This document shows positions 1 to 64,000 of a stretch of DNA of 64,000 nt, piece after piece; position 1 is the stretch's first letter; each line of letters opens with the position of its first letter. The stretch is from the NCBI GenBank assembly GCA_025060135.1, contig JANXCY010000013.1:2203-66202 (forward strand), read 5' to 3'. Both the position numbers and the translations under genes were made by a program. This DNA comes from Anaerolineae bacterium. GTDB lineage: Bacteria; Chloroflexota; Anaerolineae; B4-G1; DUEL01. The notes under the pieces are model-generated. The model ran no database searches. It saw only the letters and a list, made by a program, of their open reading frames with translations, and was not told where the DNA came from.

Positions 1-1411
1 TCCGCTTCGGGTTGCCCCCGGTCTGCTCCACCGCCTCCACGGCCAGCGCGAAGGCGCGCACTTCCTCGGAGGGGGGCGACTGGGCCCAGCGGACGACGAC
101 CAGCAGGCCACCCTCGGCCAGGCGGCGCATCGCGGCGACGAAGCCCTCCACCGTGTAGCGGTAATTCTCCGCCAGACTGTAGGCGCCGGAGGTAACGGGG
201 TGGTAGGGAGACGGGAGGGCCAGAAGGACGACGTCGTACTCCGGGCCAGCCCGGGCCAGAAAGGCCCGCCCGTCCTCTATAAACAGAGCGACATCCGGGC
301 GGTCATAGAGGTTTCCGGCCCAGGCCCCCTGCGCGCGGACAGCGGCAACGACCAGCGGGTTCGGTTCCACCGCCGTTACCGAACGGGCCCCCTCCGCCAG
401 CGCGACCCAGAGGTCCCAACCGCCGCGCGGGTCCAGGACCAGCGCCCGGGCCCCGGGCCGCAGGCGGTATGGCAGCGCGGTCAGCAGACAATCGGTCAGC
501 GGGGCCAGTTCCGCCGGGTCGGAGACGTGCGTGATCGGGCTGAGGTCGTCCCCGTCCACGAAGAGCGCGCGCTGGGGCGGCGGCTGTCCCCGGCAGGCGA
601 TCCCCTGCCCGGGGAGACTGCGGATGAGGGAGGATTCCACCACGTCCACCCGGGAGATACCGTTCCAGGCGCGCAGGAGCAGACGGCTATCCGGGTACTG
701 GAGGGCATAGGAGAGACCTTTATAGGGGGAAAGGCGGATTTCCAGGACGGGGGGAAGCCGGAAGGCGGTCAGCACCAGGCCCCCGGCCACGAGCCATTGG
801 ACCAGAGCGCCGGGCCAGCGGGGGCGGTAGAAGAGGAGTGCCGAGAGTCCCCCCAGCGCAGCGGTCAGGAAGACCATGCCCTCGGCGCCGGTGCGGGACG
901 GTACGACCACGGCCAGCAGGCACCCCAGCGCCGACCCGGCCAGATTGGCCGCGTAGGTCCGTCCCACCTGGCCCCGACGGATGGCCAGGAGCAACCCGGT
1001 CGCCGCCCCCGCGCAGAAGAAGGGGAGCGAAAGCGCCACGTAGTGGAGGGTCAGGATGCCCCACTGCCCGGGGTCCAGCGTAACGCGGAAGGAATCAAAG
1101 GGGAGCGCCTGAGTGAGCCCGTAGGCGCCGACAGCGCTGAGAGCAAACCCCCAGGCCAGGAGCGCCAGGGCCCGCTCCGGACGGCGGATCCGTCCCCCGG
1201 CCAGGCTCAGAAACGTCCCGCTGGCGCCAAAGCCCAGGAGTGCCAGGCTGACGGTCATAAAGGCGAAATGGTAGAACTGGGAGACGGAGAAGAGGCGGAC
1301 CAGGTTGACCTCAAAAGCCAACGTGGCGGCGGAGAGGAGGAAGAGGCCCAGCAGGGAGCAGGGCATATGTCGCCGGGACCGGGAAACCCATCGCCTCATA
1401 CCGGTATCCAT
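1..1411 (-). CDS. Spermidine synthase-like protein (polyamine aminopropyltransferase family) with an N-terminal multi-TM domain. The C-terminus runs off the window start, so the gene is partial.
   Basis: Manual minus-strand translation gives MDTGMRRWVSRSRRHMPCSLLGLFLLSAATLAFEVNLVRLFSVSQFYHFAFMTVSLALLGFGASG, then several TM helices, then a methyltransferase-like Rossmann region (VLDPRGGWDLWVALAEGARSVTAVEPNPLVV ... DVVLLALPSPYHPVTSGAYSLAENYRYTVEGF). It is absent from the ORF track because there is no stop inside the window. An alternative start is at 1366 (MPCSLL...). Confidence 0.55.
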   Translation of the reverse strand, partial: MDTGMRRWVSRSRRHMPCSLLGLFLLSAATLAFEVNLVRLFSVSQFYHFAFMTVSLALLGFGASGTFLSLAGGRIRRPERALALLAWGFALSAVGAYGLTQALPFDSFRVTLDPGQWGILTLHYVALSLPFFCAGAATGLLLAIRRGQVGRTYAANLAGSALGCLLAVVVPSRTGAEGMVFLTAALGGLSALLFYRPRWPGALVQWLVAGGLVLTAFRLPPVLEIRLSPYKGLSYALQYPDSRLLLRAWNGISRVDVVESSLIRSLPGQGIACRGQPPPQRALFVDGDDLSPITHVSDPAELAPLTDCLLTALPYRLRPGARALVLDPRGGWDLWVALAEGARSVTAVEPNPLVVAAVRAQGAWAGNLYDRPDVALFIEDGRAFLARAGPEYDVVLLALPSPYHPVTSGAYSLAENYRYTVEGFVAAMRRLAEGGLLVVVRWAQSPPSEEVRAFALAVEAVEQTGGNPKR

Positions 1412-1775
1412 TTTATCTCCATCCCAGCCGGGCCCGCTACGAGAGAAGCCGGATGGCCCGCCCGGCCAAGCGGGCCGCCGGGTGGTCCATCGGGCCGTTC
1501 CCGTAGATGGCGGCCTGGTACCGGTTCAGCAGGGGCCCCACCCAGGGTTTCGCCTGGAGAAGCCACTCTATCCGCTGGGGCGCCCGCTCAGCAGGCGTTT
1601 CCGCCGGGGAGGGCGGGAGGTTCAGCCAGGCCGGGGCCAGGTTGATCTCCCCTTTCTCCGGGCCGTCCCACCCGCGCATGGAAGTCGGAGGCACCGACAA
1701 CGGACAGGAGAAATTTCCCGGGTTCCCCATCATCCAGGCCGCTTCTCACCGACCATTGTATCACACTGCATCCTC

Positions 1776-1804
1776 TTGACAACCTCCTCACTCTGCCGTA
1801 CCAT
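1776..1804 (+). promoter_or_regulatory. Sigma70-like promoter: TTGACA, 17 nt, TACCAT.
   Basis: A -35 at 1776-1781 (TTGACA) and a -10 at 1799-1804 lie in a low-GC intergenic patch. The only plausible downstream gene is the GT4 gene, about 280 nt away, so the match may be chance. Confidence 0.3.
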
Positions 1805-2086
1805 GAAAACTGCCTGGACCCAAGCGTCAATCGCCGAATGGCAAGAACCTTTTCCGGCCTCGCTGTCGCGCAGATGGGAAATCCGCCTTCCTGGGTGTGC
1901 TCACACCAGGCGTCCATTCGTTGACGCTTTCGGTATGGGACGGCCAGGCCGTCCCCTGGCCGCCGACCGGAGGAAGTTCGCCAGCATAGGGCAGACGTGG
2001 GGGCGCTATTCCTTACCCCCTCAGCAAGGCCTGATAACCTGCATACAGATGTTCCGCAAACCCTGCAGGGATCCCGGAGGTGAGCG

Positions 2087-3247
2087 ATTCGCGTCCTCAT
2101 CGTTCTCACATACTACCGTCCCCATACCAGTGGATTAACCATTTACGCCGAGCGACTGGCTCGGGGGCTGGCCCGGCGCGGCCACGCGGTTACCGTGATG
2201 ACCTCCCGTTATGATCGTTCCCTTCCGTTGACGGAGGAGCATGAGGGGGTCCGCGTCGTCCGGGTGCCGGTGGCGTTCCGGGTCAGTAAGGGGGTTATCA
2301 TGCCCACTTTCGGCTTCATCGCCACCCGGCTGGTCCGCCGCCACGACGTGGTCAGCCTTCACCTGCCCCAGTTTGATGCCGCTGGGGTAGCGGCCCGGGC
2401 CCGCCTGATGGGCAAGCCCTGCACCCTCACCTATCACTGCGACCTGAAACTTCCGGCCGGTCCCTTTAACGGCTTTGTCAACCGGGTCGTGGATGTGATG
2501 AACTATCTGGCGGGCCTGCTGGCCGACCGGGTAGTGGCCTACACCGAGGACTTCGCGATCCACTCCCCTTATCTGTCCCGATTCGCCCACAAAATGGTGG
2601 TGATCCCGCCCCCGGTAGAACTGCCTTCGGCTACCCCGGAGGAGGTGGCCAGGTTTGCCCGTCGGGTCGGGCTGGACGGACGGGGGCCAGTCATCGGTAT
2701 GGCGGCGCGGCTGGCGACAGAAAAGGGGGTGGAAGTCCTGCTGGAGGCCCTCCCGCGCGTCCTGGAAGTCTACCCGACCGCGCGGGTGCTCTTCGCCGGA
2801 CAATACCAGAACGTCCTGGGTGAGGAAGCGTACGCCCGGCGGCTGGCCCCGCTCCTGGAACGGCACCGGGACCGCTGGACCTTTCTGGGCGTCCTTTCCC
2901 CCCGAGAGATGGCCGCCTTTTACCCCAACCTGGACGTTATTGTGGTCCCCAGCCTGAATTCCACCGAGTCCTTCGGACTGGTTCAGGTGGAGGCCATGCT
3001 CTGCGGCACCCCGTCTATCGCCAGCGACCTGCCAGGCGTCCGCCAGCCGGTCCTCCAGACCGGGATGGGCGAAATTGTGCCGGTGGGAGACCCCCGCGCG
3101 CTGGCGGAAGCCATCCTGCGGGTCGTGAGCCGCCGGGAGCGATACGTCCGTCCCCGGGAGGAAATCGCCCAGCGCTGGAGCACCGAACAGACCGCCGCCG
3201 CGTACGAAGCGCTGTTTGAGCAGTTGCTGGCCCGCGCGGTCAGTTGA
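2087..3247 (+). CDS. GT4 (Glycos_transf_1) glycosyltransferase. The first canonical start is GTG/ATG at 2195/2198. The conserved N-terminus is encoded in-frame from 2084 and lacks an ATG/GTG/TTG.
   Basis: The protein has GT4 hallmarks (GMAARLATEKGVEVLLEALPRV, ESFGLVQVEAMLCGTPSIASD). The in-frame upstream peptide IRVLIVLTYYRPHTSGLTIYAERLARGLARRGHAVTV is the canonical GT4 beta1/Gly-loop N-terminus. GGAGGTGA sits 5 nt upstream of ATT(2087). An in-frame TGA lies at 2081. Confidence 0.8.
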   Translation: MRVLIVLTYYRPHTSGLTIYAERLARGLARRGHAVTVMTSRYDRSLPLTEEHEGVRVVRVPVAFRVSKGVIMPTFGFIATRLVRRHDVVSLHLPQFDAAGVAARARLMGKPCTLTYHCDLKLPAGPFNGFVNRVVDVMNYLAGLLADRVVAYTEDFAIHSPYLSRFAHKMVVIPPPVELPSATPEEVARFARRVGLDGRGPVIGMAARLATEKGVEVLLEALPRVLEVYPTARVLFAGQYQNVLGEEAYARRLAPLLERHRDRWTFLGVLSPREMAAFYPNLDVIVVPSLNSTESFGLVQVEAMLCGTPSIASDLPGVRQPVLQTGMGEIVPVGDPRALAEAILRVVSRRERYVRPREEIAQRWSTEQTAAAYEALFEQLLARAVS

Positions 3248-3271
3248 CATTCCCTTCAGCCCGAATATAAT
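3244..3271 (+). promoter_or_regulatory. Promoter of the encapsulin operon: TTGACA, 16 nt, TATAAT.
   Basis: The -35 is at 3244-3249 and the -10 at 3266-3271. A GGAGGTGA SD and the EncFtn ATG at 3305 follow. Confidence 0.55.
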
Positions 3272-3304
3272 GAAACCAGTCCCAAATCATTCTGGAGGTG
3301 ACCC

Positions 3305-3667
3305 ATGCCGGAATTCGTCAATCCATTCAGCGGGAAAGTCCCCGAGCGGAAACTGACCCTGGAGGAACTGATCCGGGCCATCCGCCTGAACATTGCGGCC
3401 GAACACGAGGCCGTCCACCTCTATATGGCCCACGCCAATGCCACCGACCACCCTCTGGCCAAGAAGGTTCTCATTGACATTGCCAACGAGGAGCGGGTCC
3501 ACATCGGTGAGTTTGAGCGCCTGCTGGAGATTCTCACCGGCGACGAGGCGAAATGGCTGGCGGAGGGGAAGGCAGAAGTGGACGAGATGGCCGCCGAACT
3601 GGTCGGTTTCTCCCCCGCGAAGGGCGCGGGCGAAGAGCCGACGATCGGCGCTTTGCGCGAGTCGTGA
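3305..3667 (+). CDS. Encapsulated ferritin-like protein (EncFtn/Flp cargo) with a C-terminal encapsulin cargo-loading peptide.
   Basis: The motifs EHEAVHLY and IANEERVHIGEFERLL are ferritin-like di-iron ligands as in EncFtn. The C-terminus ...EEPTIGALRES resembles the Family-1 cargo-loading peptide (TVGSLR-like). It sits immediately upstream of the shell gene. Confidence 0.75.
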   Translation: MPEFVNPFSGKVPERKLTLEELIRAIRLNIAAEHEAVHLYMAHANATDHPLAKKVLIDIANEERVHIGEFERLLEILTGDEAKWLAEGKAEVDEMAAELVGFSPAKGAGEEPTIGALRES

Positions 3668-3679
3668 GAGGAGGCCCCA

Positions 3680-4468
3680 ATGGCGAACAAGTATCTGGGT
3701 CGCGAAGGTGCTCCGTTTGGAGAGGAGGTTTGGGCCGCGCTGGACGCAGCGATGATAGAGGCGGCGAAAAGCCAACTGGCGGGCCGCCGGCTTCTGCCCC
3801 TGGAAGGACCCTACGGCCTGGGCCTGAAAGCGATCTTCTTGCCCGAGGAAGAGGTAGCCTCAGGGGTGTTCGTGAGCAAAACCCTCCCTCTGGTCTTCCT
3901 GGTGGAGGAATTTGTAATACCCCTGCGCGATATCGCGGCCTATGAGCGGGAAGGCCTGGCCCTTAACCTACAGCCAGTGGCTCAGGCCGCCCTTGCCGTG
4001 GCCTGTCGGGAGGACGAATGGATCTTCCACGGTGCGGCGGGTGTGCCTGGCCTCCTGAACGCTTCGGGCGTCCAGAAGATGAAACTCTCCGACTGGAGCC
4101 CGGTCGGCGCAGCGATGGATGATCTTATCCGAGCCGTTACCATATTGGACGAGACGGGCTTTCACGGCCCTTACGCCCTGGGCCTGGCTCCTGCCCGCTA
4201 CAACCTCCTCTTCCGTCGCTATCCCGATGGCCCGATGACCGAACTGGATCACGTCCGGACCCTGGTAACCGGCGGTATCGTCAAAGTCCCCATCCTGAAA
4301 GATGGCGGCGTCCTGCTGGCTGTGGGTCGCCAGTACGCCTCCATCATCCTGGGCCAGGACATGCATGTCGGCTTCATTGGGCCGGATGATGAGGGACTGG
4401 AATTCACCGTCTCCGAGAGCCTGGCTCTGCACCTCAGAGTGCCAGCCTCGGTGTGCGTGCTGGAATAA
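3680..4468 (+). CDS. Family 1 encapsulin nanocompartment shell protein (HK97 fold, linocin M18-like).
   Basis: GRRLLPLEGPYGLG and IILGQDMHVGFIGPDDEGLEFTVSESLAL align with the T. maritima encapsulin motifs GRKFVDVEGPYGWEY and LILGQDLSIGY. It lies 13 nt after EncFtn. Confidence 0.85.
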   Translation: MANKYLGREGAPFGEEVWAALDAAMIEAAKSQLAGRRLLPLEGPYGLGLKAIFLPEEEVASGVFVSKTLPLVFLVEEFVIPLRDIAAYEREGLALNLQPVAQAALAVACREDEWIFHGAAGVPGLLNASGVQKMKLSDWSPVGAAMDDLIRAVTILDETGFHGPYALGLAPARYNLLFRRYPDGPMTELDHVRTLVTGGIVKVPILKDGGVLLAVGRQYASIILGQDMHVGFIGPDDEGLEFTVSESLALHLRVPASVCVLE

Positions 4469-4527
4469 AAACAAAAAGGTGGCCGTTACCCTCAGAGGAC
4501 AGCCACCTGGCTTCCGGAGATCGGAGG

Positions 4528-4567
4528 GCGGGCGGCGGCCCAAAGGGTTGCCGCCCGCTTTCTCTCT
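4528..4567 (+). terminator. Intrinsic terminator after the encapsulin gene. It sits between convergent genes.
   Basis: GCGGGCGGC, a 13-nt loop and GCCGCCCGC form a perfect 9-bp stem, followed by TTTCTCTCT. Confidence 0.5.
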
Positions 4568-5324
4568 ACCGCTTCCGGGCCGTAACCAGAGCCGAGAACA
4601 CCGTCCCTTCGGGAAGCGCGCTCAGAGGAGGCGTATTCACAGTCCGAATTTCCACCTCGGTGAAGCCAGCCTCCTCCAGATAGCGAGCATACTCCTCCAT
4701 CTCCAGCGCGCCCCCGATACAGGCATTCCAGGCCTCCGGGTTTTCCCGCAGGGACGGGGGCAGGGAGCCTTTGGCAACCATATCGGCGATAGAGACCCGA
4801 CCGCCGGGCCTGAGCACGCGGAACATCTCCCGGAAGACGCGCGGCTTATCCGGCGAGAGATTGATAACGCAGTTGGAAATCACCCCATCCACGCTCTCGT
4901 CCTCCACCGGCAGGTCCTCCAGGTACCCCAGGCGGAACTCCACGTTGGAAAGCCCCAGTTGACGGGCCACCGCGCGGGCGCGCTCCACCATCTCCGGCGT
5001 CATATCCACGCCGATCACCCGACCTGTGGGGCCGACCCGCTGCGCGGCCAGAAAGCAATCCAACCCGCCGCCGGAGCCCAGATCCAGCACCGTCTCGCCC
5101 GGCCTGAGATCAACGCCCACGAACGGATTCCCGCAGCCTAGGCTCAGGAGTGCCTCCTCTGGCAGCCCCGCCAGCAAGTCCGCCGGATAGAGGGCCTCCG
5201 GCCCGCAGCAGGGGATAGCCGCTGGCCCGCAACAGGAAGGGGCCACTGGCCCGCAGCAGGACGTGGATGTGCGGCCCCGTTCGGCGTAGTAACGGCGAAC
5301 GTTTTCCCGAACGGAATCGGTCAT
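4566..5324 (-). CDS. arsM: Arsenite S-adenosylmethionine methyltransferase ArsM.
   Basis: It has the Class I SAM-MTase motif VLDLGSGGGLDC and the ArsM-typical NCVINLSPDK. There is an N-terminal Cys-rich region (CCGP x3) and a conserved Cys in GSLPPSLREN...C. Confidence 0.7.
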   Translation of the reverse strand: MTDSVRENVRRYYAERGRTSTSCCGPVAPSCCGPAAIPCCGPEALYPADLLAGLPEEALLSLGCGNPFVGVDLRPGETVLDLGSGGGLDCFLAAQRVGPTGRVIGVDMTPEMVERARAVARQLGLSNVEFRLGYLEDLPVEDESVDGVISNCVINLSPDKPRVFREMFRVLRPGGRVSIADMVAKGSLPPSLRENPEAWNACIGGALEMEEYARYLEEAGFTEVEIRTVNTPPLSALPEGTVFSALVTARKR

Positions 5325-5381
5325 CGGATCCTCCTTCCAGAATCCCTCTGCGTTCTCATCACCTCGGCGGTGAGAACGATC

Positions 5382-6821
5382 TCACCACTCCCTCTGGCCA
5401 TCGGCCAGGAAGCGGTTGATGTCGGCGGCGGCCCGCTTGCCGGCGCCCATCGCGCTCACTACCGTCGCCGCGCCGGTTACCACGTCCCCACCCGCCCAGA
5501 CCCGGGGCATCGTCGTCCGGCCCGTTTCCTCGTCCTTCACCACCACCGTCCCGTGCTTCGTCCGCTGTAACCCCTCCGCGTCCACGAAGACCAGCGGGTT
5601 CGGGCTGGTGCCCAGGGCGAAGATCACCATGTCCACATCCATTTCAAACTCCGAGCCGGGGATCGGGATCGGAGAGCGCCGACCAGAGGCGTCTGGCTCG
5701 CCCAGCGTCATCCGGATGCAGCGCATCCCCGCCACATTCCCCTTCGCATCCCCCAGAATCTCCACCGGATTGGTCAAAAAGTCAAAGATGACCCCTTCCT
5801 CTTCGGCGTGATGGACCTCTTCGGCTCGCGCCGGGACCTCGTCGCGGGAACGGCGGTAGACGATGTGGACTTCGCCGTCCTTCCCTCGCAGGGTCTGGAG
5901 ACGGAGCGCGCAGCGGGCGGCGTCCATTGCCACGTTCCCCGCGCCGATGACGGCGACTTTCCGCCCCACCTTCACCGGCGTGTCGTACTCTGGGAAGAGG
6001 TAGCCCTTCATCAGGTTGACGCGCGTGAGGAACTCGTTGGCGCTCATGACGCCGTTGTAGTTGATGCCCGGGATGCGCATGAACGAGGGGAGCCCGGCGC
6101 CCGTCCCCAGGAAGACCGCGTCGTACTCCGCCAGGAGTTCGGTCAGCGTGAGCGTCCGCCCAATGACGTGGTCAGTGCGAATCTGGATGCCCAGGCACTC
6201 CACCGCGTAGTCAATCTCCGCCTGGACGACGCTCTTGGGCAGACGGAACTCCGGGATGCCATAGACCAGGACGCCGCCGGGGGCATGCAGCGATTCAAAC
6301 ATCACCACCTCATGGCCCTCCCGGGCCACGTCCACCGCGCAGGTGAGCCCCGCCGGGCCGGTGCCGACGACGGCGACCTTCCGGCCGGTGGAGGGCTTGC
6401 GCTCCAGCGGGCAGGTCCGTCGGGCCAGTTCGTAGTCGCCCACGTACCGCTCCAGGCGTCCGATGGCAACGGGCTCGCCCTTCCTGGCCAGAACACAACG
6501 AACCTCACACTGGGTCTCCTGGGGGCAGACCCGCCCGCAGATGGCGGGAAGGCTGTTCTTGACCTTCATCGTCGCCACCGCGCCGACCATGTCCCCCTCC
6601 CGCAGCGCGCGGATAAACTCGGGGATCAAAACGCCCACGGGGCACCCATCCACACAGGGAGGGCGTGCGCACTGAAGGCATCGGTTCGCTTCCGCCACAG
6701 CCAGTTCTTCGGTCAATCCCAGCGCGACCTCGCGGAAGTTGCCCCGCCGGACGACCGGGTCCTGTTCGGGCATCTTCTGGCGGGGGATGCGGAGCCGTTC
6801 TCGTTGGGTAAGAGGGGTCAT
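5382..6821 (-). CDS. nfnB: NfnB/SudA-like large subunit: NADPH-dependent oxidoreductase, GltD family, with two [4Fe-4S] clusters and FAD.
   Basis: CLQCARPPCVDGCP and CGRVCPQ...C are cluster motifs. VAVVGTGPAGLTCA and VAVIGAGNVAMDAA are the two Rossmann motifs. The ATG overlaps the nfnA stop by 1 nt (ATGA at 6819-6823). Confidence 0.8.
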   Translation of the reverse strand: MTPLTQRERLRIPRQKMPEQDPVVRRGNFREVALGLTEELAVAEANRCLQCARPPCVDGCPVGVLIPEFIRALREGDMVGAVATMKVKNSLPAICGRVCPQETQCEVRCVLARKGEPVAIGRLERYVGDYELARRTCPLERKPSTGRKVAVVGTGPAGLTCAVDVAREGHEVVMFESLHAPGGVLVYGIPEFRLPKSVVQAEIDYAVECLGIQIRTDHVIGRTLTLTELLAEYDAVFLGTGAGLPSFMRIPGINYNGVMSANEFLTRVNLMKGYLFPEYDTPVKVGRKVAVIGAGNVAMDAARCALRLQTLRGKDGEVHIVYRRSRDEVPARAEEVHHAEEEGVIFDFLTNPVEILGDAKGNVAGMRCIRMTLGEPDASGRRSPIPIPGSEFEMDVDMVIFALGTSPNPLVFVDAEGLQRTKHGTVVVKDEETGRTTMPRVWAGGDVVTGAATVVSAMGAGKRAAADINRFLADGQREW

Positions 6822-7693
6822 CAGGTCGCCTCCTGCTCCTTCAGTATGCCCTCCAGGCGGCACTCGTGCTCCCAGCGTTCCACGGCCAGCCGCTCCTCGT
6901 CCCGGTAGAAGGAGAGACGAGCCAGGAGGTTGTCCCAGTCCACCTTGTGGCCGTCAAACTCCGGGCCGTCTACACAGACGAACTGTGCGCCCTCTTCCAG
7001 CAGGACGCGGCACCCGCCGCACATCCCCGTCCCGTCAATCATAATCGTGTTCAGACTGACGATGGTGGGGACGCCGAAGGGCTTCGTTGTTAGCGAGACG
7101 AATTTCATCATAATGGCGGGGCCGATAGCCCAGACGCGGGCAATCTCCTTCGCGCGCGCCTCCATCAGTTCTTTCAGAGGTTCGGTCACCAGCGCCTTGC
7201 GCCCGTAGGAGCCGTCGTCGGTGCAAACGATCAGTTCGTCCGAGACGGCGCGCATCCGCTCCTCCCAGAAGAGGAGACGCTTATTACGGGCACCGATAAT
7301 GGAGATGACAGAGTTCCCAGCCCCTTTGAGCGCGCGGGCGATGGGGAAGATGGGCGCGATCCCCACGCCGCCGCCCACACAGACGACTTTGCCGTAATGG
7401 GCGATTTCGGTGGGGTGGCCCAGAGGGCCGGCCAGCGTGGCCAGCGTATCGCCTACTCGCAGGGTGCCCAAATGCATGGTGGACTTGCCCACCTCCTGAA
7501 AGATGAGAGTGATGGTGCCAGCCTCCCGGTCATAGTCGGCAATGGTCAGGGGGATGCGTTCGCCCTGCTCGTCTATCCGGACAATGACAAACTGCCCGGC
7601 CTGCGCTTTGCGCGCCACATGGGGGGCTTCCACCACTATCAGTTTGGTTACATCGCTGAGAACCTGTTTTTCCAGAATCCGGTACACAGCCAC
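6821..7693 (-). CDS. nfnA: NfnA/SudB-like small subunit (PyrK-like FAD/[2Fe-2S] ferredoxin-NADP+ reductase).
   Basis: The fold is PyrK-like (VCVGGGVGIAPIF). The C-terminal Cys cluster is GMCGGCRV...CVDGPEF. It is translationally coupled to nfnB. Confidence 0.8.
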   Translation of the reverse strand: MAVYRILEKQVLSDVTKLIVVEAPHVARKAQAGQFVIVRIDEQGERIPLTIADYDREAGTITLIFQEVGKSTMHLGTLRVGDTLATLAGPLGHPTEIAHYGKVVCVGGGVGIAPIFPIARALKGAGNSVISIIGARNKRLLFWEERMRAVSDELIVCTDDGSYGRKALVTEPLKELMEARAKEIARVWAIGPAIMMKFVSLTTKPFGVPTIVSLNTIMIDGTGMCGGCRVLLEEGAQFVCVDGPEFDGHKVDWDNLLARLSFYRDEERLAVERWEHECRLEGILKEQEAT

Positions 7694-7750
7694 CTCCCTG
7701 AGAAACAGGTGGACCGCTCCACCTGCCCAAGCAACGCTTGACCGGATGCA

Positions 7751-7779
7751 AGGATACCCCGGAAGCGACTTCCGGTCAA
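7751..7779 (-). promoter_or_regulatory. Candidate nfnAB promoter (TTGACC, 17 nt, TATCCT) with a palindrome embedded in the spacer.
   Basis: Minus strand: TTGACC is the revcomp of 7774-7779 and TATCCT the revcomp of 7751-7756. The spacer contains the inverted repeat CCGGAAG-cga-CTTCCGG (7759-7775). This is nested in an outer 10-bp IR, CTTGACCGGA (7737-7746) / TCCGGTCAAG (7771-7780). Confidence 0.4.
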
Positions 7780-7861
7780 GTGAAATTGCTCCCGATTTTC
7801 CCCTGTCTCCTGTCGCAGTATGGCCCTGTTCTTTCAGATGGAGTGAAGGGCCTGGCCGAAG

Positions 7862-10603
7862 TTACCGTCCCTGCGCGGCCCGCAGGAGCAGACTCCCAAT
7901 CCGGGCCGCATCCTCCGGGATAGAGGCATGCTCCAGGAGGACGGCGACCGCATAGCGGGGCGCGTTCGCCGGCGCGACGCCCAAAAACCAGGCATGGGGC
8001 GGTCGGCCTGCCCCTGCCATCGCCGTCCCCAGGTGGCCAAGGGCATCCGGCGAGAAAGACTCCCAGGCCGCCAGCAGGACGCGCGCTGCATCCGGGGGCA
8101 GGACTTCCCGGGGGCGGCCCGGGACCTCTGGCGTCTGCCATGTCCCATCCGGCGCCTGGACCTCCAGCACCCGGCGCGGCACCGGCATCACCCCGTTGTT
8201 GGCCAGCGTCGCCGCCACCAGCGCCATCCGTAGCGGGGAGACGGTCAGGTCGCCCTGACCGATCGCCTCCCGCGCCGCATCAGCGGACATCCCCGCCACC
8301 CGGGGGGGAGGGGTCGGAAGAGCCGGCGACATGCCCTCCGGAGGTCGCGCCCGGGTTTCAGGAGGCCGTTCTGCGGGCACGGCCTCCATCAACCCCCAGC
8401 GAAGGAAGCCTTCCTCCAGCCTCTCTGGGCCCAGTTGCTCCCCCAGGACGGCGAAAGGGCCCGGGCAGGCGGCCCGCAGCGCGCCGATCATCCAATCTTC
8501 CGGTGAGACCTCCCCCCGGCAGGTTACCGTTACGCCGTTGATGAACAGGGTCGCAGTCAGGTTAGGAGCAGGGTTGTAGAGAGTGGTCAGGCCGCGCCGG
8601 AGGGCCTCCGCCAGGACCACCGTCTCCAGCGCCGCCCCGGGCTGGTAGGGCTGAAGGGCCCGGTTCAGCAACGGGCCGCCCGGGTCCTCCCGTAATTGCT
8701 CCCATTCCTCTTCCAGACGGTTGGGATCAAAGGTCGGCGAGGAGGCCATCGCCAGCACCTCGCCGCTGGAAGCGTCCAGCAGCACCACTGCGCCCGTCCG
8801 GCCCGCCAGGGATTGCGCGGCCAGCCGCTGGAGGACAACGTCCAGTGTCAGCCGCACATCCTGGCCATGGGAAGGGCGATGAAGGAGCGCATCCCATGCC
8901 GTCTCCCAGGCGGAACGGTCGGCCTCGCCGCGCAGGACCCGGTCCCATTCCGCCTCGATCCCGCTGGTGCCGTGGCGCAGACTGGCGTAGCCGACCACCG
9001 GCGCCGCCGTCGGTTCCGGATAGACGCGGGTAACCCACCCGTCTGGACTCACCGTCGCGTCGGCCAGGACAACTCCGTTTCGGTCCAGAATCTGGCCCCG
9101 GACGATGCGTTGCTCGTATTCCACCCGGCGGGGGTTATCCTCCCGCGCTACCAGCCATCCGGCCCGCAGAACCGACCAGTAGCCGCAGGCCAAAGCCAGG
9201 ATGGCCAGGGCGGCGCTCAGTCCCAGGGCCAGGTGGCGAACGGGCCGGACCCACTCGCGATCGCGGGGAGCCGGGGTGGTTCCCCCAGAGACCACCAGGA
9301 GCAGGCCCAGGGCGATGAACGTCGCCAGCAAGGAAGAGCCTCCGTACGAGAGGAAGGGCAGGGTTACCCCGGCAATGGGCACCAGTTTGACGTTCGCGGC
9401 CATGATGATCCAGGCCTGGACTCCCCAACCAGCGGTCAACCCAGCAGCCAGGAATCGCTCAAAGGGGCGGGGGGCCCGCAGGGCGACCCGCAGTCCCCGC
9501 AGCAGGAGAACCCCGTAGAGGGCAATGAGGGCCAGCGTTCCCAGGAGGCCAAACTCTTCGGCAACGGCAGCGAAAACGAAGTCAGTGTGAACGGCAGGGA
9601 TATAGGTAGGGCGGCCCAGGCCCAGGCCCTGGCCGAAAATCCCCCCGGCCCCGAAGGCCAGCAGGCTCTGGACGATCTGAAAGGCTTGGTCAGGGGCAGC
9701 AGGCCAGGGGAAGAGCCATATCTGAATCCGCAGCGCCACTCGCTCGGAGCCATAGTATCCCGCCATCCCGACCAGGAGGAAGAGCGCCAGTCCCCCGATC
9801 AGATACCCCCACTGGCTGGTGGCCAGGTAGAGCATGGCCAGGAAGGTGAAGAAGAGGAGCATCGCGGCGCCCAGGTCCTGCTGCGCGGCCAGGAGGAGAA
9901 GGGTGAGGCCGAACATCACCAGCAACGGGCCGACGTAGGCCAGCGGGGGAAGGTTGAGAGGACCAATGCGGTGTCCCGTCGCCTTCAGGAGTTCCCGCCG
10001 CTCAGCCAGATAGGAGGCCAGGAAGACGACCAGGAGAAGTTTCAGAGGCTCTGAGGGCTGGAAGTACGCGCCGCCGATGCCCAGCCAGAGACGGGGGCCG
10101 GCTCCACCGGGGTTGACGCCCAGGACCAGGGTGGCGGCCAAGAGGAGCAAACCCGCAAAGAGCCAGGTGTAGCGGTAACGGCGCAGCCAGCGCAGGGGAA
10201 CCGGCTCCCGCACCCCGATCTGGACGACGGCGATCATCGCTAGAGTGGAGAGGAGAAGCCAGGTCGCCTGGCGGGGGAGGAAATTGGGTGCCAGACGGGC
10301 CACCATGAGCAGGCCCCAACCGCTCAGGAAAGCGGCCACTGGAAGGAGCAACGGGTCTCGGTGGGGCAGGCAACGGGAGAAAGTGGCGTGGGCAGCGGCA
10401 AAGGAGAGGATGAAAGAAAGGAGCAGGCCAATGGCCCGCGCGAGACCCAGAGCGGGAGAGGCCATCAGCAGGGTGGCCGTGCCTGCCGCCACGAAGAGGA
10501 GGGCCAGCAGGAGCAACCCTCGCTCTCGTCGGACAACGAAGGGCGGATAAGGTTCAGTAGGATCCAACATAGGCGTCAGCCGATCCAGGTATCGCAGACG
10601 CAA
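7862..10603 (-). CDS. SEDS (FtsW/RodA/SpoVE) peptidoglycan polymerase fused to a class-B PBP-like domain whose catalytic motifs are degenerate.
   Basis: The N-terminal ~450 aa is polytopic with the SEDS signature GVTLPFLSYGGSSLL. The C-terminal region aligns with bPBP transpeptidases (NRALQPYQPGAALETVV vs NRAV..EPGSTVKP; IGQGDLTVSPLRMA..ATLANNG; GHLGTA..HAWFLGVAP vs GKSGTA..HAWF.GFAP). SxxK reads AALE, SxN reads AAC and KTG reads HLG. Confidence 0.8.
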   Translation of the reverse strand: MRLRYLDRLTPMLDPTEPYPPFVVRRERGLLLLALLFVAAGTATLLMASPALGLARAIGLLLSFILSFAAAHATFSRCLPHRDPLLLPVAAFLSGWGLLMVARLAPNFLPRQATWLLLSTLAMIAVVQIGVREPVPLRWLRRYRYTWLFAGLLLLAATLVLGVNPGGAGPRLWLGIGGAYFQPSEPLKLLLVVFLASYLAERRELLKATGHRIGPLNLPPLAYVGPLLVMFGLTLLLLAAQQDLGAAMLLFFTFLAMLYLATSQWGYLIGGLALFLLVGMAGYYGSERVALRIQIWLFPWPAAPDQAFQIVQSLLAFGAGGIFGQGLGLGRPTYIPAVHTDFVFAAVAEEFGLLGTLALIALYGVLLLRGLRVALRAPRPFERFLAAGLTAGWGVQAWIIMAANVKLVPIAGVTLPFLSYGGSSLLATFIALGLLLVVSGGTTPAPRDREWVRPVRHLALGLSAALAILALACGYWSVLRAGWLVAREDNPRRVEYEQRIVRGQILDRNGVVLADATVSPDGWVTRVYPEPTAAPVVGYASLRHGTSGIEAEWDRVLRGEADRSAWETAWDALLHRPSHGQDVRLTLDVVLQRLAAQSLAGRTGAVVLLDASSGEVLAMASSPTFDPNRLEEEWEQLREDPGGPLLNRALQPYQPGAALETVVLAEALRRGLTTLYNPAPNLTATLFINGVTVTCRGEVSPEDWMIGALRAACPGPFAVLGEQLGPERLEEGFLRWGLMEAVPAERPPETRARPPEGMSPALPTPPPRVAGMSADAAREAIGQGDLTVSPLRMALVAATLANNGVMPVPRRVLEVQAPDGTWQTPEVPGRPREVLPPDAARVLLAAWESFSPDALGHLGTAMAGAGRPPHAWFLGVAPANAPRYAVAVLLEHASIPEDAARIGSLLLRAAQGR

Positions 10604-10621
10604 TGAGTGTCCATCGGTGTC

Positions 10622-13588
10622 CTACCTCCAGAGCGGGACGGCCTCCCACCTCCGGTCGTCCATCGGGGGGAGCGGGGTCATCCGGAAGCGCTCATAGGCG
10701 ACCAGCGTGGCCCGCACTCTGCCGCCCGTCCAGTCCGCCGGAATCAGGATGAGGTGGCGATCCCGGACCCGGGAGCCTGCAATCCATTTCAGTGTGGGGA
10801 CGGTGCCCAGTGCGGGCTGGCAATCATGCGCGCCCAGGAAGCGGCCCGTCTCGTCCGTCAGTCGAACACTGGTGGCGTCGTCGGTCGTCAGCGCGCGCAG
10901 CCCCACCAGCATCACGTCCACCGTCATCCCCGCGCCTGGAGCGACGGGGGAGGCCCGCACGCCCACCACCGCCATCTCGTCCCCCAGGGGCACAAAGCGG
11001 AGGTCGCCTGGCGGGATGACCAGCGATATCCGCTGCAGGGGCCAGCCCCACGGGCCCGCTGCCGTTCGCACCTGGCCGGGTCCGTCGGTTAGGGAAAGGA
11101 GAAGCAGGCCGCGCACCGTCCCGGGGAGGTCCACCGCGACGGTCTGATATGCGCCCGGGGCGAGGGCCGGGAGGGTGGCAGTCCCCTCCGCCCCGCCGGA
11201 AGCCCGGAGATGCAGAGTCCCGCCCGCCGTCGGGCCGCGCCAGTGGAGATAAACCCGCAAGGTGTCCGGCGCCGTCCGGTCGTAGTCGGCGCCGACCAGG
11301 ACGGGCCCTCCCGCATAGGGAACGCGCTGGGGATGGAGGGTGAAAGGCATACGGGTCGCAGACTCCACGTCCAGTTCGGTCAGAAGGGTGAACGACTCCC
11401 CGCCAGCCGTGAGCAGCGGTTCAAATCCGGCTGCGGAGACGGTGTACGCGCCCAGGAGCAGCCGGTAACGACCGGGCCGGAGAGTAGGGTAGAGAGGAAG
11501 CACCAGCCGCTCCCAGCGAATTTCGCCCGGAGCGACGTCCGTGCCCAGGTAACGGTCGGCCTGGGCCACCTCGCGCCCGTCGGCATCGGCCAGGCGCAGG
11601 GTGAAGGACGGCGCGCGGTCGGAGGGGGCCGTCCGTCTCCAGGCCAGGACAACCTCCAGGGCCTGCCCAGCCCGGAACGGCGGGGCAGGCAAGCGGTATC
11701 CCAGCAACTGGACGCCCTCGGCAAAGGCGATGTCCGTCCGGAAAATGGGCGCAGTGATTTCCCGAGCGGGTCGCCGGTGGAGGCGAAAGCCCCAGCCCAC
11801 CGGCTCAGCGCTGTAACCGGGGAAGTCGTAGAAGTGGGTCAGCAGGAGAGGACGGTCGGTGCCGATCTCTTCCACCCACCGCAGCCAGGTGGCCCCGTAG
11901 TCCTCCCCGACGACGGGATAGACGTACTCCACCCGCACATCGGGACGCCGTCCTTCCACTTGCTGGAGGTACCAGAGCGGGGTCGCCCAGTGCCAGTCGG
12001 CCAGGATGACGGCGCCCGGAGGAGCGGCCTCCAGAAGCGGCCCGACCGTCTGGCGGGTAGATGTATCGGCGGCCAGTTCGGTGATGCTCCAGTGTGCCTG
12101 GAGGTTCAGGACCCCTCCCCAGAGAGCCAGCGCCGCCAGAGGAAGTTGGAGTTTCACCACGAAGACGCGAAGACACGAAGTAAATTGATTATATTTTCTT
12201 TGTGTCTTTGTGTCTTCCTGGTTTGTACGATTTCTCCACCCGGCGGGGAGGAGGCCGACGGAGAGGGCAATCGGGAGGTATGCGGGCATCAGATATTCCA
12301 CCGTTTGAGGGGCCCGGTAGGTCAGGGTAACGTAGGTGTGGAGGAGGAAACTGCCCGCCAGCAGGAGGAAGAGCCGCCAATCTCGCCGGAGGACAGCCAG
12401 CAAGCCCAGAGCCGCCAGGGCCAGGAGGAGGCCGTTGAACTGGAAGGTGAGGAGCGTTGGGAGCAGCGCCAGACGGTGAGGGAAGTCCTGGGGATTGGCA
12501 AAGGCGAACATGTCCCCGGCGAACCCTTTCGCCAGGACGTGCCAGAGGAAGCCCTGGAGGGTATCCAGGTCGGGCGGGGCCAGGGGCGCGCCGGCCGCGC
12601 CGCGAATGGGCAGGTAGGCCAGCGGCACGAGCAGCGCGGCCAGAAAGACCAGGACAGGGCGCCACCACCGGCAGGGTTGCAGGAGCAGGCGGGGGTCCAC
12701 GTTCAGCAGATAGAGGATAAAGAAGACGCCGACGAAGGCCAGGGAGGGATGATGCCCGATACCCAGTCCCAGCGCCAGCGCCAGGAGGAGCAGCGCCTGG
12801 TCCCGCCCACCCATTCCCCATGGGCTCTCCGTTGCGAAGCGGGCTAGGGCGTAAAAGGCCAGGGCGGCGAAGAAGAGGGTGGGCATACGGATGTTGGCGA
12901 TAGCGGCCTGGGCCCAGAAGGTAGTGGCGGAGCCCAGCGTCAGTGCGGCAGCGAGGCCCCCCATGCGGGCCAGGAGGGGGGAGGCGCCCAGGTGGCGGGC
13001 CCAAAGGCGGGTCGCTCGGGCCAGCCAGAGCAGGGTAACGACCGCCATCGGCACGCTCATCAGGTTTAGCCGCAGCGCCGGGGGGCCGATGGGGACCAGT
13101 CGGATGAAGAGATGCCCGGCCATCGTATAGAGGGGGTAACCGGGCGGGTGGGCCACACCCAGGAGCGCGGCGGCCAACTGGAACTCGCCGCTATCGGCGG
13201 GGAGGACGTCCCGGGAAAGCGTGGCCAGGTAGAGGGCCGAAAACAGGACGCAGACTCCCGCGTCGGCCAGATGGTCGGCCTGGCGGTCGGAGAGGAGGGG
13301 CAGGCGAGCGCTCTCCCGCAACGATTCTATGGCCCAGACCAGGCAGGCAATGTTTGCCCATGCCAGAGGCAAAAGCCGCCAGGGCCAGAGGACGGCGACC
13401 AGGAGCACCAGCGCGGACCACCCGGTGATCGGAGCCCGGCGGCGGGTTAGGAGAAATCCCCCCGCCCCTCCGGCCAGTGCCAGTGCCAGGATGAAGCAAA
13501 CCGGCAGGGGAATGTCCGGGATCTCCAGCAGGAAGCGAGCCACTACCAGGCCCAGGAGGATGCCGTAGCCGACGGTGAGCCGACGCAT
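10622..13588 (-). CDS. DUF2723/TMEM260-like GT-C-fold glycosyltransferase (988 aa). The C-terminus carries repeated beta-rich modules.
   Basis: DSGEFQLAAALLGVAHPPGYPLY is the DUF2723 signature. It has more than 10 TM helices. The C-terminus carries about three modules similar to those ending the GT-C array proteins (LLGY...LEVVLAWRR...DGREVAQADRYLG...RPGRYRLLLGAY). An 18-nt gap separates it from the downstream SEDS-PBP gene. Confidence 0.7.
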   Translation of the reverse strand: MRRLTVGYGILLGLVVARFLLEIPDIPLPVCFILALALAGGAGGFLLTRRRAPITGWSALVLLVAVLWPWRLLPLAWANIACLVWAIESLRESARLPLLSDRQADHLADAGVCVLFSALYLATLSRDVLPADSGEFQLAAALLGVAHPPGYPLYTMAGHLFIRLVPIGPPALRLNLMSVPMAVVTLLWLARATRLWARHLGASPLLARMGGLAAALTLGSATTFWAQAAIANIRMPTLFFAALAFYALARFATESPWGMGGRDQALLLLALALGLGIGHHPSLAFVGVFFILYLLNVDPRLLLQPCRWWRPVLVFLAALLVPLAYLPIRGAAGAPLAPPDLDTLQGFLWHVLAKGFAGDMFAFANPQDFPHRLALLPTLLTFQFNGLLLALAALGLLAVLRRDWRLFLLLAGSFLLHTYVTLTYRAPQTVEYLMPAYLPIALSVGLLPAGWRNRTNQEDTKTQRKYNQFTSCLRVFVVKLQLPLAALALWGGVLNLQAHWSITELAADTSTRQTVGPLLEAAPPGAVILADWHWATPLWYLQQVEGRRPDVRVEYVYPVVGEDYGATWLRWVEEIGTDRPLLLTHFYDFPGYSAEPVGWGFRLHRRPAREITAPIFRTDIAFAEGVQLLGYRLPAPPFRAGQALEVVLAWRRTAPSDRAPSFTLRLADADGREVAQADRYLGTDVAPGEIRWERLVLPLYPTLRPGRYRLLLGAYTVSAAGFEPLLTAGGESFTLLTELDVESATRMPFTLHPQRVPYAGGPVLVGADYDRTAPDTLRVYLHWRGPTAGGTLHLRASGGAEGTATLPALAPGAYQTVAVDLPGTVRGLLLLSLTDGPGQVRTAAGPWGWPLQRISLVIPPGDLRFVPLGDEMAVVGVRASPVAPGAGMTVDVMLVGLRALTTDDATSVRLTDETGRFLGAHDCQPALGTVPTLKWIAGSRVRDRHLILIPADWTGGRVRATLVAYERFRMTPLPPMDDRRWEAVPLWR
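12160..12218. repeat. Low-GC palindromic (MITE-like) element inserted in-frame inside the DUF2723 gene.
   Basis: Left arm CGAAGACGCGAAGACACGAAG, an 18-nt AT-rich loop TAAATTGATTATATTTTC, and right arm TTTGTGTCTTTGTGTCTTCC. The arms match at 17/20 as an inverted repeat, and each arm contains a duplicated AAGACAC. The element is about 35% GC in a roughly 68% GC gene. It encodes the hydrophilic peptide RNRTNQEDTKTQRKYNQFTSCLRVFVVK between hydrophobic helices. Confidence 0.4.
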
Positions 13589-13807
13589 CGGGGGAGGTTA
13601 TACCATGATTCCCGCTACGTGCAACTGGAAGCAAGAGGGCCATCTGGCTCCCTCACTTCCGATGAACGGATGAAATCGACAGACACCTCTGGACTTCGCC
13701 TGGGAGGTTGTTGTACAATCATGTTGCCTGTGCAGGGGCGCACCGTTCGAAGAAAGGATCAGCCTTGAGGCCTGATCCGAAGTCGGCCTAATGGTCGGGA
13801 GGGACCG

Positions 13808-14302
13808 ATGAATCACCATTCAGTGATCCTGGTCAGCGCGTGTCTGTTGGGGCTTCCCACTGCGTATCACGGAGGCGGGCACCCGGTGGCGGACCTTATT
13901 CGGCTGGCCGCGCTGGGAGCGGTCATCCCCATCTGTCCGGAGGTCGCGGGCGGACTTCCCATCCCCCGCCCGCCGATGGAGATTGTCGGCGGGAGCGGCG
14001 GCGACGTCCTGGATGGGCAGGCGCGCGTCCTCACAGCGAAGGGAGAGGATGTTACCGATGCCTTCCTGCGAGGGGCCGAGCGGGCGCTGGCGCTGGTCCG
14101 GCGGTACGGCATTCGGCTCGCCGTGATGAAAGCCCGGAGTCCCTCCTGTGGTTCCTTGGCAATTTACGATGGCAGCCACAGGGGACGACTCATCCCTGGA
14201 GAGGGAGTTACCGTGGCCCTTCTGCGACGAGCAGGGGTCCGGGTAGTTTCTGAGGAGGAAGACCGGATAGGGCATCTATTTTCGGCCTCGCTGCTGGAGT
14301 GA
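13808..14302 (+). CDS. DUF523 (YbbK-like) family protein.
   Basis: ILVSACLLG...YHGG...CPEV...KARSPSCG matches the DUF523 / 2-thiouracil desulfurase family pattern. Confidence 0.6.
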   Translation: MNHHSVILVSACLLGLPTAYHGGGHPVADLIRLAALGAVIPICPEVAGGLPIPRPPMEIVGGSGGDVLDGQARVLTAKGEDVTDAFLRGAERALALVRRYGIRLAVMKARSPSCGSLAIYDGSHRGRLIPGEGVTVALLRRAGVRVVSEEEDRIGHLFSASLLE

Positions 14303-14390
14303 ACCGCCTTTCACTGGCCCCAGCGGACATCTATCCGATGGCTTGTGGGGTTGGAGGGGTTATGCTATACTTGTGCAAGCAGCAAGGCCT

Positions 14391-15734
14391 ATGGACCTCT
14401 TTGAACACTTCGGGCAGAAGCGGATTCGGGAAGAGGCACCTCTGGCAGCGCGCATGCGTCCCCGTACCCTGGATGAGTTCATTGGCCAGGAGCACATTCT
14501 GGGGGAAGGGCGGCTGCTGCGCCGGGCCATTGAGGCCGACCGGCTCTTTTCCTCCCTGATTTTCTGGGGGCCGCCTGGCACCGGGAAGACCTCGCTGGCC
14601 ATGATCATCGCCCACACCACCCGCTCCCACTTTGAGACGCTCAGCGCGGTCATGGCGGGTGTGGCCGACATCCGGCGCGTCGTGCAGGAAGCCAAGGAGC
14701 GGCGCGGGATGCACGGGCGGCGAACCCTCCTCCTGATTGACGAAATCCATCGTTTCAACCGCGCCCAGCAGGATGCACTGCTCCCCCACGTGGAGGACGG
14801 AACCATCACCCTGATCGGTTCCACCACCGAGAATCCCTACTTTACAGTCGTTGGGCCCCTCCTCTCTCGCTCTCGGGTTTTCCCGTTCAAGCCCCTGACC
14901 GATGACGAGGTTCGGCTGATCATAGAACGGGCCCTAAGCGACCCGGAGCGCGGCTATGGCCGCCGTGCGGTCCGCGTGGACCCGGAGGCGATGGACCACC
15001 TGGTCCGCATTGCGGGCGGAGATGCCCGGGCTGCGCTGAACGCCCTGGAACTGGCGGTGGAGAGCACCCCACCGGACGAGAGCGGAACGGTTCACATCAC
15101 CCTGGCAGTGGCGGAGGATTCCATCCAGCGGCGTGCCCTGCTCTACGATCGGGCCGGAGACGAGCACTATGACACCATCTCCGCCTTCATAAAGTCTGTT
15201 CGGGGTTCCGACCCGGATGCGGCGCTCTACTGGCTGGCGAAAATGGTCGCCGCGGGAGAGGACCCCCGTTTCATCCTCCGGCGACTGTACATCTTAGCGG
15301 CAGAGGATGTGGGACTGGCGGACCCTCAGGCCGTCGGGGTGGTCAACGCCTGCGCTCAGGCTTTTGAGTGGGTAGGGTGGCCAGAGGGCCAATACCACCT
15401 GGCCCTGGCGACGCTCTACCTGGCCACGGCGCCCAAATCCAACGCCGTCGGCGCATACTGGCAGGCCCTGGCCCACATTGAGGAACATGGCTCGGGTCCG
15501 GTGCCCCTCCACCTGCGGGATAAGTCCGACCTGTTTCATGGCCCGCTGCGGGAGCACTACCGGCAGACCATGGGCCCGAACTTCGGTTATCGCTACCCCC
15601 ACGACGACCCTCGGGGGTGGGTGGAGCAGTCGTACCTCCCCGATGGAGTGGAGGGTGGGTGGTTTCGCCTGAAAGGTCACGGCTACGAACGGGTTATCCT
15701 CCGCCGCCTGCAACGGATGAAGAGACCCCGATAG
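14391..15734 (+). CDS. rarA: Replication-associated recombination protein A (RarA/MgsA AAA+ ATPase).
   Basis: Walker A GPPGTGKTS and Walker B LLIDEIHRFN are present, with the RarA C-terminal domain. The probable start is MDLFEHF at 14391; the ORF track begins at 14343. Confidence 0.85.
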   Translation: MDLFEHFGQKRIREEAPLAARMRPRTLDEFIGQEHILGEGRLLRRAIEADRLFSSLIFWGPPGTGKTSLAMIIAHTTRSHFETLSAVMAGVADIRRVVQEAKERRGMHGRRTLLLIDEIHRFNRAQQDALLPHVEDGTITLIGSTTENPYFTVVGPLLSRSRVFPFKPLTDDEVRLIIERALSDPERGYGRRAVRVDPEAMDHLVRIAGGDARAALNALELAVESTPPDESGTVHITLAVAEDSIQRRALLYDRAGDEHYDTISAFIKSVRGSDPDAALYWLAKMVAAGEDPRFILRRLYILAAEDVGLADPQAVGVVNACAQAFEWVGWPEGQYHLALATLYLATAPKSNAVGAYWQALAHIEEHGSGPVPLHLRDKSDLFHGPLREHYRQTMGPNFGYRYPHDDPRGWVEQSYLPDGVEGGWFRLKGHGYERVILRRLQRMKRPR

Positions 15735-15758
15735 CCATAACGGGAACCAGGAGGTTCT

Positions 15759-16334
15759 ATGAGTGCAATCGCTGTCCCCGCCCTTTACTTTTCCCAACCC
15801 GGCCCCCAGAACACGGATCGGACACTGGAAGCAGCCCATCGGCGGGCTGAAGAACTGGGCATCCGAACCGTTCTGGTCGCCAGCACCACCGGGGAGACGG
15901 GCGCAAAGGCCGTCCAGGTCTTCCAGGGATACAACGTAGTGGTGGTTACCCACTCCACCGGCTTCCGGGCGCCGAACAACCAGGAATTGCGGCCGGAATA
16001 CCGCGCGGCCATTGAGGCTGGTGGTGGACGCATCCTTACTTGCCAGCATGCCTTCGGCGGCATCAACCGGGCCGTGCGCCGGAAACTGAACACCTACCTG
16101 ACCGACGAGATCATCGCCTTTACCCTCCGGAACTTTGGAGAAGGGACCAAAGTCTGCATAGAGATTGCGCTGATGGCGGCCGACGCCGGATTGGTCCGAG
16201 TAGATGAACCCTGCATTGCCATCGCAGGAACGGGTCATGGGGCGGATACGGCCCTGGTCCTGAAGCCCGCTAACGCCCAGGCGTTTTTTGACCTCCGGGT
16301 GATGGAAATCATCGCCAAGCCCCGCCTGGGATAA
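15759..16334 (+). CDS. Pyruvate-kinase C-terminal (alpha/beta) domain-like protein.
   Basis: It is 191 aa. The pattern LVASTTGETGAKAV...VVVVTHS...IALMAADAG resembles stand-alone PK_C-domain proteins. The assignment rests on family recall only. Confidence 0.45.
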   Translation: MSAIAVPALYFSQPGPQNTDRTLEAAHRRAEELGIRTVLVASTTGETGAKAVQVFQGYNVVVVTHSTGFRAPNNQELRPEYRAAIEAGGGRILTCQHAFGGINRAVRRKLNTYLTDEIIAFTLRNFGEGTKVCIEIALMAADAGLVRVDEPCIAIAGTGHGADTALVLKPANAQAFFDLRVMEIIAKPRLG

Positions 16335-16386
16335 ACCCATATGCGCAGACCGCCCGGCCGGAATGTCCGAGGGGAGGAGTGCACCC

Positions 16387-16608
16387 ATGAAGCCGGTTTC
16401 CGAGATGACCTTTGAGGAAGCGTTGACAGAACTGGAAGAGGTCGTCCGAAGGCTGGAAGCAGGCGGGTTAACCCTGGAAGAGAGCCTGGCCCTCTATGAA
16501 CGGGGGCAGGCACTGGCCGCCTATTGCAACCGGCAACTGGACCAGGCGGAACTGAAAGTCAGTCAACTCTCGCCGGACGGCACCCTGCTTCCTTTGGAAC
16601 TGGGATAA
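16387..16608 (+). CDS. xseB: Exodeoxyribonuclease VII small subunit.
   Basis: MTFEEALTELEEVVRRLEAGGLTLEESLALYERG is the canonical XseB sequence. No xseA is adjacent. Confidence 0.75.
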   Translation: MKPVSEMTFEEALTELEEVVRRLEAGGLTLEESLALYERGQALAAYCNRQLDQAELKVSQLSPDGTLLPLELG

Positions 16609-16767
16609 CCTGATAGGGGATCCCACAGACCCGGTAACGGAAAACCAGGCGTGTCAAGCCCTCGGTATGGAGGGGGACTCGTCATACCTTTCTCTTCGGA
16701 AGGCAACCCCCTCTCCCACCACCACTCACTGACCCATCGTGCCGAGCCCGCGCCGGCGCGCGATCGC

Positions 16768-16797
16768 TTGACAAGAGCCCGTACTTCGGTGTATAAT
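16768..16797 (+). promoter_or_regulatory. Strong sigma70 promoter upstream of AOR: TTGACA, 18 nt, TATAAT.
   Basis: -35 at 16768-16773 and -10 at 16792-16797. Immediately upstream lie two adjacent perfect palindromes, CGCGCCGGCGCG (16749-16760) and CGATCG. Confidence 0.6.
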
Positions 16798-16990
16798 AAT
16801 TTCTGAAGTTTGATCTAACGCCACACCCGGCACATTACAGAAAACGCCATACCGGGTTCTCCGACCCACCGCGCTCCCTCCGGGACGAGTGGGCGATACG
16901 GTGTGGGGAGCAATCTCCACGCCCGCCGTGCTTGCAAAGGAGACGCTGAAAGGCGGGCATGTCCCGCCAAAGGGTCTCCTTTTTTATTTA
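16798..16990 (+). promoter_or_regulatory. Structured leader RNA of about 235 nt. It is a candidate riboswitch/attenuator, possibly of the Moco/W-cofactor class, controlling AOR.
   Basis: The leader runs from the promoter to the ATG at 17034. It contains hairpins, including CCCAC...GTGGG. The segment CGCCCGCC (16920-16927) can pair with the 5' half of the terminator stem, giving alternative antiterminator and terminator folds. An SD AGGAGG follows the terminator. Confidence 0.45.
16939..16989 (+). terminator. Intrinsic terminator/attenuator inside the AOR 5' leader.
   Basis: GGAGAC(gcugaaa)GGCGGG(caugu)CCCGCC(aaagg)GUCUCC is followed by TTTTTTATTT. It lies 45 nt upstream of the AOR start codon. 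Confidence 0.55.
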
Positions 16991-17033
16991 ACACTGTTTC
17001 CCCCAACCATCCCCCAATCATAGGAGGTGCACA

Positions 17034-18773
17034 ATGTCCAGGATGCTACGGGTCAACATGACTGACCGGACAGTCAAGTACGAAGATGTCCCCGAGCAGT
17101 ACCGCTTACTGGGCGGGCGCGGCCTGACCTCCTCCATCATCTGCGACGAAGTGGACCCCACCTGCCATCCTCTGGGCCCCAACAACAAACTGGTTTTCGC
17201 CCCGGGCATCATCACCGGCACCAATGCGCCTACCTCTGGTCGCGTCTCGGTGGGCGGGAAATCCCCCCTCACCGGCGGCATCAAAGAGTCCAACGCCGGT
17301 AGCGGCTGGCCCCAGTCGGTGGCCAAACTGGGGATCAAGGCCATCATCGTGGAGGGCTACCCCAAGGACGGCGGCTGGTGGGGGCTGCACATCACCAAAG
17401 ACGGTGCCACCTTCTTCCCCGCCAACGAGTACGCCGGTCGGAGCCTCTACGAGGTCTACCCGCTTCTCTTTGAGCGCTTCGGCAAGAAAGTAGACATCTG
17501 CTCCATCGGCGTCGCCGGAGAGATGAAGATGGCCATGGCCGGGGTCTGCTTTAACGACGCGCATGGGCGGCCCAGCCGTTACTCCGGGCGCGGGGGCCTC
17601 GGCGCAGTGATGGGCTCCAAAGGGCTCAAGTTCATCGTCGTGGACGCCACCGGTGGGCCCGGGGTGGAGATCGCCAACCCCGACCTCTTTGAGCAGGGCC
17701 GCAAGAAGATGCTGGAAGCGCTCCGCCAGCACGACATCACCAAGCCCAAAGGCGGCCTGAACACCTACGGTACCGCGATCCTGGTCAACATCCTCAACGA
17801 GGCCGGCGCCTACCCCACCCGTAACTTCCGGGAGGGCCGCTTCGAGGGCGCAGCGGCCACCTCCGGTGAGGCCATCTTTGAGAACAACAAGAAGCGCCTG
17901 GGCAAGGAACTCTACAACCACGCCTGCCACCCCGGCTGCGTGATCCAGTGCTCCAACACCTATTACGACGAGCAGGGGAAGGAACTCGTTTCCTGCATTG
18001 AGTACGAGTCCACCTGGGCGCTGGGAGCCAACTGTGGTATTGACAACCTGGATGCCATCGGCAAACTCATCTGGCTCTGTAACGACTTGGGCATTGACAC
18101 GATTGAAACCGGTGGCACCCTGGGGGTGGCGATGGACGCGGGACTTCTGCCCTTCGGCGACTGGCAGGGAGCCATTCGCTTGCTGGATGAGGACATCCGC
18201 AAGGGCACTCCGCTGGGTCGCATCCTGGGCAACGGCGCTGCCTTCACTGGCCAGGCCTTCGGCTGGCACCGGGTCCCTGGCGTGAAGGGACAGAATATGC
18301 CCGCCTACGAGCCGCGCGCCATCAAGGGCATCGGCGTTACCTACGCCACCTCCACCATGGGCGCTGACCACACCGCTGGCTACACCATCGCGCCGGAGAT
18401 CCTGGGCGTGAGCGGTAAGGCCGATCCGCGCGATGTCAAGAAGGCCGACCTCTCCCGCAACTTCCAGGTCGCCACCGCCTTCATTGACTCCACCGGCCAC
18501 TGCCTCTTCATCGCTTTCGCCATCCTGGACATCCCCAGCGGCTTTGAGGGCATGGTGGAAGAGTGCGCGGGCGTCCTGGGCGTGGACTGGACACCGGATG
18601 ACGTAACCCGGATCGGCAAAGAGATAATGGAAAAGGAACTGGCCTTCAACCGGGCCGCGGGCTTCACCAAAGCCCACGACCGGATGCCCGAATTCATGAA
18701 GTACGAGCCGCTCCCTCCCCACAACGTCGTCTGGGACGTGCCCGATGAGGAACTGAACGCCGTGTGGTGGTAA
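17034..18773 (+). CDS. aor: Tungsten-containing aldehyde:ferredoxin oxidoreductase (AOR family).
   Basis: A 579-aa protein with an N-terminal AFOR_N domain (RVNMTDRTVKYEDVP...GGRGL) and an AFOR_C domain with conserved Cys residues. It is full length with a good SD. Confidence 0.9.
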   Translation: MSRMLRVNMTDRTVKYEDVPEQYRLLGGRGLTSSIICDEVDPTCHPLGPNNKLVFAPGIITGTNAPTSGRVSVGGKSPLTGGIKESNAGSGWPQSVAKLGIKAIIVEGYPKDGGWWGLHITKDGATFFPANEYAGRSLYEVYPLLFERFGKKVDICSIGVAGEMKMAMAGVCFNDAHGRPSRYSGRGGLGAVMGSKGLKFIVVDATGGPGVEIANPDLFEQGRKKMLEALRQHDITKPKGGLNTYGTAILVNILNEAGAYPTRNFREGRFEGAAATSGEAIFENNKKRLGKELYNHACHPGCVIQCSNTYYDEQGKELVSCIEYESTWALGANCGIDNLDAIGKLIWLCNDLGIDTIETGGTLGVAMDAGLLPFGDWQGAIRLLDEDIRKGTPLGRILGNGAAFTGQAFGWHRVPGVKGQNMPAYEPRAIKGIGVTYATSTMGADHTAGYTIAPEILGVSGKADPRDVKKADLSRNFQVATAFIDSTGHCLFIAFAILDIPSGFEGMVEECAGVLGVDWTPDDVTRIGKEIMEKELAFNRAAGFTKAHDRMPEFMKYEPLPPHNVVWDVPDEELNAVWW

Positions 18774-18828
18774 ACCCAGTACCCCCAGCGCCGGGTGCTG
18801 GCCCCATAGCCAGCATCAAAGCCATACC

Positions 18829-18875
18829 TTTTCCCTGCGGCGGCGGTGCCGTTGCAGGGAAAATGTTTTCTTTAC
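18829..18875 (+). terminator. Intrinsic terminator after AOR.
   Basis: TTTTCCCTGC, a 15-nt loop and GCAGGGAAAA form a perfect 10-bp inverted repeat, followed by TGTTTTCTTT. Confidence 0.6.
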
Positions 18876-18939
18876 ATACCCCTATCCCCTGCTGAGATAG
18901 ATGTCCCCACCGAATCCAACCTAGGATCAGGAGCACCTG

Positions 18940-18967
18940 TTGCGGTTTCCGGTACGTGTGGTAAAAT
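18940..18967 (+). promoter_or_regulatory. Promoter: TTGCGG, 16 nt, TGgTAAAAT (extended -10).
   Basis: -35 at 18940-18945 and -10 at 18962-18967 with TG at -15/-14. It lies upstream of the DksA-like gene. Confidence 0.45.
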
Positions 18968-19009
18968 ATATGATTGCCAGATGGACGGGTACGATACACG
19001 GAGGGCCCA

Positions 19010-19354
19010 ATGCCGGTCTCAAACGAGGAACTGAGAAACTGCCTGCTTCAAGAACGGGCATACCTGCTGGAACAGGTAACCCGACCTGGCGACCATGAGT
19101 ATCGCAGCGCCGGATACGGCAACCACATCGCCGATGATGCCACCGAGACCTTTGAACAGGCCAAAGAGGTCTCCCTTCACCGGAATGAGACCTCTTTACT
19201 CTGGCTGGTAGAGCATGCCCTGGCGAAGTTTGAACTGGGCACCTATGGCATCTGCGAGGCATGTGGCGCCCCGATTGACCGGGCCCGCTTGAAAGCCCTC
19301 CCCTACGCGCTGTACTGTCTGGACTGTCAGGCTCAGATGGAGCAGCGGCGGTAG
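19010..19354 (+). CDS. DksA/TraR-family C4 zinc-finger protein.
   Basis: The C-terminal motif CEACGAPIDRARLKALPYALYCLDC is a four-Cys finger. The start at 19010 has an SD GGAGGG; the ORF track start at 18974 would be leaderless. Confidence 0.7.
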   Translation: MPVSNEELRNCLLQERAYLLEQVTRPGDHEYRSAGYGNHIADDATETFEQAKEVSLHRNETSLLWLVEHALAKFELGTYGICEACGAPIDRARLKALPYALYCLDCQAQMEQRR

Positions 19355-19367
19355 GCGCGCTGTCGGG

Positions 19368-19889
19368 GTGGCCTCCAGAGGTGCTTCGTTGTCCGGCCTC
19401 AAAAACCTGATTCTGATCACCATCGCCGCGCTGACCGTGGCCCTGGACCAGGCCACCAAATCCTGGATTGTGGCTCACATGAGCCTGGGAGAATCCAGAG
19501 AAGTGGCCCCATGGCTGAACGCCATTTTCTCCCTGACCTATGTCACCAACACCGGTATCGCCTTCGGCCTGTTCCAGGGTCTGGGTGATGTCCTCCTGAT
19601 CGTCGCCCTGCTCGCTGTCGGCGCGATGTTTATCTACTACCGCCACCTCCCCCCCGGTCCTCTTCTGCTCCCTATCGCCCTGGGCCTTCAACTGGGTGGC
19701 GCCCTGGGCAATCTGATAGACCGTCTGACCCGAGGGGCCGTAGTGGATTTCATTGACCTGAATTTCTGGCCCCTCCATCACTGGCCGATTTTCAACCTGG
19801 CGGATGCCAGCATCGTAACCGGCGTGGCCCTTCTGGTGTTAATGATACTGAGCAAGAAAGACCGCCGGGAGCCGCTGGCTCCAACATGA
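19368..19889 (+). CDS. lspA: Lipoprotein signal peptidase (signal peptidase II).
   Basis: The protein has four TM helices and the LspA motifs NTGIAFG and VVDFID...FNLADASI. Confidence 0.8.
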   Translation: MASRGASLSGLKNLILITIAALTVALDQATKSWIVAHMSLGESREVAPWLNAIFSLTYVTNTGIAFGLFQGLGDVLLIVALLAVGAMFIYYRHLPPGPLLLPIALGLQLGGALGNLIDRLTRGAVVDFIDLNFWPLHHWPIFNLADASIVTGVALLVLMILSKKDRREPLAPT

Positions 19890-20818
19890 CTATGGCAACG
19901 CCCTCCTGCGGAGAGGTCTCTTTCGTCGTCTCTTCCGAAGAAGCGGGAGAACGGCTGGACCGGGCCTTGGTCGCCCGGTTCCCGGACCTCAGTCGCGCCC
20001 AACTCCAGCGGCTGGTCCGCTCCGGCGCCGTTACCGTCAACGACTCCACCGTCCGGCCGGCTCACCGGCTCACGCTCGGCGACCGGGTCGCCATCACCTT
20101 CCCGGAGGAACCGACGGTCCGCCCCGAAGCCCTCCCGCTGACCATCGTCTACGAGGACGACTACCTGCTGGTAGTGGACAAACCGGCGGGAATGGTAGTT
20201 CACCCGGCTGCCCGGCTGGTCAGCGGCACCCTGGTCAATGCCTTGCTGGCCCACTGCCCCCAACTCGCCAGCGTGGGTGGACCGGACCGGGCAGGCATCG
20301 TCCATCGCCTGGACCGGGAGACCTCGGGGCTCATCGTGGTGGCCAAACATCCGGAGATCCACGCGGCCCTCCAGCGACAGTTCCAACGCCGCCGGGTGCG
20401 TAAAACCTACGTGGCCCTGGTAGAGGGACAAGTCCACCCCCGCGAAGGCATCATTGACGTCCCCATCGGCCGGGACCCGAGAGATCGGACCCGGATGATG
20501 GCCTCCCGAACAGGCCGCCCGGCTATCACTCAGTACCGGGGGGTGGAATTCTTCCCCCACTACACCCTGCTGGAAGTACGTCCGCACACCGGTCGGACCC
20601 ATCAGATTCGGGTGCACCTGGCCTGGCTGGGCTACCCGGTGGTCGGCGATCGGGTCTACGGGCGGCGACACCAGCCGTTGCTCCCGGACCGTCATTTCCT
20701 GCATGCCCGCGACCTGGCCTTTACCCATCCGGTTACGGGGAAGCCCCTCTCCCTTTCCGCGCCCCTGCCCCCCGAATTGACCGCGATCCTGACCCGGCTG
20801 CGGCGAGAGAAGTCATAG
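19886..20818 (+). CDS. rluD: RluA-family 23S rRNA pseudouridine synthase (RluD-like).
   Basis: It has an S4 domain plus the catalytic motif HRLDRETSGLIVVAK. It overlaps lspA by 4 nt (ATGA). lspA-rluD linkage is typical. Confidence 0.85.
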   Translation: MTMATPSCGEVSFVVSSEEAGERLDRALVARFPDLSRAQLQRLVRSGAVTVNDSTVRPAHRLTLGDRVAITFPEEPTVRPEALPLTIVYEDDYLLVVDKPAGMVVHPAARLVSGTLVNALLAHCPQLASVGGPDRAGIVHRLDRETSGLIVVAKHPEIHAALQRQFQRRRVRKTYVALVEGQVHPREGIIDVPIGRDPRDRTRMMASRTGRPAITQYRGVEFFPHYTLLEVRPHTGRTHQIRVHLAWLGYPVVGDRVYGRRHQPLLPDRHFLHARDLAFTHPVTGKPLSLSAPLPPELTAILTRLRREKS

Positions 20819-20850
20819 CACCCCGCGCGGCAAGAAAGGAGAATCCGCCC

Positions 20851-21732
20851 ATGTCCGAAGACCTACTCCAACGGGTTGCTCCGCCTCCCGAGCCCGCCAG
20901 CCCGGGCCTGCGGCTGCGGACCGCCCGGGAGGCCCGGGGGCTATCACTGCAGGAGGTGGAAGCCGCCACCCGCATTCGCGCCCGCTACCTGGAAGCCCTG
21001 GAGACGGGGCAGTACAACGTGATGCCCGGCGGAGAGGCCCAGGTGCGTGGATTCCTGCGCCGCTACGCCACCTTTCTGAACATCCCCCCGGAAGAAATCA
21101 TCGCCCTCTATGACCGGGAACATCAGCGGGAACCCGCCCCCTCCGCGCCTCCTCCAGCCCGACCCGGAGCCCCCTGGGGCCCCCGGATGGCTTCAACCCG
21201 CCAGCCGGTCCAACGGCCGCGTCCGGAAACGGCGGGGCGCCAGCCCCGAATGGTGGTCTTGCTAAGCCTGATAGCGTTGATCGGAGCCATCGCCCTGGGA
21301 GGGACATGGCTGATGACCCACCCGGGGCGATTTTTTTCCGGCTCCCGGGCCACACCGACCGTCGGCGCCTTCCGTCCCCCCGCATTCCCCTCTCCTATGG
21401 CCACGGCCCCCCTGGCCTCGCCGACCCCTGTTCCCACCCCCGCGCCGCCCCCTACCTTCCCCGTCTCCACCGACGCCGTAACCGTTACTCTGGAAGCGCG
21501 CGAGCACGTCTGGGTCCGGGTGACGGTGGACGGCTTCACTGCTTTTGAGGGCATGCTCTCCCCCGACAACCCCCGGACATGGATAGGACAGGAAATGGTG
21601 GTGGTGGAGACCGGCAACGGGGCCGGGGTGGTCGCCGTGGTGAACGGCCAGTCCCAGGGCCCCCTCTGCGGGCGCGGCGAGGTCTGCACCCGGGGGTGGG
21701 AACCCACCGGGGAAATCCCGCTCCAGAGATGA
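20851..21732 (+). CDS. rodZ: RodZ-like cytoskeleton protein (XRE HTH, single TM, Pro-rich linker, C-terminal DUF4115).
   Basis: The N-terminal HTH is LRTAREARGLSLQEVEAATRIRARYLEALE. A TM helix LLSLIALIGAIALGG and a P/T/A-rich linker follow. The C-terminus reads VWVRVTVDG...VNG. Confidence 0.6.
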   Translation: MSEDLLQRVAPPPEPASPGLRLRTAREARGLSLQEVEAATRIRARYLEALETGQYNVMPGGEAQVRGFLRRYATFLNIPPEEIIALYDREHQREPAPSAPPPARPGAPWGPRMASTRQPVQRPRPETAGRQPRMVVLLSLIALIGAIALGGTWLMTHPGRFFSGSRATPTVGAFRPPAFPSPMATAPLASPTPVPTPAPPPTFPVSTDAVTVTLEAREHVWVRVTVDGFTAFEGMLSPDNPRTWIGQEMVVVETGNGAGVVAVVNGQSQGPLCGRGEVCTRGWEPTGEIPLQR

Positions 21733-21759
21733 GCCGCCCCCAACCCACCTGGAGGCCCT

Positions 21760-22017
21760 ATGACCGCAAAGGGAATGGTCATCATAGACGAAAACCGATG
21801 TAAAGGATGCGGGCTCTGCCTTGCCGTCTGCCCGGTCCACATCCTGAAACTGGCCGACGGTCGGTTCAACACCCGGGGCTACCGGCCTGTAGAAATAACG
21901 GACCCCGAAGCCTGTACCGGTTGCGCCATGTGCGCCATCATCTGCCCCGACGTGGTCTTTACCGTCTACCGCCGCAGGGCCCGTCGTGGGCAACCCGCTC
22001 CCCCCCCGACCGGTTGA
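21760..22017 (+). CDS. korD: 2-oxoacid:ferredoxin oxidoreductase delta subunit (2x[4Fe-4S] ferredoxin).
   Basis: The protein contains the two ferredoxin cluster motifs [12 protein letters not shown] and [12 protein letters not shown]. Confidence 0.7.
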
Positions 22018-22048
22018 CAGGCTGGACACCTCCTTGGAGCGAGTACCT

Positions 22049-23110
22049 ATGGCCAGAGAACTGTGGGAAGGGAATATGGCCATCGCGGAGGCCGCCGTTC
22101 GGGCAGGATTGGAGGCCTTCTTTGGTTACCCCATTACCCCTCAAACCGAGATCTTAGAGTATCTCTCTCGCCGTCTACCCGAACTGGGACGGGTCTTTCT
22201 GCAGGCCGAGAGCGAGGTGGCTTCCATCAATATGGTCTACGGCGCCGCCTGTGCCGGTGCCCGGGTGATGACTTCTTCCTCCAGCCCCGGCATCAGCCTG
22301 ATGCAGGAGGGGTTCTCGTATATCGCCTGCTCCGAAGTCCCCGCCGTTGTGGTGAACCTGATGCGGGGCGGGCCCGGCCTGGGGAATGTGGCCCCCTCTC
22401 AGGGAGACTACTTTCAAGCCGTGAAGATGGCCGGACATGGCGACTTCCACCCCATCGTCCTGGCCCCGGGCAGCATCCAGGAAGCGATTGACCTGACCAT
22501 CCTGGCCTTTGACCTGGCGGATCGGTATCGCACCCTGGCAATGATTGTCGCGGACGGGTCCCTGGGCCAGATGATGGAACCCGCCGAGATGCCCCCGATG
22601 CGCCCCGTCCGTCCGCCCGGTGAGCGCCCCCCCTGGGCGCTCACCGGGGCTCGGGGCCGCCTGCCCAATGTGATTACTTCCCTCTACCTGGCGGAAGAAG
22701 ACCTGGAACAGGTCAATCTGCGCCTGCAGGCCAAACTGCGTCGAATTGCGGCGAACGAAGTCCGCTGGAAGGAGTACGCCACCGACGACGCCGAACTGCT
22801 CATAGTGGCCTTCGGCACAGTGGGGCGGATCTGCCAGACGGTGGTGCGGGAAGCCCGGGCTAAAGGCTTGAAAGCCGGCCTCCTGCGCCCGGTTACCCTC
22901 TGGCCCTTCCCCTCGACCCGTATCGCCGAACTGGCTGCGCGAGTGCGAGGAATGCTGGTCGTGGAGATGAACGCCGGGCAGATGCTGGAGGACGTCCGAC
23001 TGGCAGTGGAGGCCCGCTGCCCCGTCCGCTTCTACGGCCGGCTGGGCGGCATGATCCCCCTGCCGGATGAGATTCTGCCCCAACTGGAAGCAATGGACGC
23101 GGAGGTATGA
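22049..23110 (+). CDS. korA: 2-oxoacid:ferredoxin oxidoreductase alpha subunit.
   Basis: The POR/KOR alpha fold is present ([10 protein letters not shown]...[10 protein letters not shown]...[12 protein letters not shown]). The start is taken at MARELWEG; the ORF track begins at 21986. Confidence 0.85.
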
Positions 23111-23905
23111 ATGGCCACCGGACAGGACATCCCTCCCGATATGGAACCGGTCTACCAGTACCCGGAAAGTTTGACCTCCCGGTTCACCCACTACTGCCCC
23201 GGCTGTACCCATGGGGTTATCCATCGGCTCATCGCCGAAGTGATTGACGAACTGGGCATCCGGGAGCGGACGGTCGGCGTGGCGCCGGTGGGGTGCGCGG
23301 TGCTGGCGTACGATTACTTCAACCTGGACTTCTGCGAGGCAGCCCACGGACGGGCTCCAGCAATGGCGACCGGCATCAAACGAGTCAGTCCGGATACGGT
23401 GGTCTTCACCTACCAGGGGGACGGCGACCTGGCGGCCATCGGCACCGCGGAGATCATCCATGCCGCCAACCGGGGAGAACTCATCACCACCATCTTCGTC
23501 AACAACGCCATCTACGGGATGACCGGCGGGCAAATGGCCCCCACCACCCTACCCGGCCAGGTTACCACCTCTTCCCCCGGTGGGCGGGACGTCCGGATGG
23601 CCGGCTGGCCCATCAAAATGGCCGAACTGATCGGGGTGCTCCCCGGCGCTGCCTACGTTACCCGACAGGCTGTGTTAGACGTACCCGGAATCCGACGCGC
23701 CAAACAGGCCATCCGACTGGCTTTCCGAGTCCAACTGGCCGGCCTGGGTTTCTCTATGGTGGAAATCCTTTCCACCTGCAACACCAACTGGGGACTCTCG
23801 CCGCTGGAGGCGCTGGAATGGGCAAAGGCCCACATGGTCCCCTATTACCCCCTGGGGGACACCAAGGTGGCCGACGCAGTACGCGCGCTGATGGAGCAAG
23901 CATAG
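23111..23905 (+). CDS. korB: 2-oxoacid:ferredoxin oxidoreductase beta subunit (TPP-binding).
   Basis: The TPP-binding motif GDGD reads GDGDLAAIG...[11 protein letters not shown]. It starts 1 nt after the korA stop. Confidence 0.85.
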
Positions 23906-23947
23906 CCCAGGCCGTCAGGCCTGTATCCTCCCCCAACGGAGACGCAC

Positions 23948-24487
23948 ATGCAGGAAGAAATCCTTATCTCCGGCTTTGGCGGTCAGGGAACCCTTTTTGC
24001 CGGACAGATGCTGGCCTACGCGGCTATGGACGCGGGATTCCACGTTACCTGGATTCCCTCCTACGGCCCGGAAATTCGCGGTGGCCGGTCCCGCTGTACC
24101 GTGATCATCTCGGACCAAGAAATCGGTTCCCCCCTGGTCCGCCACCCCAGCGCGGCCATTGTGATGAGCATCCCCTCCATGGAAGCCTTTGAGCCCGCTG
24201 TCCGACCCGGAGGAGTGCTGGTGGTCAACGCTTCCCTGATCCCTATGCGGAGCCAGCGCCCGGACCTCCGCGTCCTCTACGTCCCGGCGCTGGAAATGGC
24301 AATGGAACTGGGGAGCACCCGGGTGGCCAATATGATCTGTCTGGGCGCGCTGGTACAAGCCATGAGCATCCTGCCGCTGGAAACCATAGAACAGGCCATG
24401 GATCGTTACCTGGGAGAACCACATCGGCAGTGGCTTTCGCTGAACAAGGAGGCTCTGCGGCGAGGAGCATCCCTGGCGATGCAGTAG
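23948..24487 (+). CDS. korC: 2-oxoacid:ferredoxin oxidoreductase gamma subunit.
   Basis: ILISGFGGQGTLFAGQMLA is the canonical gamma-subunit N-terminus. Confidence 0.8.
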   Translation: MQEEILISGFGGQGTLFAGQMLAYAAMDAGFHVTWIPSYGPEIRGGRSRCTVIISDQEIGSPLVRHPSAAIVMSIPSMEAFEPAVRPGGVLVVNASLIPMRSQRPDLRVLYVPALEMAMELGSTRVANMICLGALVQAMSILPLETIEQAMDRYLGEPHRQWLSLNKEALRRGASLAMQ

Positions 24488-24496
24488 ACACCATAG

Positions 24497-24596
24497 GGGA
24501 AAACCAGGCGGGAGTGGATGGGAGTCGAACCCACCGCGGCCCGCTCTGCGCGACCCGCCACCGGTTTTGAAGACCGGGAGGCCCACCGGGACCCAA
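24497..24596 (-). tRNA. selC: tRNA-Sec (selC), anticodon UCA.
   Basis: Minus strand reads 5'-GCGGGGGUGGUUGGGUCCCGGUGGGCCUCCCGGUCUUCAAAACCGGUGGCGGGUCGCGCAGAGCGGGCCGCGGUGGGUUCGACUCCCAUCCACUCCCGCC. The acceptor is GCGGGGGU/ACUCCCGC. The D-arm is GGGUCC-CGGU-GGGCCU, a 6-bp stem with a 4-nt loop as in E. coli selC. The anticodon arm is CCGGU-CUUCAAA-ACCGG. The variable arm is about 24 nt. The T-arm is GGUUCGACUCC. CCA is not encoded. Confidence 0.75.
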
Positions 24597-24606
24597 CCAC
24601 CCCCGC

Positions 24607-24635
24607 AGACAGTTCTATCATAATCGAAATAGCCC
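24607..24635 (-). promoter_or_regulatory. Promoter for tRNA-Sec: TTGACG, 17 nt, TATGAT.
   Basis: Minus strand: -35 is the revcomp of 24630-24635 and -10 the revcomp of 24607-24612. The predicted TSS lies within a few nt of the tRNA 5' end. Confidence 0.5.
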
Positions 24636-24657
24636 ATTCCGTCAAGGTGAACGCGCG

Positions 24658-26910
24658 ATGGCGATGAATGACCATACGCTCTCCTGGCCCACCGGCCCTG
24701 TCCTTCGGAACGTCGCCGCCCTCGTCCGCTACCGGATCGGCGAGACCTCCTCCACCCTGCGCCTGACCGAACCGAACTGCCCGATCCAGGCTCCCGGCCT
24801 CCAAGCCTTCTGGCGACAGGAACCGGCTCCCAACGGCTACCAGTTCTGGCTGGAACTGACCGCCTCCGGCGAGGCCCCCATCTATCTGGAGACCACGGAC
24901 GTCCTGACGGCTCGGGCCCCCGACCTGGGCGCGCCCCCGGCAACCTGGCGCGTCTATCAAAACGGCTGGCAATCGTGGAGCCCCACCTTCGTCCGCCACC
25001 TGGAGGGCACCCGCTACGCGGACCCGGGCACCCCGGAATACCGCGCTGCCCATCAGCCCCACTGGGAGCCCGACTACGATGGCCTGATTTCCTCTGAATG
25101 GGTGGCCGTCCTCTTCGCCCCACCCGCTACTGCCCTCCTCCTGGGCTTCCTCACCGCGAAGGACCAACTGGCGGAAATCCGCCTGCGCGCCGATGGTTCC
25201 GAACTGACCGCGCGCTGCCACCTGGACAGCGTCCTCCTGGCCCCCGGCGCCTCCCTGCGGACAGAGGTCCTGTGGGTAGCGGCCGGGCCCGACCCCCTGC
25301 GACTGCTGGAAGCGTGGGCGGAGGCCATTGCCCGGGAAATGGGAGCACGGGCCCCTCATCCCACCATCGGCGGCGAAGCCGCCACCGAAGGGGCCAGGGG
25401 GAGAGGGGAGAGCCCCCCCACCGGCTGGTGCACCTGGTACTACTTCTACGGTGAGAATACCGCCGACGATATCCTGGATAACCTGCGCGCCATCGCCAAC
25501 CACCGCCTGCCACTGGACGTCATCCTCATTGACGATGGCTACCAAACGGCCATTGGGGACTGGTTCTCCATCCAAACCGACAAATTCCCCGACGGGATGG
25601 AGCCCGTCGCCGAGGCTGTCCGCGCCGCTGGACACCGGCTGGGCATCTGGACCGCGCCCTTCGGCGCAGCAGCGACGTCTCAACTCTTCGCCACGCATCC
25701 CGATTGGGTCGTGCGGGATGAGAGCGGCGCTCCCGTCGTCGGCTGGGTCCATTGGGGCGTGCCCTGCTACGCCCTGGACTGCACCCATCCGGAAGTCCTG
25801 GCCTGGCTGGAGGAGACCTTCCGGCGGATGCGCCGGGAGTGGGGGGCGACGTTCTTTAAGATAGACTTCCTCTTCGCCGCCGCGCGGCCGGGCCGCCGGT
25901 ACGACCCCACCGCCACCCGTGCGCAGGCCCTGCGGCGAGGCGTGGAGGCCATCCGCAACGCCATCGGAGACGACGCCTTCCTCCTGGGCTGTGGCGCGCC
26001 CCTGGGCCCGTGTATCGGCCTGGTGGACGGCATGCGCATCGGCACCGACGTGGACCCAAACTGGCATCCTATCTTCCGCTACGACCTTTCAGCGGTCTCC
26101 ACCGAGAACGCGCTCCGCAACAGCATCACCCGCGCGCCGTTCCATAACCGCCTCTGGCTCAACGACCCGGATTGCCTCCTGGTCCGCCAGCGGGGCCCGG
26201 ACCTGGACCTGGTCCTTAACGAAGTGCGCACCCTGACCGCTGTCATCGCCCTGCTGGGAGGGCTCACCATCAACTCGGACAACCTGGCCCTCATCCGTCC
26301 GGGACGGCTCAAATATCTCCGGCAGGCGCTCCCGCCCACGGGCATCTCCGCCCGACCGCTGGACCTCTTTGAGCACGAGATGCCCCGCTTGCTCCTCCTG
26401 CCGGTGGAGCGGGATTGGGGCCGCTGGTGGGTAGCGGGAGTCATCAACTGGGAAGACCGTACCGTGGAGACCCCTGTCCGCCTGATCGACCTGGGCCTGC
26501 CCGCCGGGCGTTACCACGTCTTCCACTACTGGCGTCGCCGCTACCTGGGGGTGACGGACGATACAGTGATTCTGCGCCGCCACCAGCCCCACGAGACCGC
26601 CGTCCTGCTCTTGAAACCGGTTTCCGACCGGCCCGACCTGCTGACCACCACCTTTCACGTCTGCCAGGGGGCGGTGGAGGTGGCAGATTGCCGCTGGGAT
26701 GAAACGCACCATCTCCTGTACATTGCACTGGAGAAAGCAGGAGTGCAGTACGGCGAGGTCTGGCTCACGGCGCCGGAACCGTGGGAGACCATAGAGGTCC
26801 GGGTGAACGGCGAACGACACCCCTGGGTCTCTCCGGCCCCGGGTATCCTGCGGATCGGCCTGACCTTGGAAGGGCGCTCGGAAGTTACCGCGAGGTTCCG
26901 GAAACGATGA
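24658..26910 (+). CDS. GH36 alpha-galactosidase (melibiase family).
   Basis: GWCTWYYFYGENT, DVILIDDGYQTAIGDW, KIDFL and GCGAPLGP are GH36 catalytic-core motifs. Confidence 0.8.
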   Translation: MAMNDHTLSWPTGPVLRNVAALVRYRIGETSSTLRLTEPNCPIQAPGLQAFWRQEPAPNGYQFWLELTASGEAPIYLETTDVLTARAPDLGAPPATWRVYQNGWQSWSPTFVRHLEGTRYADPGTPEYRAAHQPHWEPDYDGLISSEWVAVLFAPPATALLLGFLTAKDQLAEIRLRADGSELTARCHLDSVLLAPGASLRTEVLWVAAGPDPLRLLEAWAEAIAREMGARAPHPTIGGEAATEGARGRGESPPTGWCTWYYFYGENTADDILDNLRAIANHRLPLDVILIDDGYQTAIGDWFSIQTDKFPDGMEPVAEAVRAAGHRLGIWTAPFGAAATSQLFATHPDWVVRDESGAPVVGWVHWGVPCYALDCTHPEVLAWLEETFRRMRREWGATFFKIDFLFAAARPGRRYDPTATRAQALRRGVEAIRNAIGDDAFLLGCGAPLGPCIGLVDGMRIGTDVDPNWHPIFRYDLSAVSTENALRNSITRAPFHNRLWLNDPDCLLVRQRGPDLDLVLNEVRTLTAVIALLGGLTINSDNLALIRPGRLKYLRQALPPTGISARPLDLFEHEMPRLLLLPVERDWGRWWVAGVINWEDRTVETPVRLIDLGLPAGRYHVFHYWRRRYLGVTDDTVILRRHQPHETAVLLLKPVSDRPDLLTTTFHVCQGAVEVADCRWDETHHLLYIALEKAGVQYGEVWLTAPEPWETIEVRVNGERHPWVSPAPGILRIGLTLEGRSEVTARFRKR

Positions 26911-27491
26911 AACCCTGGCAGACATCGCTCCCGTCCGCCGTGAGCATCGCTCTGCTGGCAGGCGCGGCCCTGGCGCTGTTCAGCAGTGGCCTCTGCCTGG
27001 GCGCCGGGGTTACCTGGACCCTGATGCACCCGGAGCCCCGTCCGGGGCTCCCCGGTCCCGCCGGGTCTGCCCTGGACCATCCGGCCCGACCGGGTGCTGC
27101 AGTCGTGGCCGGCGACCTGGAGATTCGGGTAACCGGTGCGGTCCGCCCGGCGGATGATACTGTAATGAAAGGCAGCATGCTCAACCCCCGACCGGGTCCG
27201 GGCAACGAAATGATCTTGATCAGCCTCTCCATCACCTGCCGCCCAACAGAAGATAACGATCCCTGCAACCTCATCCCGGCGCTGGATTTTCTTCTGGCCA
27301 GCCCCGCTGGCGTGCACCGGCCAAAGTGGCTGGTTACAGGTCTGCCCAACCTGTTGCCAAGTGGTGAGGTTGCTACCGGAGAAACGGTCCTCGGAGACCT
27401 GGTGTTTGAGGTGGGAAAGGAGGAAACCAGATTGGTCTTGGTGTACACCGAGTCATGGGGCAGCCATACGGCATATCTGGCCGTTCCGTAA
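26907..27491 (+). CDS. Secreted DUF4352-like protein with a signal peptide.
   Basis: The signal peptide is MKPWQTSLPSAVSIALLAGAALALFSSGLCLGA. The remainder is beta-rich (GDLEIRVTG...GDLVFEV). The start overlaps the alpha-galactosidase stop (ATGA). Confidence 0.4.
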   Translation: MKPWQTSLPSAVSIALLAGAALALFSSGLCLGAGVTWTLMHPEPRPGLPGPAGSALDHPARPGAAVVAGDLEIRVTGAVRPADDTVMKGSMLNPRPGPGNEMILISLSITCRPTEDNDPCNLIPALDFLLASPAGVHRPKWLVTGLPNLLPSGEVATGETVLGDLVFEVGKEETRLVLVYTESWGSHTAYLAVP

Positions 27492-27521
27492 TGGTGGGGT
27501 GGTCATTCTGGGAGGTGGGAC

Positions 27522-27920
27522 ATGAAGGCATCTCGTTTACCTGCTTCGCCCGAGCGATACCCCTTAGCTCCTCCTGAGGAGACCAATGTGTTGGTATCGT
27601 GGGCCAAAGAACTGATCCGGCAACTCCGCCTGGCATGGCGGCTGTTCAAAGACCGGCGGGTACCGTGGGGGCTGAAACTGATTCCCCCGGCCGCGCTCAT
27701 CTACATCCTCTCCCCGGTGGACATTCTGCCGGACCTGGGCCTGGGCCTGGGACAACTGGACGACATCGCCATTATCCTTCTTGCCCTGAAACTCTTCATT
27801 GAACTGGCACCCGCAGAGGTCGTCCGAGAGCATCTGCGGGCCCTGGGAGCGAAAATCCGCGAATGGCCGGTAGAGGAACCTGCGCTCGTTGAGGGCGAAT
27901 TTGAAGTCCAAGAGGAATAA
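27522..27920 (+). CDS. DUF1232 (YkvA-like) membrane protein.
   Basis: ALIYILSPVDILPDLGLGLGQLDDIAIILLAL is the DUF1232 signature. Confidence 0.65.
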   Translation: MKASRLPASPERYPLAPPEETNVLVSWAKELIRQLRLAWRLFKDRRVPWGLKLIPPAALIYILSPVDILPDLGLGLGQLDDIAIILLALKLFIELAPAEVVREHLRALGAKIREWPVEEPALVEGEFEVQEE

Positions 27921-27935
27921 ACGGCTCCAACAGCG

Positions 27936-27976
27936 TCAAAAAACTTCACTGCGACGGCTTTGCCGCCGCAGTGAAG
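27936..27976 (-). terminator. Intrinsic terminator of the hsp20 operon (minus strand).
   Basis: CTTCACTGCGACGGC-ttt-GCCGCCGCAGTGAAG forms a stem of about 14 bp. It is followed on the minus strand by TTTTTT. It lies 60 nt downstream of the hsp20 stop. Confidence 0.55.
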
Positions 27977-28035
27977 CCGGACTTCCTGAGAGTTGGGATC
28001 TCGCAGCGGGGCTGGGACGCCCCCCTGCCTTTGTG

Positions 28036-28476
28036 TTACTTTGTTTTGACCTTGATGGTCTTGGGCTTGATCTCTTCCGCCTTGGGCAGCGTGAGGGTGA
28101 GCACGCCGTTCTCAAAAGTTGCCTCCGCCTTTTCCACATCCACCGGCACATTCAGCACCAGGGAGCGGGCGAAGGGACCATAGGGCCGCTCCTGGAAGAG
28201 ATATTCCACGTTGTCCAGCGGCGGTCGCAGTTCCCCCCGGATAGTCAGCGTGTCCCCCTGAATGGAGATGTCCACCTCTTCGGGCAACAACCCGGGGACC
28301 GAAGCGACCACAACGATCTCCTCCGGAGTGGTGTAAACATCCACCGGCAACCGCAGCGGCTCCTCCGGCGTGCCCCGCCGCCACGTGCTCCATGGGCGGA
28401 CAAACGACTCCTCAAACAGGCGGTCCATCGCTTCCCGCAGGCTCATGATTTCCCGAAACGGAGCGAAGAAAGCCAT
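28036..28476 (-). CDS. Hsp20/alpha-crystallin small heat-shock protein (downstream paralog).
   Basis: It has an alpha-crystallin domain (...ATFENGVLTLTLPKAEEIKPKTIKVK). It is 146 aa and about 60% identical to the upstream paralog. Confidence 0.9.
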   Translation of the reverse strand: MAFFAPFREIMSLREAMDRLFEESFVRPWSTWRRGTPEEPLRLPVDVYTTPEEIVVVASVPGLLPEEVDISIQGDTLTIRGELRPPLDNVEYLFQERPYGPFARSLVLNVPVDVEKAEATFENGVLTLTLPKAEEIKPKTIKVKTK

Positions 28477-28542
28477 CGCGCACCTCCTTTTTGTGGATTG
28501 GGAGATGGACCGGCGCCTCCGGGCGCCGGTCCGGCTCGGATT

Positions 28543-28983
28543 CTACTTTTTCGCCTTGATTTTGATGGTCTTGGGTTTGACCTCTTCGGCCTTCGGCAGC
28601 GTCAGGGTCAGCACCCCGTTCTCAAAGACGGCTTCAGCGTCGTCGGCGACGACCTTGGTGGGCAGGAGGAAGGAGCGGCAGAAGGAGCCGTAGTAGCGCT
28701 CGCGTCGGACATAGTGCTCATCCCGAATGTTCTCCTCCCGCTTGATCTCCCCCCGCAGGGTGAGCGTATCGCCAGTAACGCTGATCTCCACATCCTCCGG
28801 TTTCACCCCCGGGAGGGTGGCCTTCACCACCACAGCGTTGTCGGTCTCATACATATCTACGGCCGGACCCTCGGCCCAGCGAGAGAGGGCCCCCCAGGGG
28901 CGAACGAAGGACTCCTCAAAGAGCCGGTTCATCGCCTCCCGCAGGCTGACTAACTCCCGGAATGGCTCCCAGCGCATCAACAT
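28543..28983 (-). CDS. Hsp20/alpha-crystallin small heat-shock protein (upstream paralog).
   Basis: Same architecture (FENGVLTLTLPKAEEVKPKTIKIKAKK). The two copies form a tandem duplication. Confidence 0.9.
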   Translation of the reverse strand: MLMRWEPFRELVSLREAMNRLFEESFVRPWGALSRWAEGPAVDMYETDNAVVVKATLPGVKPEDVEISVTGDTLTLRGEIKREENIRDEHYVRRERYYGSFCRSFLLPTKVVADDAEAVFENGVLTLTLPKAEEVKPKTIKIKAKK

Positions 28984-29204
28984 GGCTCATCACCTCCTTT
29001 GCCCTCAGGGATAGAATTTAGGGAGGCATCCTCTCGGGATGCCTTCTCTCACCAATTGCGCCCTTATCATGCCACAGGCGCGTTAGAATTCCGCAAGAGA
29101 AAAATAAGAAAAGTGATAGAATTAGCAGACAGCGTGAGGGGGTGGAGCCATGCCGCCGGTGCTCTCTTTGGGGAATGAGGGAGGATAAAAATCTGACCCG
29201 GCTT

Positions 29205-29978
29205 TTATTCCCATCTCTTCATGAGGATCAGGCCCAGCAGGAATAGGCCACCCGCAACCAGAAAGGGGATGTACCCTGGATCCGACACCACCAGCAGGGT
29301 TACCATAGGCTGTCCTTCCCGAGCGGTGTACCCGGAGAGAAACACCGCCCGGCCCCCCAGGCTGAGGGGAGCGTTGGGGCGGATGGTCCCTTGCTGGGCC
29401 TCCCGACCATCCACCAGCACCGTGACCGCCACCCGATAGTCAGCGACGCTGCCATCGGGGTAGCGGTCTACGGCGATGCCGTCGTACCGGAGGGCCGGGG
29501 CACCCGGGCCCAGGGAAATGGTACCCCCCGGAGCAAGGGTCTGCTCTTCCCGCCAGCCAAGGCTGCTCAGCGCCAGAGATAGCAGTAGCAACAGAACCGA
29601 GAGGTGGATCATCAGGGTGCCCCAGTGAGGGACCGAACAGCGGTGCAGATGGAGCCGAAAGGCCGGCCAGCGGTTCAGCATACACAGGAGAGTTGCCGTG
29701 GCCAGAAAGGCTAAAACGAGGAGAAAAGGGGCCGAGGTGTACCACCGGAAAAGGCCCACCGCGGCCAGGAGATCAGTAAGGGGGCCGTAGCGGGCGCGTA
29801 CAGCCTCTTCCCAGCGGGCCAGCATCGTCGGGTCGCCCGCCGGACGCTGAGGGAAGCAGGACCCCAGAGCAGCCATCCCCAGGGCCAGCAGGAACAACCC
29901 GGCCACCCCTGTTGGGCGGCCGAAAAATCGGATCAACCTTCGCACCGGCATCCGAAACGGAGAGCCTTCACCGGACAT
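29205..29978 (-). CDS. ResB/Ccs1-like membrane protein with a very short periplasmic domain.
   Basis: The N-terminal TM ends in CFPQ, like ResB GTIFPQ. There is a second TM after a W-rich segment and a C-terminal TM (FLVAGGLFLLGLILMKRW), similar to the ResB C-terminus. No ccsA/resC partner is adjacent. Confidence 0.35.
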   Translation of the reverse strand: MSGEGSPFRMPVRRLIRFFGRPTGVAGLFLLALGMAALGSCFPQRPAGDPTMLARWEEAVRARYGPLTDLLAAVGLFRWYTSAPFLLVLAFLATATLLCMLNRWPAFRLHLHRCSVPHWGTLMIHLSVLLLLLSLALSSLGWREEQTLAPGGTISLGPGAPALRYDGIAVDRYPDGSVADYRVAVTVLVDGREAQQGTIRPNAPLSLGGRAVFLSGYTAREGQPMVTLLVVSDPGYIPFLVAGGLFLLGLILMKRWE

Positions 29979-30217
29979 CGCGCGCAGGAAAGCAGGGGGA
30001 AACCTCGGGACTTCCGCCGTTACCCGTAGCGCAGGCCGCCTGGCCTGTGGATGCAGGCGAACCGCCCGCCCCGCGGACCTAAGAAGTCAGTGCACAACCG
30101 GTTCTTAATCGCCGCAAAGCACCCGTTTCCAGGTGCCCAACGGCGCTCCACCGCGCTCCGTGCCGGATCACGAAATCTTCACGCTATCGTGGGGTTACCG
30201 CGCCAGGCCATCCGTTG

Positions 30218-31147
30218 CTATTCCAGAATTTCCCAGACCACATACAATGGGCGGTTGCGAACTTCGTCGTAGATGCGAGCCAGGTATTCGCCCATGACAC
30301 CCAGGAAGAGGAGTTGCGTGCCGCTGAGGATAAGGGCTACAGTCAACACCACCCCCTGCCCGGCCAGAGGGGCCTGCCCGGTCAGCCGCAGAATCAAGAG
30401 GATCAGTCCCAACAGGACCCCCAGTACCAGCAGGATCGCTCCGAACGTCCAGGCCAGCCGCAGGGGGAGGTCGGAGAAGCCGGTGATAGCATCCAGCGCC
30501 AAACGGAGCATCTTGCGGAAGGGGTATTTGGTCTGCCCGGCAAAGCGGGCATGGCGATGGTAGGGAACACCGATCTGCCGGTAGCCCACCCAGCAGGTCA
30601 TTCCCCGGATAAAGCGGCGGTGCTCCCGCATGCGGCGCATCTCCTCTACCACCCGCCGGTCCAGCAGCCGGAAATCCCCCGCCTCCATCGGGATACGGAT
30701 ATCGGTCAGGGCGGCAATCAGACGGTAGAAGAGGCGAGCGGTAAAGAGTTTGAACCAGGTCTCCCCCTCCCGCTCCGAACGGACACCGTAGACGATATGA
30801 TATCCTTCCCGCCAACGGGCCACCAGTTCGGGGATGACCTCCGGCGGATCCTGGAGGTCGGAGTCTATGGTGACAACCGCGTCGCCCCGGGCATGGTCCA
30901 TCCCGGCCGTGATGGCGATCTGGTGGCCGAAATTGCGGGCCAACCGTACCACCCGCACACGCGAGTCCTGCTGGTGCAGGTCCCGGCAGATCGCGAAACT
31001 CCCATCAGCGCTGCCATCGTCCACCAGCACCAGTTCCCAGGACTCTCCCAGCCCCTCCATCACCGCCTGTACCCGGCGGTAGAACTCGGGGAGGGTTTCC
31101 TCTTCATTGAAGACCGGAGCCACAATGGAGATGCGCGGACTGGCCAT
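30218..31147 (-). CDS. GT2 polyprenol-phosphate glycosyltransferase (DPM1/ArnC/GtrB-like).
   Basis: ISIVAPVFNEEETL, LVLVDDGSADGS and TIDSDLQDPPE give the DxD and GT-A fold motifs. Two C-terminal TM helices are present. This is the typical donor-forming enzyme for GT-C transferases. Confidence 0.8.
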   Translation of the reverse strand: MASPRISIVAPVFNEEETLPEFYRRVQAVMEGLGESWELVLVDDGSADGSFAICRDLHQQDSRVRVVRLARNFGHQIAITAGMDHARGDAVVTIDSDLQDPPEVIPELVARWREGYHIVYGVRSEREGETWFKLFTARLFYRLIAALTDIRIPMEAGDFRLLDRRVVEEMRRMREHRRFIRGMTCWVGYRQIGVPYHRHARFAGQTKYPFRKMLRLALDAITGFSDLPLRLAWTFGAILLVLGVLLGLILLILRLTGQAPLAGQGVVLTVALILSGTQLLFLGVMGEYLARIYDEVRNRPLYVVWEILE

Positions 31148-31171
31148 CTATCACTCCCAGAGACGAGAAGA

Positions 31172-31626
31172 TCACATTTCTCCACAATGGGTGAGAATGC
31201 CGATGCCGGCCTCTTGCGCCTTTTCCTCCACACCGAGGTAGACCCCCATGGCGAACATATCGGGCAAGTAGGGCTTGTCTACGCCGTGAAGACGCAGTTT
31301 TTCCTGGAACGAAGGGTCCCGCAGGCACTTCATCCGGTCGCCCAGTTCCGCCATCCGTAGACGGCCCTGCACCTCTATCCGCAGCCAGTAACGTTTCCCC
31401 TCGGGCATCTCCACCGGCGCGGCCAGGTCCAACTTCCGTCCATCCCGATCGGGGTCGGACGATGAAGGATACGGATGCCCTTCTTCTCCGCCAGCACCCA
31501 CAGAACCTCTTCGGTATCCGTCAACCGATTGCCCATCTGGCGTTGGGCCTCGGCCAGGGCCTGCACTGTCTCCTCCAGCCGCTCCTCCGTCCGGCGCTGG
31601 GCCTCGGCCAGGGCGTTGATCGTCAT
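31172..31626 (-). pseudogene. DUF3782-like gene (coiled-coil N-terminus plus a C-terminal domain) split by a frameshift.
   Basis: ORF 31375..31626 reads MTINALAEAQRRTEERLEETVQALAEAQRQMGNRL..., with a duplicated cgYtgggcctcggccagggc unit. It continues only in another frame (ORF 31172..31681; ...MPEGKRYWLRIEVQG...DMFAMGVYLGVEEKAQEAGIGIL). Together the two resemble Thermus/Chloroflexi DUF3782 proteins. The frames switch between about 31410 and 31480. Confidence 0.4.
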
Positions 31627-31781
31627 CCCGACCTGGCGGACCTCGCCCCACTCGGGGCCTGGACGACTCAGTTCCTGGCAAAGAGCCTCTATTTCTTCTT
31701 AGAAAGCGATCTCACGGACTCGTTCTTCGGTAAGGGTAGAAACCTGCCCACTCAAGACCCATAACGCCACCTCGGTTCCCA

Positions 31782-32708
31782 TTACGTTCCCACCATCAAC
31801 TCCACCAGGATCGCTTTCTGCGCGTGCATGCGGTTTTCCGCCTGGTCCCAGAGGACGGAGTGGGGGCCATCGGCGACGTCGTCGGTGATTTCCTGGCCCC
31901 GGTGCGCGGGCAGACAGTGCATGACGATCACATCGGGTTTGGCCTGAGCGACGAGGGCAGCATTCACCTGGTACGGCGGGAAAACCTTCGCCCGCTGGGC
32001 CGCCTCGGCCTCCTGCCCCATGGAGGTCCAGACATCGGTGTAGATAACGTCGGCCTCGCGGACGGCCTCTGCCGGATCGTGCGTGGCCAGGATATGGCTT
32101 CCACTTTCCATCGCGAACTTCCGGCCCAGTTCCCAGACCCGCGTGGGGAGTTCATAGCCGGGGGGAGTGGCAATCGCGAAGTCCATGCCCAACTTGGTTG
32201 CCCCAAAAAGCAGCGATGTCGCCACGTTGTTGCCGTCTCCGACAAAGGCCAGTTTCTTCCCCCGCAGGTCGCGGCCCTTCTTCTCTATGATGGTCAGAAA
32301 GTCGGCCAGCCCCTGGCAGGGATGGCTGTAGTCGGAGAGGCCGTTAATAACCGGGACCCGGGAGTACTCGGCCAGGGTGAGCAGGTCGGAGTGAGCAAAC
32401 ACGCGGGCCATAATCGCATCTACGTAGCGGGACAGCACCCGGGCAACGTCTGGAATGCTCTCCCGCACGCCCAACTGGATTTCGTTCGGAGATAAATACA
32501 GCGCATGGCCGCCCAGGTGCAGCATGGCCATGTCAAACGATACGCGCGTCCGCAGCGATGGCTTCTGGAAAATCATCCCCAGGGTTTTCCCCCTCAGCAG
32601 CGGGCGGTTACCGCCTCGCTTCCATTCTTCTTTTAGTTCTATGGCCAGGTCCAGGAGGTGCTCCATTTCCTGGGGAGAAAGATCGGCAAGACTGAGGAAA
32701 TGTTTCAT
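31782..32708 (-). CDS. argF: Ornithine carbamoyltransferase.
   Basis: STRTR (SLRTRVSF), HPCQ (HPCQGLAD) and HCLP ([11 protein letters not shown]) motifs are present. The start is taken at [11 protein letters not shown]. Confidence 0.9.
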
Positions 32709-32884
32709 CGAAACCTCCTTATCCATCGCAGACCGCAGGGAATAGGTTTCTGTACAGTATACCACACCTTCCGGAGACGGCCAAGTCCCCGTTCCCGCCC
32801 ACAACTTGACAGAACCTATTCTTTATGATAAAACCTCATTCGTAGCCATTCATGGTCGCTGTTCCGCCCGAGAAGGAGAACCCT

Positions 32885-33514
32885 TTGATCCAGATACTAC
32901 TGGTGGTAACCCATAACCCCGGCAAGGCACGGGAGTACCGGGCCCTGTTGGCCCCCCTCCCCGTTCGGGTGTGTTTTCCGCCCGACCTGGGGCTCCAGAT
33001 CAAGGTATCGGAAGACGGCGCGACGTACGTAGAAAATGCCATGCGTAAGGCTCGCGCCGGAGTGGAAGCCTCGGGCTTCCTCTCCCTGGCGGACGATTCC
33101 GGCCTGGAGGTGGACGCGCTGGGCGGCGCTCCGGGGGTTCACTCTGCCCGCTATGCCCCTGGCTCCGATGCCGACCGTGTCGCTACCCTGCTGACCCATC
33201 TGGAAGGTATCCCCTGGGAACGACGCACCGCACGCTTCCGCTGCGTGATCGCCATCGCGACCCCCGGGGGCGAACTTTACTTCACCGAAGGGACCTGCGA
33301 GGGCTTCATCGCCACCGCACCCGCGGGAAGCGGCGGCTTCGGCTACGACCCGATCTTCTACCTACCTGAGTTCGGCTGCACCATGGCTCAACTCCCGCCA
33401 GAGGTGAAGAACCGCATCAGCCACCGAGCACGCGCGGTGGAGGCCGCGCTGCCAATCCTGCGAGAACGGATAGCGCTCGGAAGACCCGAAACTGGCAGTG
33501 GCCATTCTGCTTGA
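32885..33514 (+). CDS. rdgB: dITP/XTP pyrophosphatase (RdgB/Ham1).
   Basis: THNPGKAREY, SGLEVDALGGAPGVHSARY and FGYDPIF are Ham1 motifs. The likely true start is TTG at 32885 (MIQILLV) with AAGGAG 6 nt upstream; the ORF track ATG is at 32852. Confidence 0.8.
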   Translation: MIQILLVVTHNPGKAREYRALLAPLPVRVCFPPDLGLQIKVSEDGATYVENAMRKARAGVEASGFLSLADDSGLEVDALGGAPGVHSARYAPGSDADRVATLLTHLEGIPWERRTARFRCVIAIATPGGELYFTEGTCEGFIATAPAGSGGFGYDPIFYLPEFGCTMAQLPPEVKNRISHRARAVEAALPILRERIALGRPETGSGHSA

Positions 33515-33609
33515 TACCTCAACCGGTGCTGCCGGCTGCAATGCGCGGCAGGATTGGACAAGCCTTCGCAGCGTCTTTGCGCCACCGTGGTTTCCGTCAG
33601 GAGGAATGA

Positions 33610-35025
33610 GTGTACGCTCTCTTTGGTACCGACGGCATTCGCGGTACGACCGAATTTACCAATGAACACCGTTCCGTGAAACTGACTCCCGAATTGGCCC
33701 TGCGTATCGGGCAGGCAGTGGGATGTACCCTCACCCCCACCCCCGTACGGGAGGGGGGGAGGGCCCTGGCCATCATTGGCCGCGACCCCCGTATCTCCGG
33801 TATGATGCTGGAAAGCGCGCTCACCGCTGGCTTGCTCGCTCAAGGGGTAGACGTTCTCCAGGCCGGGGTCATTCCTACTCCCGCCGTCGCTTATTTAACT
33901 CGCCATCTGGGGGCCAGCCTCGGAGTGGTCATCTCCGCTTCCCACAACCCGGTGGAGGACAACGGCATTAAATTCTTCGGCCCCGATGGCTACAAACTGG
34001 CCGACGCGCTGGAGGAGCGGATTCAATCCCTGGTGCTGGACCCGAAGCGTGCCTTCACCCCCCGGGATACACGCGCCCTGGGCCGTTCCCGTCTGGCCCC
34101 TGAACTGGCGGCAGCCTACGTGGACTATCTGGTGCGCTCATGGCGGGGGAAGCGGGACCTCTCCGGCATTCGGGTCGTCCTGGAATGTGCCAACGGTGCC
34201 ACGTCGTTCGTCGCGCCGGAGGCCTTCCGGCGGTTGGGCGCCGAGGTGGAAGTCCTCAACGGGGACCCCGATGGCCTCAATATTAACAAGAGTTATGAGT
34301 ACATAGAGCCCCGCACCTTGGCGGCCCGCGTGGTGGCAGCCGGTGCTCATCTGGGCGTCGCCTTTGATGGCGACGGCGACCGGGTTATCCTGGTGGACGA
34401 ACGGGGCGGGATGGTGGATGGCGATGGGATTCTGGCTCTCCTGGCCCGCCATTTCCACACCCGGGGATTGCTTCCAGTCCCCGTCATCGTGGCAACGCCG
34501 ATGAGCAACTTCGGCTTGCATGAATACCTCCGCCTCCTGGGCATTGAGGTCGTGGAGGCAAAAGTTGGAGATAAATTTGTTCTGGAGCGAATGCGAGAAC
34601 TGGGGACCGTCCTGGGCGGAGAACAATCGGGCCATATCCTGATTCTGGATCGTGACCAGACCACCGGCGACGGTATCTATACCGCACTGGTCGTTGCCGC
34701 TCTGGTAGTGGATGAGGCCGACGGATCGCTTTCCCGCCTGATGGCCGGCATTCCCCGCTACCCTCAGGCCATGGTCAGCCTGGAGGCGCCCCGCGTCTCC
34801 GTCCCGCTGACGGAGATACCGGAAATCCGCGCGATTCTGGACGACCTGCGGGCCCAGGCCGGAGAGGGAGCAGAAGTGCTCCTGCGCTACTCTGGCACGG
34901 AAGACAAACTCCGTCTCTCCGTCCGCACCCGCGCCGTCGGCGACCCGGCGATGCTGGTGGAGGGCACCCGGCGCGCGCTGGAGCAAATTGTTGCCCGGGT
35001 GCAACACGAAGCCTCCCGTCTGTAA
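33610..35025 (+). CDS. glmM: Phosphoglucosamine mutase.
   Basis: FGTDGIRG, the active-site Ser loop SASHNP and GDGDR are present. A GTG start follows AGGAGG. Confidence 0.9.
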   Translation: MYALFGTDGIRGTTEFTNEHRSVKLTPELALRIGQAVGCTLTPTPVREGGRALAIIGRDPRISGMMLESALTAGLLAQGVDVLQAGVIPTPAVAYLTRHLGASLGVVISASHNPVEDNGIKFFGPDGYKLADALEERIQSLVLDPKRAFTPRDTRALGRSRLAPELAAAYVDYLVRSWRGKRDLSGIRVVLECANGATSFVAPEAFRRLGAEVEVLNGDPDGLNINKSYEYIEPRTLAARVVAAGAHLGVAFDGDGDRVILVDERGGMVDGDGILALLARHFHTRGLLPVPVIVATPMSNFGLHEYLRLLGIEVVEAKVGDKFVLERMRELGTVLGGEQSGHILILDRDQTTGDGIYTALVVAALVVDEADGSLSRLMAGIPRYPQAMVSLEAPRVSVPLTEIPEIRAILDDLRAQAGEGAEVLLRYSGTEDKLRLSVRTRAVGDPAMLVEGTRRALEQIVARVQHEASRL

Positions 35026-35070
35026 CCGCACGCCGGTCTGGAACGGTTGGGCATAGGAGGGCCAGACGAT

Positions 35071-35098
35071 GGCAGGAGCATTGTCAGAACCCCTGATG
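35071..35098 (+). promoter_or_regulatory. Promoter: TTGTCA, 16 nt, TATAAT.
   Basis: -35 at 35071-35076 and -10 at 35093-35098. It lies upstream of the CBS/ACT gene. Confidence 0.5.
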
Positions 35099-35145
35099 CC
35101 AGGTATAATTGCAATACCAGAGGGAATCTCCACAGGAGGTGAGCC

Positions 35146-35808
35146 ATGTTAGTCGGCGAACGAATGACCCCACGCCCCATCACGGTAACCGAGGATACCT
35201 CCCTCCCCGAAGCCCTGGAACTGATGCGGAAGGAAAAAATCCGCCGCCTCCCGGTACTGGATAAACACGGGAAACTGGTGGGTATCGTTACGGAACTGGA
35301 CCTGCTTCGAGCCTCCCCCTCCCCGGCCACCACGCTGAGTATATACGAGATGCCCTATCTCCTCTCCAAAGTCAAGATGCGGGAGATTATGACCCGAGAG
35401 ATGATCACGGTCACCGAGGATACCCCGATAGAGGAAGCCGCCCGCATTATGGCCGATCACAAAATCGGCGGCCTCCCGGTGATGCGCGGGGACAAACTGG
35501 TCGGCATCATCACCGAGACGGACATCTTCAAACTGATGCTGGAACTCTTCGGCGCCCGCCGGAACGGCATCCGGATTACCCTCCAGGTACCCGATGAGAA
35601 AGGCGTCCTGGCCCGGGTGACGGGCAAAATCGCCGAAATCGGCGGCAACATCCTCTCCCTGGGTACCGCAATGGGCGAAGACCCCTCCACCAGCACTCTG
35701 ATCATCCGGGTGGCCGATGTCTCAGAAGAGGCGCTGGTGGACGCGCTGAACAGCCTGGGCGGCGGTATCCGGGTTACTCATTCCCGCACCTGCCCCCTGC
35801 CTGTCTGA
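35146..35808 (+). CDS. CBS-pair plus ACT domain protein.
   Basis: Two CBS motifs are present (ITVTEDTSLPEALELM...RRLPVLD and ITVTEDTPIEEAARIM...GGLPVMR), followed by a C-terminal ACT-like domain. Confidence 0.7.
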   Translation: MLVGERMTPRPITVTEDTSLPEALELMRKEKIRRLPVLDKHGKLVGIVTELDLLRASPSPATTLSIYEMPYLLSKVKMREIMTREMITVTEDTPIEEAARIMADHKIGGLPVMRGDKLVGIITETDIFKLMLELFGARRNGIRITLQVPDEKGVLARVTGKIAEIGGNILSLGTAMGEDPSTSTLIIRVADVSEEALVDALNSLGGGIRVTHSRTCPLPV

Positions 35809-35821
35809 CCGATTCCAAACG

Positions 35822-37510
35822 ATGGACATCCCAAATCTCCGCTGGTGGGGATGGGGCACCCTGGACCGGTCTTACTCCCTGGAAAACCGGCCGCGTTTCT
35901 GGCCCACCCTGCGGGCTTGGCTGGGACTGCCGGACGACCTGACGGAACGCCCGCCAGTCCCCCTGGAGTCCATCCAACTCCGACCGTCCCGCCTGGATGA
36001 CCCGGTCCTGGCCTCTCTGCGCCGGCTGGTCGGAGAGGAAGCAGTCCGGCTGGACCAACGTGCCCGCGTAGAGCACGCCTGCGGCAAAGGCTACCGGGAC
36101 CTGGTGCGCGTGCGGGCCGGCTATATCCCCAACCCGCCGGATGCCGTCGTCTATCCGGCCGACGAGGGACAGGTGGCCGCCATCGTCGCCTGGGCCGCCG
36201 ACCGGGATATTCTCATCATCCCTTTCGGTGGCGGGAGCACCGTCACCGGTGCCGTGGAGCCCCCTCCCGACAACCGCCCTGCCATCAGCCTGGACCTGGC
36301 CCGGCTGGACCGACTGGTCTCCATAGACCCCGTTTCCCGGACCGCCCGCATCCAGGCCGGCGCGACCGGGCCGGAAGTGGAGGCCCAACTGAACGCGCAT
36401 GGCTTCACCCTGGGCCATTTTCCCCTCTCCTTTGAGTTTTCCACTCTCGGCGGCTGGATCGCCACCCGGGGCGCGGGTCAAGCCTCTGCCGGCTACGGCA
36501 AAATAGAGCATATGACCCAGGCGGTCCAGGTCGTCACGCCGATGGGCATCATAGAGACGCGCGACGTCCCCGCCAGCGCTACCGGCCCCAGTCTGCTGGA
36601 CATCCTGGTGGGTTCGGAGGGGGCCTGTGGGGTCATCACCCAGGCGACCATGCGTATCTGCCCCCGCCCCGAGGTCCAGGACTATCGTGGGTTCCTTTTC
36701 CAACACCTGGACAATGCCATCGCCGCGCTGCGCGACCTGATGCAGGAGGGCCCCTGCCCCACCATCGCCTGCCTTTCTGACCCGGAGGAGGCCGCCGGTC
36801 TTGCCGCCCTTGCCCCTGCCTACTCCGGCCTGCAGGCCCTGATAGACCGGGCCATGGACCGATACCTGACCTGGGTGGGCCACCGCATGACCCGTGGCAG
36901 TGGCCTTCTGCTCCTGGGCTACGACGGCCGCCCAGAGGACGTCCGCTCTCGCTGGCGGCGCGCGATCCCAATCTGCCGGGACCACGGCGGTCTGCCCCTG
37001 GGCCGCGGCGTCGGTGAATCCTGGAAACGGGAACGGTTCGCCCTGCCATACCTGCGGGATACGCTCCTGAGCGTCGGGATTCTGGTGGATACCCTGGAGA
37101 CAGCCACCACCTGGTCCAACCTGCTTCACCTCTACGAGGCGATGACAGCGGCCATTCGGGCGGCCATCCGGGATACCGGCGGCGGCCCCGGATATGTGAT
37201 GACCCGGGTCACCCACAGTTCCCCATGGGGGGCCGCTCTGTGTACTACTTTCCTGGGCCGCCAGGTGCCCGGTGCAGAGATTGAACAGTGGTGGGCCGTG
37301 AAGGAAGCGGCAACGGAGGCGATTCTGACAGCCGGAGGGACGCTCAGCCATCATTATGGCAGCGGCCGCGACCATGCTCGCTGGCTCCGGGAAGAAGTCG
37401 GTCCGCTGGGCCTGAAGACTCTGCAAGCCATCAAGGCCACCCTGGACCCCACCGGCATTATGAACCCGGGCGTCCTGCTCCCGCTGCCGACCCCAGGGGA
37501 TAGATCATAG
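35822..37510 (+). CDS. FAD-linked oxidase of the alkyl-dihydroxyacetonephosphate synthase (AGPS) type.
   Basis: The N-terminal RWWGWG resembles AGPS RWNGWG. The PCMH FAD-binding domain reads ILIIPFGGGSTVTG, with HHYGSG near the C-terminus. Confidence 0.65.
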   Translation: MDIPNLRWWGWGTLDRSYSLENRPRFWPTLRAWLGLPDDLTERPPVPLESIQLRPSRLDDPVLASLRRLVGEEAVRLDQRARVEHACGKGYRDLVRVRAGYIPNPPDAVVYPADEGQVAAIVAWAADRDILIIPFGGGSTVTGAVEPPPDNRPAISLDLARLDRLVSIDPVSRTARIQAGATGPEVEAQLNAHGFTLGHFPLSFEFSTLGGWIATRGAGQASAGYGKIEHMTQAVQVVTPMGIIETRDVPASATGPSLLDILVGSEGACGVITQATMRICPRPEVQDYRGFLFQHLDNAIAALRDLMQEGPCPTIACLSDPEEAAGLAALAPAYSGLQALIDRAMDRYLTWVGHRMTRGSGLLLLGYDGRPEDVRSRWRRAIPICRDHGGLPLGRGVGESWKRERFALPYLRDTLLSVGILVDTLETATTWSNLLHLYEAMTAAIRAAIRDTGGGPGYVMTRVTHSSPWGAALCTTFLGRQVPGAEIEQWWAVKEAATEAILTAGGTLSHHYGSGRDHARWLREEVGPLGLKTLQAIKATLDPTGIMNPGVLLPLPTPGDRS

Positions 37511-37610
37511 ATCCCAGCGAAAATGTTCACTGTCGGCTGCACAGCAGCGGAGCGGCATTCAGGCTCCACGGCATTCCTCGATCATGCCTCATGCCTAACG
37601 AATTTTCCAA

Positions 37611-39173
37611 ATGTACTCTGAGACGACCCCACGGAACACGAAAAACGCAACACGGATGAAACGCCGTCGCACCGACTGGGCCGCCCTTCAGGGCTGTGCG
37701 CTCACCGGATTCGTACTGCTCTGGCTGATCGGAGCCGGACTGGTGGGGTATACGTTTGTTGCGCTGGGCCGGCAGCCGACGCCCACCCCGGTGCCGCCAC
37801 CGACTCCTCCGCCCTCTCCTACGCCGACAGCGACCCTCACTCCGACCCCTACGCCCAGCCCAACGCCGACCTTCACCCCGACACCGATGCCCAGCCCGAC
37901 CCCAACTCCAACGCGTACTGCGACGCCGACTCCCCGCCCCACTCTCCCCCTGCTCTTTCCGCCGGGCACCATGGTTATTCCTTCTCCCTTCCCGATGCCC
38001 ACGCCCGACCCCAACGCGCCCCCTGATGCAGCCATCCCGACGCCCGTGAGTCCCATCCCCGTCGCCGCCGACGCCGTCAACATCGTCGTCTTGGGCAGCG
38101 ATAAACGCCCCCATTGGACGGAATGGCACACCGACGCCATCCACATCGTCTCCATCCAGCGGAACCGGGCTGTCGTCTCCGTCATCTCCATCCCGCGCGA
38201 CCTCTATGTCTACATCCCCGGCGACGGGATGAACCGCATCAACATGGCCGACTACCACGGCGAGGCTACCGGCTACCCGGGCGGCGGGTGGGGCAACCTG
38301 CGGGATACGCTCCTCTACAACCTGGGCATCCGCGCGGACTACTACGTCCGCACCGACTTTGACGGCCTCATCGGCATCGTAGACGCGCTGGGCGGCATAG
38401 AAGTCCCCGTCCACTGCCGCCTGAGCGACCACTGGCCTTATCCCGACGCCAGCGGACAGTACCCCATCTTCACCCTGGAACCGGGCGTCCACCATCTGGA
38501 CGGCGAACAGGCCCTCTGGTACGCCCGCTCCCGGATGACGACCAGCGTCTTCTCCCGGGACCGCCGTCAGCAACAGGTCTTGCAGGCCATCTGGCACAAA
38601 ATCCGGGACGGCGGCTGGCTGGCCCAAATTCCCACCCTTTGGGACCAGTTCCAGAGCATGTTTGTGACCAACTTAGACCTGCCCACCGTCCTGGACCTGG
38701 CACGGGTGGCCTTTTTCCTGCCGGAACAGAACATCCGCTATTACAATATTGGCGCGCAGCATGTAACGCCCTGGGTAACCTCCTGGGGCGGGAACGTCTT
38801 CGTGCCCCGGTGGGAGGCGATAGAGCCACTCCTGCGGGAAGCCATGGCGCCGCCTTCCGAAGGCCGCCTGACCCGAACCTTTATGCCCGTGGAAGTCTGG
38901 AACGGGACCCCCAACCCGGACTGGGACCTGCTGGCGGTGGACCGGCTGATCCGGGCAGGCTTCCCGGCCATCCCAGGTCAACCGGATCGCCGGGATTACC
39001 CCCAGACGATGCTCATTGTCTTCCGGGAGCATGCCAAGGGGATAGGCGTGGAGGACCTGAAACGGATGTTCGGGATTCCTGAGGAGCGGGTGTCCTACGA
39101 GCCTAACTGGGGCACCGCCTACGGCTTCCGCCTGATCATCGGCGCCGATTATCAGACGTGCTATGAGAGATAG
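37611..39173 (+). CDS. LCP (LytR-CpsA-Psr) family glycopolymer transferase with a long Pro/Thr-rich linker.
   Basis: A TM anchor is followed by a PT-repeat linker of about 75 aa (37760-37990), then an LCP catalytic domain (NIVVLGSDKRP...SIPRDLYVYIPG...NRIN) and a LytR_C-like end. Confidence 0.8.
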   Translation: MYSETTPRNTKNATRMKRRRTDWAALQGCALTGFVLLWLIGAGLVGYTFVALGRQPTPTPVPPPTPPPSPTPTATLTPTPTPSPTPTFTPTPMPSPTPTPTRTATPTPRPTLPLLFPPGTMVIPSPFPMPTPDPNAPPDAAIPTPVSPIPVAADAVNIVVLGSDKRPHWTEWHTDAIHIVSIQRNRAVVSVISIPRDLYVYIPGDGMNRINMADYHGEATGYPGGGWGNLRDTLLYNLGIRADYYVRTDFDGLIGIVDALGGIEVPVHCRLSDHWPYPDASGQYPIFTLEPGVHHLDGEQALWYARSRMTTSVFSRDRRQQQVLQAIWHKIRDGGWLAQIPTLWDQFQSMFVTNLDLPTVLDLARVAFFLPEQNIRYYNIGAQHVTPWVTSWGGNVFVPRWEAIEPLLREAMAPPSEGRLTRTFMPVEVWNGTPNPDWDLLAVDRLIRAGFPAIPGQPDRRDYPQTMLIVFREHAKGIGVEDLKRMFGIPEERVSYEPNWGTAYGFRLIIGADYQTCYER

Positions 39174-40065
39174 ACCTGTGGTGGTCATAAAGGGCGGCGG
39201 TGATCTGGGCACGGGTGTCGCCTGGCGGCTCCACCGCTGCGGCTTTCGCGTCCTGGTTACCGAGATTGCCCGGCCCACGGTCATCCGCCGCGCGGTGGCC
39301 TTCGCCTCGGCGGTCTATGAGGGAACCATCACCGTAGATGGCGTTACCGCGCGGCGGGTGGAGGATGAGGCCGGTATCCGGGCCGCCTGGGCCGCCGACG
39401 AGGTCCCCGTTGTCGTGGACCCGCAGGCGGAATGGGCCGCGCGCCTCCGCCCCCTGGCGGTGATAGACGCCATCATGGCCAAGCGCAACACCGGCACCCG
39501 GATCACCGATGCACCGATTGTGGTGGCGCTGGGACCGGGATTCGTCGCCGGCGTGGATTGCCATGCGGTGGTGGAGACCCATCGGGGCCACAACCTGGGA
39601 CGGGTCATCCTGGAAGGGAGCGCCGAGCCGGATACGGGCGTCCCTGGCGAGCTGGGCGGCGAGAGCGCGCGGCGGGTCCTGCGCGCGCCCACCGACGGCA
39701 TCTTTCGGGGAATCCGCGCCATCGGCGACCAGGTACAGGCCGGAGAGGCGGTGGCCTATGTGGACAACGTCCCCGTCCTATCCCAACTGGACGGCGTCCT
39801 GCGAGGCCTCCTCCACGACGGGCTGAGAGTACGCGCGGGGATGAAGGTGGGGGATGTGGACCCCCGGGCCGTCGTCGCCCACTGCTTCACCATCTCCGAT
39901 AAGGCCCTGGCAGTCGGCGGAGGAGTGCTGGAAGCGGTCCTCTACCTGGCCCGCCGGGTTTCCCGCTCCCCAGAGGGTGCAGGAGCCATCGGAGATGATA
40001 TAGGGATGGGGCGGCAGCCTGAGACTACCGTCCCATCCCCTGGTCCTTCGCCTCTCCCAGATTAG
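39163..40065 (+). CDS. XdhC/YqeB-like Rossmann protein. It may be the EF2563-family selenium-dependent molybdenum hydroxylase maturation factor.
   Basis: VVIKGGGDLGTGVAWRLHRCGFRVLVTE...PTVIRRAVAFASAVYEG resembles the YqeB/EF2563 family. The identification is from memory and is not conclusive. The probable start is GTG at 39178. Confidence 0.4.
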   Translation: MRDRPVVVIKGGGDLGTGVAWRLHRCGFRVLVTEIARPTVIRRAVAFASAVYEGTITVDGVTARRVEDEAGIRAAWAADEVPVVVDPQAEWAARLRPLAVIDAIMAKRNTGTRITDAPIVVALGPGFVAGVDCHAVVETHRGHNLGRVILEGSAEPDTGVPGELGGESARRVLRAPTDGIFRGIRAIGDQVQAGEAVAYVDNVPVLSQLDGVLRGLLHDGLRVRAGMKVGDVDPRAVVAHCFTISDKALAVGGGVLEAVLYLARRVSRSPEGAGAIGDDIGMGRQPETTVPSPGPSPLPD

Positions 40066-40132
40066 AGCACCCAGTGGCGCGCTCCGGGACGGTGAACCGC
40101 TATGCCTGCGGGTGAATCCATCCGAAGGGCAC

Positions 40133-41068
40133 TCACCCGAGCAATCCCTGGAGCCCATACCCCGCGCCCAGCAGCAACCCCGTTAGCAGGTGGATGCGGA
40201 TGGTGAGCGCGTTGGCCGGGGTCAGTTCGCGCGGGTGGTCGTAGTGCACCCGGGCAATGCGGTAAGCCCGCACGGCCAGCGGAACCGTCAGCAGGCCGAT
40301 CAGCGCAAAGGGAGTGATCATATTCAGCAGGACCCCAACCAGGATGGAAAGATACGTAAGGGCCAGCATAATCCCGTAGGCCATGGCCGCCCGACGGCGC
40401 CCAAGCCGTACCACCAGGTGATTCTTCCCCACCGCTGCGTCGGCCCGCATATCCTGGAATTCGTTGATCCAGAGGATCAGCGTAACCAGCAGGCCAACGG
40501 GGATAGCCGCCATCACCGGCTCCCAGGCCAACTGCTGGGTCTGGACTGCGTAGGCGCCCAGGACCATCAGCGGGCCGAAGCAGAGCCCCACGGCCAGTTC
40601 TCCCAGGCCCGTCCGCGCCAGGCGGATGGGCGGCGCAGTGTAAAAGTACCCACAGAAGACGCCGATGATTCCCAGCCAGAGGATGGCCCAACTGCGGGTG
40701 AAAGCCAGGAACAGGCCAATCAGCCCACCCAGAACGAAAAAGCCAATCCCCTGCCAGAGCATCTCCTCGGGTTTGACCAGACCCATCTGGATGAGGCGGC
40801 TGCCGCCGGTGAAGGGGCTGGCAAATTCGGTATTGACCTCATCGGAGCCCCATTTGTGATCAAAGTAGTCGTTGGTCATATTGGTACCCGCATTGAGGGC
40901 AACGGCCCCGACAAGGGTGAGCAGAAAGTACCAGAGGTTAAAGGCCCCCGTCCGGGCCCAGGCCAGGGCTGTCCCCAGCACGACCGGGACAATGTCGGCC
41001 ACGAAGAACGGGGCCCGCGTCTTGACCACCCAGAGGGGCGGCATCTGGGGTTGAGCCATATCGGTCAT
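40133..41068 (-). CDS. menA: UbiA-family prenyltransferase (MenA-like).
   Basis: There are 8-9 TM helices. NDYFDHKWGSD is the aspartate-rich motif, with a second motif near INEFQDMRAD. Confidence 0.6.
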   Translation of the reverse strand: MTDMAQPQMPPLWVVKTRAPFFVADIVPVVLGTALAWARTGAFNLWYFLLTLVGAVALNAGTNMTNDYFDHKWGSDEVNTEFASPFTGGSRLIQMGLVKPEEMLWQGIGFFVLGGLIGLFLAFTRSWAILWLGIIGVFCGYFYTAPPIRLARTGLGELAVGLCFGPLMVLGAYAVQTQQLAWEPVMAAIPVGLLVTLILWINEFQDMRADAAVGKNHLVVRLGRRRAAMAYGIMLALTYLSILVGVLLNMITPFALIGLLTVPLAVRAYRIARVHYDHPRELTPANALTIRIHLLTGLLLGAGYGLQGLLG

Positions 41069-41384
41069 CGCTGATCACCTCCTGGAAAGATTGAGCCGAA
41101 CGACAAGGACCTCCGCCGGTGCCCTGTCGCCAGGCCGCCGGGCTGAGCACACAGGCCCACCGCCTGCGCTACGGATCACCGGGAAGGTGTGTCGTAACGC
41201 CCACTCATTATACCATGCCCCGCCCCCCAATTCCTCTTCGCTGGCCAGCAAGGGGAGATCTCCAAAAACACCAGGTGGAAAGACGGTCGTATCCACTGGC
41301 AACCGAGAGAGAACGATACGCCCGACTTGCCCGGTCGCAGCGCCTGTGTTATGATTGAGCAAGCCTTTATAATGTAGCAGGGGA

Positions 41385-42728
41385 GTGCCGATGATTTCTT
41401 GGGACGTTGAAATTGCCGAGGCCATTCGCCATCTCCAGGCTCTGATCCGCATCCCCACCGTCAATCCGCCAGGGAACGAGAAACCGGCAGCGGAGTACCT
41501 GGCGGATGTACTCGCCGCCGAGGGGTACGACCCAGTCGTGCTGGAATCGGCGCCGGGGCGGGGGAACGTCGTCGCCCGCTACCGGGGAAGCGGAGAGGCA
41601 CCGCCACTCTTGCTCCTTTCCCACCTGGACGTGGTGCCAGCCGAGCGGGAGAAATGGGAGCGCGACCCCTTCGGCGGCGAACTGGTGGACGGCTACGTCT
41701 GGGGGCGCGGGGCGCTGGATATGAAATTCGCCACCGCGATGCAACTGGAAACGATGCTCCTCCTGGCCCGCCAGGGACTCCCCCTGAAACGGGACGTCAT
41801 TTTCGCCGCCACTGCCGACGAAGAGGCGGGAGGCCGTTACGGCATCGGCTACCTGATAGACCACCACCCGGAGAAAATCCGCGCGGAATACGCGCTGACG
41901 GAATTCGGCGGATTCCCCCTCAACGTGGGCGGAAAGCGCATCTACCTCTGCCAGACGGCGGAGAAGGGCATCTGCTGGGTGCGGATGCGGGCCCGGGGAG
42001 CACCAGGACACGGGTCTGTTCCTCACCAGGACAACGCGGTGGTCAAACTGGCGGAGGCGGTAGCGAAACTGGGCCGGGCTACTCTCCCCTTCCACCACAC
42101 CGACACGGTGGCCGGGATGGTGGAGGGGATGGCCGCCGCGCTGGGTGGCCTGCGGGGTACGGTCCTGCGCGGCATTCTGAATCCGACGTTAAGTTCCCTG
42201 ATCCTGCGCCGGGCCATCCGGGACCCTCAGCAGGTGCGTTACTTCCACGCGCTCCTGCACAACACCGTTTCTCCTACCGTCCTGCGGGCTGGGAGCAAGA
42301 CCAACGTCATCCCGTCGGAGGCGGAGGCGGAACTGGATGGCCGGATTCTCCCCGGGCAAGACCTGAATTCCTTCCTGGCCGAAGTGCGGGCCGTTGTAGG
42401 AGACGGCTTGGAGTTTGAGCCCATTCTGGTGGCACCCCCGGTGGCGACGGACCACCGGACTCCGCTTTTTGCGGCGATGGCGGAGGGATTGCGTCGGCGC
42501 GACCCGGAGGCGGTTGCGGTGCTGCCCATGATGGTAACCGGCGGGACGGACGCGAAACACCTGGCGCGGGCTGGCATCCCCTGCTACGGCTTCACCCCGG
42601 TCCAGTTGCCGCCGGAGATGAACTTTATGCAGATGATCCACGGCCACAACGAACGAGTCCCGGTGGACGGCCTGGCCTTCGGCGTCCGGGTGCTGTATGA
42701 GGTCGTGGTGGAGTTTTGTCAGAAGTAA
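41385..42728 (+). CDS. M20-family metallopeptidase/deacylase.
   Basis: LSHLDVVPA, WGRGALDMK, the ATADEEAGG dimetal site and HGHNE are present. Confidence 0.8.
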   Translation: MPMISWDVEIAEAIRHLQALIRIPTVNPPGNEKPAAEYLADVLAAEGYDPVVLESAPGRGNVVARYRGSGEAPPLLLLSHLDVVPAEREKWERDPFGGELVDGYVWGRGALDMKFATAMQLETMLLLARQGLPLKRDVIFAATADEEAGGRYGIGYLIDHHPEKIRAEYALTEFGGFPLNVGGKRIYLCQTAEKGICWVRMRARGAPGHGSVPHQDNAVVKLAEAVAKLGRATLPFHHTDTVAGMVEGMAAALGGLRGTVLRGILNPTLSSLILRRAIRDPQQVRYFHALLHNTVSPTVLRAGSKTNVIPSEAEAELDGRILPGQDLNSFLAEVRAVVGDGLEFEPILVAPPVATDHRTPLFAAMAEGLRRRDPEAVAVLPMMVTGGTDAKHLARAGIPCYGFTPVQLPPEMNFMQMIHGHNERVPVDGLAFGVRVLYEVVVEFCQK

Positions 42729-42862
42729 ATTAGATCGCACGTCGCACGGCGCAGGTCGCAGGGCGCAAGGTCGCAAGTGGAGGATGGAGGCAAATCTACT
42801 TGCATGAAATCTTGCTTCCGGCAATCCTGCTTCTTCCAATCTCATCTTTCCGGAGGTGAACG

Positions 42863-43060
42863 ATGGAGTGCAAACAGGAACGCAATCTAACCCGCTGTAC
42901 CTGCACCTATGAACCCTGTCCCCGCAAAGGGCTCTGCTGCGAGTGTCTCTTCTACCATCTGAGCCACGACGAACTGCCCGGGTGCGTCTTCCCGCCCGAA
43001 GCGGAGCGGACTTACAACCGGTCCAAACGGTATTTTGCGCAGATTTACAGCAGAAAGTAA
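42863..43060 (+). CDS. Small cysteine-rich protein (65 aa).
   Basis: MECKQERNLTRCTCTYEPCPRKGLCCECLFYHLSHDELPGC has eight Cys. The gene has lower GC (~55%) than its surroundings. It is the first gene before the GT-C array. Family recognition is approximate. Confidence 0.45.
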   Translation: MECKQERNLTRCTCTYEPCPRKGLCCECLFYHLSHDELPGCVFPPEAERTYNRSKRYFAQIYSRK

Positions 43061-43068
43061 CTGCGCTG

Positions 43069-45339
43069 ATGGGAACGACAACCGCCACGGGGTCGGGATC
43101 AGAAACGGATCGCAGGATAACTCTCGCTGCTGTTGGTGTGGTGATCGTTTTCCTGACGATTGGCCTCTGGTATACCCTGTGGAACCCGATCGGGGAGGGA
43201 GTAGACGAGGGGGACCACTTTGAGTATGTGCGCTACATCAAAGAGCGCCGTGCGCTTCCCATTCAGCCCTGGCAAGACAACGGTCGGCCCCTGCTGGTCA
43301 GTATGGGACATCACCCTCCCCTCTACTACACCCTTCTTGCCATCGGTATAGCCTGGATCGACACCCGGGATGCACCGGATGTTCTGATTCGGAATCCTCA
43401 CTTTGTGTGGGGGGTGGATCATCCTCGCAATGGGTGGAACGTGTATCTCCACTCACCGGCGGAGAAATGGCCTTGGCGCGGGACAGTACTGGCGTTTCAT
43501 GTCGGACGAGGGTTGACCCTGCTATTCGGAGCCCTAACCCTGTGGGCCGTTTATCGGATTGGTCGCCTCCTGATTTCTGACTATCCCTGGATCGCGGTAA
43601 CCGGGATGGCCTGGCTGGCTTTCAACCCCTCGTTCATCTTTATGTGCAGTGCCATTCACCACGATGCTCTGATGGCTGCCCTGTACACGGCCGGAATGTG
43701 GTGGCTGGTACGCCTCTTTGACCAACCATGCACCCCCCGAGAAGGGATGATGGGTGGCCTCCTTCTGGGGGCGGCTATGTTGACCAAACTCTCCGGGCTC
43801 AGCCTCGCGCTGGTTTATGGATGGGGTTTTCTGCTGCTTGGCATTTCGCGCAAATCGTTTCGTCCGATTCTGCCCGGAATGATGACGACTTTCGGGGTTG
43901 CTCTTCTGGTCTCCGGCTGGTGGTATGGGCGCAACTGGGCCCTTTACGGCGACCCCCTGGGTTGGGAAATGTACCGTTCCATCTTCTGGTTCAATTTCCG
44001 CTCCACTCCCTTTACATGGGACACCTTCGTCCATGAGCTTCTCTATCAGACCGCACAAACCTTCTGGGGCGCCTTCGGGTTTATGCACATCACGCTTCCC
44101 CCAACCATCTGGTGGACGCTCTGGAAGATCGTGGCCGTCCTCACAGGGATCGCCGTAATCGCGATCCTTCGCCGACCCTATCGTTTTTTTAAGGAGAAGC
44201 GATGGGCGCCATGGTTGGGAATGGCGGGGGGATTCCTTTTTCTTTTCGGAGCGCTGATCCGAAACGCTATAGCAGTGGGCGGAGCCGGACACGCCCGATA
44301 TCTCTTTCCAGGTGTAACCGTCCTGGTCTTGCTGTGGGCCCTAGGGACGCACGCCCTGACCGCCTTTCGCTTCCAGCCCCTGCTGACAGGATTGGTCTCC
44401 CTGGGACTGGCCCTGTATGCGGTGTGGGTCCCCTACCAGTTTGTGATCCCCCTGTATCCATTACCCGAGATCGCGTCCGAAAAAGAAAGCGCATCGGCGG
44501 ATTCCCTTCATATATGCTTTGCGAGCGCAGTCTGTATCCGTTCCGGAAACCTGATCCCCCAGGATGCTCCGGGCGCTTATGTGCTGACCCTCTACTGGGA
44601 AGCATTGCCGGGGGATCGCCCGGACCTGTTTGCCCATCTGCGCGTTCAGGGGGAAGACGGAACAACTCTGATCAAGGACGCTTTCTGGCCCATTCCCAGT
44701 TTCTCCACCATAGCCTGGGAACCGGGCACCATATATCGGACTCGCCATCTCCTACAACTTCCTGGCGGTACGCCCCCGGGCACCTTTATTCTGGAAATGG
44801 CCCTGACAGTGAATCGGGATGGCGAGCCCCTCCCGGTGCGGACAGTAACCGGAGAGAAGGGGGAGGGCTTTGCTCCTATTATGCGCCTCACCCTGAATCA
44901 AGCCGTGCCCCTATCGGTATCTCCTGAGATTTCCCGAACGGAAGAATTGGAATACCGGATTCGTCTGCTGGGATATTCGCTGGGAAAGCGGACCTGGCAT
45001 CCGGGGGAGACGATAACGCTCACACTGTTCTGGCAACCCCGAGAAGCGATTCAGCCCAACCTGGTCGTCTTTGTGCATGTCCTGGACAAGCAGGGGAATC
45101 TTGTTGCCCAACACGACGGAGTGCCCGACCAGGGAAGACGTCCGACCCCCTTCTGGCAGCCAGGTGTCCTCGTGGTAGATTCCCACCCCGTGCCTCTCCC
45201 CGCAGATTTACCTCCTGGCGATTATGCGTTATGGGTAGGGATGTACCGGTGGCCTGAACTCCAACGGCTTCGGATACAGGAAGGAGCGGCTGCGGGGAAT
45301 GACCGCATTTTCCTGGAAACCATCCAGGTGAGACCGTGA
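43069..45339 (+). CDS. GT-C glycosyltransferase (ArnT/PMT GT39/GT83-like) with two C-terminal beta modules.
   Basis: More than 11 TM helices. The first periplasmic loop carries DE in GEGVDEGDHFEYVRYI. The C-terminus has two copies of the shared module (YVLTLYWEAL...FAHLRVQGEDG... and LLGY...LTLFWQP...FVHVLDKQGNLVAQHDGVP...LPPGDYALWVGMY). The start is taken at M43 of the ORF-track ORF. Confidence 0.7.
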   Translation: MGTTTATGSGSETDRRITLAAVGVVIVFLTIGLWYTLWNPIGEGVDEGDHFEYVRYIKERRALPIQPWQDNGRPLLVSMGHHPPLYYTLLAIGIAWIDTRDAPDVLIRNPHFVWGVDHPRNGWNVYLHSPAEKWPWRGTVLAFHVGRGLTLLFGALTLWAVYRIGRLLISDYPWIAVTGMAWLAFNPSFIFMCSAIHHDALMAALYTAGMWWLVRLFDQPCTPREGMMGGLLLGAAMLTKLSGLSLALVYGWGFLLLGISRKSFRPILPGMMTTFGVALLVSGWWYGRNWALYGDPLGWEMYRSIFWFNFRSTPFTWDTFVHELLYQTAQTFWGAFGFMHITLPPTIWWTLWKIVAVLTGIAVIAILRRPYRFFKEKRWAPWLGMAGGFLFLFGALIRNAIAVGGAGHARYLFPGVTVLVLLWALGTHALTAFRFQPLLTGLVSLGLALYAVWVPYQFVIPLYPLPEIASEKESASADSLHICFASAVCIRSGNLIPQDAPGAYVLTLYWEALPGDRPDLFAHLRVQGEDGTTLIKDAFWPIPSFSTIAWEPGTIYRTRHLLQLPGGTPPGTFILEMALTVNRDGEPLPVRTVTGEKGEGFAPIMRLTLNQAVPLSVSPEISRTEELEYRIRLLGYSLGKRTWHPGETITLTLFWQPREAIQPNLVVFVHVLDKQGNLVAQHDGVPDQGRRPTPFWQPGVLVVDSHPVPLPADLPPGDYALWVGMYRWPELQRLRIQEGAAAGNDRIFLETIQVRP

Positions 45340-47561
45340 GGCCCTGTTTCAGGATCGCACGCACATTTCTTCACCGCATATCTCCCGACGGGATGGCTTG
45401 CGCCTTCCTTCTCGGAGCAGCAGCCCTCTTTTTCTGGCCCCTCTGGGTCCTCGGCCATCGCTTCCCCAAAGGGAGCGGCGACCTATGGGGGCTCTGGTAT
45501 CCCGTCTGGTCCTTCGTAGCCCACTGGCTGCGCCAGGGCGTGTTCCCCCTGTGGGATCCTCTGATGATGGGAGGCGATCCCATCTTTTCGGATGTCCAGT
45601 ATGGCCTTCTGAACCCTCTCAACTGGCCCCTCTTTCTGACATCTCCCATTCCCCATTGGATGGTCCTGCTGCGGGGAGCCTTTCCTCTCTGGCTGGCTGG
45701 AGCCGGCCTGTACCTCTATCTGCGGTCCTCTTCGGTCTGGCGTTTGAAACGGGCATCCGCGCTGGTTGGGGCAACCGCATACATGTTCTCTGACCCTTTC
45801 GTTGTTCACCTGGGGAATCCTCCATTCAACGATGCGATGGCCTGGTGGCCCTGGGTTTTGCTGGGGGTAGACCGGGCTATCCACTCGGCGCGGAACATCC
45901 CCTTGGCGGCCCTGGCTGTTGCCCTGCCGATACTCTCCGGACATGGAGAGATGACTCTCTATGCAGCCTTTGCGACCGGTCTATATACTCTCTGGCAGAT
46001 GGCAGAAGGAGGTTGGCCAGAGATATTCTATCGGATGGGTCGCCTGTTACTGGCGGGTGTATTGGGCGTTGCTCTGAGTGCTCCTGCACTGCTCCCAGGC
46101 ATAGAACGGCTTCCCTTTACTGAACGAGCGGGTACTCCATGGGAACTCCGTCGCGGTTATGAATTTCCACCCTCTATGCTGGTGGACTTTTTGAGCCCTG
46201 CTTTCCATGGCCGAGGGCCAGACGAATTCTGGCCCTCATGGAATCCGGTAGAAAGCGGGTATGTGGGAGCTGTAGCGCTGTACTTGGCCGGGATAGGCCT
46301 CGTGGGAAATCACCGACACCGGCGGACCTGGTTTCTGGTGGTGCTGGGACTCCTGACCTATGCGCTGGCTCTGGGGTATCGCGGGCCTATATACCCGCTT
46401 GTGAATCGCCTTCCGCTCATAGAAGGTTCGCTCAAAACCGCTCGCAGCATTTTTCTTCTTTCCTTCGCCCTGGCCATCCTGGCTGCCCAGGGCGTGGAAT
46501 GCCTGGGCCGCCGCTGGCGAGGCACTCCCTTTTGGGCCCTCGGCCTGCTCCTGGGCGGCCTTCTCCTCGGGTGGCAGGCCCCGGCATGGGTCTCCGCCGT
46601 CCCGGAGGGCCTGCCCCGCCTGCGCGCGCTGACCGGCCTGCGGTTCGCCGCCCTCCTGGCCGGAACCACCGCCTTCCTGGGCTGGGCCGCCAACCGGGGC
46701 CACCGCTGGGGCCGGGCTGGCCTGCTCCTCCTCCTGCTGGCTGAACTGGTAGCGACCGGCGCGCTGGCGGAAACGGAGCCCACCCCGAAACCCGACTCAA
46801 CCCACACCGCCGCCCTGGCCTTCCTGCGCGCCGACCCCGGCTGGTTCCGGGTGGACGTGGACCCCACGGCGCGCGGCCTCTGGCCCCATGTCTTCCTGCA
46901 GATGGAAGGGTTTGAGGTCCCCCAAGGTATGGGCAACGCCATGGACCTGCGCAGTTTCAACATCCTCCGCTGGCGCATCCCCTCCGCGACCCACCCCGCC
47001 TACCGGATGCTCGGCGTCAAATACCTCATCGTCCCCAAGGGCGCGCCTCCAGGCGGCGAGGGCATCTGGCCCGTCTTCATAGACGATCCCACTGTGGACA
47101 TCCACCTCAACACCCTGGCGCTGCCGCGCGCCTGGCTGGTTTACCGCACGGAGGTCGTGGAAAGTTACGGAGAGGCGCTGGAAAAGGTGCTGGACGAGAA
47201 CTTCCGCCCGGAAGAGGTCGCCGTCGTCCAGAACGGGCCCCAACTGAACGGGACGGGAGAGGGAAGCATCGAAGTGGGCTATTACGGCCCCAACGACGTG
47301 GTCTTCTTCGTGGAGACGAGTGCCCCGGCTCTGCTGGTCCTCTCCGATACCTTCTATCCCGGCTGGCAGGCGACGGTAGACGGCCAGCCGGTGCCGGTCT
47401 ATCCGACCAACGCCGCTTTCCGGGGGGTACAGGTGCCGCAGGGACGCCATCGGGTGGAGATGCACTTCCGACCCCGGAGCCTGATGATGGGCCTGGGGAT
47501 GGCCGGAGCAGGAGGACTGGGATGCCTCACGCTATGGTTGATAAGGAAACGAGACCCATGA
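45336..47561 (+). CDS. yfhO: YfhO-family GT-C membrane glycosyltransferase.
   Basis: The YfhO C-terminus is LSDTFYPGWQATVDGQPVPVYPTNAAFRGVQVPQGRHRVEMHFRP, followed by a final TM. It overlaps the upstream gene by 4 nt (GTGA). Confidence 0.75.
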   Translation: MRPCFRIARTFLHRISPDGMACAFLLGAAALFFWPLWVLGHRFPKGSGDLWGLWYPVWSFVAHWLRQGVFPLWDPLMMGGDPIFSDVQYGLLNPLNWPLFLTSPIPHWMVLLRGAFPLWLAGAGLYLYLRSSSVWRLKRASALVGATAYMFSDPFVVHLGNPPFNDAMAWWPWVLLGVDRAIHSARNIPLAALAVALPILSGHGEMTLYAAFATGLYTLWQMAEGGWPEIFYRMGRLLLAGVLGVALSAPALLPGIERLPFTERAGTPWELRRGYEFPPSMLVDFLSPAFHGRGPDEFWPSWNPVESGYVGAVALYLAGIGLVGNHRHRRTWFLVVLGLLTYALALGYRGPIYPLVNRLPLIEGSLKTARSIFLLSFALAILAAQGVECLGRRWRGTPFWALGLLLGGLLLGWQAPAWVSAVPEGLPRLRALTGLRFAALLAGTTAFLGWAANRGHRWGRAGLLLLLLAELVATGALAETEPTPKPDSTHTAALAFLRADPGWFRVDVDPTARGLWPHVFLQMEGFEVPQGMGNAMDLRSFNILRWRIPSATHPAYRMLGVKYLIVPKGAPPGGEGIWPVFIDDPTVDIHLNTLALPRAWLVYRTEVVESYGEALEKVLDENFRPEEVAVVQNGPQLNGTGEGSIEVGYYGPNDVVFFVETSAPALLVLSDTFYPGWQATVDGQPVPVYPTNAAFRGVQVPQGRHRVEMHFRPRSLMMGLGMAGAGGLGCLTLWLIRKRDP

Positions 47562-49462
47562 AGGCCCACCGTCTTGTCCTTCGGACCGGCCTGCTGGCCC
47601 TGCTCTTGGTGGCCTGGGCCCTGCGGACGGCGACCCTCACCCTCCAGAGCATGTGGATTGACGAGGTGATGGCCCTCTACTTCACGCGTGGGACCTTCAC
47701 CGAAACCCTCAGTACCATCGTCCGCCCAGAGCATAACGGCCCCCTCTTCTATCTCCTGCTCTTCGGGTGGCGGCACCTGGTGGGGGATTCCGATTTCGCC
47801 GTCCGCTACCTTTCCGTCCTCTTCTCCGTCTTGACTCTCCCCCTCCTCTATCAACTGGCTCGTCGCTTGCTGACCGAGCGGGCGGCGGCGCTGGCCCTGT
47901 GGCTGGCGGCCTTCTCGCCTTTCGCCCTCTGGTTTGCCCAGGAAGCGAAAATGTACGCCCTGCATATGTGGGCCGCCACCGCCTCCACTGTGGCTCTCCT
48001 GGAAGCGTTCCGAAAAGGCCGCTGGTGGCGCTGGGCCATCTACGCTCTCCTCCTCTCCCCCACCCTCTACAGCCACTTCTTCGGGGGATTCCTGGCCCTG
48101 GCCCAGGGAGTAATGAGCGGCATCCTGGGCTGGGGACGCTGGCGGCGCTGGCTGGCCTATGGGCTGACTGTGGCCCTCCTGGCTCTGGTACATGCCCCCC
48201 TGCTCCGGGTGGCCTGGAACGTGGTCCGTTATTACCAGCATCGGGACATCTGGCGGTACTTCGTCCCACTGAAAGACATCGCCCGGGACCTATTGGGCCA
48301 GTACTTCTACCGGCTCTCCTACCTGGAGGTTACCCCCTGGCTCCTCCTGCTCCCGGCCATCCTCCTGGCCTGGGGAGTCTCAGCCCTCTTTCGTTCCCAC
48401 CGAAGGGACGCCTGGATTTTGCCCGTCCAGGCCCTGTTACCCGTGCTGGTGTTCTACCTCGTTTCCTACCGAGCCCCGGTCTACTCGGCCAAGTACCTCT
48501 CGGCGATCGCCCCGGCGGTCTGGATTCTGACGGCCTGGGGTGCCGAACGGATGGCTTGCCTCTGGCGACCGCTGGGCCTGAGCGCGGCCATCCTGGGACT
48601 CCTGACCGTCAACGGTATCGCCCGCGATCTGACCCGCCCTGCTTTCCAGCGGGGGGATTGGCGCTTCATCGCCCGCTACGTAGAGACCCACGAGGGGCCC
48701 AACGACATCGTCGTGATCTCCGCCTTCTACTGCGAGCATGCCTTCCGGCGGTACTACCGGGGCCATTCAGCCATCTTCCCCTACGAAGCCAATCCCTACG
48801 ACCCGGAGTTTATCTATCGGGGATTGCCGGAAAAGTACGACCGAATGTGGCTGGTCCTTCATCACGACCAGGCCATGGCGCCCGGGAACCGGCTCATAGA
48901 AGCCGCCGACGCGATGTTCCCCCGCCTCACCGAACAATACCCCAACGCCGGACAGATCACGCTGATCGGCTACCAGTTGCGGCCGACGATCCCAGCACTG
49001 CCAGAAGAGGCCCGTCCTCTGGAAGTCTGTTTTCAGAACGGCATCTGCCTGGCAGGCTATCAGGTGGATATGAACGCGCTCCCGGCAAGGGAAAACCTCT
49101 CCCATCCTCCCAGCAACTGGCTCCACGTGACCCTCTATTGGAGACGGACGGCGTCCTTTGACGGCGTCCCCTTCCGCCCTCTGATCCGGCTGATCGATGA
49201 GACCTTTAACGTCTGGGGAGGGAATATGAAGCGCAACCCAGACCTGCTGGACCGCTACCCGCCCCAAGAGTGGCCGACTGACCGGCTGGTGGAGGACCAT
49301 TACGACCTCAACCTGAACCCGTTCACACCTCCCGGAACCTATCGCCTGGAGGTGAGCCTGGCGGTCCACGGGGAGGAGCATCAGCGCGTCCCGCTGGCCG
49401 ACCCGCTACCGGGCATGCCACCCGACCGCTGGGTGTTTGAGAACATCCGCGTCCTCCCCTGA
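47558..49462 (+). CDS. GT-C glycosyltransferase (ArnT/PMT-like) paralog.
   Basis: The DE motif is MWIDEVMALYF. It has 11-13 TM helices and the shared C-terminal module (WLHVTLYWRR...LIRLIDE...TPPGTYRLEVSLAVHG). The start MKAHRLVL overlaps the yfhO stop (ATGA). Confidence 0.7.
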   Translation: MKAHRLVLRTGLLALLLVAWALRTATLTLQSMWIDEVMALYFTRGTFTETLSTIVRPEHNGPLFYLLLFGWRHLVGDSDFAVRYLSVLFSVLTLPLLYQLARRLLTERAAALALWLAAFSPFALWFAQEAKMYALHMWAATASTVALLEAFRKGRWWRWAIYALLLSPTLYSHFFGGFLALAQGVMSGILGWGRWRRWLAYGLTVALLALVHAPLLRVAWNVVRYYQHRDIWRYFVPLKDIARDLLGQYFYRLSYLEVTPWLLLLPAILLAWGVSALFRSHRRDAWILPVQALLPVLVFYLVSYRAPVYSAKYLSAIAPAVWILTAWGAERMACLWRPLGLSAAILGLLTVNGIARDLTRPAFQRGDWRFIARYVETHEGPNDIVVISAFYCEHAFRRYYRGHSAIFPYEANPYDPEFIYRGLPEKYDRMWLVLHHDQAMAPGNRLIEAADAMFPRLTEQYPNAGQITLIGYQLRPTIPALPEEARPLEVCFQNGICLAGYQVDMNALPARENLSHPPSNWLHVTLYWRRTASFDGVPFRPLIRLIDETFNVWGGNMKRNPDLLDRYPPQEWPTDRLVEDHYDLNLNPFTPPGTYRLEVSLAVHGEEHQRVPLADPLPGMPPDRWVFENIRVLP

Positions 49463-49551
49463 ATAGAATTGATGGAGACCAAGTCCGTTGCTGCTCTGGG
49501 GAAAATCCACTCTGTCCGCGTTCATCCGCGTCCCATCTCCGATGAGGTCTT

Positions 49552-51489
49552 ATGAACGCCGCAGACGATCATCTGGCCCGCTTCCGGGTGACTCCATATC
49601 CATACTGGGCCCTCGCGGCGATCCTGCTGCTGGGCGCATCTCTGCGCTGGCACCCTATCGGGTCGCTCTCGGATATGCTCAGTTACGATGAGGCTTACTA
49701 TGGCCTGGACACCCTTTCCCTGATAGAATCCCCTCGCCTGACCCCGTTCCTCCCGGCCAATCTGGGCCGCCAGAGCCTCTGGTGCTATATCTTGATTCCC
49801 TTCGTCGCCCTCTTCGGAGCCCACCCGTTTGCCCTGCGGGTCGCCGCAGGATTCGTGGGCATCCTGACCGCCACCGCTGTGTACCGGCTGGGGAGAGAGA
49901 CTCTCTCCCCCGGGGCAGCCCGCTGGGCCCTCCTGGCCTTCTGCGTTGCCGGATGGCCTGTCCATCAGAGCGGCCTGGGAATGCGGGCTATCCTCTGGCC
50001 CCTGGTCGGCACCCTGGCCTTCGCGGCCCTCTTGCAGGCCCGACGTACTGGCCGGACGACCCTCTGGATAGAGGCAGGCCTCTGGATCGGGATGCTCTGG
50101 TACACCTACTTCTCGGCTCTCCTCTGGCTTCTCTACGCGGTGCTTCTGCTTATCGGATGGCTGTTCGGGAAGAGGGGCCCGCGCCGGGGAGGGCTGATTG
50201 CCCTGGGAGTGAGCGCGTTGGTGTCGCTTCCCATGCTGGTGTATGGCTACCATCACCCCCAGGAAGTCCTGGGACGCCCGCAAGGAGTGCGGGTCTCCGG
50301 CCTGGCGGACCTGATGGCCACCCTGCGGGCATGGGCCCGGGTCTGGTTCTCCCCTGCCGACGACCCGGGCCGCTACAACCCCCTCTGCCCGGTGGTGGAT
50401 GCCGGGCTGGCGGCCTTCTTCGTCATCGGGCTGTTCGCTCTCAGTTGGGCCGTCCGCCAGAGATGGCAGGCCGTTTGGCTCCTGGGACTGGTCCCGGTCT
50501 CTCTCCTCCCCTCCCTCCTGAGCCGGGACGCTCCCCACTTCCTGCGCGCGGCGGGCCTGACGGTCCCCATCGCGCTGATGGTGGGAGCCGGAGCATGGGG
50601 AGTGGAGCAACTCCTGCGCCGTATCCGTCTGAAGCCCTTGGCGACCCTGTTCCCGCTCGCGCTCATGCTCCTGACGGCCCTCCTCACCGTCCTGAACACC
50701 ACTCGCTGGCTTCGCCATCCCTACGTCTTTCTCCTGATGGAACAACACGTGAACCAGGGGGCGAACTTTATCCGGTCGGCTGTTCCAGAGGATACGCCGG
50801 TGTACTTCTCGCCCTTCTATCCCTCCCATCCGGTGATCGCCTTTCGCCGGGCCGACCTGGCTCCCCGGCCCGTTGGCGCTTTTGATAGCCACCTCTGCAT
50901 GGTGGTTCCGGAGCAGCCTGCGGTCTATCTCTCCGTCATCCTCTATGAGCCCGATTTTCCGGAGAAACTCTCCCGTTGGGCCGGAACGACGGTCCTTTTC
51001 CAGGACCCCGGGGCCCGTCCCCCGCGCTACGCTGTCTTGGAGGCCGTGCCAAAACCGGAGTTCCCGCAGAACCTGGGGGTGGTTCGGGCCGTCTTCGGGG
51101 GGCAGGTGGAAGTGCGCCTCATGGAGCCGCTTCCGTCGGCCGCGCGCGTCGGGGAGACCGTTCCGATCTATCTGGCCTTGCGGGCCCAGCGGCCACTGGA
51201 TCGGGCCTACAGCCTCTTCGTCCACCTTTACGGCGACCCGACCCCCTACGAGGGCGGCCCGCTCTGGGCCCAGGCCGACGGTCCGGCCTGCGGGCCGTAT
51301 ACCTCCGACCTCTGGCGGACGGAGGAGTGGATATTGACCACTTTCTCTCTGACCCTCCCTGGAGACCTTCCTTCCGGACGCTACCAGGTCGGCATGGGCA
51401 TCTACGATAGCACCACCGGAATCCGCCTGGCCCTGCCGGGGCATACTCACGACTTCCTCTCCCTTCAGCAAGTGGAAATCCGCCGATGA
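49552..51489 (+). CDS. GT-C glycosyltransferase (ArnT/PMT-like) paralog.
   Basis: The motif is SYDEAYYG, on a polytopic protein. The C-terminal module is VPIYLALRAQ...FVHLYGDP...LPSGRYQVGMGIYD. Confidence 0.7.
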   Translation: MNAADDHLARFRVTPYPYWALAAILLLGASLRWHPIGSLSDMLSYDEAYYGLDTLSLIESPRLTPFLPANLGRQSLWCYILIPFVALFGAHPFALRVAAGFVGILTATAVYRLGRETLSPGAARWALLAFCVAGWPVHQSGLGMRAILWPLVGTLAFAALLQARRTGRTTLWIEAGLWIGMLWYTYFSALLWLLYAVLLLIGWLFGKRGPRRGGLIALGVSALVSLPMLVYGYHHPQEVLGRPQGVRVSGLADLMATLRAWARVWFSPADDPGRYNPLCPVVDAGLAAFFVIGLFALSWAVRQRWQAVWLLGLVPVSLLPSLLSRDAPHFLRAAGLTVPIALMVGAGAWGVEQLLRRIRLKPLATLFPLALMLLTALLTVLNTTRWLRHPYVFLLMEQHVNQGANFIRSAVPEDTPVYFSPFYPSHPVIAFRRADLAPRPVGAFDSHLCMVVPEQPAVYLSVILYEPDFPEKLSRWAGTTVLFQDPGARPPRYAVLEAVPKPEFPQNLGVVRAVFGGQVEVRLMEPLPSAARVGETVPIYLALRAQRPLDRAYSLFVHLYGDPTPYEGGPLWAQADGPACGPYTSDLWRTEEWILTTFSLTLPGDLPSGRYQVGMGIYDSTTGIRLALPGHTHDFLSLQQVEIRR

Positions 51490-51498
51490 AGGAGCAAA

Positions 51499-53532
51499 AT
51501 GAGAGAGAATCGGGGGGAGAAAAAAAGGATTGTGGAGATGCTCTATCCTTGCCGGCTGTCGGACCTGCTCATCCTGATCACTCTGGCCCTGGGCCTCTTC
51601 CTGCGCACCGCCTGGCCGACGCTGGCGGAGTTCAAACTGGACGAGGCCACGGTGGTCCGCCGGGCGATGGCCATCGCCTGGCAGGGCGAACTTCCCGTTC
51701 TGGGGATGGGCTCCTCTACCGGAATGGCCAACCTTCCCCTCACTCTCTACCTGACCGCCATCCCCCTCCGGATATGGAGCGACCCGGTGGCAGCGGTCGT
51801 CTTTATCGGTCTGCTCAACGGGCTGGCCGTAGCGGCCTGCTATTGGCTGGGGGAGCGGTTTTGGAACCGCTCTGTTGGTGGAATTGCCGCCTTTCTGTTT
51901 GCTCTCAATCCATGGGCGGTCCTCCTGGCCCGCAAAATCTGGCCCCGCATCCTCCCTCTGGTGACCGTTGCACTTGTGGCTGCCCTGATGGCGACGTTCG
52001 TCCGGCAACGTCGGTGGGCCCTGGTCGGCGCCTTCGCTGCGCTGGCCGCGCTGGTCGGTCTCCAACTGGAAGGCATCGCTTTTATCCCCGTGCTGGTGCT
52101 CTGCCTGCTACTGTTCTGGAAAGAAGTCCCTCTCCGCCCGCTCCTGGTCGGCATTGCAGTCTTTACCCTGGCCCTTGCCCCCTACGGGATCTACGACGCG
52201 CTGCACGGATGGCCAAATCTCCGGACATTCTGGGACTTCGTCCACACCGAAAAAAGTTCCTTCTCCTGGGACGCCCTCCGCTATGCGTTCATCCTGACCG
52301 GAAGCGCCGAAATCCACACGATGGCCGGCACCCGCTATGAGGAGTACTTGGGCGGTCTCCCCCGTCTGGGGTGGCTCAACACCGGGATGATGGGGCTCCT
52401 GGCCCTGGCCCTGATCTACGCCATTATCCGGACCTTGCGGGGGACACAGGAGGAGCGGCGGGTGTTCCTCATCCTCTTGCTGGGATTCGCGGTACCGGTC
52501 GCCCTGCGCAGCCGGGCCGTAGAACCGATTCCCTCGCATTATCTGATAGTGGTTTATCCGACCGTTTTCCTCCTGATCGCGGCGCTGATCGACGGAGGAT
52601 ACCGGGCCCTTCCACTGCGCTATCGTCCAGCCGCCCAGGTAATGGGCTTTCTGCTGGCTCTCCTCTGGGGAGCCTGGCAACTGGCCGTCCTGGGCCGTCT
52701 TTTCTGGTTTATGGACCGGTATCCCACCACCGGTGGCTACGGCATTCCCCTGAAGTATCCCCGTCAGGCCGCGCTAGAGGCCCGCCAGATAGCCCAGGGA
52801 GCGGAAATCGTCGTCCTGAGCGACGGGACGGAGCCAGCCTTTGAGGAGCGCCCGGCCGTCTTTGACGCTCTCCTCTTTCGCCACCCCCACCGCCTGGTAG
52901 ACGGCCGGATGTCCCTGCTGGTGCCAGATGCCCCCCGTGTGGTCTACATCGTCGGGCCGGTCTCCCCGAAGGGAGACAATTTCCACCCCATAGAGGGACG
53001 ATTGCGCAGGATGGCCAGCGTTCGGGAAACAACCGTCTCCATGCCGGACGGATGGCAATATCACCTTTATCTGCGAGAGCGAGCCGACCGGGAGGATGTG
53101 CTGGCTGGGCTCACCCGCCCTGCAGACCCACCGCGCTGGGCCAACGGCATCGTCCTGCTGGGCTACGATGTGCCCCAAACCATTGCCCCCGGATCTACCC
53201 TGGAGGTCTGGCTGGCCTGGTGGGTGCAGGTCGGGCCGCCGCCGGGAAGCGATTACCACTTCTTCGTCCACCTCCTGGATGGCGAAGGGCACCTGCTCAG
53301 CCAGCACGACGGCGTACCGTTTCCGACCTCCTCCTGGCGCGCCGGCGACCTGGTGCTGAGCCGCTTCACCGTTCCCATCCCTTCAGACCTTCCGCCGGGG
53401 CCCTACCCGGTACGGGCCGGCCTCTATACGTACCCCGACATCCAGGGGGTCCCGGTCGTGGACGCTATAGGCCATCCGATAGAGAGCGCCGTCCTCTTGG
53501 GAACCATTACCGTCCGTCAGGATCAGGGGTAA
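51499..53532 (+). CDS. GT-C glycosyltransferase (ArnT/PMT-like) paralog.
   Basis: The motif is FKLDEATVV. The C-terminal module is LLGYDV...LEVWLAWW...FFVHLLDGEGHLLSQHDGVPFP...LPPGPYPVRAGLYTY. The alternative start is 51538. Confidence 0.7.
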   Translation: MRENRGEKKRIVEMLYPCRLSDLLILITLALGLFLRTAWPTLAEFKLDEATVVRRAMAIAWQGELPVLGMGSSTGMANLPLTLYLTAIPLRIWSDPVAAVVFIGLLNGLAVAACYWLGERFWNRSVGGIAAFLFALNPWAVLLARKIWPRILPLVTVALVAALMATFVRQRRWALVGAFAALAALVGLQLEGIAFIPVLVLCLLLFWKEVPLRPLLVGIAVFTLALAPYGIYDALHGWPNLRTFWDFVHTEKSSFSWDALRYAFILTGSAEIHTMAGTRYEEYLGGLPRLGWLNTGMMGLLALALIYAIIRTLRGTQEERRVFLILLLGFAVPVALRSRAVEPIPSHYLIVVYPTVFLLIAALIDGGYRALPLRYRPAAQVMGFLLALLWGAWQLAVLGRLFWFMDRYPTTGGYGIPLKYPRQAALEARQIAQGAEIVVLSDGTEPAFEERPAVFDALLFRHPHRLVDGRMSLLVPDAPRVVYIVGPVSPKGDNFHPIEGRLRRMASVRETTVSMPDGWQYHLYLRERADREDVLAGLTRPADPPRWANGIVLLGYDVPQTIAPGSTLEVWLAWWVQVGPPPGSDYHFFVHLLDGEGHLLSQHDGVPFPTSSWRAGDLVLSRFTVPIPSDLPPGPYPVRAGLYTYPDIQGVPVVDAIGHPIESAVLLGTITVRQDQG

Positions 53533-53538
53533 CGACCA

Positions 53539-55491
53539 ATGAGAATTTCGCGTTCCGGCCTTGCTCTTCTGGTCGCTCTCGGGCTCATTGTCCTCTGTGG
53601 GATCACCTATGGATTTTCCCTGAGGCTACCTCTTTTTTCCGACGACATTCCCCACTTCCGGTGGATGGAAGGGCAAACCTGGCTGGGAATTTTGATCTCC
53701 TCCAGAGGAATCGGGTATTATCGGCCTCTGCCGTTTCTGGTCTGGAAACTCCTGCGCTCTCTCCAGGGCGGCCTCAACGCTCCGACGCTTCACGGAATCA
53801 ATCTGGCACTTCATCTGCTGAACGCTTTTATGGTGTGGGGCGTGGTGAACCGGCAGTTAGGGAAGAAGAGATGGGGAGTCGGAGAGGCCAGCGCACTCCT
53901 CTTCCTGACGTACCCCTTCAGTTACCAGGCAGTGCCCTGGGTGGGTGCTCTTACCCACCCTCTGGTTACGGCTATTATCCTGGGATCCCTGTACCTGAAC
54001 CTACGGGCAAAATCTCACCCTGCTGGTCTGTGGCATGCCCTTTCGGTCGGTCTGGCGTTTCTGGCGCCGCTGGCTCACGAGACCGGTATCCTGACCGCGC
54101 CGCTCCTCTGCCTGTTGCTGTTAACTGGTGAGGAAAGGTACTCGCTTTCCGGAGTCCTCCGACGGACCCGCTGCTACTGGTTGGCTGGGATGGTTGGGTT
54201 GGCCATCTGGCTGGCAGTACCCAAGGGGGTCCAGCCTCCGCGAATCTGGAATCTGGAGGCCCGCTACCAGAATGGCGTTTATCTCCTCCAGGGGCTGGCC
54301 TATCCGGTAGCACCGCTGGCCCGGAAGGTGTGGGAGGCTGGATGGGGGCTGGACGACCTCCAGTCCGTTCTATTGGTGTGCGCGCCCGTGGTGCTCCTCT
54401 GGGGATGGCTTTTAGCGATGAAAGGCCAGCAGCAGCTTCTCGTACTGGCTTCCGGGTGGTTTCTGCTGGCTGTTGCTCCGGCCGGGTTGATGTTGGGGTT
54501 TGAGTACGTGATAGATGCACCCCGGCTCCTCTATCTCTCATCCGTGGGGACAGCGCTATTCTGGACCGCACCTCTCTCCATCTGGAAAGCATCTCGGCAC
54601 GGACGGCTGGGGAGAATCGCTGCCGGGCTCGCCGTTCTCTCCATCGCCATGAGCGGTTTTGTCTTCATCCGCCAGCGGGCCGCCATCTACGAAGAAATGG
54701 GGAGGTGGATCGCCCAGTTCGTTCAGGGAGTTCGATCCGTCTCCGCACCTGGACCGGTGCTGTGTGTCAACTGCCCCGAGTTCCTGGCCCCGCGCGAACC
54801 CACCTTCGCCGTTGGGCACGAGGGAGTCCCAATTTGCGCCGGACACCAACTGGGCGACCTGTTCTGGGTCAACACACGAGAGGAGCGAAAGGTTACCGGA
54901 CTGGTCTTCCCCGACCTTCAGCGGCCCTGGAAATATCATTATGGAAGCGCGGGTGAGGCCCACACCTGGATAAGCCTCCAAGAGCCCCTTCGGAAGGCTG
55001 ACGCCGTTCTCCTGACGGAGTATTGGGGAGACAAGATCGCCGTTTATCCGGTTGGCATGCTGGCGATGAACGACGCTTCGCCTGCCGATACGTTCATCGC
55101 TGAATTTGGATCCCGGATCCGCCTGCTTTCGGCCGAGGTGGAACGGGAAGGCGAAATGGTGAGAGTGGAATTGTACTGGCAGGCAGTAACACCGGTGGAA
55201 GAGGATATGACCGTCTTCTTGCATGTGCTGGACCCGTCAGGCCGATTGGTGGCGCAGCGCGATGGATACCCCCTGATGGGACTCTCCCGACCAGTGGCCT
55301 GGCGTCAGGGGGATATCTGGCAGGACCTGCGTTGGCTGCGGCTACCAGAAGGAGGATACCAGTTCCTGGTGGGTCTATACACCGTGGAGGGAGGCATGCG
55401 CATTCCTGCGACTGATCCGGCGGGTCGTCGCTTCCCCGACAACGCTGTGCCCCTGGGAGAATTCACCTTCATCAGCACTGGCGGGATATAG
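53539..55491 (+). CDS. GT-C glycosyltransferase (ArnT/PMT-like) paralog.
   Basis: The motif is FSDDIPHF. The C-terminal module is IRLLSAEV...VELYWQAV...VFLHVLDPSGRLVAQRDGYPL...LPEGGYQFLVGLYTV. Confidence 0.7.
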   Translation: MRISRSGLALLVALGLIVLCGITYGFSLRLPLFSDDIPHFRWMEGQTWLGILISSRGIGYYRPLPFLVWKLLRSLQGGLNAPTLHGINLALHLLNAFMVWGVVNRQLGKKRWGVGEASALLFLTYPFSYQAVPWVGALTHPLVTAIILGSLYLNLRAKSHPAGLWHALSVGLAFLAPLAHETGILTAPLLCLLLLTGEERYSLSGVLRRTRCYWLAGMVGLAIWLAVPKGVQPPRIWNLEARYQNGVYLLQGLAYPVAPLARKVWEAGWGLDDLQSVLLVCAPVVLLWGWLLAMKGQQQLLVLASGWFLLAVAPAGLMLGFEYVIDAPRLLYLSSVGTALFWTAPLSIWKASRHGRLGRIAAGLAVLSIAMSGFVFIRQRAAIYEEMGRWIAQFVQGVRSVSAPGPVLCVNCPEFLAPREPTFAVGHEGVPICAGHQLGDLFWVNTREERKVTGLVFPDLQRPWKYHYGSAGEAHTWISLQEPLRKADAVLLTEYWGDKIAVYPVGMLAMNDASPADTFIAEFGSRIRLLSAEVEREGEMVRVELYWQAVTPVEEDMTVFLHVLDPSGRLVAQRDGYPLMGLSRPVAWRQGDIWQDLRWLRLPEGGYQFLVGLYTVEGGMRIPATDPAGRRFPDNAVPLGEFTFISTGGI

Positions 55492-55504
55492 CATTCGCTC
55501 ATCC

Positions 55505-55539
55505 ACGCTCTGTGCGGATGCGGGGGTTCATGGTATAAT
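55505..55539 (+). promoter_or_regulatory. Extended -10 promoter (TGgTATAAT) for the DUF1080 lipoprotein pair.
   Basis: TATAAT lies at 55534-55539 with TG at 55531-55532. The -35 is weak (TGTGCG). The ATG at 55622 has an SD AGGAGGG. Confidence 0.4.
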
Positions 55540-55621
55540 CCCCACCAGTTGGGGGCAGAACTCCGTTGCTGGAAGTCGGAGAGCGCACCGCGGTCCATTC
55601 CCACTCTACTCCCAGGAGGGA

Positions 55622-56263
55622 ATGATGGCATCCCGAAGTCCGCGCCCGATCCTGTTGATGCTGGCTCTTTGCCTGCTGGCGGCCTGTCGGGGGGAGTCCT
55701 CGGGCGTTCTTTTTTACGACCGCTTCGGCAACCCCAACAGCGGCTGGGGGAGCGAAAGCCGGGAATCCTACGACCGGGGCTATCAGGAGGGAGAATACTT
55801 CATAGAAGTCTACGACCCCGACTGGTTCGTCTGGACCGGGCCGGGGAAGCGGTTCGGGGATGTGGTCATTGCGGCCGACGCCCGTCGGGTCTCCGGTGCC
55901 CCAGGAGGACACTTCGGCCTCATCTGCCGCTACCGGGCGCCGGCCAGTTTTTACTACTTTGCCATCACCGATGATGGCTACTATGCCATCATGCGGGTCC
56001 GGGACCGCCACCCCAAAATCCTCAGCGGCGCGGGTTTCCTGCCATCCTCCGAGATCCCAATAGGCGCGGCTGTCTACCATCTCCGCGCCGTCTGCCAGGG
56101 GGAGCGCCTCCAACTGTTCGTGAATGACCAGCTCATCGCATCCGTCGCGGATCCAACCTTCCAACGGGGCGATGTGGGCCTGGGCGTCGGCTCCGGGCCC
56201 CAGGGCTCCATCCGCGTCCATTTTGATAACTTCAAGGTGATCGCGCCGGAGGAGGAACCGTGA
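55622..56263 (+). CDS. DUF1080 (LamG-like / 3-keto-disaccharide hydrolase fold) lipoprotein.
   Basis: The lipobox is LLAAC. The DUF1080 pattern is GWGSE...FGLICRYRAPASFYYFAITDDGYYAIMRV...LFVNDQLIASV...FQRGDVGLGV...VHFDNFKV. Confidence 0.6.
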   Translation: MMASRSPRPILLMLALCLLAACRGESSGVLFYDRFGNPNSGWGSESRESYDRGYQEGEYFIEVYDPDWFVWTGPGKRFGDVVIAADARRVSGAPGGHFGLICRYRAPASFYYFAITDDGYYAIMRVRDRHPKILSGAGFLPSSEIPIGAAVYHLRAVCQGERLQLFVNDQLIASVADPTFQRGDVGLGVGSGPQGSIRVHFDNFKVIAPEEEP

Positions 56264-56892
56264 AACCCACTGGCCGACCAACGACAGGATACGGGATCCT
56301 GTGCCTGCTCGGCGCGGTGCTCCTGTTCAGCGCGTGTGCCCAGGAGAGCGGCCTACCGTGGGAGGAAGACTTCTCTGCCCCCGGCCCCTGGAAACTGGAA
56401 TCAGATGCCGCCGCCCAGGTGCGAATAGAAGACGGCGCGCTGCGCATCTCCATCACGGCTTCCAATCAACTGGCCTGGGCCTCAGCAGGAAAAGATCTGC
56501 GGGACTTCCGCCTGACGGTAGAAGCCTCCCAGGTCGCCGGGCCTGACGACAATGAATACGGCGTCCTGGTGCGAATGCAGGACCCCCGCAATTTCTACGC
56601 GTTCTCTATCAGCGGGGACGGATACTTCTTGGTGAGCCGGTTCGTGGACGGTACCCGTCAGCCCCTGGGGACCGACTGGACCCCCTCCGAAGCCATCTAC
56701 TCGGGAACCGCCACCAATACCCTGGAAGTCCTCGTCCAGGGGAACCGACTGACCTTCATCGTCAACGGCCAACCGCTGGCCCGAGTGGAAGACGACCGCT
56801 TTTCCCACGGCGACATCGGCCTCTATGCGGGCAGTTTCTACGAAGGAGGCGTGGAGGTCTGCTTTGACAACCTCCGGATCACCGCTCCGTAG
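56260..56892 (+). CDS. DUF1080 lipoprotein, a tandem paralog.
   Basis: The lipobox is LFSAC. The same motifs appear (YGVLVRMQDPRNFYAFSISGDGYFLVSRF...FIVNGQPLARV...FSHGDIGLYAG...VCFDNLRI). There is an ATGA overlap with the upstream paralog. Confidence 0.6.
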   Translation: MKPTGRPTTGYGILCLLGAVLLFSACAQESGLPWEEDFSAPGPWKLESDAAAQVRIEDGALRISITASNQLAWASAGKDLRDFRLTVEASQVAGPDDNEYGVLVRMQDPRNFYAFSISGDGYFLVSRFVDGTRQPLGTDWTPSEAIYSGTATNTLEVLVQGNRLTFIVNGQPLARVEDDRFSHGDIGLYAGSFYEGGVEVCFDNLRITAP

Positions 56893-58684
56893 GCTGGATG
56901 AGAAGGCACTGGCCCCGGGCGGTCTGGAATGGTTGGTGTTGCTGTTGACCGCTGCGCTGGCCTTCTTGGGCGCCCTCGGCCTGATTCTGGCCTACGAGGC
57001 CTGGTGTGCCGACCGCATTTACCCCGGCGTTTGGGTAGGAAATGTACCGGTCGGCGGGCTACGCCTGGATGAGGCAACCCATCGGCTCCGCGAACGCCTG
57101 GTCCTGCCCCCAGTCCGCCTGGTGGGCCCGGAACGGGCATGGGACGCTCCTGCCACCGATATGGGCCTGCACCTGCAGGCAGAGGCCACGGCCCGCGCCG
57201 CCTTCCAGGTGGGGCGCGGGCCGGAAGACGGCCCGATGACCCACCTCCTGATCCTCTTCACCGGGTATTCCGTTTCCCCCATCCTCTCCTATGATGAGTC
57301 CGCGGCCCGCCTCTATCTCCAGGCGCTGGCGAAAGGGATCGACATCCCGCCAGAAGACGCTACCCTCACCCTCCAAGGCCTGACACCGGTCTCCACCCCA
57401 GCCCGCCCCGGGCGCATGCTGGATGTGGAGGGAGCGCTCCTGGCTCTCCGTCAGTCCCTGCAGAATCCCTCCGGCGCCCGAGTAGAACTGGTGGTCCGGG
57501 AAGTTTTGCCGCAGATCGCCAGCGCGGAGGCCGCCCGGGCCCGTGCAGAAGCCCTCCTTTCCGAACCGTTCACCCTGCTGCTGCCCAACCCCCGCCAGGG
57601 CGACCCCGGCCCCTGGCCCCTGAGGCCGGAAGAACTGGCCCGAATGCTTACCACCACTGTCCAGGGGGGCCATCTCGCCGTCACCCTGGACCGGGAGGCG
57701 CTGCGGGCATTTCTGGAAAGCATTGCCCCTTCCCTGGCAATAGAGCCGGTGGATGCCCGGTTCCACTTGGACCGGCAGACAGGCCAATTGGTGCCCATTG
57801 CCCCTTCGTCGCCCGGGCGGGCCCTGGATGTGGAGGCCAGCATAGCGAATATCCTGGCAGCGGTCGCGGCTGGCCAGCACACCGCGCCCCTCACTGTACG
57901 CACCGTCCCTCCCCAATTCCCCGAAACCGCCACAGCGGAGGAACTGGGGATCCGAGAACTGGTGGCCGAAGGGGATTCGTACTTCATCGGCTCCCCCTCC
58001 GGCCGGGACCACAACATCCGCCTGGCCGCCAGCAAGTTTGACGGACTGGTCATCGCCCCCGGCGAGACCTTCTCTTTCAACCGCTACCTGGGAGAAGTGA
58101 GCCGAGAGGCAGGGTACGACGAGGCCTACGTTACCCTGGGGGAGCAACTGGCTATAGAGGTCGGCGGCGGCATCTGTCAGGTCTCCACCACCGCGTTTCG
58201 GGCCGCGCTGCGCGGCGGATATCCCATCCTGGAGCGCTGGGCCCACCACCATCGGGTGGGCTACTACGAACTGCGCGGCCACGGGCCGGGCCTGGATGCC
58301 ACTGTCTATGCGCCTCTGCTGGACTTCAAATTCGTCAACGACCGCCCGACCGCGCTACTGATAGAGACAGAGATAGAAGAAACCAACCACCGGCTGATTT
58401 TCCGCTTCTACTCCACCGATGACGGACGGCGCGTGGAGATCAAAGGCCCGATCATCACCGACGAGACAGAGCCAGGCCCGCCGATTTATCAACTGGACGA
58501 GAAACTTCCCCCAGGGACAGTGGTGGAATGGCAGACGGCGCAGAAGGGGCTAACGGCCAGAGTGGAACGGTGGGTGTACGATGCGGGGGGGAATCTGCTC
58601 TATCACAACGTGTTCGTCAGCAAGTACGCGCCGCGCCGGGCCGCCTACCGCTACGGTCCGGGCTACGAGCCGCCGTCGCCGTAG
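56825..58684 (+). CDS. VanW-family protein with an N-terminal TM anchor.
   Basis: The VanW core is GETFSFNRYLGEVSREAGYDEAYV...GGGICQVSTTAFRAALRGGYPILERWAHHHRV. The ORF-track start overlaps the previous gene by 68 nt. The true start is probably a GTG/TTG near 56925 (LEWLVLLLTAALAFLG). Confidence 0.75.
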   Translation: MRAVSTKEAWRSALTTSGSPLRRLDEKALAPGGLEWLVLLLTAALAFLGALGLILAYEAWCADRIYPGVWVGNVPVGGLRLDEATHRLRERLVLPPVRLVGPERAWDAPATDMGLHLQAEATARAAFQVGRGPEDGPMTHLLILFTGYSVSPILSYDESAARLYLQALAKGIDIPPEDATLTLQGLTPVSTPARPGRMLDVEGALLALRQSLQNPSGARVELVVREVLPQIASAEAARARAEALLSEPFTLLLPNPRQGDPGPWPLRPEELARMLTTTVQGGHLAVTLDREALRAFLESIAPSLAIEPVDARFHLDRQTGQLVPIAPSSPGRALDVEASIANILAAVAAGQHTAPLTVRTVPPQFPETATAEELGIRELVAEGDSYFIGSPSGRDHNIRLAASKFDGLVIAPGETFSFNRYLGEVSREAGYDEAYVTLGEQLAIEVGGGICQVSTTAFRAALRGGYPILERWAHHHRVGYYELRGHGPGLDATVYAPLLDFKFVNDRPTALLIETEIEETNHRLIFRFYSTDDGRRVEIKGPIITDETEPGPPIYQLDEKLPPGTVVEWQTAQKGLTARVERWVYDAGGNLLYHNVFVSKYAPRRAAYRYGPGYEPPSP

Positions 58685-59511
58685 CGCTCCAGAAACTCCG
58701 CCAGCGCCTCCTCCCATGGCCGAAGGATGATGCCCAGCGCAGCCGCGGCGGTATTCGCCAGCGGCGAAAAGCGCGGCGGCGTGGAATCCCGCCGGAACTG
58801 GTCCAGAGTGATGGGCTCCACAGGGACATGCTCCCGTCCGCTGTGGCGGAGGATGACCCGGGCGAACTCATAACGGGAACAGTAGCCGCTGTTGGTCAGG
58901 TGATAGATGCCCCAGGCACCAGTGCGGATCAGCGCGACCAGCGCGGCTGCCAAGTCGGGCGCGTAGGTGGGGTTACTCACCTCATCGGCCACCACGCGCA
59001 GCGCGCCGCGTTCGTCGGCCAGTTGGAGGATGCGGTGGGGGAAGTTCCGTCCGCCCGGCGCGTAGAGCCAGGCTGTCCGCACGATATAAAAGCGGGTCAA
59101 CAGGTGGGAGACCAGCCACTCCCCCGCCGCTTTGGAGCGGCCATAGGGGTTGATGGGGCGGACGGGGTCCCATTCCCGGTACGGCTCCGTCGCCGTCCCG
59201 TCAAAGACCTCATTGGTGCTAATGTAGACCATGGCCGCGCCGACCTCTGCACAGGCCAAGGCGACGTTCTGGGTGCCCAGCGCGTTGACCCGGTAGGCCC
59301 GCTCCGGGTCCCGAGCACAGCCGTCCACGTCGGTCCAGGCGGCGGCGTGGATCACCACCTCGGGCGCGCAGGCAACAATGGCAGCCCGAATCGCCGCCCG
59401 GTCCGTGATGTCCACCTCCGGCAGGTCGCATCCGGAAACAGCCTCTCCCGCCAGCGCGGCCTGCAGTGCCCGGCCCAGTTGCCCCTTCTCCCCTGTGATG
59501 AAGACCCGCAT
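58663..59511 (-). CDS. rfbD: dTDP-4-dehydrorhamnose reductase.
   Basis: The sequence starts MRVFITGEKGQLGRAL and contains YGRSKAAGE (the Y-x3-K catalytic motif). It starts 5 nt after the lepA stop. The ORF-track N-terminal extension overlaps lepA and is rejected. Confidence 0.85.
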   Translation of the reverse strand: MRVFITGEKGQLGRALQAALAGEAVSGCDLPEVDITDRAAIRAAIVACAPEVVIHAAAWTDVDGCARDPERAYRVNALGTQNVALACAEVGAAMVYISTNEVFDGTATEPYREWDPVRPINPYGRSKAAGEWLVSHLLTRFYIVRTAWLYAPGGRNFPHRILQLADERGALRVVADEVSNPTYAPDLAAALVALIRTGAWGIYHLTNSGYCSRYEFARVILRHSGREHVPVEPITLDQFRRDSTPPRFSPLANTAAAALGIILRPWEEALAEFLERYGDGGS

Positions 59512-59516
59512 GTCTC

Positions 59517-61319
59517 CTATTCTTCTTCCAGCCGCAGAATGGCCAGAAACGCCTCTTGGGGGAGCACCACCTGCCCGAACTGCTTGAGCCGCTTCTTCCC
59601 CGCCTTCTGCTTCTCCAGCAGTTTCCGCTTCCGAGTAACGTCGCCGCCGTAGCACTTCGCCAGGACGTCCTTCCGCAGTGCCCGTACCGTCTCCCGGGCG
59701 ATAATGCGGCTCCCAATGGCGGCCTGGATGGGCACCGGGAACAACTGGCGGGGAATAACTTCTTTCATCTTCCGCACCAGTGCCGAACCCTTCTCGTAGG
59801 CCTGGTCGCGATGGACGATGAGCGCCAGCGCGTCCACCGGCTGTTCGTTGACCAGGATGTCCATCTTGACCAGGTCGCCGGGCCGGTAGCCCTCAAAGGT
59901 GTAGTCCATAGAGGCGTAGCCCCGGGTGGCCGACTTCAGCCGGTCGTGGAGGTCCACAATCATCTCGGAGAGGGGCATGTGGAACGTGAGCACCACCCGC
60001 TGGCTATCCAGATACTCCGTCGTCTCATACTGGCCCCGGCGACGGGTAACCAGTTCCATCACCGGCCCGATGTAGGCGGCAGGGGTAAAAATCTGGACTT
60101 TCATCCAGGGCTCCCGGATTTCCCGGACCACCGATGGGTCGGGCAGGTCGGCGGCGCGGGAGACCTCCAGCACCTCCCCCCGGGTAGTAACCACCTGGTA
60201 GGCGACGCTGGGAGCAGTGGCGATCAGGTCCAGGCCATACTCTCGCTCCAGCCGCTCCTGGACGATTTCCATGTGAAAAAGGCCCAGGAAACCGCAGCGA
60301 AAGCCGAATTGCAGCGCCTGAGAGGTCTCCGGCTCAAAGGTCAGGGCCGCGTCGTTGAGACGGAGTTTCTCCAGCGCCTCCCTCAAGTCCTGGTAGTCCT
60401 CCGCCTCCACCGGGTAGAGACTGGCGAAGACCATGGGCTTGGCCGGGCGGTAGCCAGGGAGGGGCTCTTCCGCCGGACGAGCGGCATCGGTCAGGGTGTC
60501 GCCCACGCGGCACTCGCGGACGGTCTTCAGGCCGGTGGCGATGTAGCCGACCTCGCCGGTCTCCAGCCGACCCGTCGGCTGCATCCCGGGGGTGAAGACG
60601 CCAATCTCCACCGGTTCGGTCTCCAGGCCGGTAGCCATAAGCATCAGCCGTCGGCCCTTCTCCACCACGCCGTCCACCACGCGCACGTAGGCAACAACGC
60701 CTTTGTAGGAGTCGTAGTGAGAGTCAAAGATGAGGGCTCGCAGGGGGGCATCGGGCCGGCCCGAGGGCGGGGGGATTTTCTGGACGACCGCCTCCAGCAC
60801 GGCCGGGACGTTGGTCCCTTCTTTGGCGGAGACCCGCAGGACCTCCTCAGTGGGGACACCCAGCAGGTCGGCCACCTCCTTCGCCACTTCGTCGGGCCGG
60901 GCAGCGGGAAGGTCGATTTTGTTGACAACGGGGATGATTTCCAGCCCGGCCTCCAGGGCCAGGTAGAGGTTGGCCATCGTCTGGGCCTCAATACCCTGAG
61001 AAGCGTCTACCACCAGCAGCGCGCCCTCGCAGGCCGCCAGCGCGCGGCTCACCTCGTAGGAGAAGTCCACATGGCCGGGGGTATCTATGAGGTTCAATTC
61101 GTAGCTCTGACCGTCGGCGGCGCGGTAGGTCATCCGCACCGCCGACGCCTTGATGGTAATCCCCCGCTCCCGCTCCAGGTCCATAGAATCCAGGACCTGC
61201 TCGGCCATCTCTCTCGGGGAGATGGTACCGGTCAGTTCCAGGAGCCGGTCGGCCAGTGTGGATTTGCCATGGTCAATGTGGGCGATGATGCAGAAATTGC
61301 GGATAGATTCCTGGCCCAT
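59517..61319 (-). CDS. lepA: Elongation factor 4 (LepA).
   Basis: [30 protein letters not shown] and NKID are the GTPase motifs. The LepA-specific C-terminal domain is present and the length is typical at 600 aa. Confidence 0.95.
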
Positions 61320-61327
61320 CGGTTCTC

Positions 61328-61355
61328 ATTTTAACAAGGGCAGGGGGATTGTCAA
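61328..61355 (-). promoter_or_regulatory. lepA promoter: TTGACA, 16 nt, TAAAAT. It predicts a leaderless or near-leaderless mRNA.
   Basis: Minus strand: -35 is the revcomp of 61350-61355 and -10 the revcomp of 61328-61333. Only 8 nt separate the -10 from the lepA ATG at 61319, and there is no SD. Confidence 0.5.
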
Positions 61356-61360
61356 GCGAT

Positions 61361-61397
61361 AAAAAAACCGCATGACCTGCGGAGGGGCCATGCGGTT
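61361..61397 (-). terminator. Intrinsic terminator of the RRM gene.
   Basis: AACCGCATG, a loop and CATGCGGTT form a 9-bp stem, followed on the minus strand by TTTTTTTAT. Confidence 0.5.
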
Positions 61398-61424
61398 GGG
61401 GTTATCGGCAGAAGCGGATCGGGT

Positions 61425-61721
61425 TTAATAGCGTCGCCGTTCCCGGCGCCGTTCTCCTCGCGGCTCCCGGGCTTCCTGCGGGCGCGCTTCGGCCACCCGA
61501 ATGGAGCGCCCGTCCACCATCCGACCATTCAACTGGTGGATGGCGTTCTGAGCCGACTGGTGATCGGCCATTTCCACGAAGCCAAAGCCCCGGGATTGGC
61601 CGGTCATCCGGTCGGTAACGATGCTCACCGAGACCACCTCCCCCACCGTCTGAAACAGACTGGCTAAGGTGGCCTCGGTCGTGGCGTAACTGAGATTCCC
61701 GACATACAGCCTGGTAGCCAT
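61425..61721 (-). CDS. RRM-type RNA-binding protein.
   Basis: RNP2 is LYVGNL and RNP1 is RGFGFVEM. The C-terminal tail is RG/RE-rich. Confidence 0.8.
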   Translation of the reverse strand: MATRLYVGNLSYATTEATLASLFQTVGEVVSVSIVTDRMTGQSRGFGFVEMADHQSAQNAIHQLNGRMVDGRSIRVAEARPQEAREPRGERRRERRRY

Positions 61722-61760
61722 CGCTCCTCCTGCGGCCCCAAGGCCGCTCTATGCATCGGC

Positions 61761-61970
61761 CTACAGGACACGCACCTGAGTGGCGTGGAGTCCCTTGGGG
61801 CCTCGCTCTACAGCGAATTCCACTCGCTGGCCTTCGCGCAGCGTGCGGAATCCGTCCCCCTGGATAGCGGTGTAGTGGACGAAGACGTCCTCACCGTTGT
61901 CCTGGGAGATAAAACCGTACCCCTTGGCATCGTTGAACCATTTCACGGTTCCGGTCACTTTACTGCTCAC
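61761..61970 (-). CDS. cspA: Cold-shock protein (CspA family).
   Basis: [15 protein letters not shown] (RNP1) and VFVHY (RNP2) are present. The probable start is GTG at 61970 ([12 protein letters not shown]) with AAGGAGG 8 nt upstream; the ORF-track start at 62042 is rejected. Confidence 0.85.
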
Positions 61971-62106
61971 GTCTGCTACCTCCTTCAGGTATGGAAACAA
62001 CAGATTTCCGGCGAAGCGTTCCGCCCATACAAAAAAGACCACCCGGCCTCCGCAAGCCTGGGTGGTCTTTTCAGACGGAACCAGAACTTACTTCGCCTTA
62101 CATACA

Positions 62107-62134
62107 AGTATATCACAGTTTGCCAGAAAGTCAA
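62107..62134 (-). promoter_or_regulatory. cspA promoter: TTGACT, 16 nt, TATACT.
   Basis: Minus strand: -35 is the revcomp of 62129-62134 and -10 the revcomp of 62107-62112. This gives a 5' UTR of about 125 nt. Confidence 0.5.
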
Positions 62135-62240
62135 ACGGCAGCAAAAACCTGAGGGATTTCATCGCCGCTGCTGGACGTTGCCGTCTCAGCGTATCGCCGC
62201 GCGGGGAGGCGGTGGGATCAGGGTGTTGGGGGATGGTTGG

Positions 62241-62498
62241 TTAATCCGGCTTTGGCCGCTTCCAGAAGCAAATCATCTGCTGGGAACGAAAGGTAACCTG
62301 GACCAGTTCCCACCCTTGCTCGCCCGGGCCGTTCAGGACGGCCTCCACGGCGCGCAGGAACGGGTCTCCAGCATCAAAGTAGCAGATACCCTCCGTGTCG
62401 CAGTAGAGCATCGGCGGCACCTGGGCCACCGGTCCTTCCAGCCAGCCCAACACCTCTTCTGCGCTATGCACCGTCACCCGATATTGCCAGCGGTTCAT
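62241..62498 (-). CDS. DUF4177-like small protein.
   Basis: MNRWQYRVTVHSAEEVLGWLEG...GEQGWELVQV resembles the DUF4177 pattern. Confidence 0.45.
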   Translation of the reverse strand: MNRWQYRVTVHSAEEVLGWLEGPVAQVPPMLYCDTEGICYFDAGDPFLRAVEAVLNGPGEQGWELVQVTFRSQQMICFWKRPKPD

Positions 62499-62552
62499 GG
62501 ACGACCTCTCTTCTATGCGACCTGCTTCCTGCACCTTATGATCCGCGAGCGG

Positions 62553-64000
62553 CTATAGCACCATCGGCTCCCGGTAGAGACCAAAGACCCCCCGGAAGAT
62601 GTCCATGATTTCCTGCAGGGTGGCGTAGGCGCGGACGGCGTTGAGGATATGTGGCATGACGTTCTCCGTCCCCTGGGCGGCGATGCGCAGCCGGTCCAGC
62701 GCCTGCCCCACCGCGCCGTTATCCCGTTCCGCCCGCACCTGAGCCAGCCGTTGGCACTGCCGCCGGTAGCCTTCAGGGTCCATTTTCAGAAGGGGCACCT
62801 GAAGGGGTTCTTCGGCCACGAATTCGTTGACTCCAACGATAATCCGCCGCCGTTCATCAATCTCCCGCTGGTAGCGGTAGGCGGCGTCGGCGATCTCTCT
62901 CTGGAAGAAACCAGCCTCAATGGCCGGGATGACACCACCCAGTGCCGCAATACGGGCGAAGTACTCGTAGGCCTGCCGCTCCAGCCGGTCGGTGAGGGCT
63001 TCTATAACGTAGGAACCACCCAGTGGGTCCACGGTGTTGACCACGCCCGATTCGTGGGCGATAATCTGCTGGGTGCGCAGTGCGATGGTCACGGCGAACT
63101 CGCTGGGCAGCGCCAGCGCCTCGTCCAGCGAGTTGGTGTGCAGCGATTGCGTCCCGCCCAAGACCGCTGCCAGGGCCTGAATGGCGACGCGGACGATGTT
63201 GATCTCCGGCTGCTGGGCAGTAAGCGTGCATCCAGCAGTCTGGGTGTGGAAACGCATCCACCAGGAGCGGGGATTCTTGGCTCCAAAAGTATGGCGCATC
63301 TCGCGCGCCCAGATGCGGCGGGCAGCCCGGAATTTGGCGATCTCTTCCAGAAAGTCGTTGTGACAGTTAAAAAAGAAAGAAAGGCGCGGAGCAAACTCAT
63401 CGATATCCAGACCACGCCGCAGGCACCACCGAACGTACTCCATCCCATCGGCCAGGGTGAAGGCCAGTTCCTGCGCGGCGGTCGCTCCGGCCTCCCGGAT
63501 GTGGTACCCGCTGATGCTGATCGGATTCCACCTGGGGAGATACCGGCTGGCGAACTCTATGGTGTCCGTCACCAGCCGCATAGAGGGCTCCGGCGGGAAG
63601 AGGTACTCTTTCTGGGCAATATACTCTTTGAGGATGTCGTTCTGGATGGTACCGCCCAGTTGGTCCATCCGGACCCCCTGCTTCTCCGCCGCCGCAATGT
63701 ACATGGCCCAGATGACCGCCGCCGGACTGTTGATGGTCATGGACGTGGTGACCTGATCCAGCGGGATACCGTCAAAGAGAATTTCCATGTCCTTCAGCGA
63801 CGAGACAGCGACGCCGCACTTGCCGAACTCCCCCTCCGCTTCCGGGGCGTCGGTGTCGTAGCCCATGAGGGTGGGCAGGTCAAAGGCTACCGAGAGGCCG
63901 GTTTCCCCGTGGGCCAGCAGGTACTTGAAGCGGGCGTTGGTCTCCTCAGCGGTGCCAAATCCAGCGAACATCCGCATCGTCCACAGCCGCCCCCGGTACA
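62553..64000 (-). CDS. Methylmalonyl-CoA mutase family catalytic (N-terminal TIM-barrel) subunit. The N-terminus runs off the window end, so the gene is partial.
   Basis: [42 protein letters not shown] is the MCM substrate-binding barrel. It ends without a B12-binding domain, so this is a split-type MCM or ICM. Confidence 0.85.

Follow-up and report, generated by a model that had tools for sequence, protein, structure and literature searches.

The window analysed here, a 64-kb stretch of Anaerolineae (Chloroflexota) DNA, contains six consecutive intact ORFs on the + strand (G1 to G6, Table 1), in agreement with a sequence-only reading that had described six consecutive genes running in one direction. 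A short ORF encoding a DUF6485 protein ends 8 nt 5' of the start codon of G1, and for this reason an alternative start of G1 at an upstream GTG (42943) was rejected. The last 23 residues of the DUF6485 protein are found with 91% identity at the start of another locus, L009, just upstream of a related array. ATGA or GTGA overlaps had been proposed to join the genes of the array, which holds at two of the five junctions only: G1 and G2 share a 4-nt GTGA overlap (45336-45339), and G2 and G3 a 4-nt ATGA overlap (47558-47561) if translation of G3 starts at the ATG at 47558 (MKAHRL). The G3/G4, G4/G5 and G5/G6 junctions are gaps of 89, 9 and 6 nt, respectively. Four of the five junctions are either translationally coupled or very short, which points to co-expression. 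The six genes probably form one operon, although the 89-nt gap before G4 counts against co-transcription.

Table 1. Position of the array, its C-terminal modules and associated features in the window.
Feature	Position	Strand	Description and evidence
DUF6485 ORF	42863-43060	+	Cys-rich, 65 aa; Pfam DUF6485 6.6e-8
G1	43069-45339	+	PMT_2-like GT-C glycosyltransferase, 756 aa, DE first-loop motif, two C-terminal modules
G1 module copy a	44515-44859	+	Partial, more divergent; seed HMM 2.9e-10, family HMM 1.7e-14
G1 module copy b	44947-45336	+	Family HMM 2.1e-42
G2	45336-47561	+	YfhO-family GT-C glycosyltransferase, 741 aa, without module
G3	47522 (or 47558)-49462	+	PMT_2 (GT39/GT83-like) GT-C glycosyltransferase, DE motif
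G3 module	49028-49459	+	Most divergent copy, with insertions; family HMM 2.4e-19
G4	49552-51489	+	PMT_2-like GT-C glycosyltransferase, DE motif
G4 module	51100-51486	+	Family HMM 2.1e-21
G5	51499-53532	+	GT39/PMT_2-like GT-C glycosyltransferase, 677 aa
G5 module	53134-53520	+	Copy used for structure prediction
G6	53539-55491	+	GT-C-fold glycosyltransferase, 650 aa, DD motif; family without Pfam or NCBIfam model
G6 module	55102-55473	+	Family HMM 1.5e-28
TMEM260-like (DUF2723) GT-C protein	10622-13588	-	988 aa, unlinked to the array; Pfam TMEM260-like 8e-25
Modules of the TMEM260-like protein	11399-11725 and 10652-10984	-	7.1e-17 and 2.1e-16
GT2	30218-31147	-	Candidate polyprenyl-phosphate sugar synthase; Pfam Glycos_transf_2 2.7e-36

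The array had been read as five ArnT/PMT-like enzymes and one YfhO protein. Direct Pfam matches were obtained for G2 (YfhO, 1.1e-24, 87.4 bits against a cutoff of 28.5), which also gave sub-threshold NCBIfam matches to PgfM2 and PgfM1, and for G3 (PMT_2, 2.6e-11, 44.4 bits against a cutoff of 26.1). G1, G4, G5 and G6 had no match in Pfam or NCBIfam; G1, G4 and G5 are assigned to the GT-C enzymes because of their relatives, and G6 because of a fold search. The N-terminal domain of G1 matches P0177 (1.4e-48) and P0035 (2.3e-29), both of which carry PMT_2, PMT and DUF2142, while that of G4 matches P0081 (2.9e-45) and P0052, both carrying PMT_2 and PMT; G4 also resembles G3 in the first-loop region (BLASTP 0.002). 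Among the G5 homologues listed, many contain PF13231 or bear the name 'glycosyltransferase family 39' or 'ArnT family', G5 itself being identical to the NCBI MAG protein RML46_08395 and G6 to RML46_08400. The best match of G6 in the fold search was Pmt4, with AglB, ArnT, AftA/B and ALG12 scoring nearly as high. Direct reading of the sequences confirmed the DE/DD first-loop motifs reported earlier, which do not vary within the G5 (D48, E49) and G6 (D35, D36) families.

As had been claimed, G1, G3, G4, G5 and G6 share a C-terminal module; it is all-beta and approximately 125 aa long, with pairwise BLASTP E-values of 3e-17 (38% identity, G1 copy b against the G5 module) to 1e-3. Among all 409 six-frame ORFs with a length of 80 aa or more, an HMM built from five copies matched only these five proteins and the TMEM260-like protein, and a family-wide HMM recovered the module with domain E-values of 2e-42 to 2e-14. 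The family consensus, LLGYdL..PG..L.LTLYWQA....DYtVFvHLlD..G...Q.D..P..G.yPT..W.pGE...D.y.L.....PPG.YrLevGlY, agrees with the one drawn earlier from the window, and W, H, Q-x-D-G-x-P, W and G-x-Y are conserved in the G5 family, in the G6 family and family-wide. The reported duplication in G1 was recovered by the family HMM. The TMEM260-like protein, said to carry three copies, has two significant ones; the stretch between them is short, degenerate and not significant on its own. When the G6 and G5 families were compared with hhalign, the module was the sole region to align (probability 98.7%, E-value 1.6e-16, 124 columns). Outside the module, the six membrane domains exhibit little or no similarity by BLAST or hhalign, and the six GT-C glycosyltransferases appear to be anciently diverged. 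Fusion of the module to membrane domains that hhalign cannot align is the behavior of a mobile accessory domain.

The predicted structure of the G5 module is confidently all-beta, and a Foldseek search shows it to be the expected beta-sandwich, of Ig-like type. The best solved match is the carbohydrate-binding domain (CBD) of Wzt; the top matches were consistently Wzt CBDs, one of them sugar-bound, and other, non-lectin neighbors include alpha-2-macroglobulin MG domains, arrestin, RbmA and CARDB. Searches of Pfam (2025) and NCBIfam (2026), in which the family consensus was also queried, found no model for the module, consistent with the view that it has no named domain; Wzt_C matched G1 copy b below threshold (0.049). 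The module is an annotation gap and not a new kind of system.

The degree of paralog expansion and the shared module had been presented as special, a claim that did not survive a wider search. A profile search revealed the module in 28,540 protein clusters (50% identity), typically in GT-C proteins of approximately 1000 aa. It forms the extreme C-terminus of all 150 best-scoring proteins, mostly as three tandem copies (2-4), and occurs joined to membrane domains of the PMT_2, TMEM260-like, PTPS_related and YfhO-like kinds. The module is mobile and widespread in Chloroflexota, appended to many different GT-C families in 1-4 tandem copies. Such tandem repetition is a usual trait of domains whose ligands are repetitive polymers. 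Two or more module-bearing ORFs, with 1-4 copies each, lie together in 47 of 79 Chloroflexota loci and at least three in 26, and 21 of these 26 arrays are strictly co-directional. Anaerolineae and Caldilineae MAGs commonly contain module-bearing GT-C genes arrayed in one direction, and in published CAZyme surveys GT83 ranks with the most abundant GT families of Chloroflexi (PMC6306507).

Two other, related MAGs preserve the order G2 to G6, with 73-85% identity. Orthologs of G2 to G6 are arrayed in L009 (G2, 76%; G3, 84%; G4, 81%) and a related array is present in L010 (G2, 73%), where a 912-aa three-module gene and a Zn-ribbon gene are inserted. The gene in the first slot of L009 is only 29% identical to G1, and this slot is therefore variable. 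Around more distant orthologs the array is absent, those of G5 and G6 being solitary in genomes at 37-77% identity. Together with the swapped first gene of L009, this suggests that the six enzymes need not share one substrate. G2 to G5 are under purifying selection (dN/dS against L009 of 0.22, 0.16, 0.22 and 0.20, respectively), and the locus is a lineage-specific gene cluster.

The sequence-only reading had also placed several neighboring genes in one pathway with the array. Their identities hold for GT2, RmlD, GT4, VanW and an LCP protein (37611-39173) with a Pro/Thr-rich linker of approximately 100 residues; of two putative DUF1080 lipoproteins, the second has a Pfam match and the first, without one of its own, is 33% identical to it. 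The pathway links to LCP, rmlD, GT4, DUF1080 and VanW were not borne out: what these genes have in common with the array is the window, and the downstream genes differ both in L010, where the array recurs, and in L008, around a close G5 ortholog. The LCP gene lies 4 kb from the array with unrelated genes on both strands in between, and no conservation of their linkage was seen. GT2, located 12 kb from the array and unlinked to it, matches NCBIfam PgfS (6.5e-78) and ArnC (3e-65), both under the equivalog cutoffs, and its translation ends in a visible hydrophobic tail. It is a good candidate for a polyprenyl-phosphate sugar synthase and could plausibly supply donors to the array. Elsewhere, a PgfS-like GT2 gene immediately precedes module-bearing GT-C ORFs at three or more loci (L044, L047 and L049), and L015 likewise encodes one. 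No candidate for a GtrA/GtcA-type flippase emerged when the window was screened crudely by hydropathy.

We consider it slightly more probable than improbable that the locus is a GT-C cluster which uses polyprenyl-phosphate sugars to glycosylate an envelope acceptor, to which the module binds. The earlier proposal of an envelope glycosylation system is retained in that characterized members of these GT-C families glycosylate envelope targets outside the membrane; its pathway links are not. By analogy with characterized GT-C enzymes, each protein would draw on a polyprenyl-phosphate-sugar donor on the outer side of the cytoplasmic membrane and, through the conserved DE/DD motif of the first extracytoplasmic loop, pass the sugar to an envelope acceptor, either polymer or protein. 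In five of the six enzymes the membrane domain would be followed by an extracytoplasmic region ending in the module, a location deduced from GT-C topology and helix counts. The module would bind the acceptor, for which a repetitive envelope glycopolymer is the likeliest candidate, and in this it would parallel the C-terminal carbohydrate-binding modules (CBMs) of EmbA/B/C, AftD and a GT136 enzyme; GT-C enzymes whose C-terminal CBMs bind the acceptor glycan are known (PMC11127046), as are YfhO and GT2/flippase/GT-C multi-component systems (PMC5836110, PMC8035078). Different catalytic domains side by side suggest different sugars or linkages on the same or related envelope polymers; both the donor type and a pathway common to the six enzymes are inferred. 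Lipid A is not the target, since LPS is lacking in Chloroflexota, whose outer envelope layers have been suggested to be polysaccharide or protein (PMC13319060).

Protein could instead be the acceptor, with PMT/Pgf/PgtC2-like enzymes modifying disordered linkers, rich in Ser/Thr/Pro, in envelope proteins that are exported, for example the LCP protein, and the module recognizing protein substrates or folded domains flanking the linkers. The PMT_2 match of G3, the presence in the TMEM260-like family of a proven protein O-mannosyltransferase (PMC10214176), the LCP linker itself and the best NCBIfam matches of G2 (PgfM2/PgfM1) and GT2 (PgfS), which belong to the protein-glycosylation system of S. 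mutans, all point this way, and in streptococci the regions glycosylated by GtrB+PgtC2 and Pgf are disordered, Ser/Thr-rich parts of PBP1a, PrsA, PknB and the LCP protein LytR (10.1101/2024.05.05.592596). However, the Pgf matches are far under their equivalog cutoffs (45 bits against 1500; 262 against 500), GT-C fold likeness cannot tell acceptor types apart given the near-equal scores above, the LCP gene is distant and no conserved linkage was seen, and among solved structures the module comes closest to a glycan-binding domain. We therefore regard this explanation as unlikely, though not negligibly so.

Rather improbable, in our opinion, is that the array is not a pathway at all, its members being some of the very numerous module-bearing GT-C genes of Anaerolineae, which tend to gather by duplication, insertion and replacement, each with an independent acceptor. 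The ancient divergence of the membrane domains, the solitary G5 and G6 orthologs, the first-slot paralog of L009, the insertions in L010 and the frequency of arrays of varied make-up would fit such gathering, whereas the kept G2 to G6 order, the tight junctions and the strict co-directionality of most larger arrays oppose it. It also seems doubtful that the module is structural and, instead of binding the acceptor, projects from the membrane as a spacer or ruler, mediates oligomerization or provides attachment to peptidoglycan or to an outer envelope layer. In favor are its generic Ig-like fold with many non-lectin neighbors and its variable copy number, the latter of which would suit a spacer, and the CBM of the GT136 enzyme appeared dispensable for activity (PMC11127046), but the strong retention of polar and aromatic positions (H, Q-x-D-G-x-P and W) across very divergent families exceeds what a pure spacer needs, and the Foldseek matches to Wzt CBDs are consistent.

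The preferred reading, a GT-C cluster acting on an envelope acceptor, finds a parallel in mycobacterial EmbC/EmbA/EmbB and AftA-D, which use decaprenyl-phosphate arabinose (DPA). Common features are tandem GT-C genes (embCAB), beta-rich, extracytoplasmic carbohydrate-binding modules placed C-terminal to a polytopic GT-C domain (CBM roles in PMC11127046) and, as inferred for the array, enzymes that in turn modify a single envelope polysaccharide with sugar from a lipid-phosphate donor. In contrast, the array proteins, from a Chloroflexota host, have no detected sequence homology to Emb/Aft, their module is a different, uncatalogued domain family, and the window contains no DPA pathway, its UbiA-family gene being MenA and its FAD oxidase GlcD-like. 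In GtrB/GtrA/Gtr*, CsbB/GtcA/YfhO and ArnC/ArnT, a GT2 makes the polyprenyl-phosphate sugar that a GT-C enzyme transfers outside (PMC5836110, PMC8035078, PMC11127046). G2, the PgfS- and ArnC-like GT2 of the window and the GT2/GT-C neighbors of L044, L047 and L049 recall these systems, whose classical members lack the C-terminal module; the array instead comprises six GT-C genes without an adjacent GT2 or a recognizable GtrA/GtcA flippase, and the lipid A acceptor of ArnT is absent from Chloroflexota.

Protein O-glycosylation enzymes (PMT/Pmt, TMEM260, TMTC, PgtC2, PgfM1/PgfM2) are likewise similar, with Pmt4 as the best fold match of G6, PMT_2 and TMEM260-like domains in the window and the LCP protein encoded near the array. 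Their GT-C domain is followed or interrupted by an accessory extracytoplasmic MIR or TPR domain thought to help substrate selection (PMC10214176; 10.1101/2024.05.05.592596), where the array has a predicted beta-sandwich. Finally, the Wzt CBD of O-antigen ABC transporters, the closest solved fold, is also a C-terminal appendage recognizing the glycan handled by the attached membrane machine, as the module may do. The two share approximately 15% identity, below the Pfam threshold, and the Wzt domain is cytoplasmic, dimeric and carried by an ABC ATPase, whereas the module is probably extracytoplasmic and carried by GT-C enzymes.

The C-termini of five of the six membrane glycosyltransferases of the array (G1 and G3 to G6, the YfhO-type G2 being without it) share an all-beta module of about 125 residues. 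Pairwise BLASTP comparisons among these C-termini gave values of 3e-17 to 1e-3, and when all 409 six-frame ORFs in the window were scanned with the five-copy module HMM, it matched only G1, G3 to G6 and an unlinked TMEM260-like (DUF2723) protein. These results bear out the sequence-only reading that the five array proteins have a module in common and that it is duplicated in G1, where we found two copies (a and b). Of the three copies that it had counted in the TMEM260-like protein, two proved significant, and the one between them is short and degenerate. The latter protein matches PF11028 (8e-25, 88.1 bits against a cutoff of 24.2). Eukaryotic TMEM260 carries a C-terminal TPR region, whereas the window protein has beta modules in that place. 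Its gene also contains an in-frame, AT-rich, imperfect palindrome, with an arm sequence that is not repeated elsewhere in the window. The palindrome encodes 'NRTNQEDTKTQRKYNQFTSCLRVFVV' at the site of a hydrophobic helix in homologues and folds as a 93-nt RNA at -32 kcal/mol; insertion of a small palindromic element or an artefact of assembly may account for it.

The predicted structure of the module is an eight-stranded beta-sandwich (pLDDT 89), and its top Foldseek matches were consistently the carbohydrate-binding domain of Wzt, which acts on O-antigen (1.2e-5, TM-score 0.62-0.66), including a sugar-bound form. The model thus agrees with the carbohydrate-binding beta-sandwich that had been put forward as a check. 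The likeness to Wzt is at the level of the fold only, as the best score with Wzt_C (PF14524) was 14.1 bits against a cutoff of 30.4, reached by G1 copy b alone, and the module family consensus did not match Wzt_C in the Pfam scan. Likewise, no Pfam or NCBIfam model rose above threshold with any module copy, the family consensus or a multi-copy protein, so that the module is indeed unnamed in these libraries, as had been proposed; sub-threshold beta-sandwich matches were to Wzt_C, NPCBM_assoc, MG2, ML, DUF4832, AA9 and MalQ_N. Profile searches of PDB sequences with the module, the G5 family or the G6 family returned nothing significant, and literature searches found no description of the module itself. 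Based on fold resemblance and on conserved aromatic and polar positions, we regard it as a putative carbohydrate-binding domain.

When 1.84 billion representative proteins were searched by HMMER with a module profile, the module was placed in 28,540 clusters at E <= 1e-3, 18,993 at E <= 1e-10 and 4,346 at E <= 1e-30. Most of the 150 best module proteins are about 1000 aa long and have three copies, the final one stopping a median of 1 residue short of the C-terminus; N-terminally these proteins are PMT_2, TMEM260-like, PTPS_related or weakly YfhO-like. Furthermore, a scan of one genome per species with five consensus-like modules as query yielded 349 confirmed stretches. The 79 best loci come nearly all from Anaerolineae, Anaerolineales, Caldilineae or unclassified Chloroflexota MAGs, with several genomes supplying 3-4 loci each, a taxonomic picture biased toward close relatives because the scan rests on two narrow peptide patterns. 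These loci, each of at most 10 kb, contain one module-bearing ORF (32 loci), two (21), three (20) or four (6), and of those with three or more (26 in all), 21 are strictly co-directional. The array and its module had been taken as unusual; these counts speak against that, and both the module and the tandem arrays are a general feature of the phylum rather than a peculiarity of the window. CAZyme surveys place GT83 among the most abundant glycosyltransferase families in Chloroflexi (PMC6306507, PMC11650866).

The evidence that the six genes encode GT-C enzymes supports this assignment with a strength that differs by gene. Direct Pfam matches were obtained for two of the proteins named in the earlier assignment, G2 with YfhO (PF09586, 1.1e-24, 87.4 bits against a cutoff of 28.5, residues 35-411) and G3 with PMT_2 (2.6e-11, 44.4 bits against 26.1), while G1, G4, G5 and G6 matched no Pfam or NCBIfam model, even after removal of the C-terminus. 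G2 did not reach the cutoffs of the NCBIfam equivalogs PgfM2 and PgfM1 (45 and 26 bits, cutoffs 1500 and 1400). The N-terminal domains of G1 (1e-48 to 1e-29) and G4 (3e-45) match proteins bearing PMT_2, PMT or DUF2142, and many listed homologues of G5 bear PF13231 or are named GT39 or ArnT-family; G1, G4 and G5 would thus be GT-C enzymes indirectly, through PMT_2- or PMT-bearing relatives. In addition, a DE or DD pair directly follows the first hydrophobic helix in all five non-YfhO proteins (VDEGD in G1, IDEV in G3, YDEA in G4, LDEA in G5 and SDDI in G6), confirming the first-loop motif that had been reported. The pair is invariant as D48 and E49 in 48 sequences of the G5 family and as D35 and D36 in 72 sequences of the G6 family.

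The family of G6 counts at least 169 Chloroflexota 'hypothetical proteins' of about 650 aa, homologues P0299-P0418 among them, and has no Pfam or NCBIfam model. The structure of G6, predicted from 72 homologues (pLDDT 95.9, pTM 0.93), has Pmt4 as best fold match. When the G6 and G5 families were compared using hhalign, the module alone aligned (probability 98.7%, E 1.6e-16, 124 columns) and the membrane domains did not. For this reason G6 cannot be called PMT_2 by sequence, and the module is to be seen as a common accessory domain. Given its confidently predicted GT-C fold and invariant DD pair, without any library model, the G6 family is a candidate new GT-C sequence family. More generally, the membrane domains of G1 to G6 have little or no mutual similarity outside the module, indicating that the paralogues are ancient and that the array is, judging from these comparisons, a clustering of old families and not a recent tandem duplication.

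Features of the array and of its surroundings (window positions)
Feature	Position	Strand	Remarks
DUF6485 ORF	42863-43060	+	65 aa, Cys-rich
G1	43069-45339	+	756 aa
G2	45336-47561	+	741 aa
G3	47522/47558-49462	+	646 aa
G4	49552-51489	+	645 aa
G5	51499-53532	+	677 aa
G6	53539-55491	+	650 aa
Antisense ORF	49522-52065	-	847 aa, across G4 and G5
GT2	30218-31147	-	PgfS 6.5e-78, ArnC 3e-65 (NCBIfam)
Palindrome in TMEM260-like gene	12161-12217	-	arms 12161-12180 and 12198-12217
Encapsulin shell protein gene	3680-4468	+	Linocin_M18, 2.2e-67
tRNA-Sec gene	24507-24604	-	Rfam 71.4 bits; ARAGORN anticodon TCA
YqeB, selenium-dependent molybdenum-cofactor protein	39163-40065	+	TIGR03309, 9e-113

All six ORFs of region 43069-55491 are intact and lie on the + strand; an NCBI 'Anaerolineae bacterium' MAG has proteins identical to G5 (RML46_08395) and G6 (RML46_08400). 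We placed the start of G1 at its ATG because the DUF6485 ORF terminates 8 nt upstream. ATGA/GTGA overlaps had been described as joining the genes, and this holds for two of the five junctions (GTGA for G1/G2, and ATGA for G2/G3 if G3 starts at 47558); G3/G4, G4/G5 and G5/G6 are separated by gaps of 89, 9 and 6 nt. A consensus scan detected no terminator-like site in any junction among G1 to G6 and one promoter-like site, located within G6 and uninformative. Co-transcription of the six genes is plausible from this layout. The C-terminus of DUF6485 is also found just 5' of the related array L009 (GCA_034435875.1), and since it recurs there the DUF6485 ORF may be co-transcribed with the GT-C genes.

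We rejected a pseudogene reading, which had been named as a possible objection, as the ORFs are full length compared to their orthologues and dN/dS is 0.16-0.22 for G2 to G5 against the L009 array. The region also holds many long antisense ORFs besides the one listed in the table. We take these to be most likely by-products of the G+C content of the region (about 60-65%), since it is the frames on the + strand whose orthologues are conserved and evolve under purifying selection.

Synteny is kept in part. In L009, orthologues of G2 to G6 occur in the same order at 76-84% identity; a DUF6485 gene lies ahead of that array, whose first GT-C gene shares only 29% identity with G1. The related array L010 (GCA_017880035.1) consists of a 746-aa gene, a YfhO gene, a 912-aa three-module gene, a PMT_2 gene, a small Zn-ribbon gene, a 674-aa module-bearing gene at the G5 position and a G6 orthologue. 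Its 912-aa gene (L010 positions 2275-5289) fills a slot absent from the window, and the Zn_ribbon_DnaG gene (7261-7647) is inserted between two GT-C genes; these insertions reveal turnover within the array. More distant orthologues, those of G5 at 77% identity or less and one of G6 at 58%, stand alone or have other surroundings.

The identities assigned earlier to neighbouring genes were confirmed: the window encodes a GT2, RmlD, a GT4, VanW, two paralogous DUF1080-type lipoproteins and an LCP protein whose Pro/Thr-rich linker spans about 100 residues. Their proposed membership in one wider pathway fared less well. No homologues of DUF1080, VanW, RmlD, GT4 or LCP were found near related arrays, and the downstream genes of L008 and L010 differ from those of the window; we therefore rejected these five as parts of the system. 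The GT2 has a hydrophobic C-terminal tail, adjoins a ResB-like gene and lies 12 kb from the array on the opposite strand; it is a credible polyprenyl-phosphate sugar synthase. PgfS/GtrB-like GT2 genes, with products 32-36% identical to that of the window, lie directly upstream of module-bearing GT-C ORFs in three Anaerolineae MAG loci (L044, L047 and L049), and because of this adjacency a functional link between GT2 and module-bearing GT-C enzymes is supported in general. Another locus (L015) encodes a PgfS/GtrB-like GT2 about 2 kb downstream of its module match. A coarse hydropathy screen of window ORFs of 90-260 aa revealed no GtrA/GtcA-like flippase (or MATE/SMR), the only two ORFs with at least three hydrophobic segments being LspA and the ResB-like protein; the genome could still encode one outside the window. 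Further from the array, the window contains an encapsulin shell protein gene. The tRNA-Sec gene and YqeB suggest that the organism uses selenium.

Each GT-C enzyme would take its sugar from a polyprenyl-phosphate donor and add it to an extracytoplasmic acceptor, in keeping with what is known of GT-C enzymes (PMC5836110, PMC8035078, PMC11127046). Indirect support for such a donor comes from the PgfS/ArnC-like GT2 of the window and from the PgfS-like GT2 genes beside similar GT-C ORFs in other loci. The module would bind the acceptor, probably a repetitive envelope glycopolymer, a role suggested by its fold resemblance, tandem copies and terminal position and by analogy with the carbohydrate-binding modules of Emb, AftD and GT136. 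As GT-C enzymes that carry C-terminal glycan-binding-like domains and are encoded by tandem genes, those of the array are of a known kind, with embCAB as the parallel for the tandem arrangement. Chloroflexota have no LPS and no BAM machinery, and their multilayered envelopes are of unknown composition (PMC13319060); the lack of LPS excludes lipid A as acceptor. We also rejected a DPA-type pentofuranose pathway combining a UbiA-family synthase, a DprE1-like oxidase and a GT-C enzyme. The UbiA-family gene near the array is MenA (152 bits against a cutoff of 102), which excludes the mycobacterial-type pathway, and the FAD oxidase of the window is GlcD-like with only a weak match to DprE1. A serious rival is that these enzymes O-glycosylate proteins at Pro/Thr-rich linkers. 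In streptococci, LytR, PBP1a and PrsA are glycosylated in such regions by GT-C systems (10.1101/2024.05.05.592596). The Pmt4 match of G6 is in line with this rival too, although the evidence as a whole fits either type of acceptor. The broader proposal is partly supported: envelope glycosylation and an unnamed module find support, a locus-specific status does not, and the links to LCP, rmlD, GT4, DUF1080 and VanW are unsupported.

Apart from its function, the module exposes an annotation gap: it is present in about 28,500 protein clusters and caps GT-C enzymes, often in tandem gene arrays. GT83/GT39-type enzymes are among the most abundant Chloroflexota glycosyltransferases (PMC6306507), and defining the domain would help to annotate thousands of proteins that are now labelled 'hypothetical' or annotated only in part. 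Together with the Pfam-less G6 family, the module family is a possible handle on the envelope polymers of Chloroflexota, as recombinant modules could fish out the polymer on which the GT-C enzymes act. The general picture of GT-C enzyme mechanism is unchanged by these findings.

Returning to envelope glycopolymers as acceptors, one can combine these elements into a single reading that we hold to be unlikely as a whole. Module-bearing arrays, comparable to the machinery by which mycobacteria make arabinan/LAM, would build the uncharacterised outer envelope layers of Chloroflexota from polyprenyl-phosphate sugars, with every step taking place beyond the membrane; the module would be a phylum-wide polymer-tracking domain and G6 the founder of a new GT-C sequence family. 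If this were true, the module would hold each enzyme of an array on the growing glycan.
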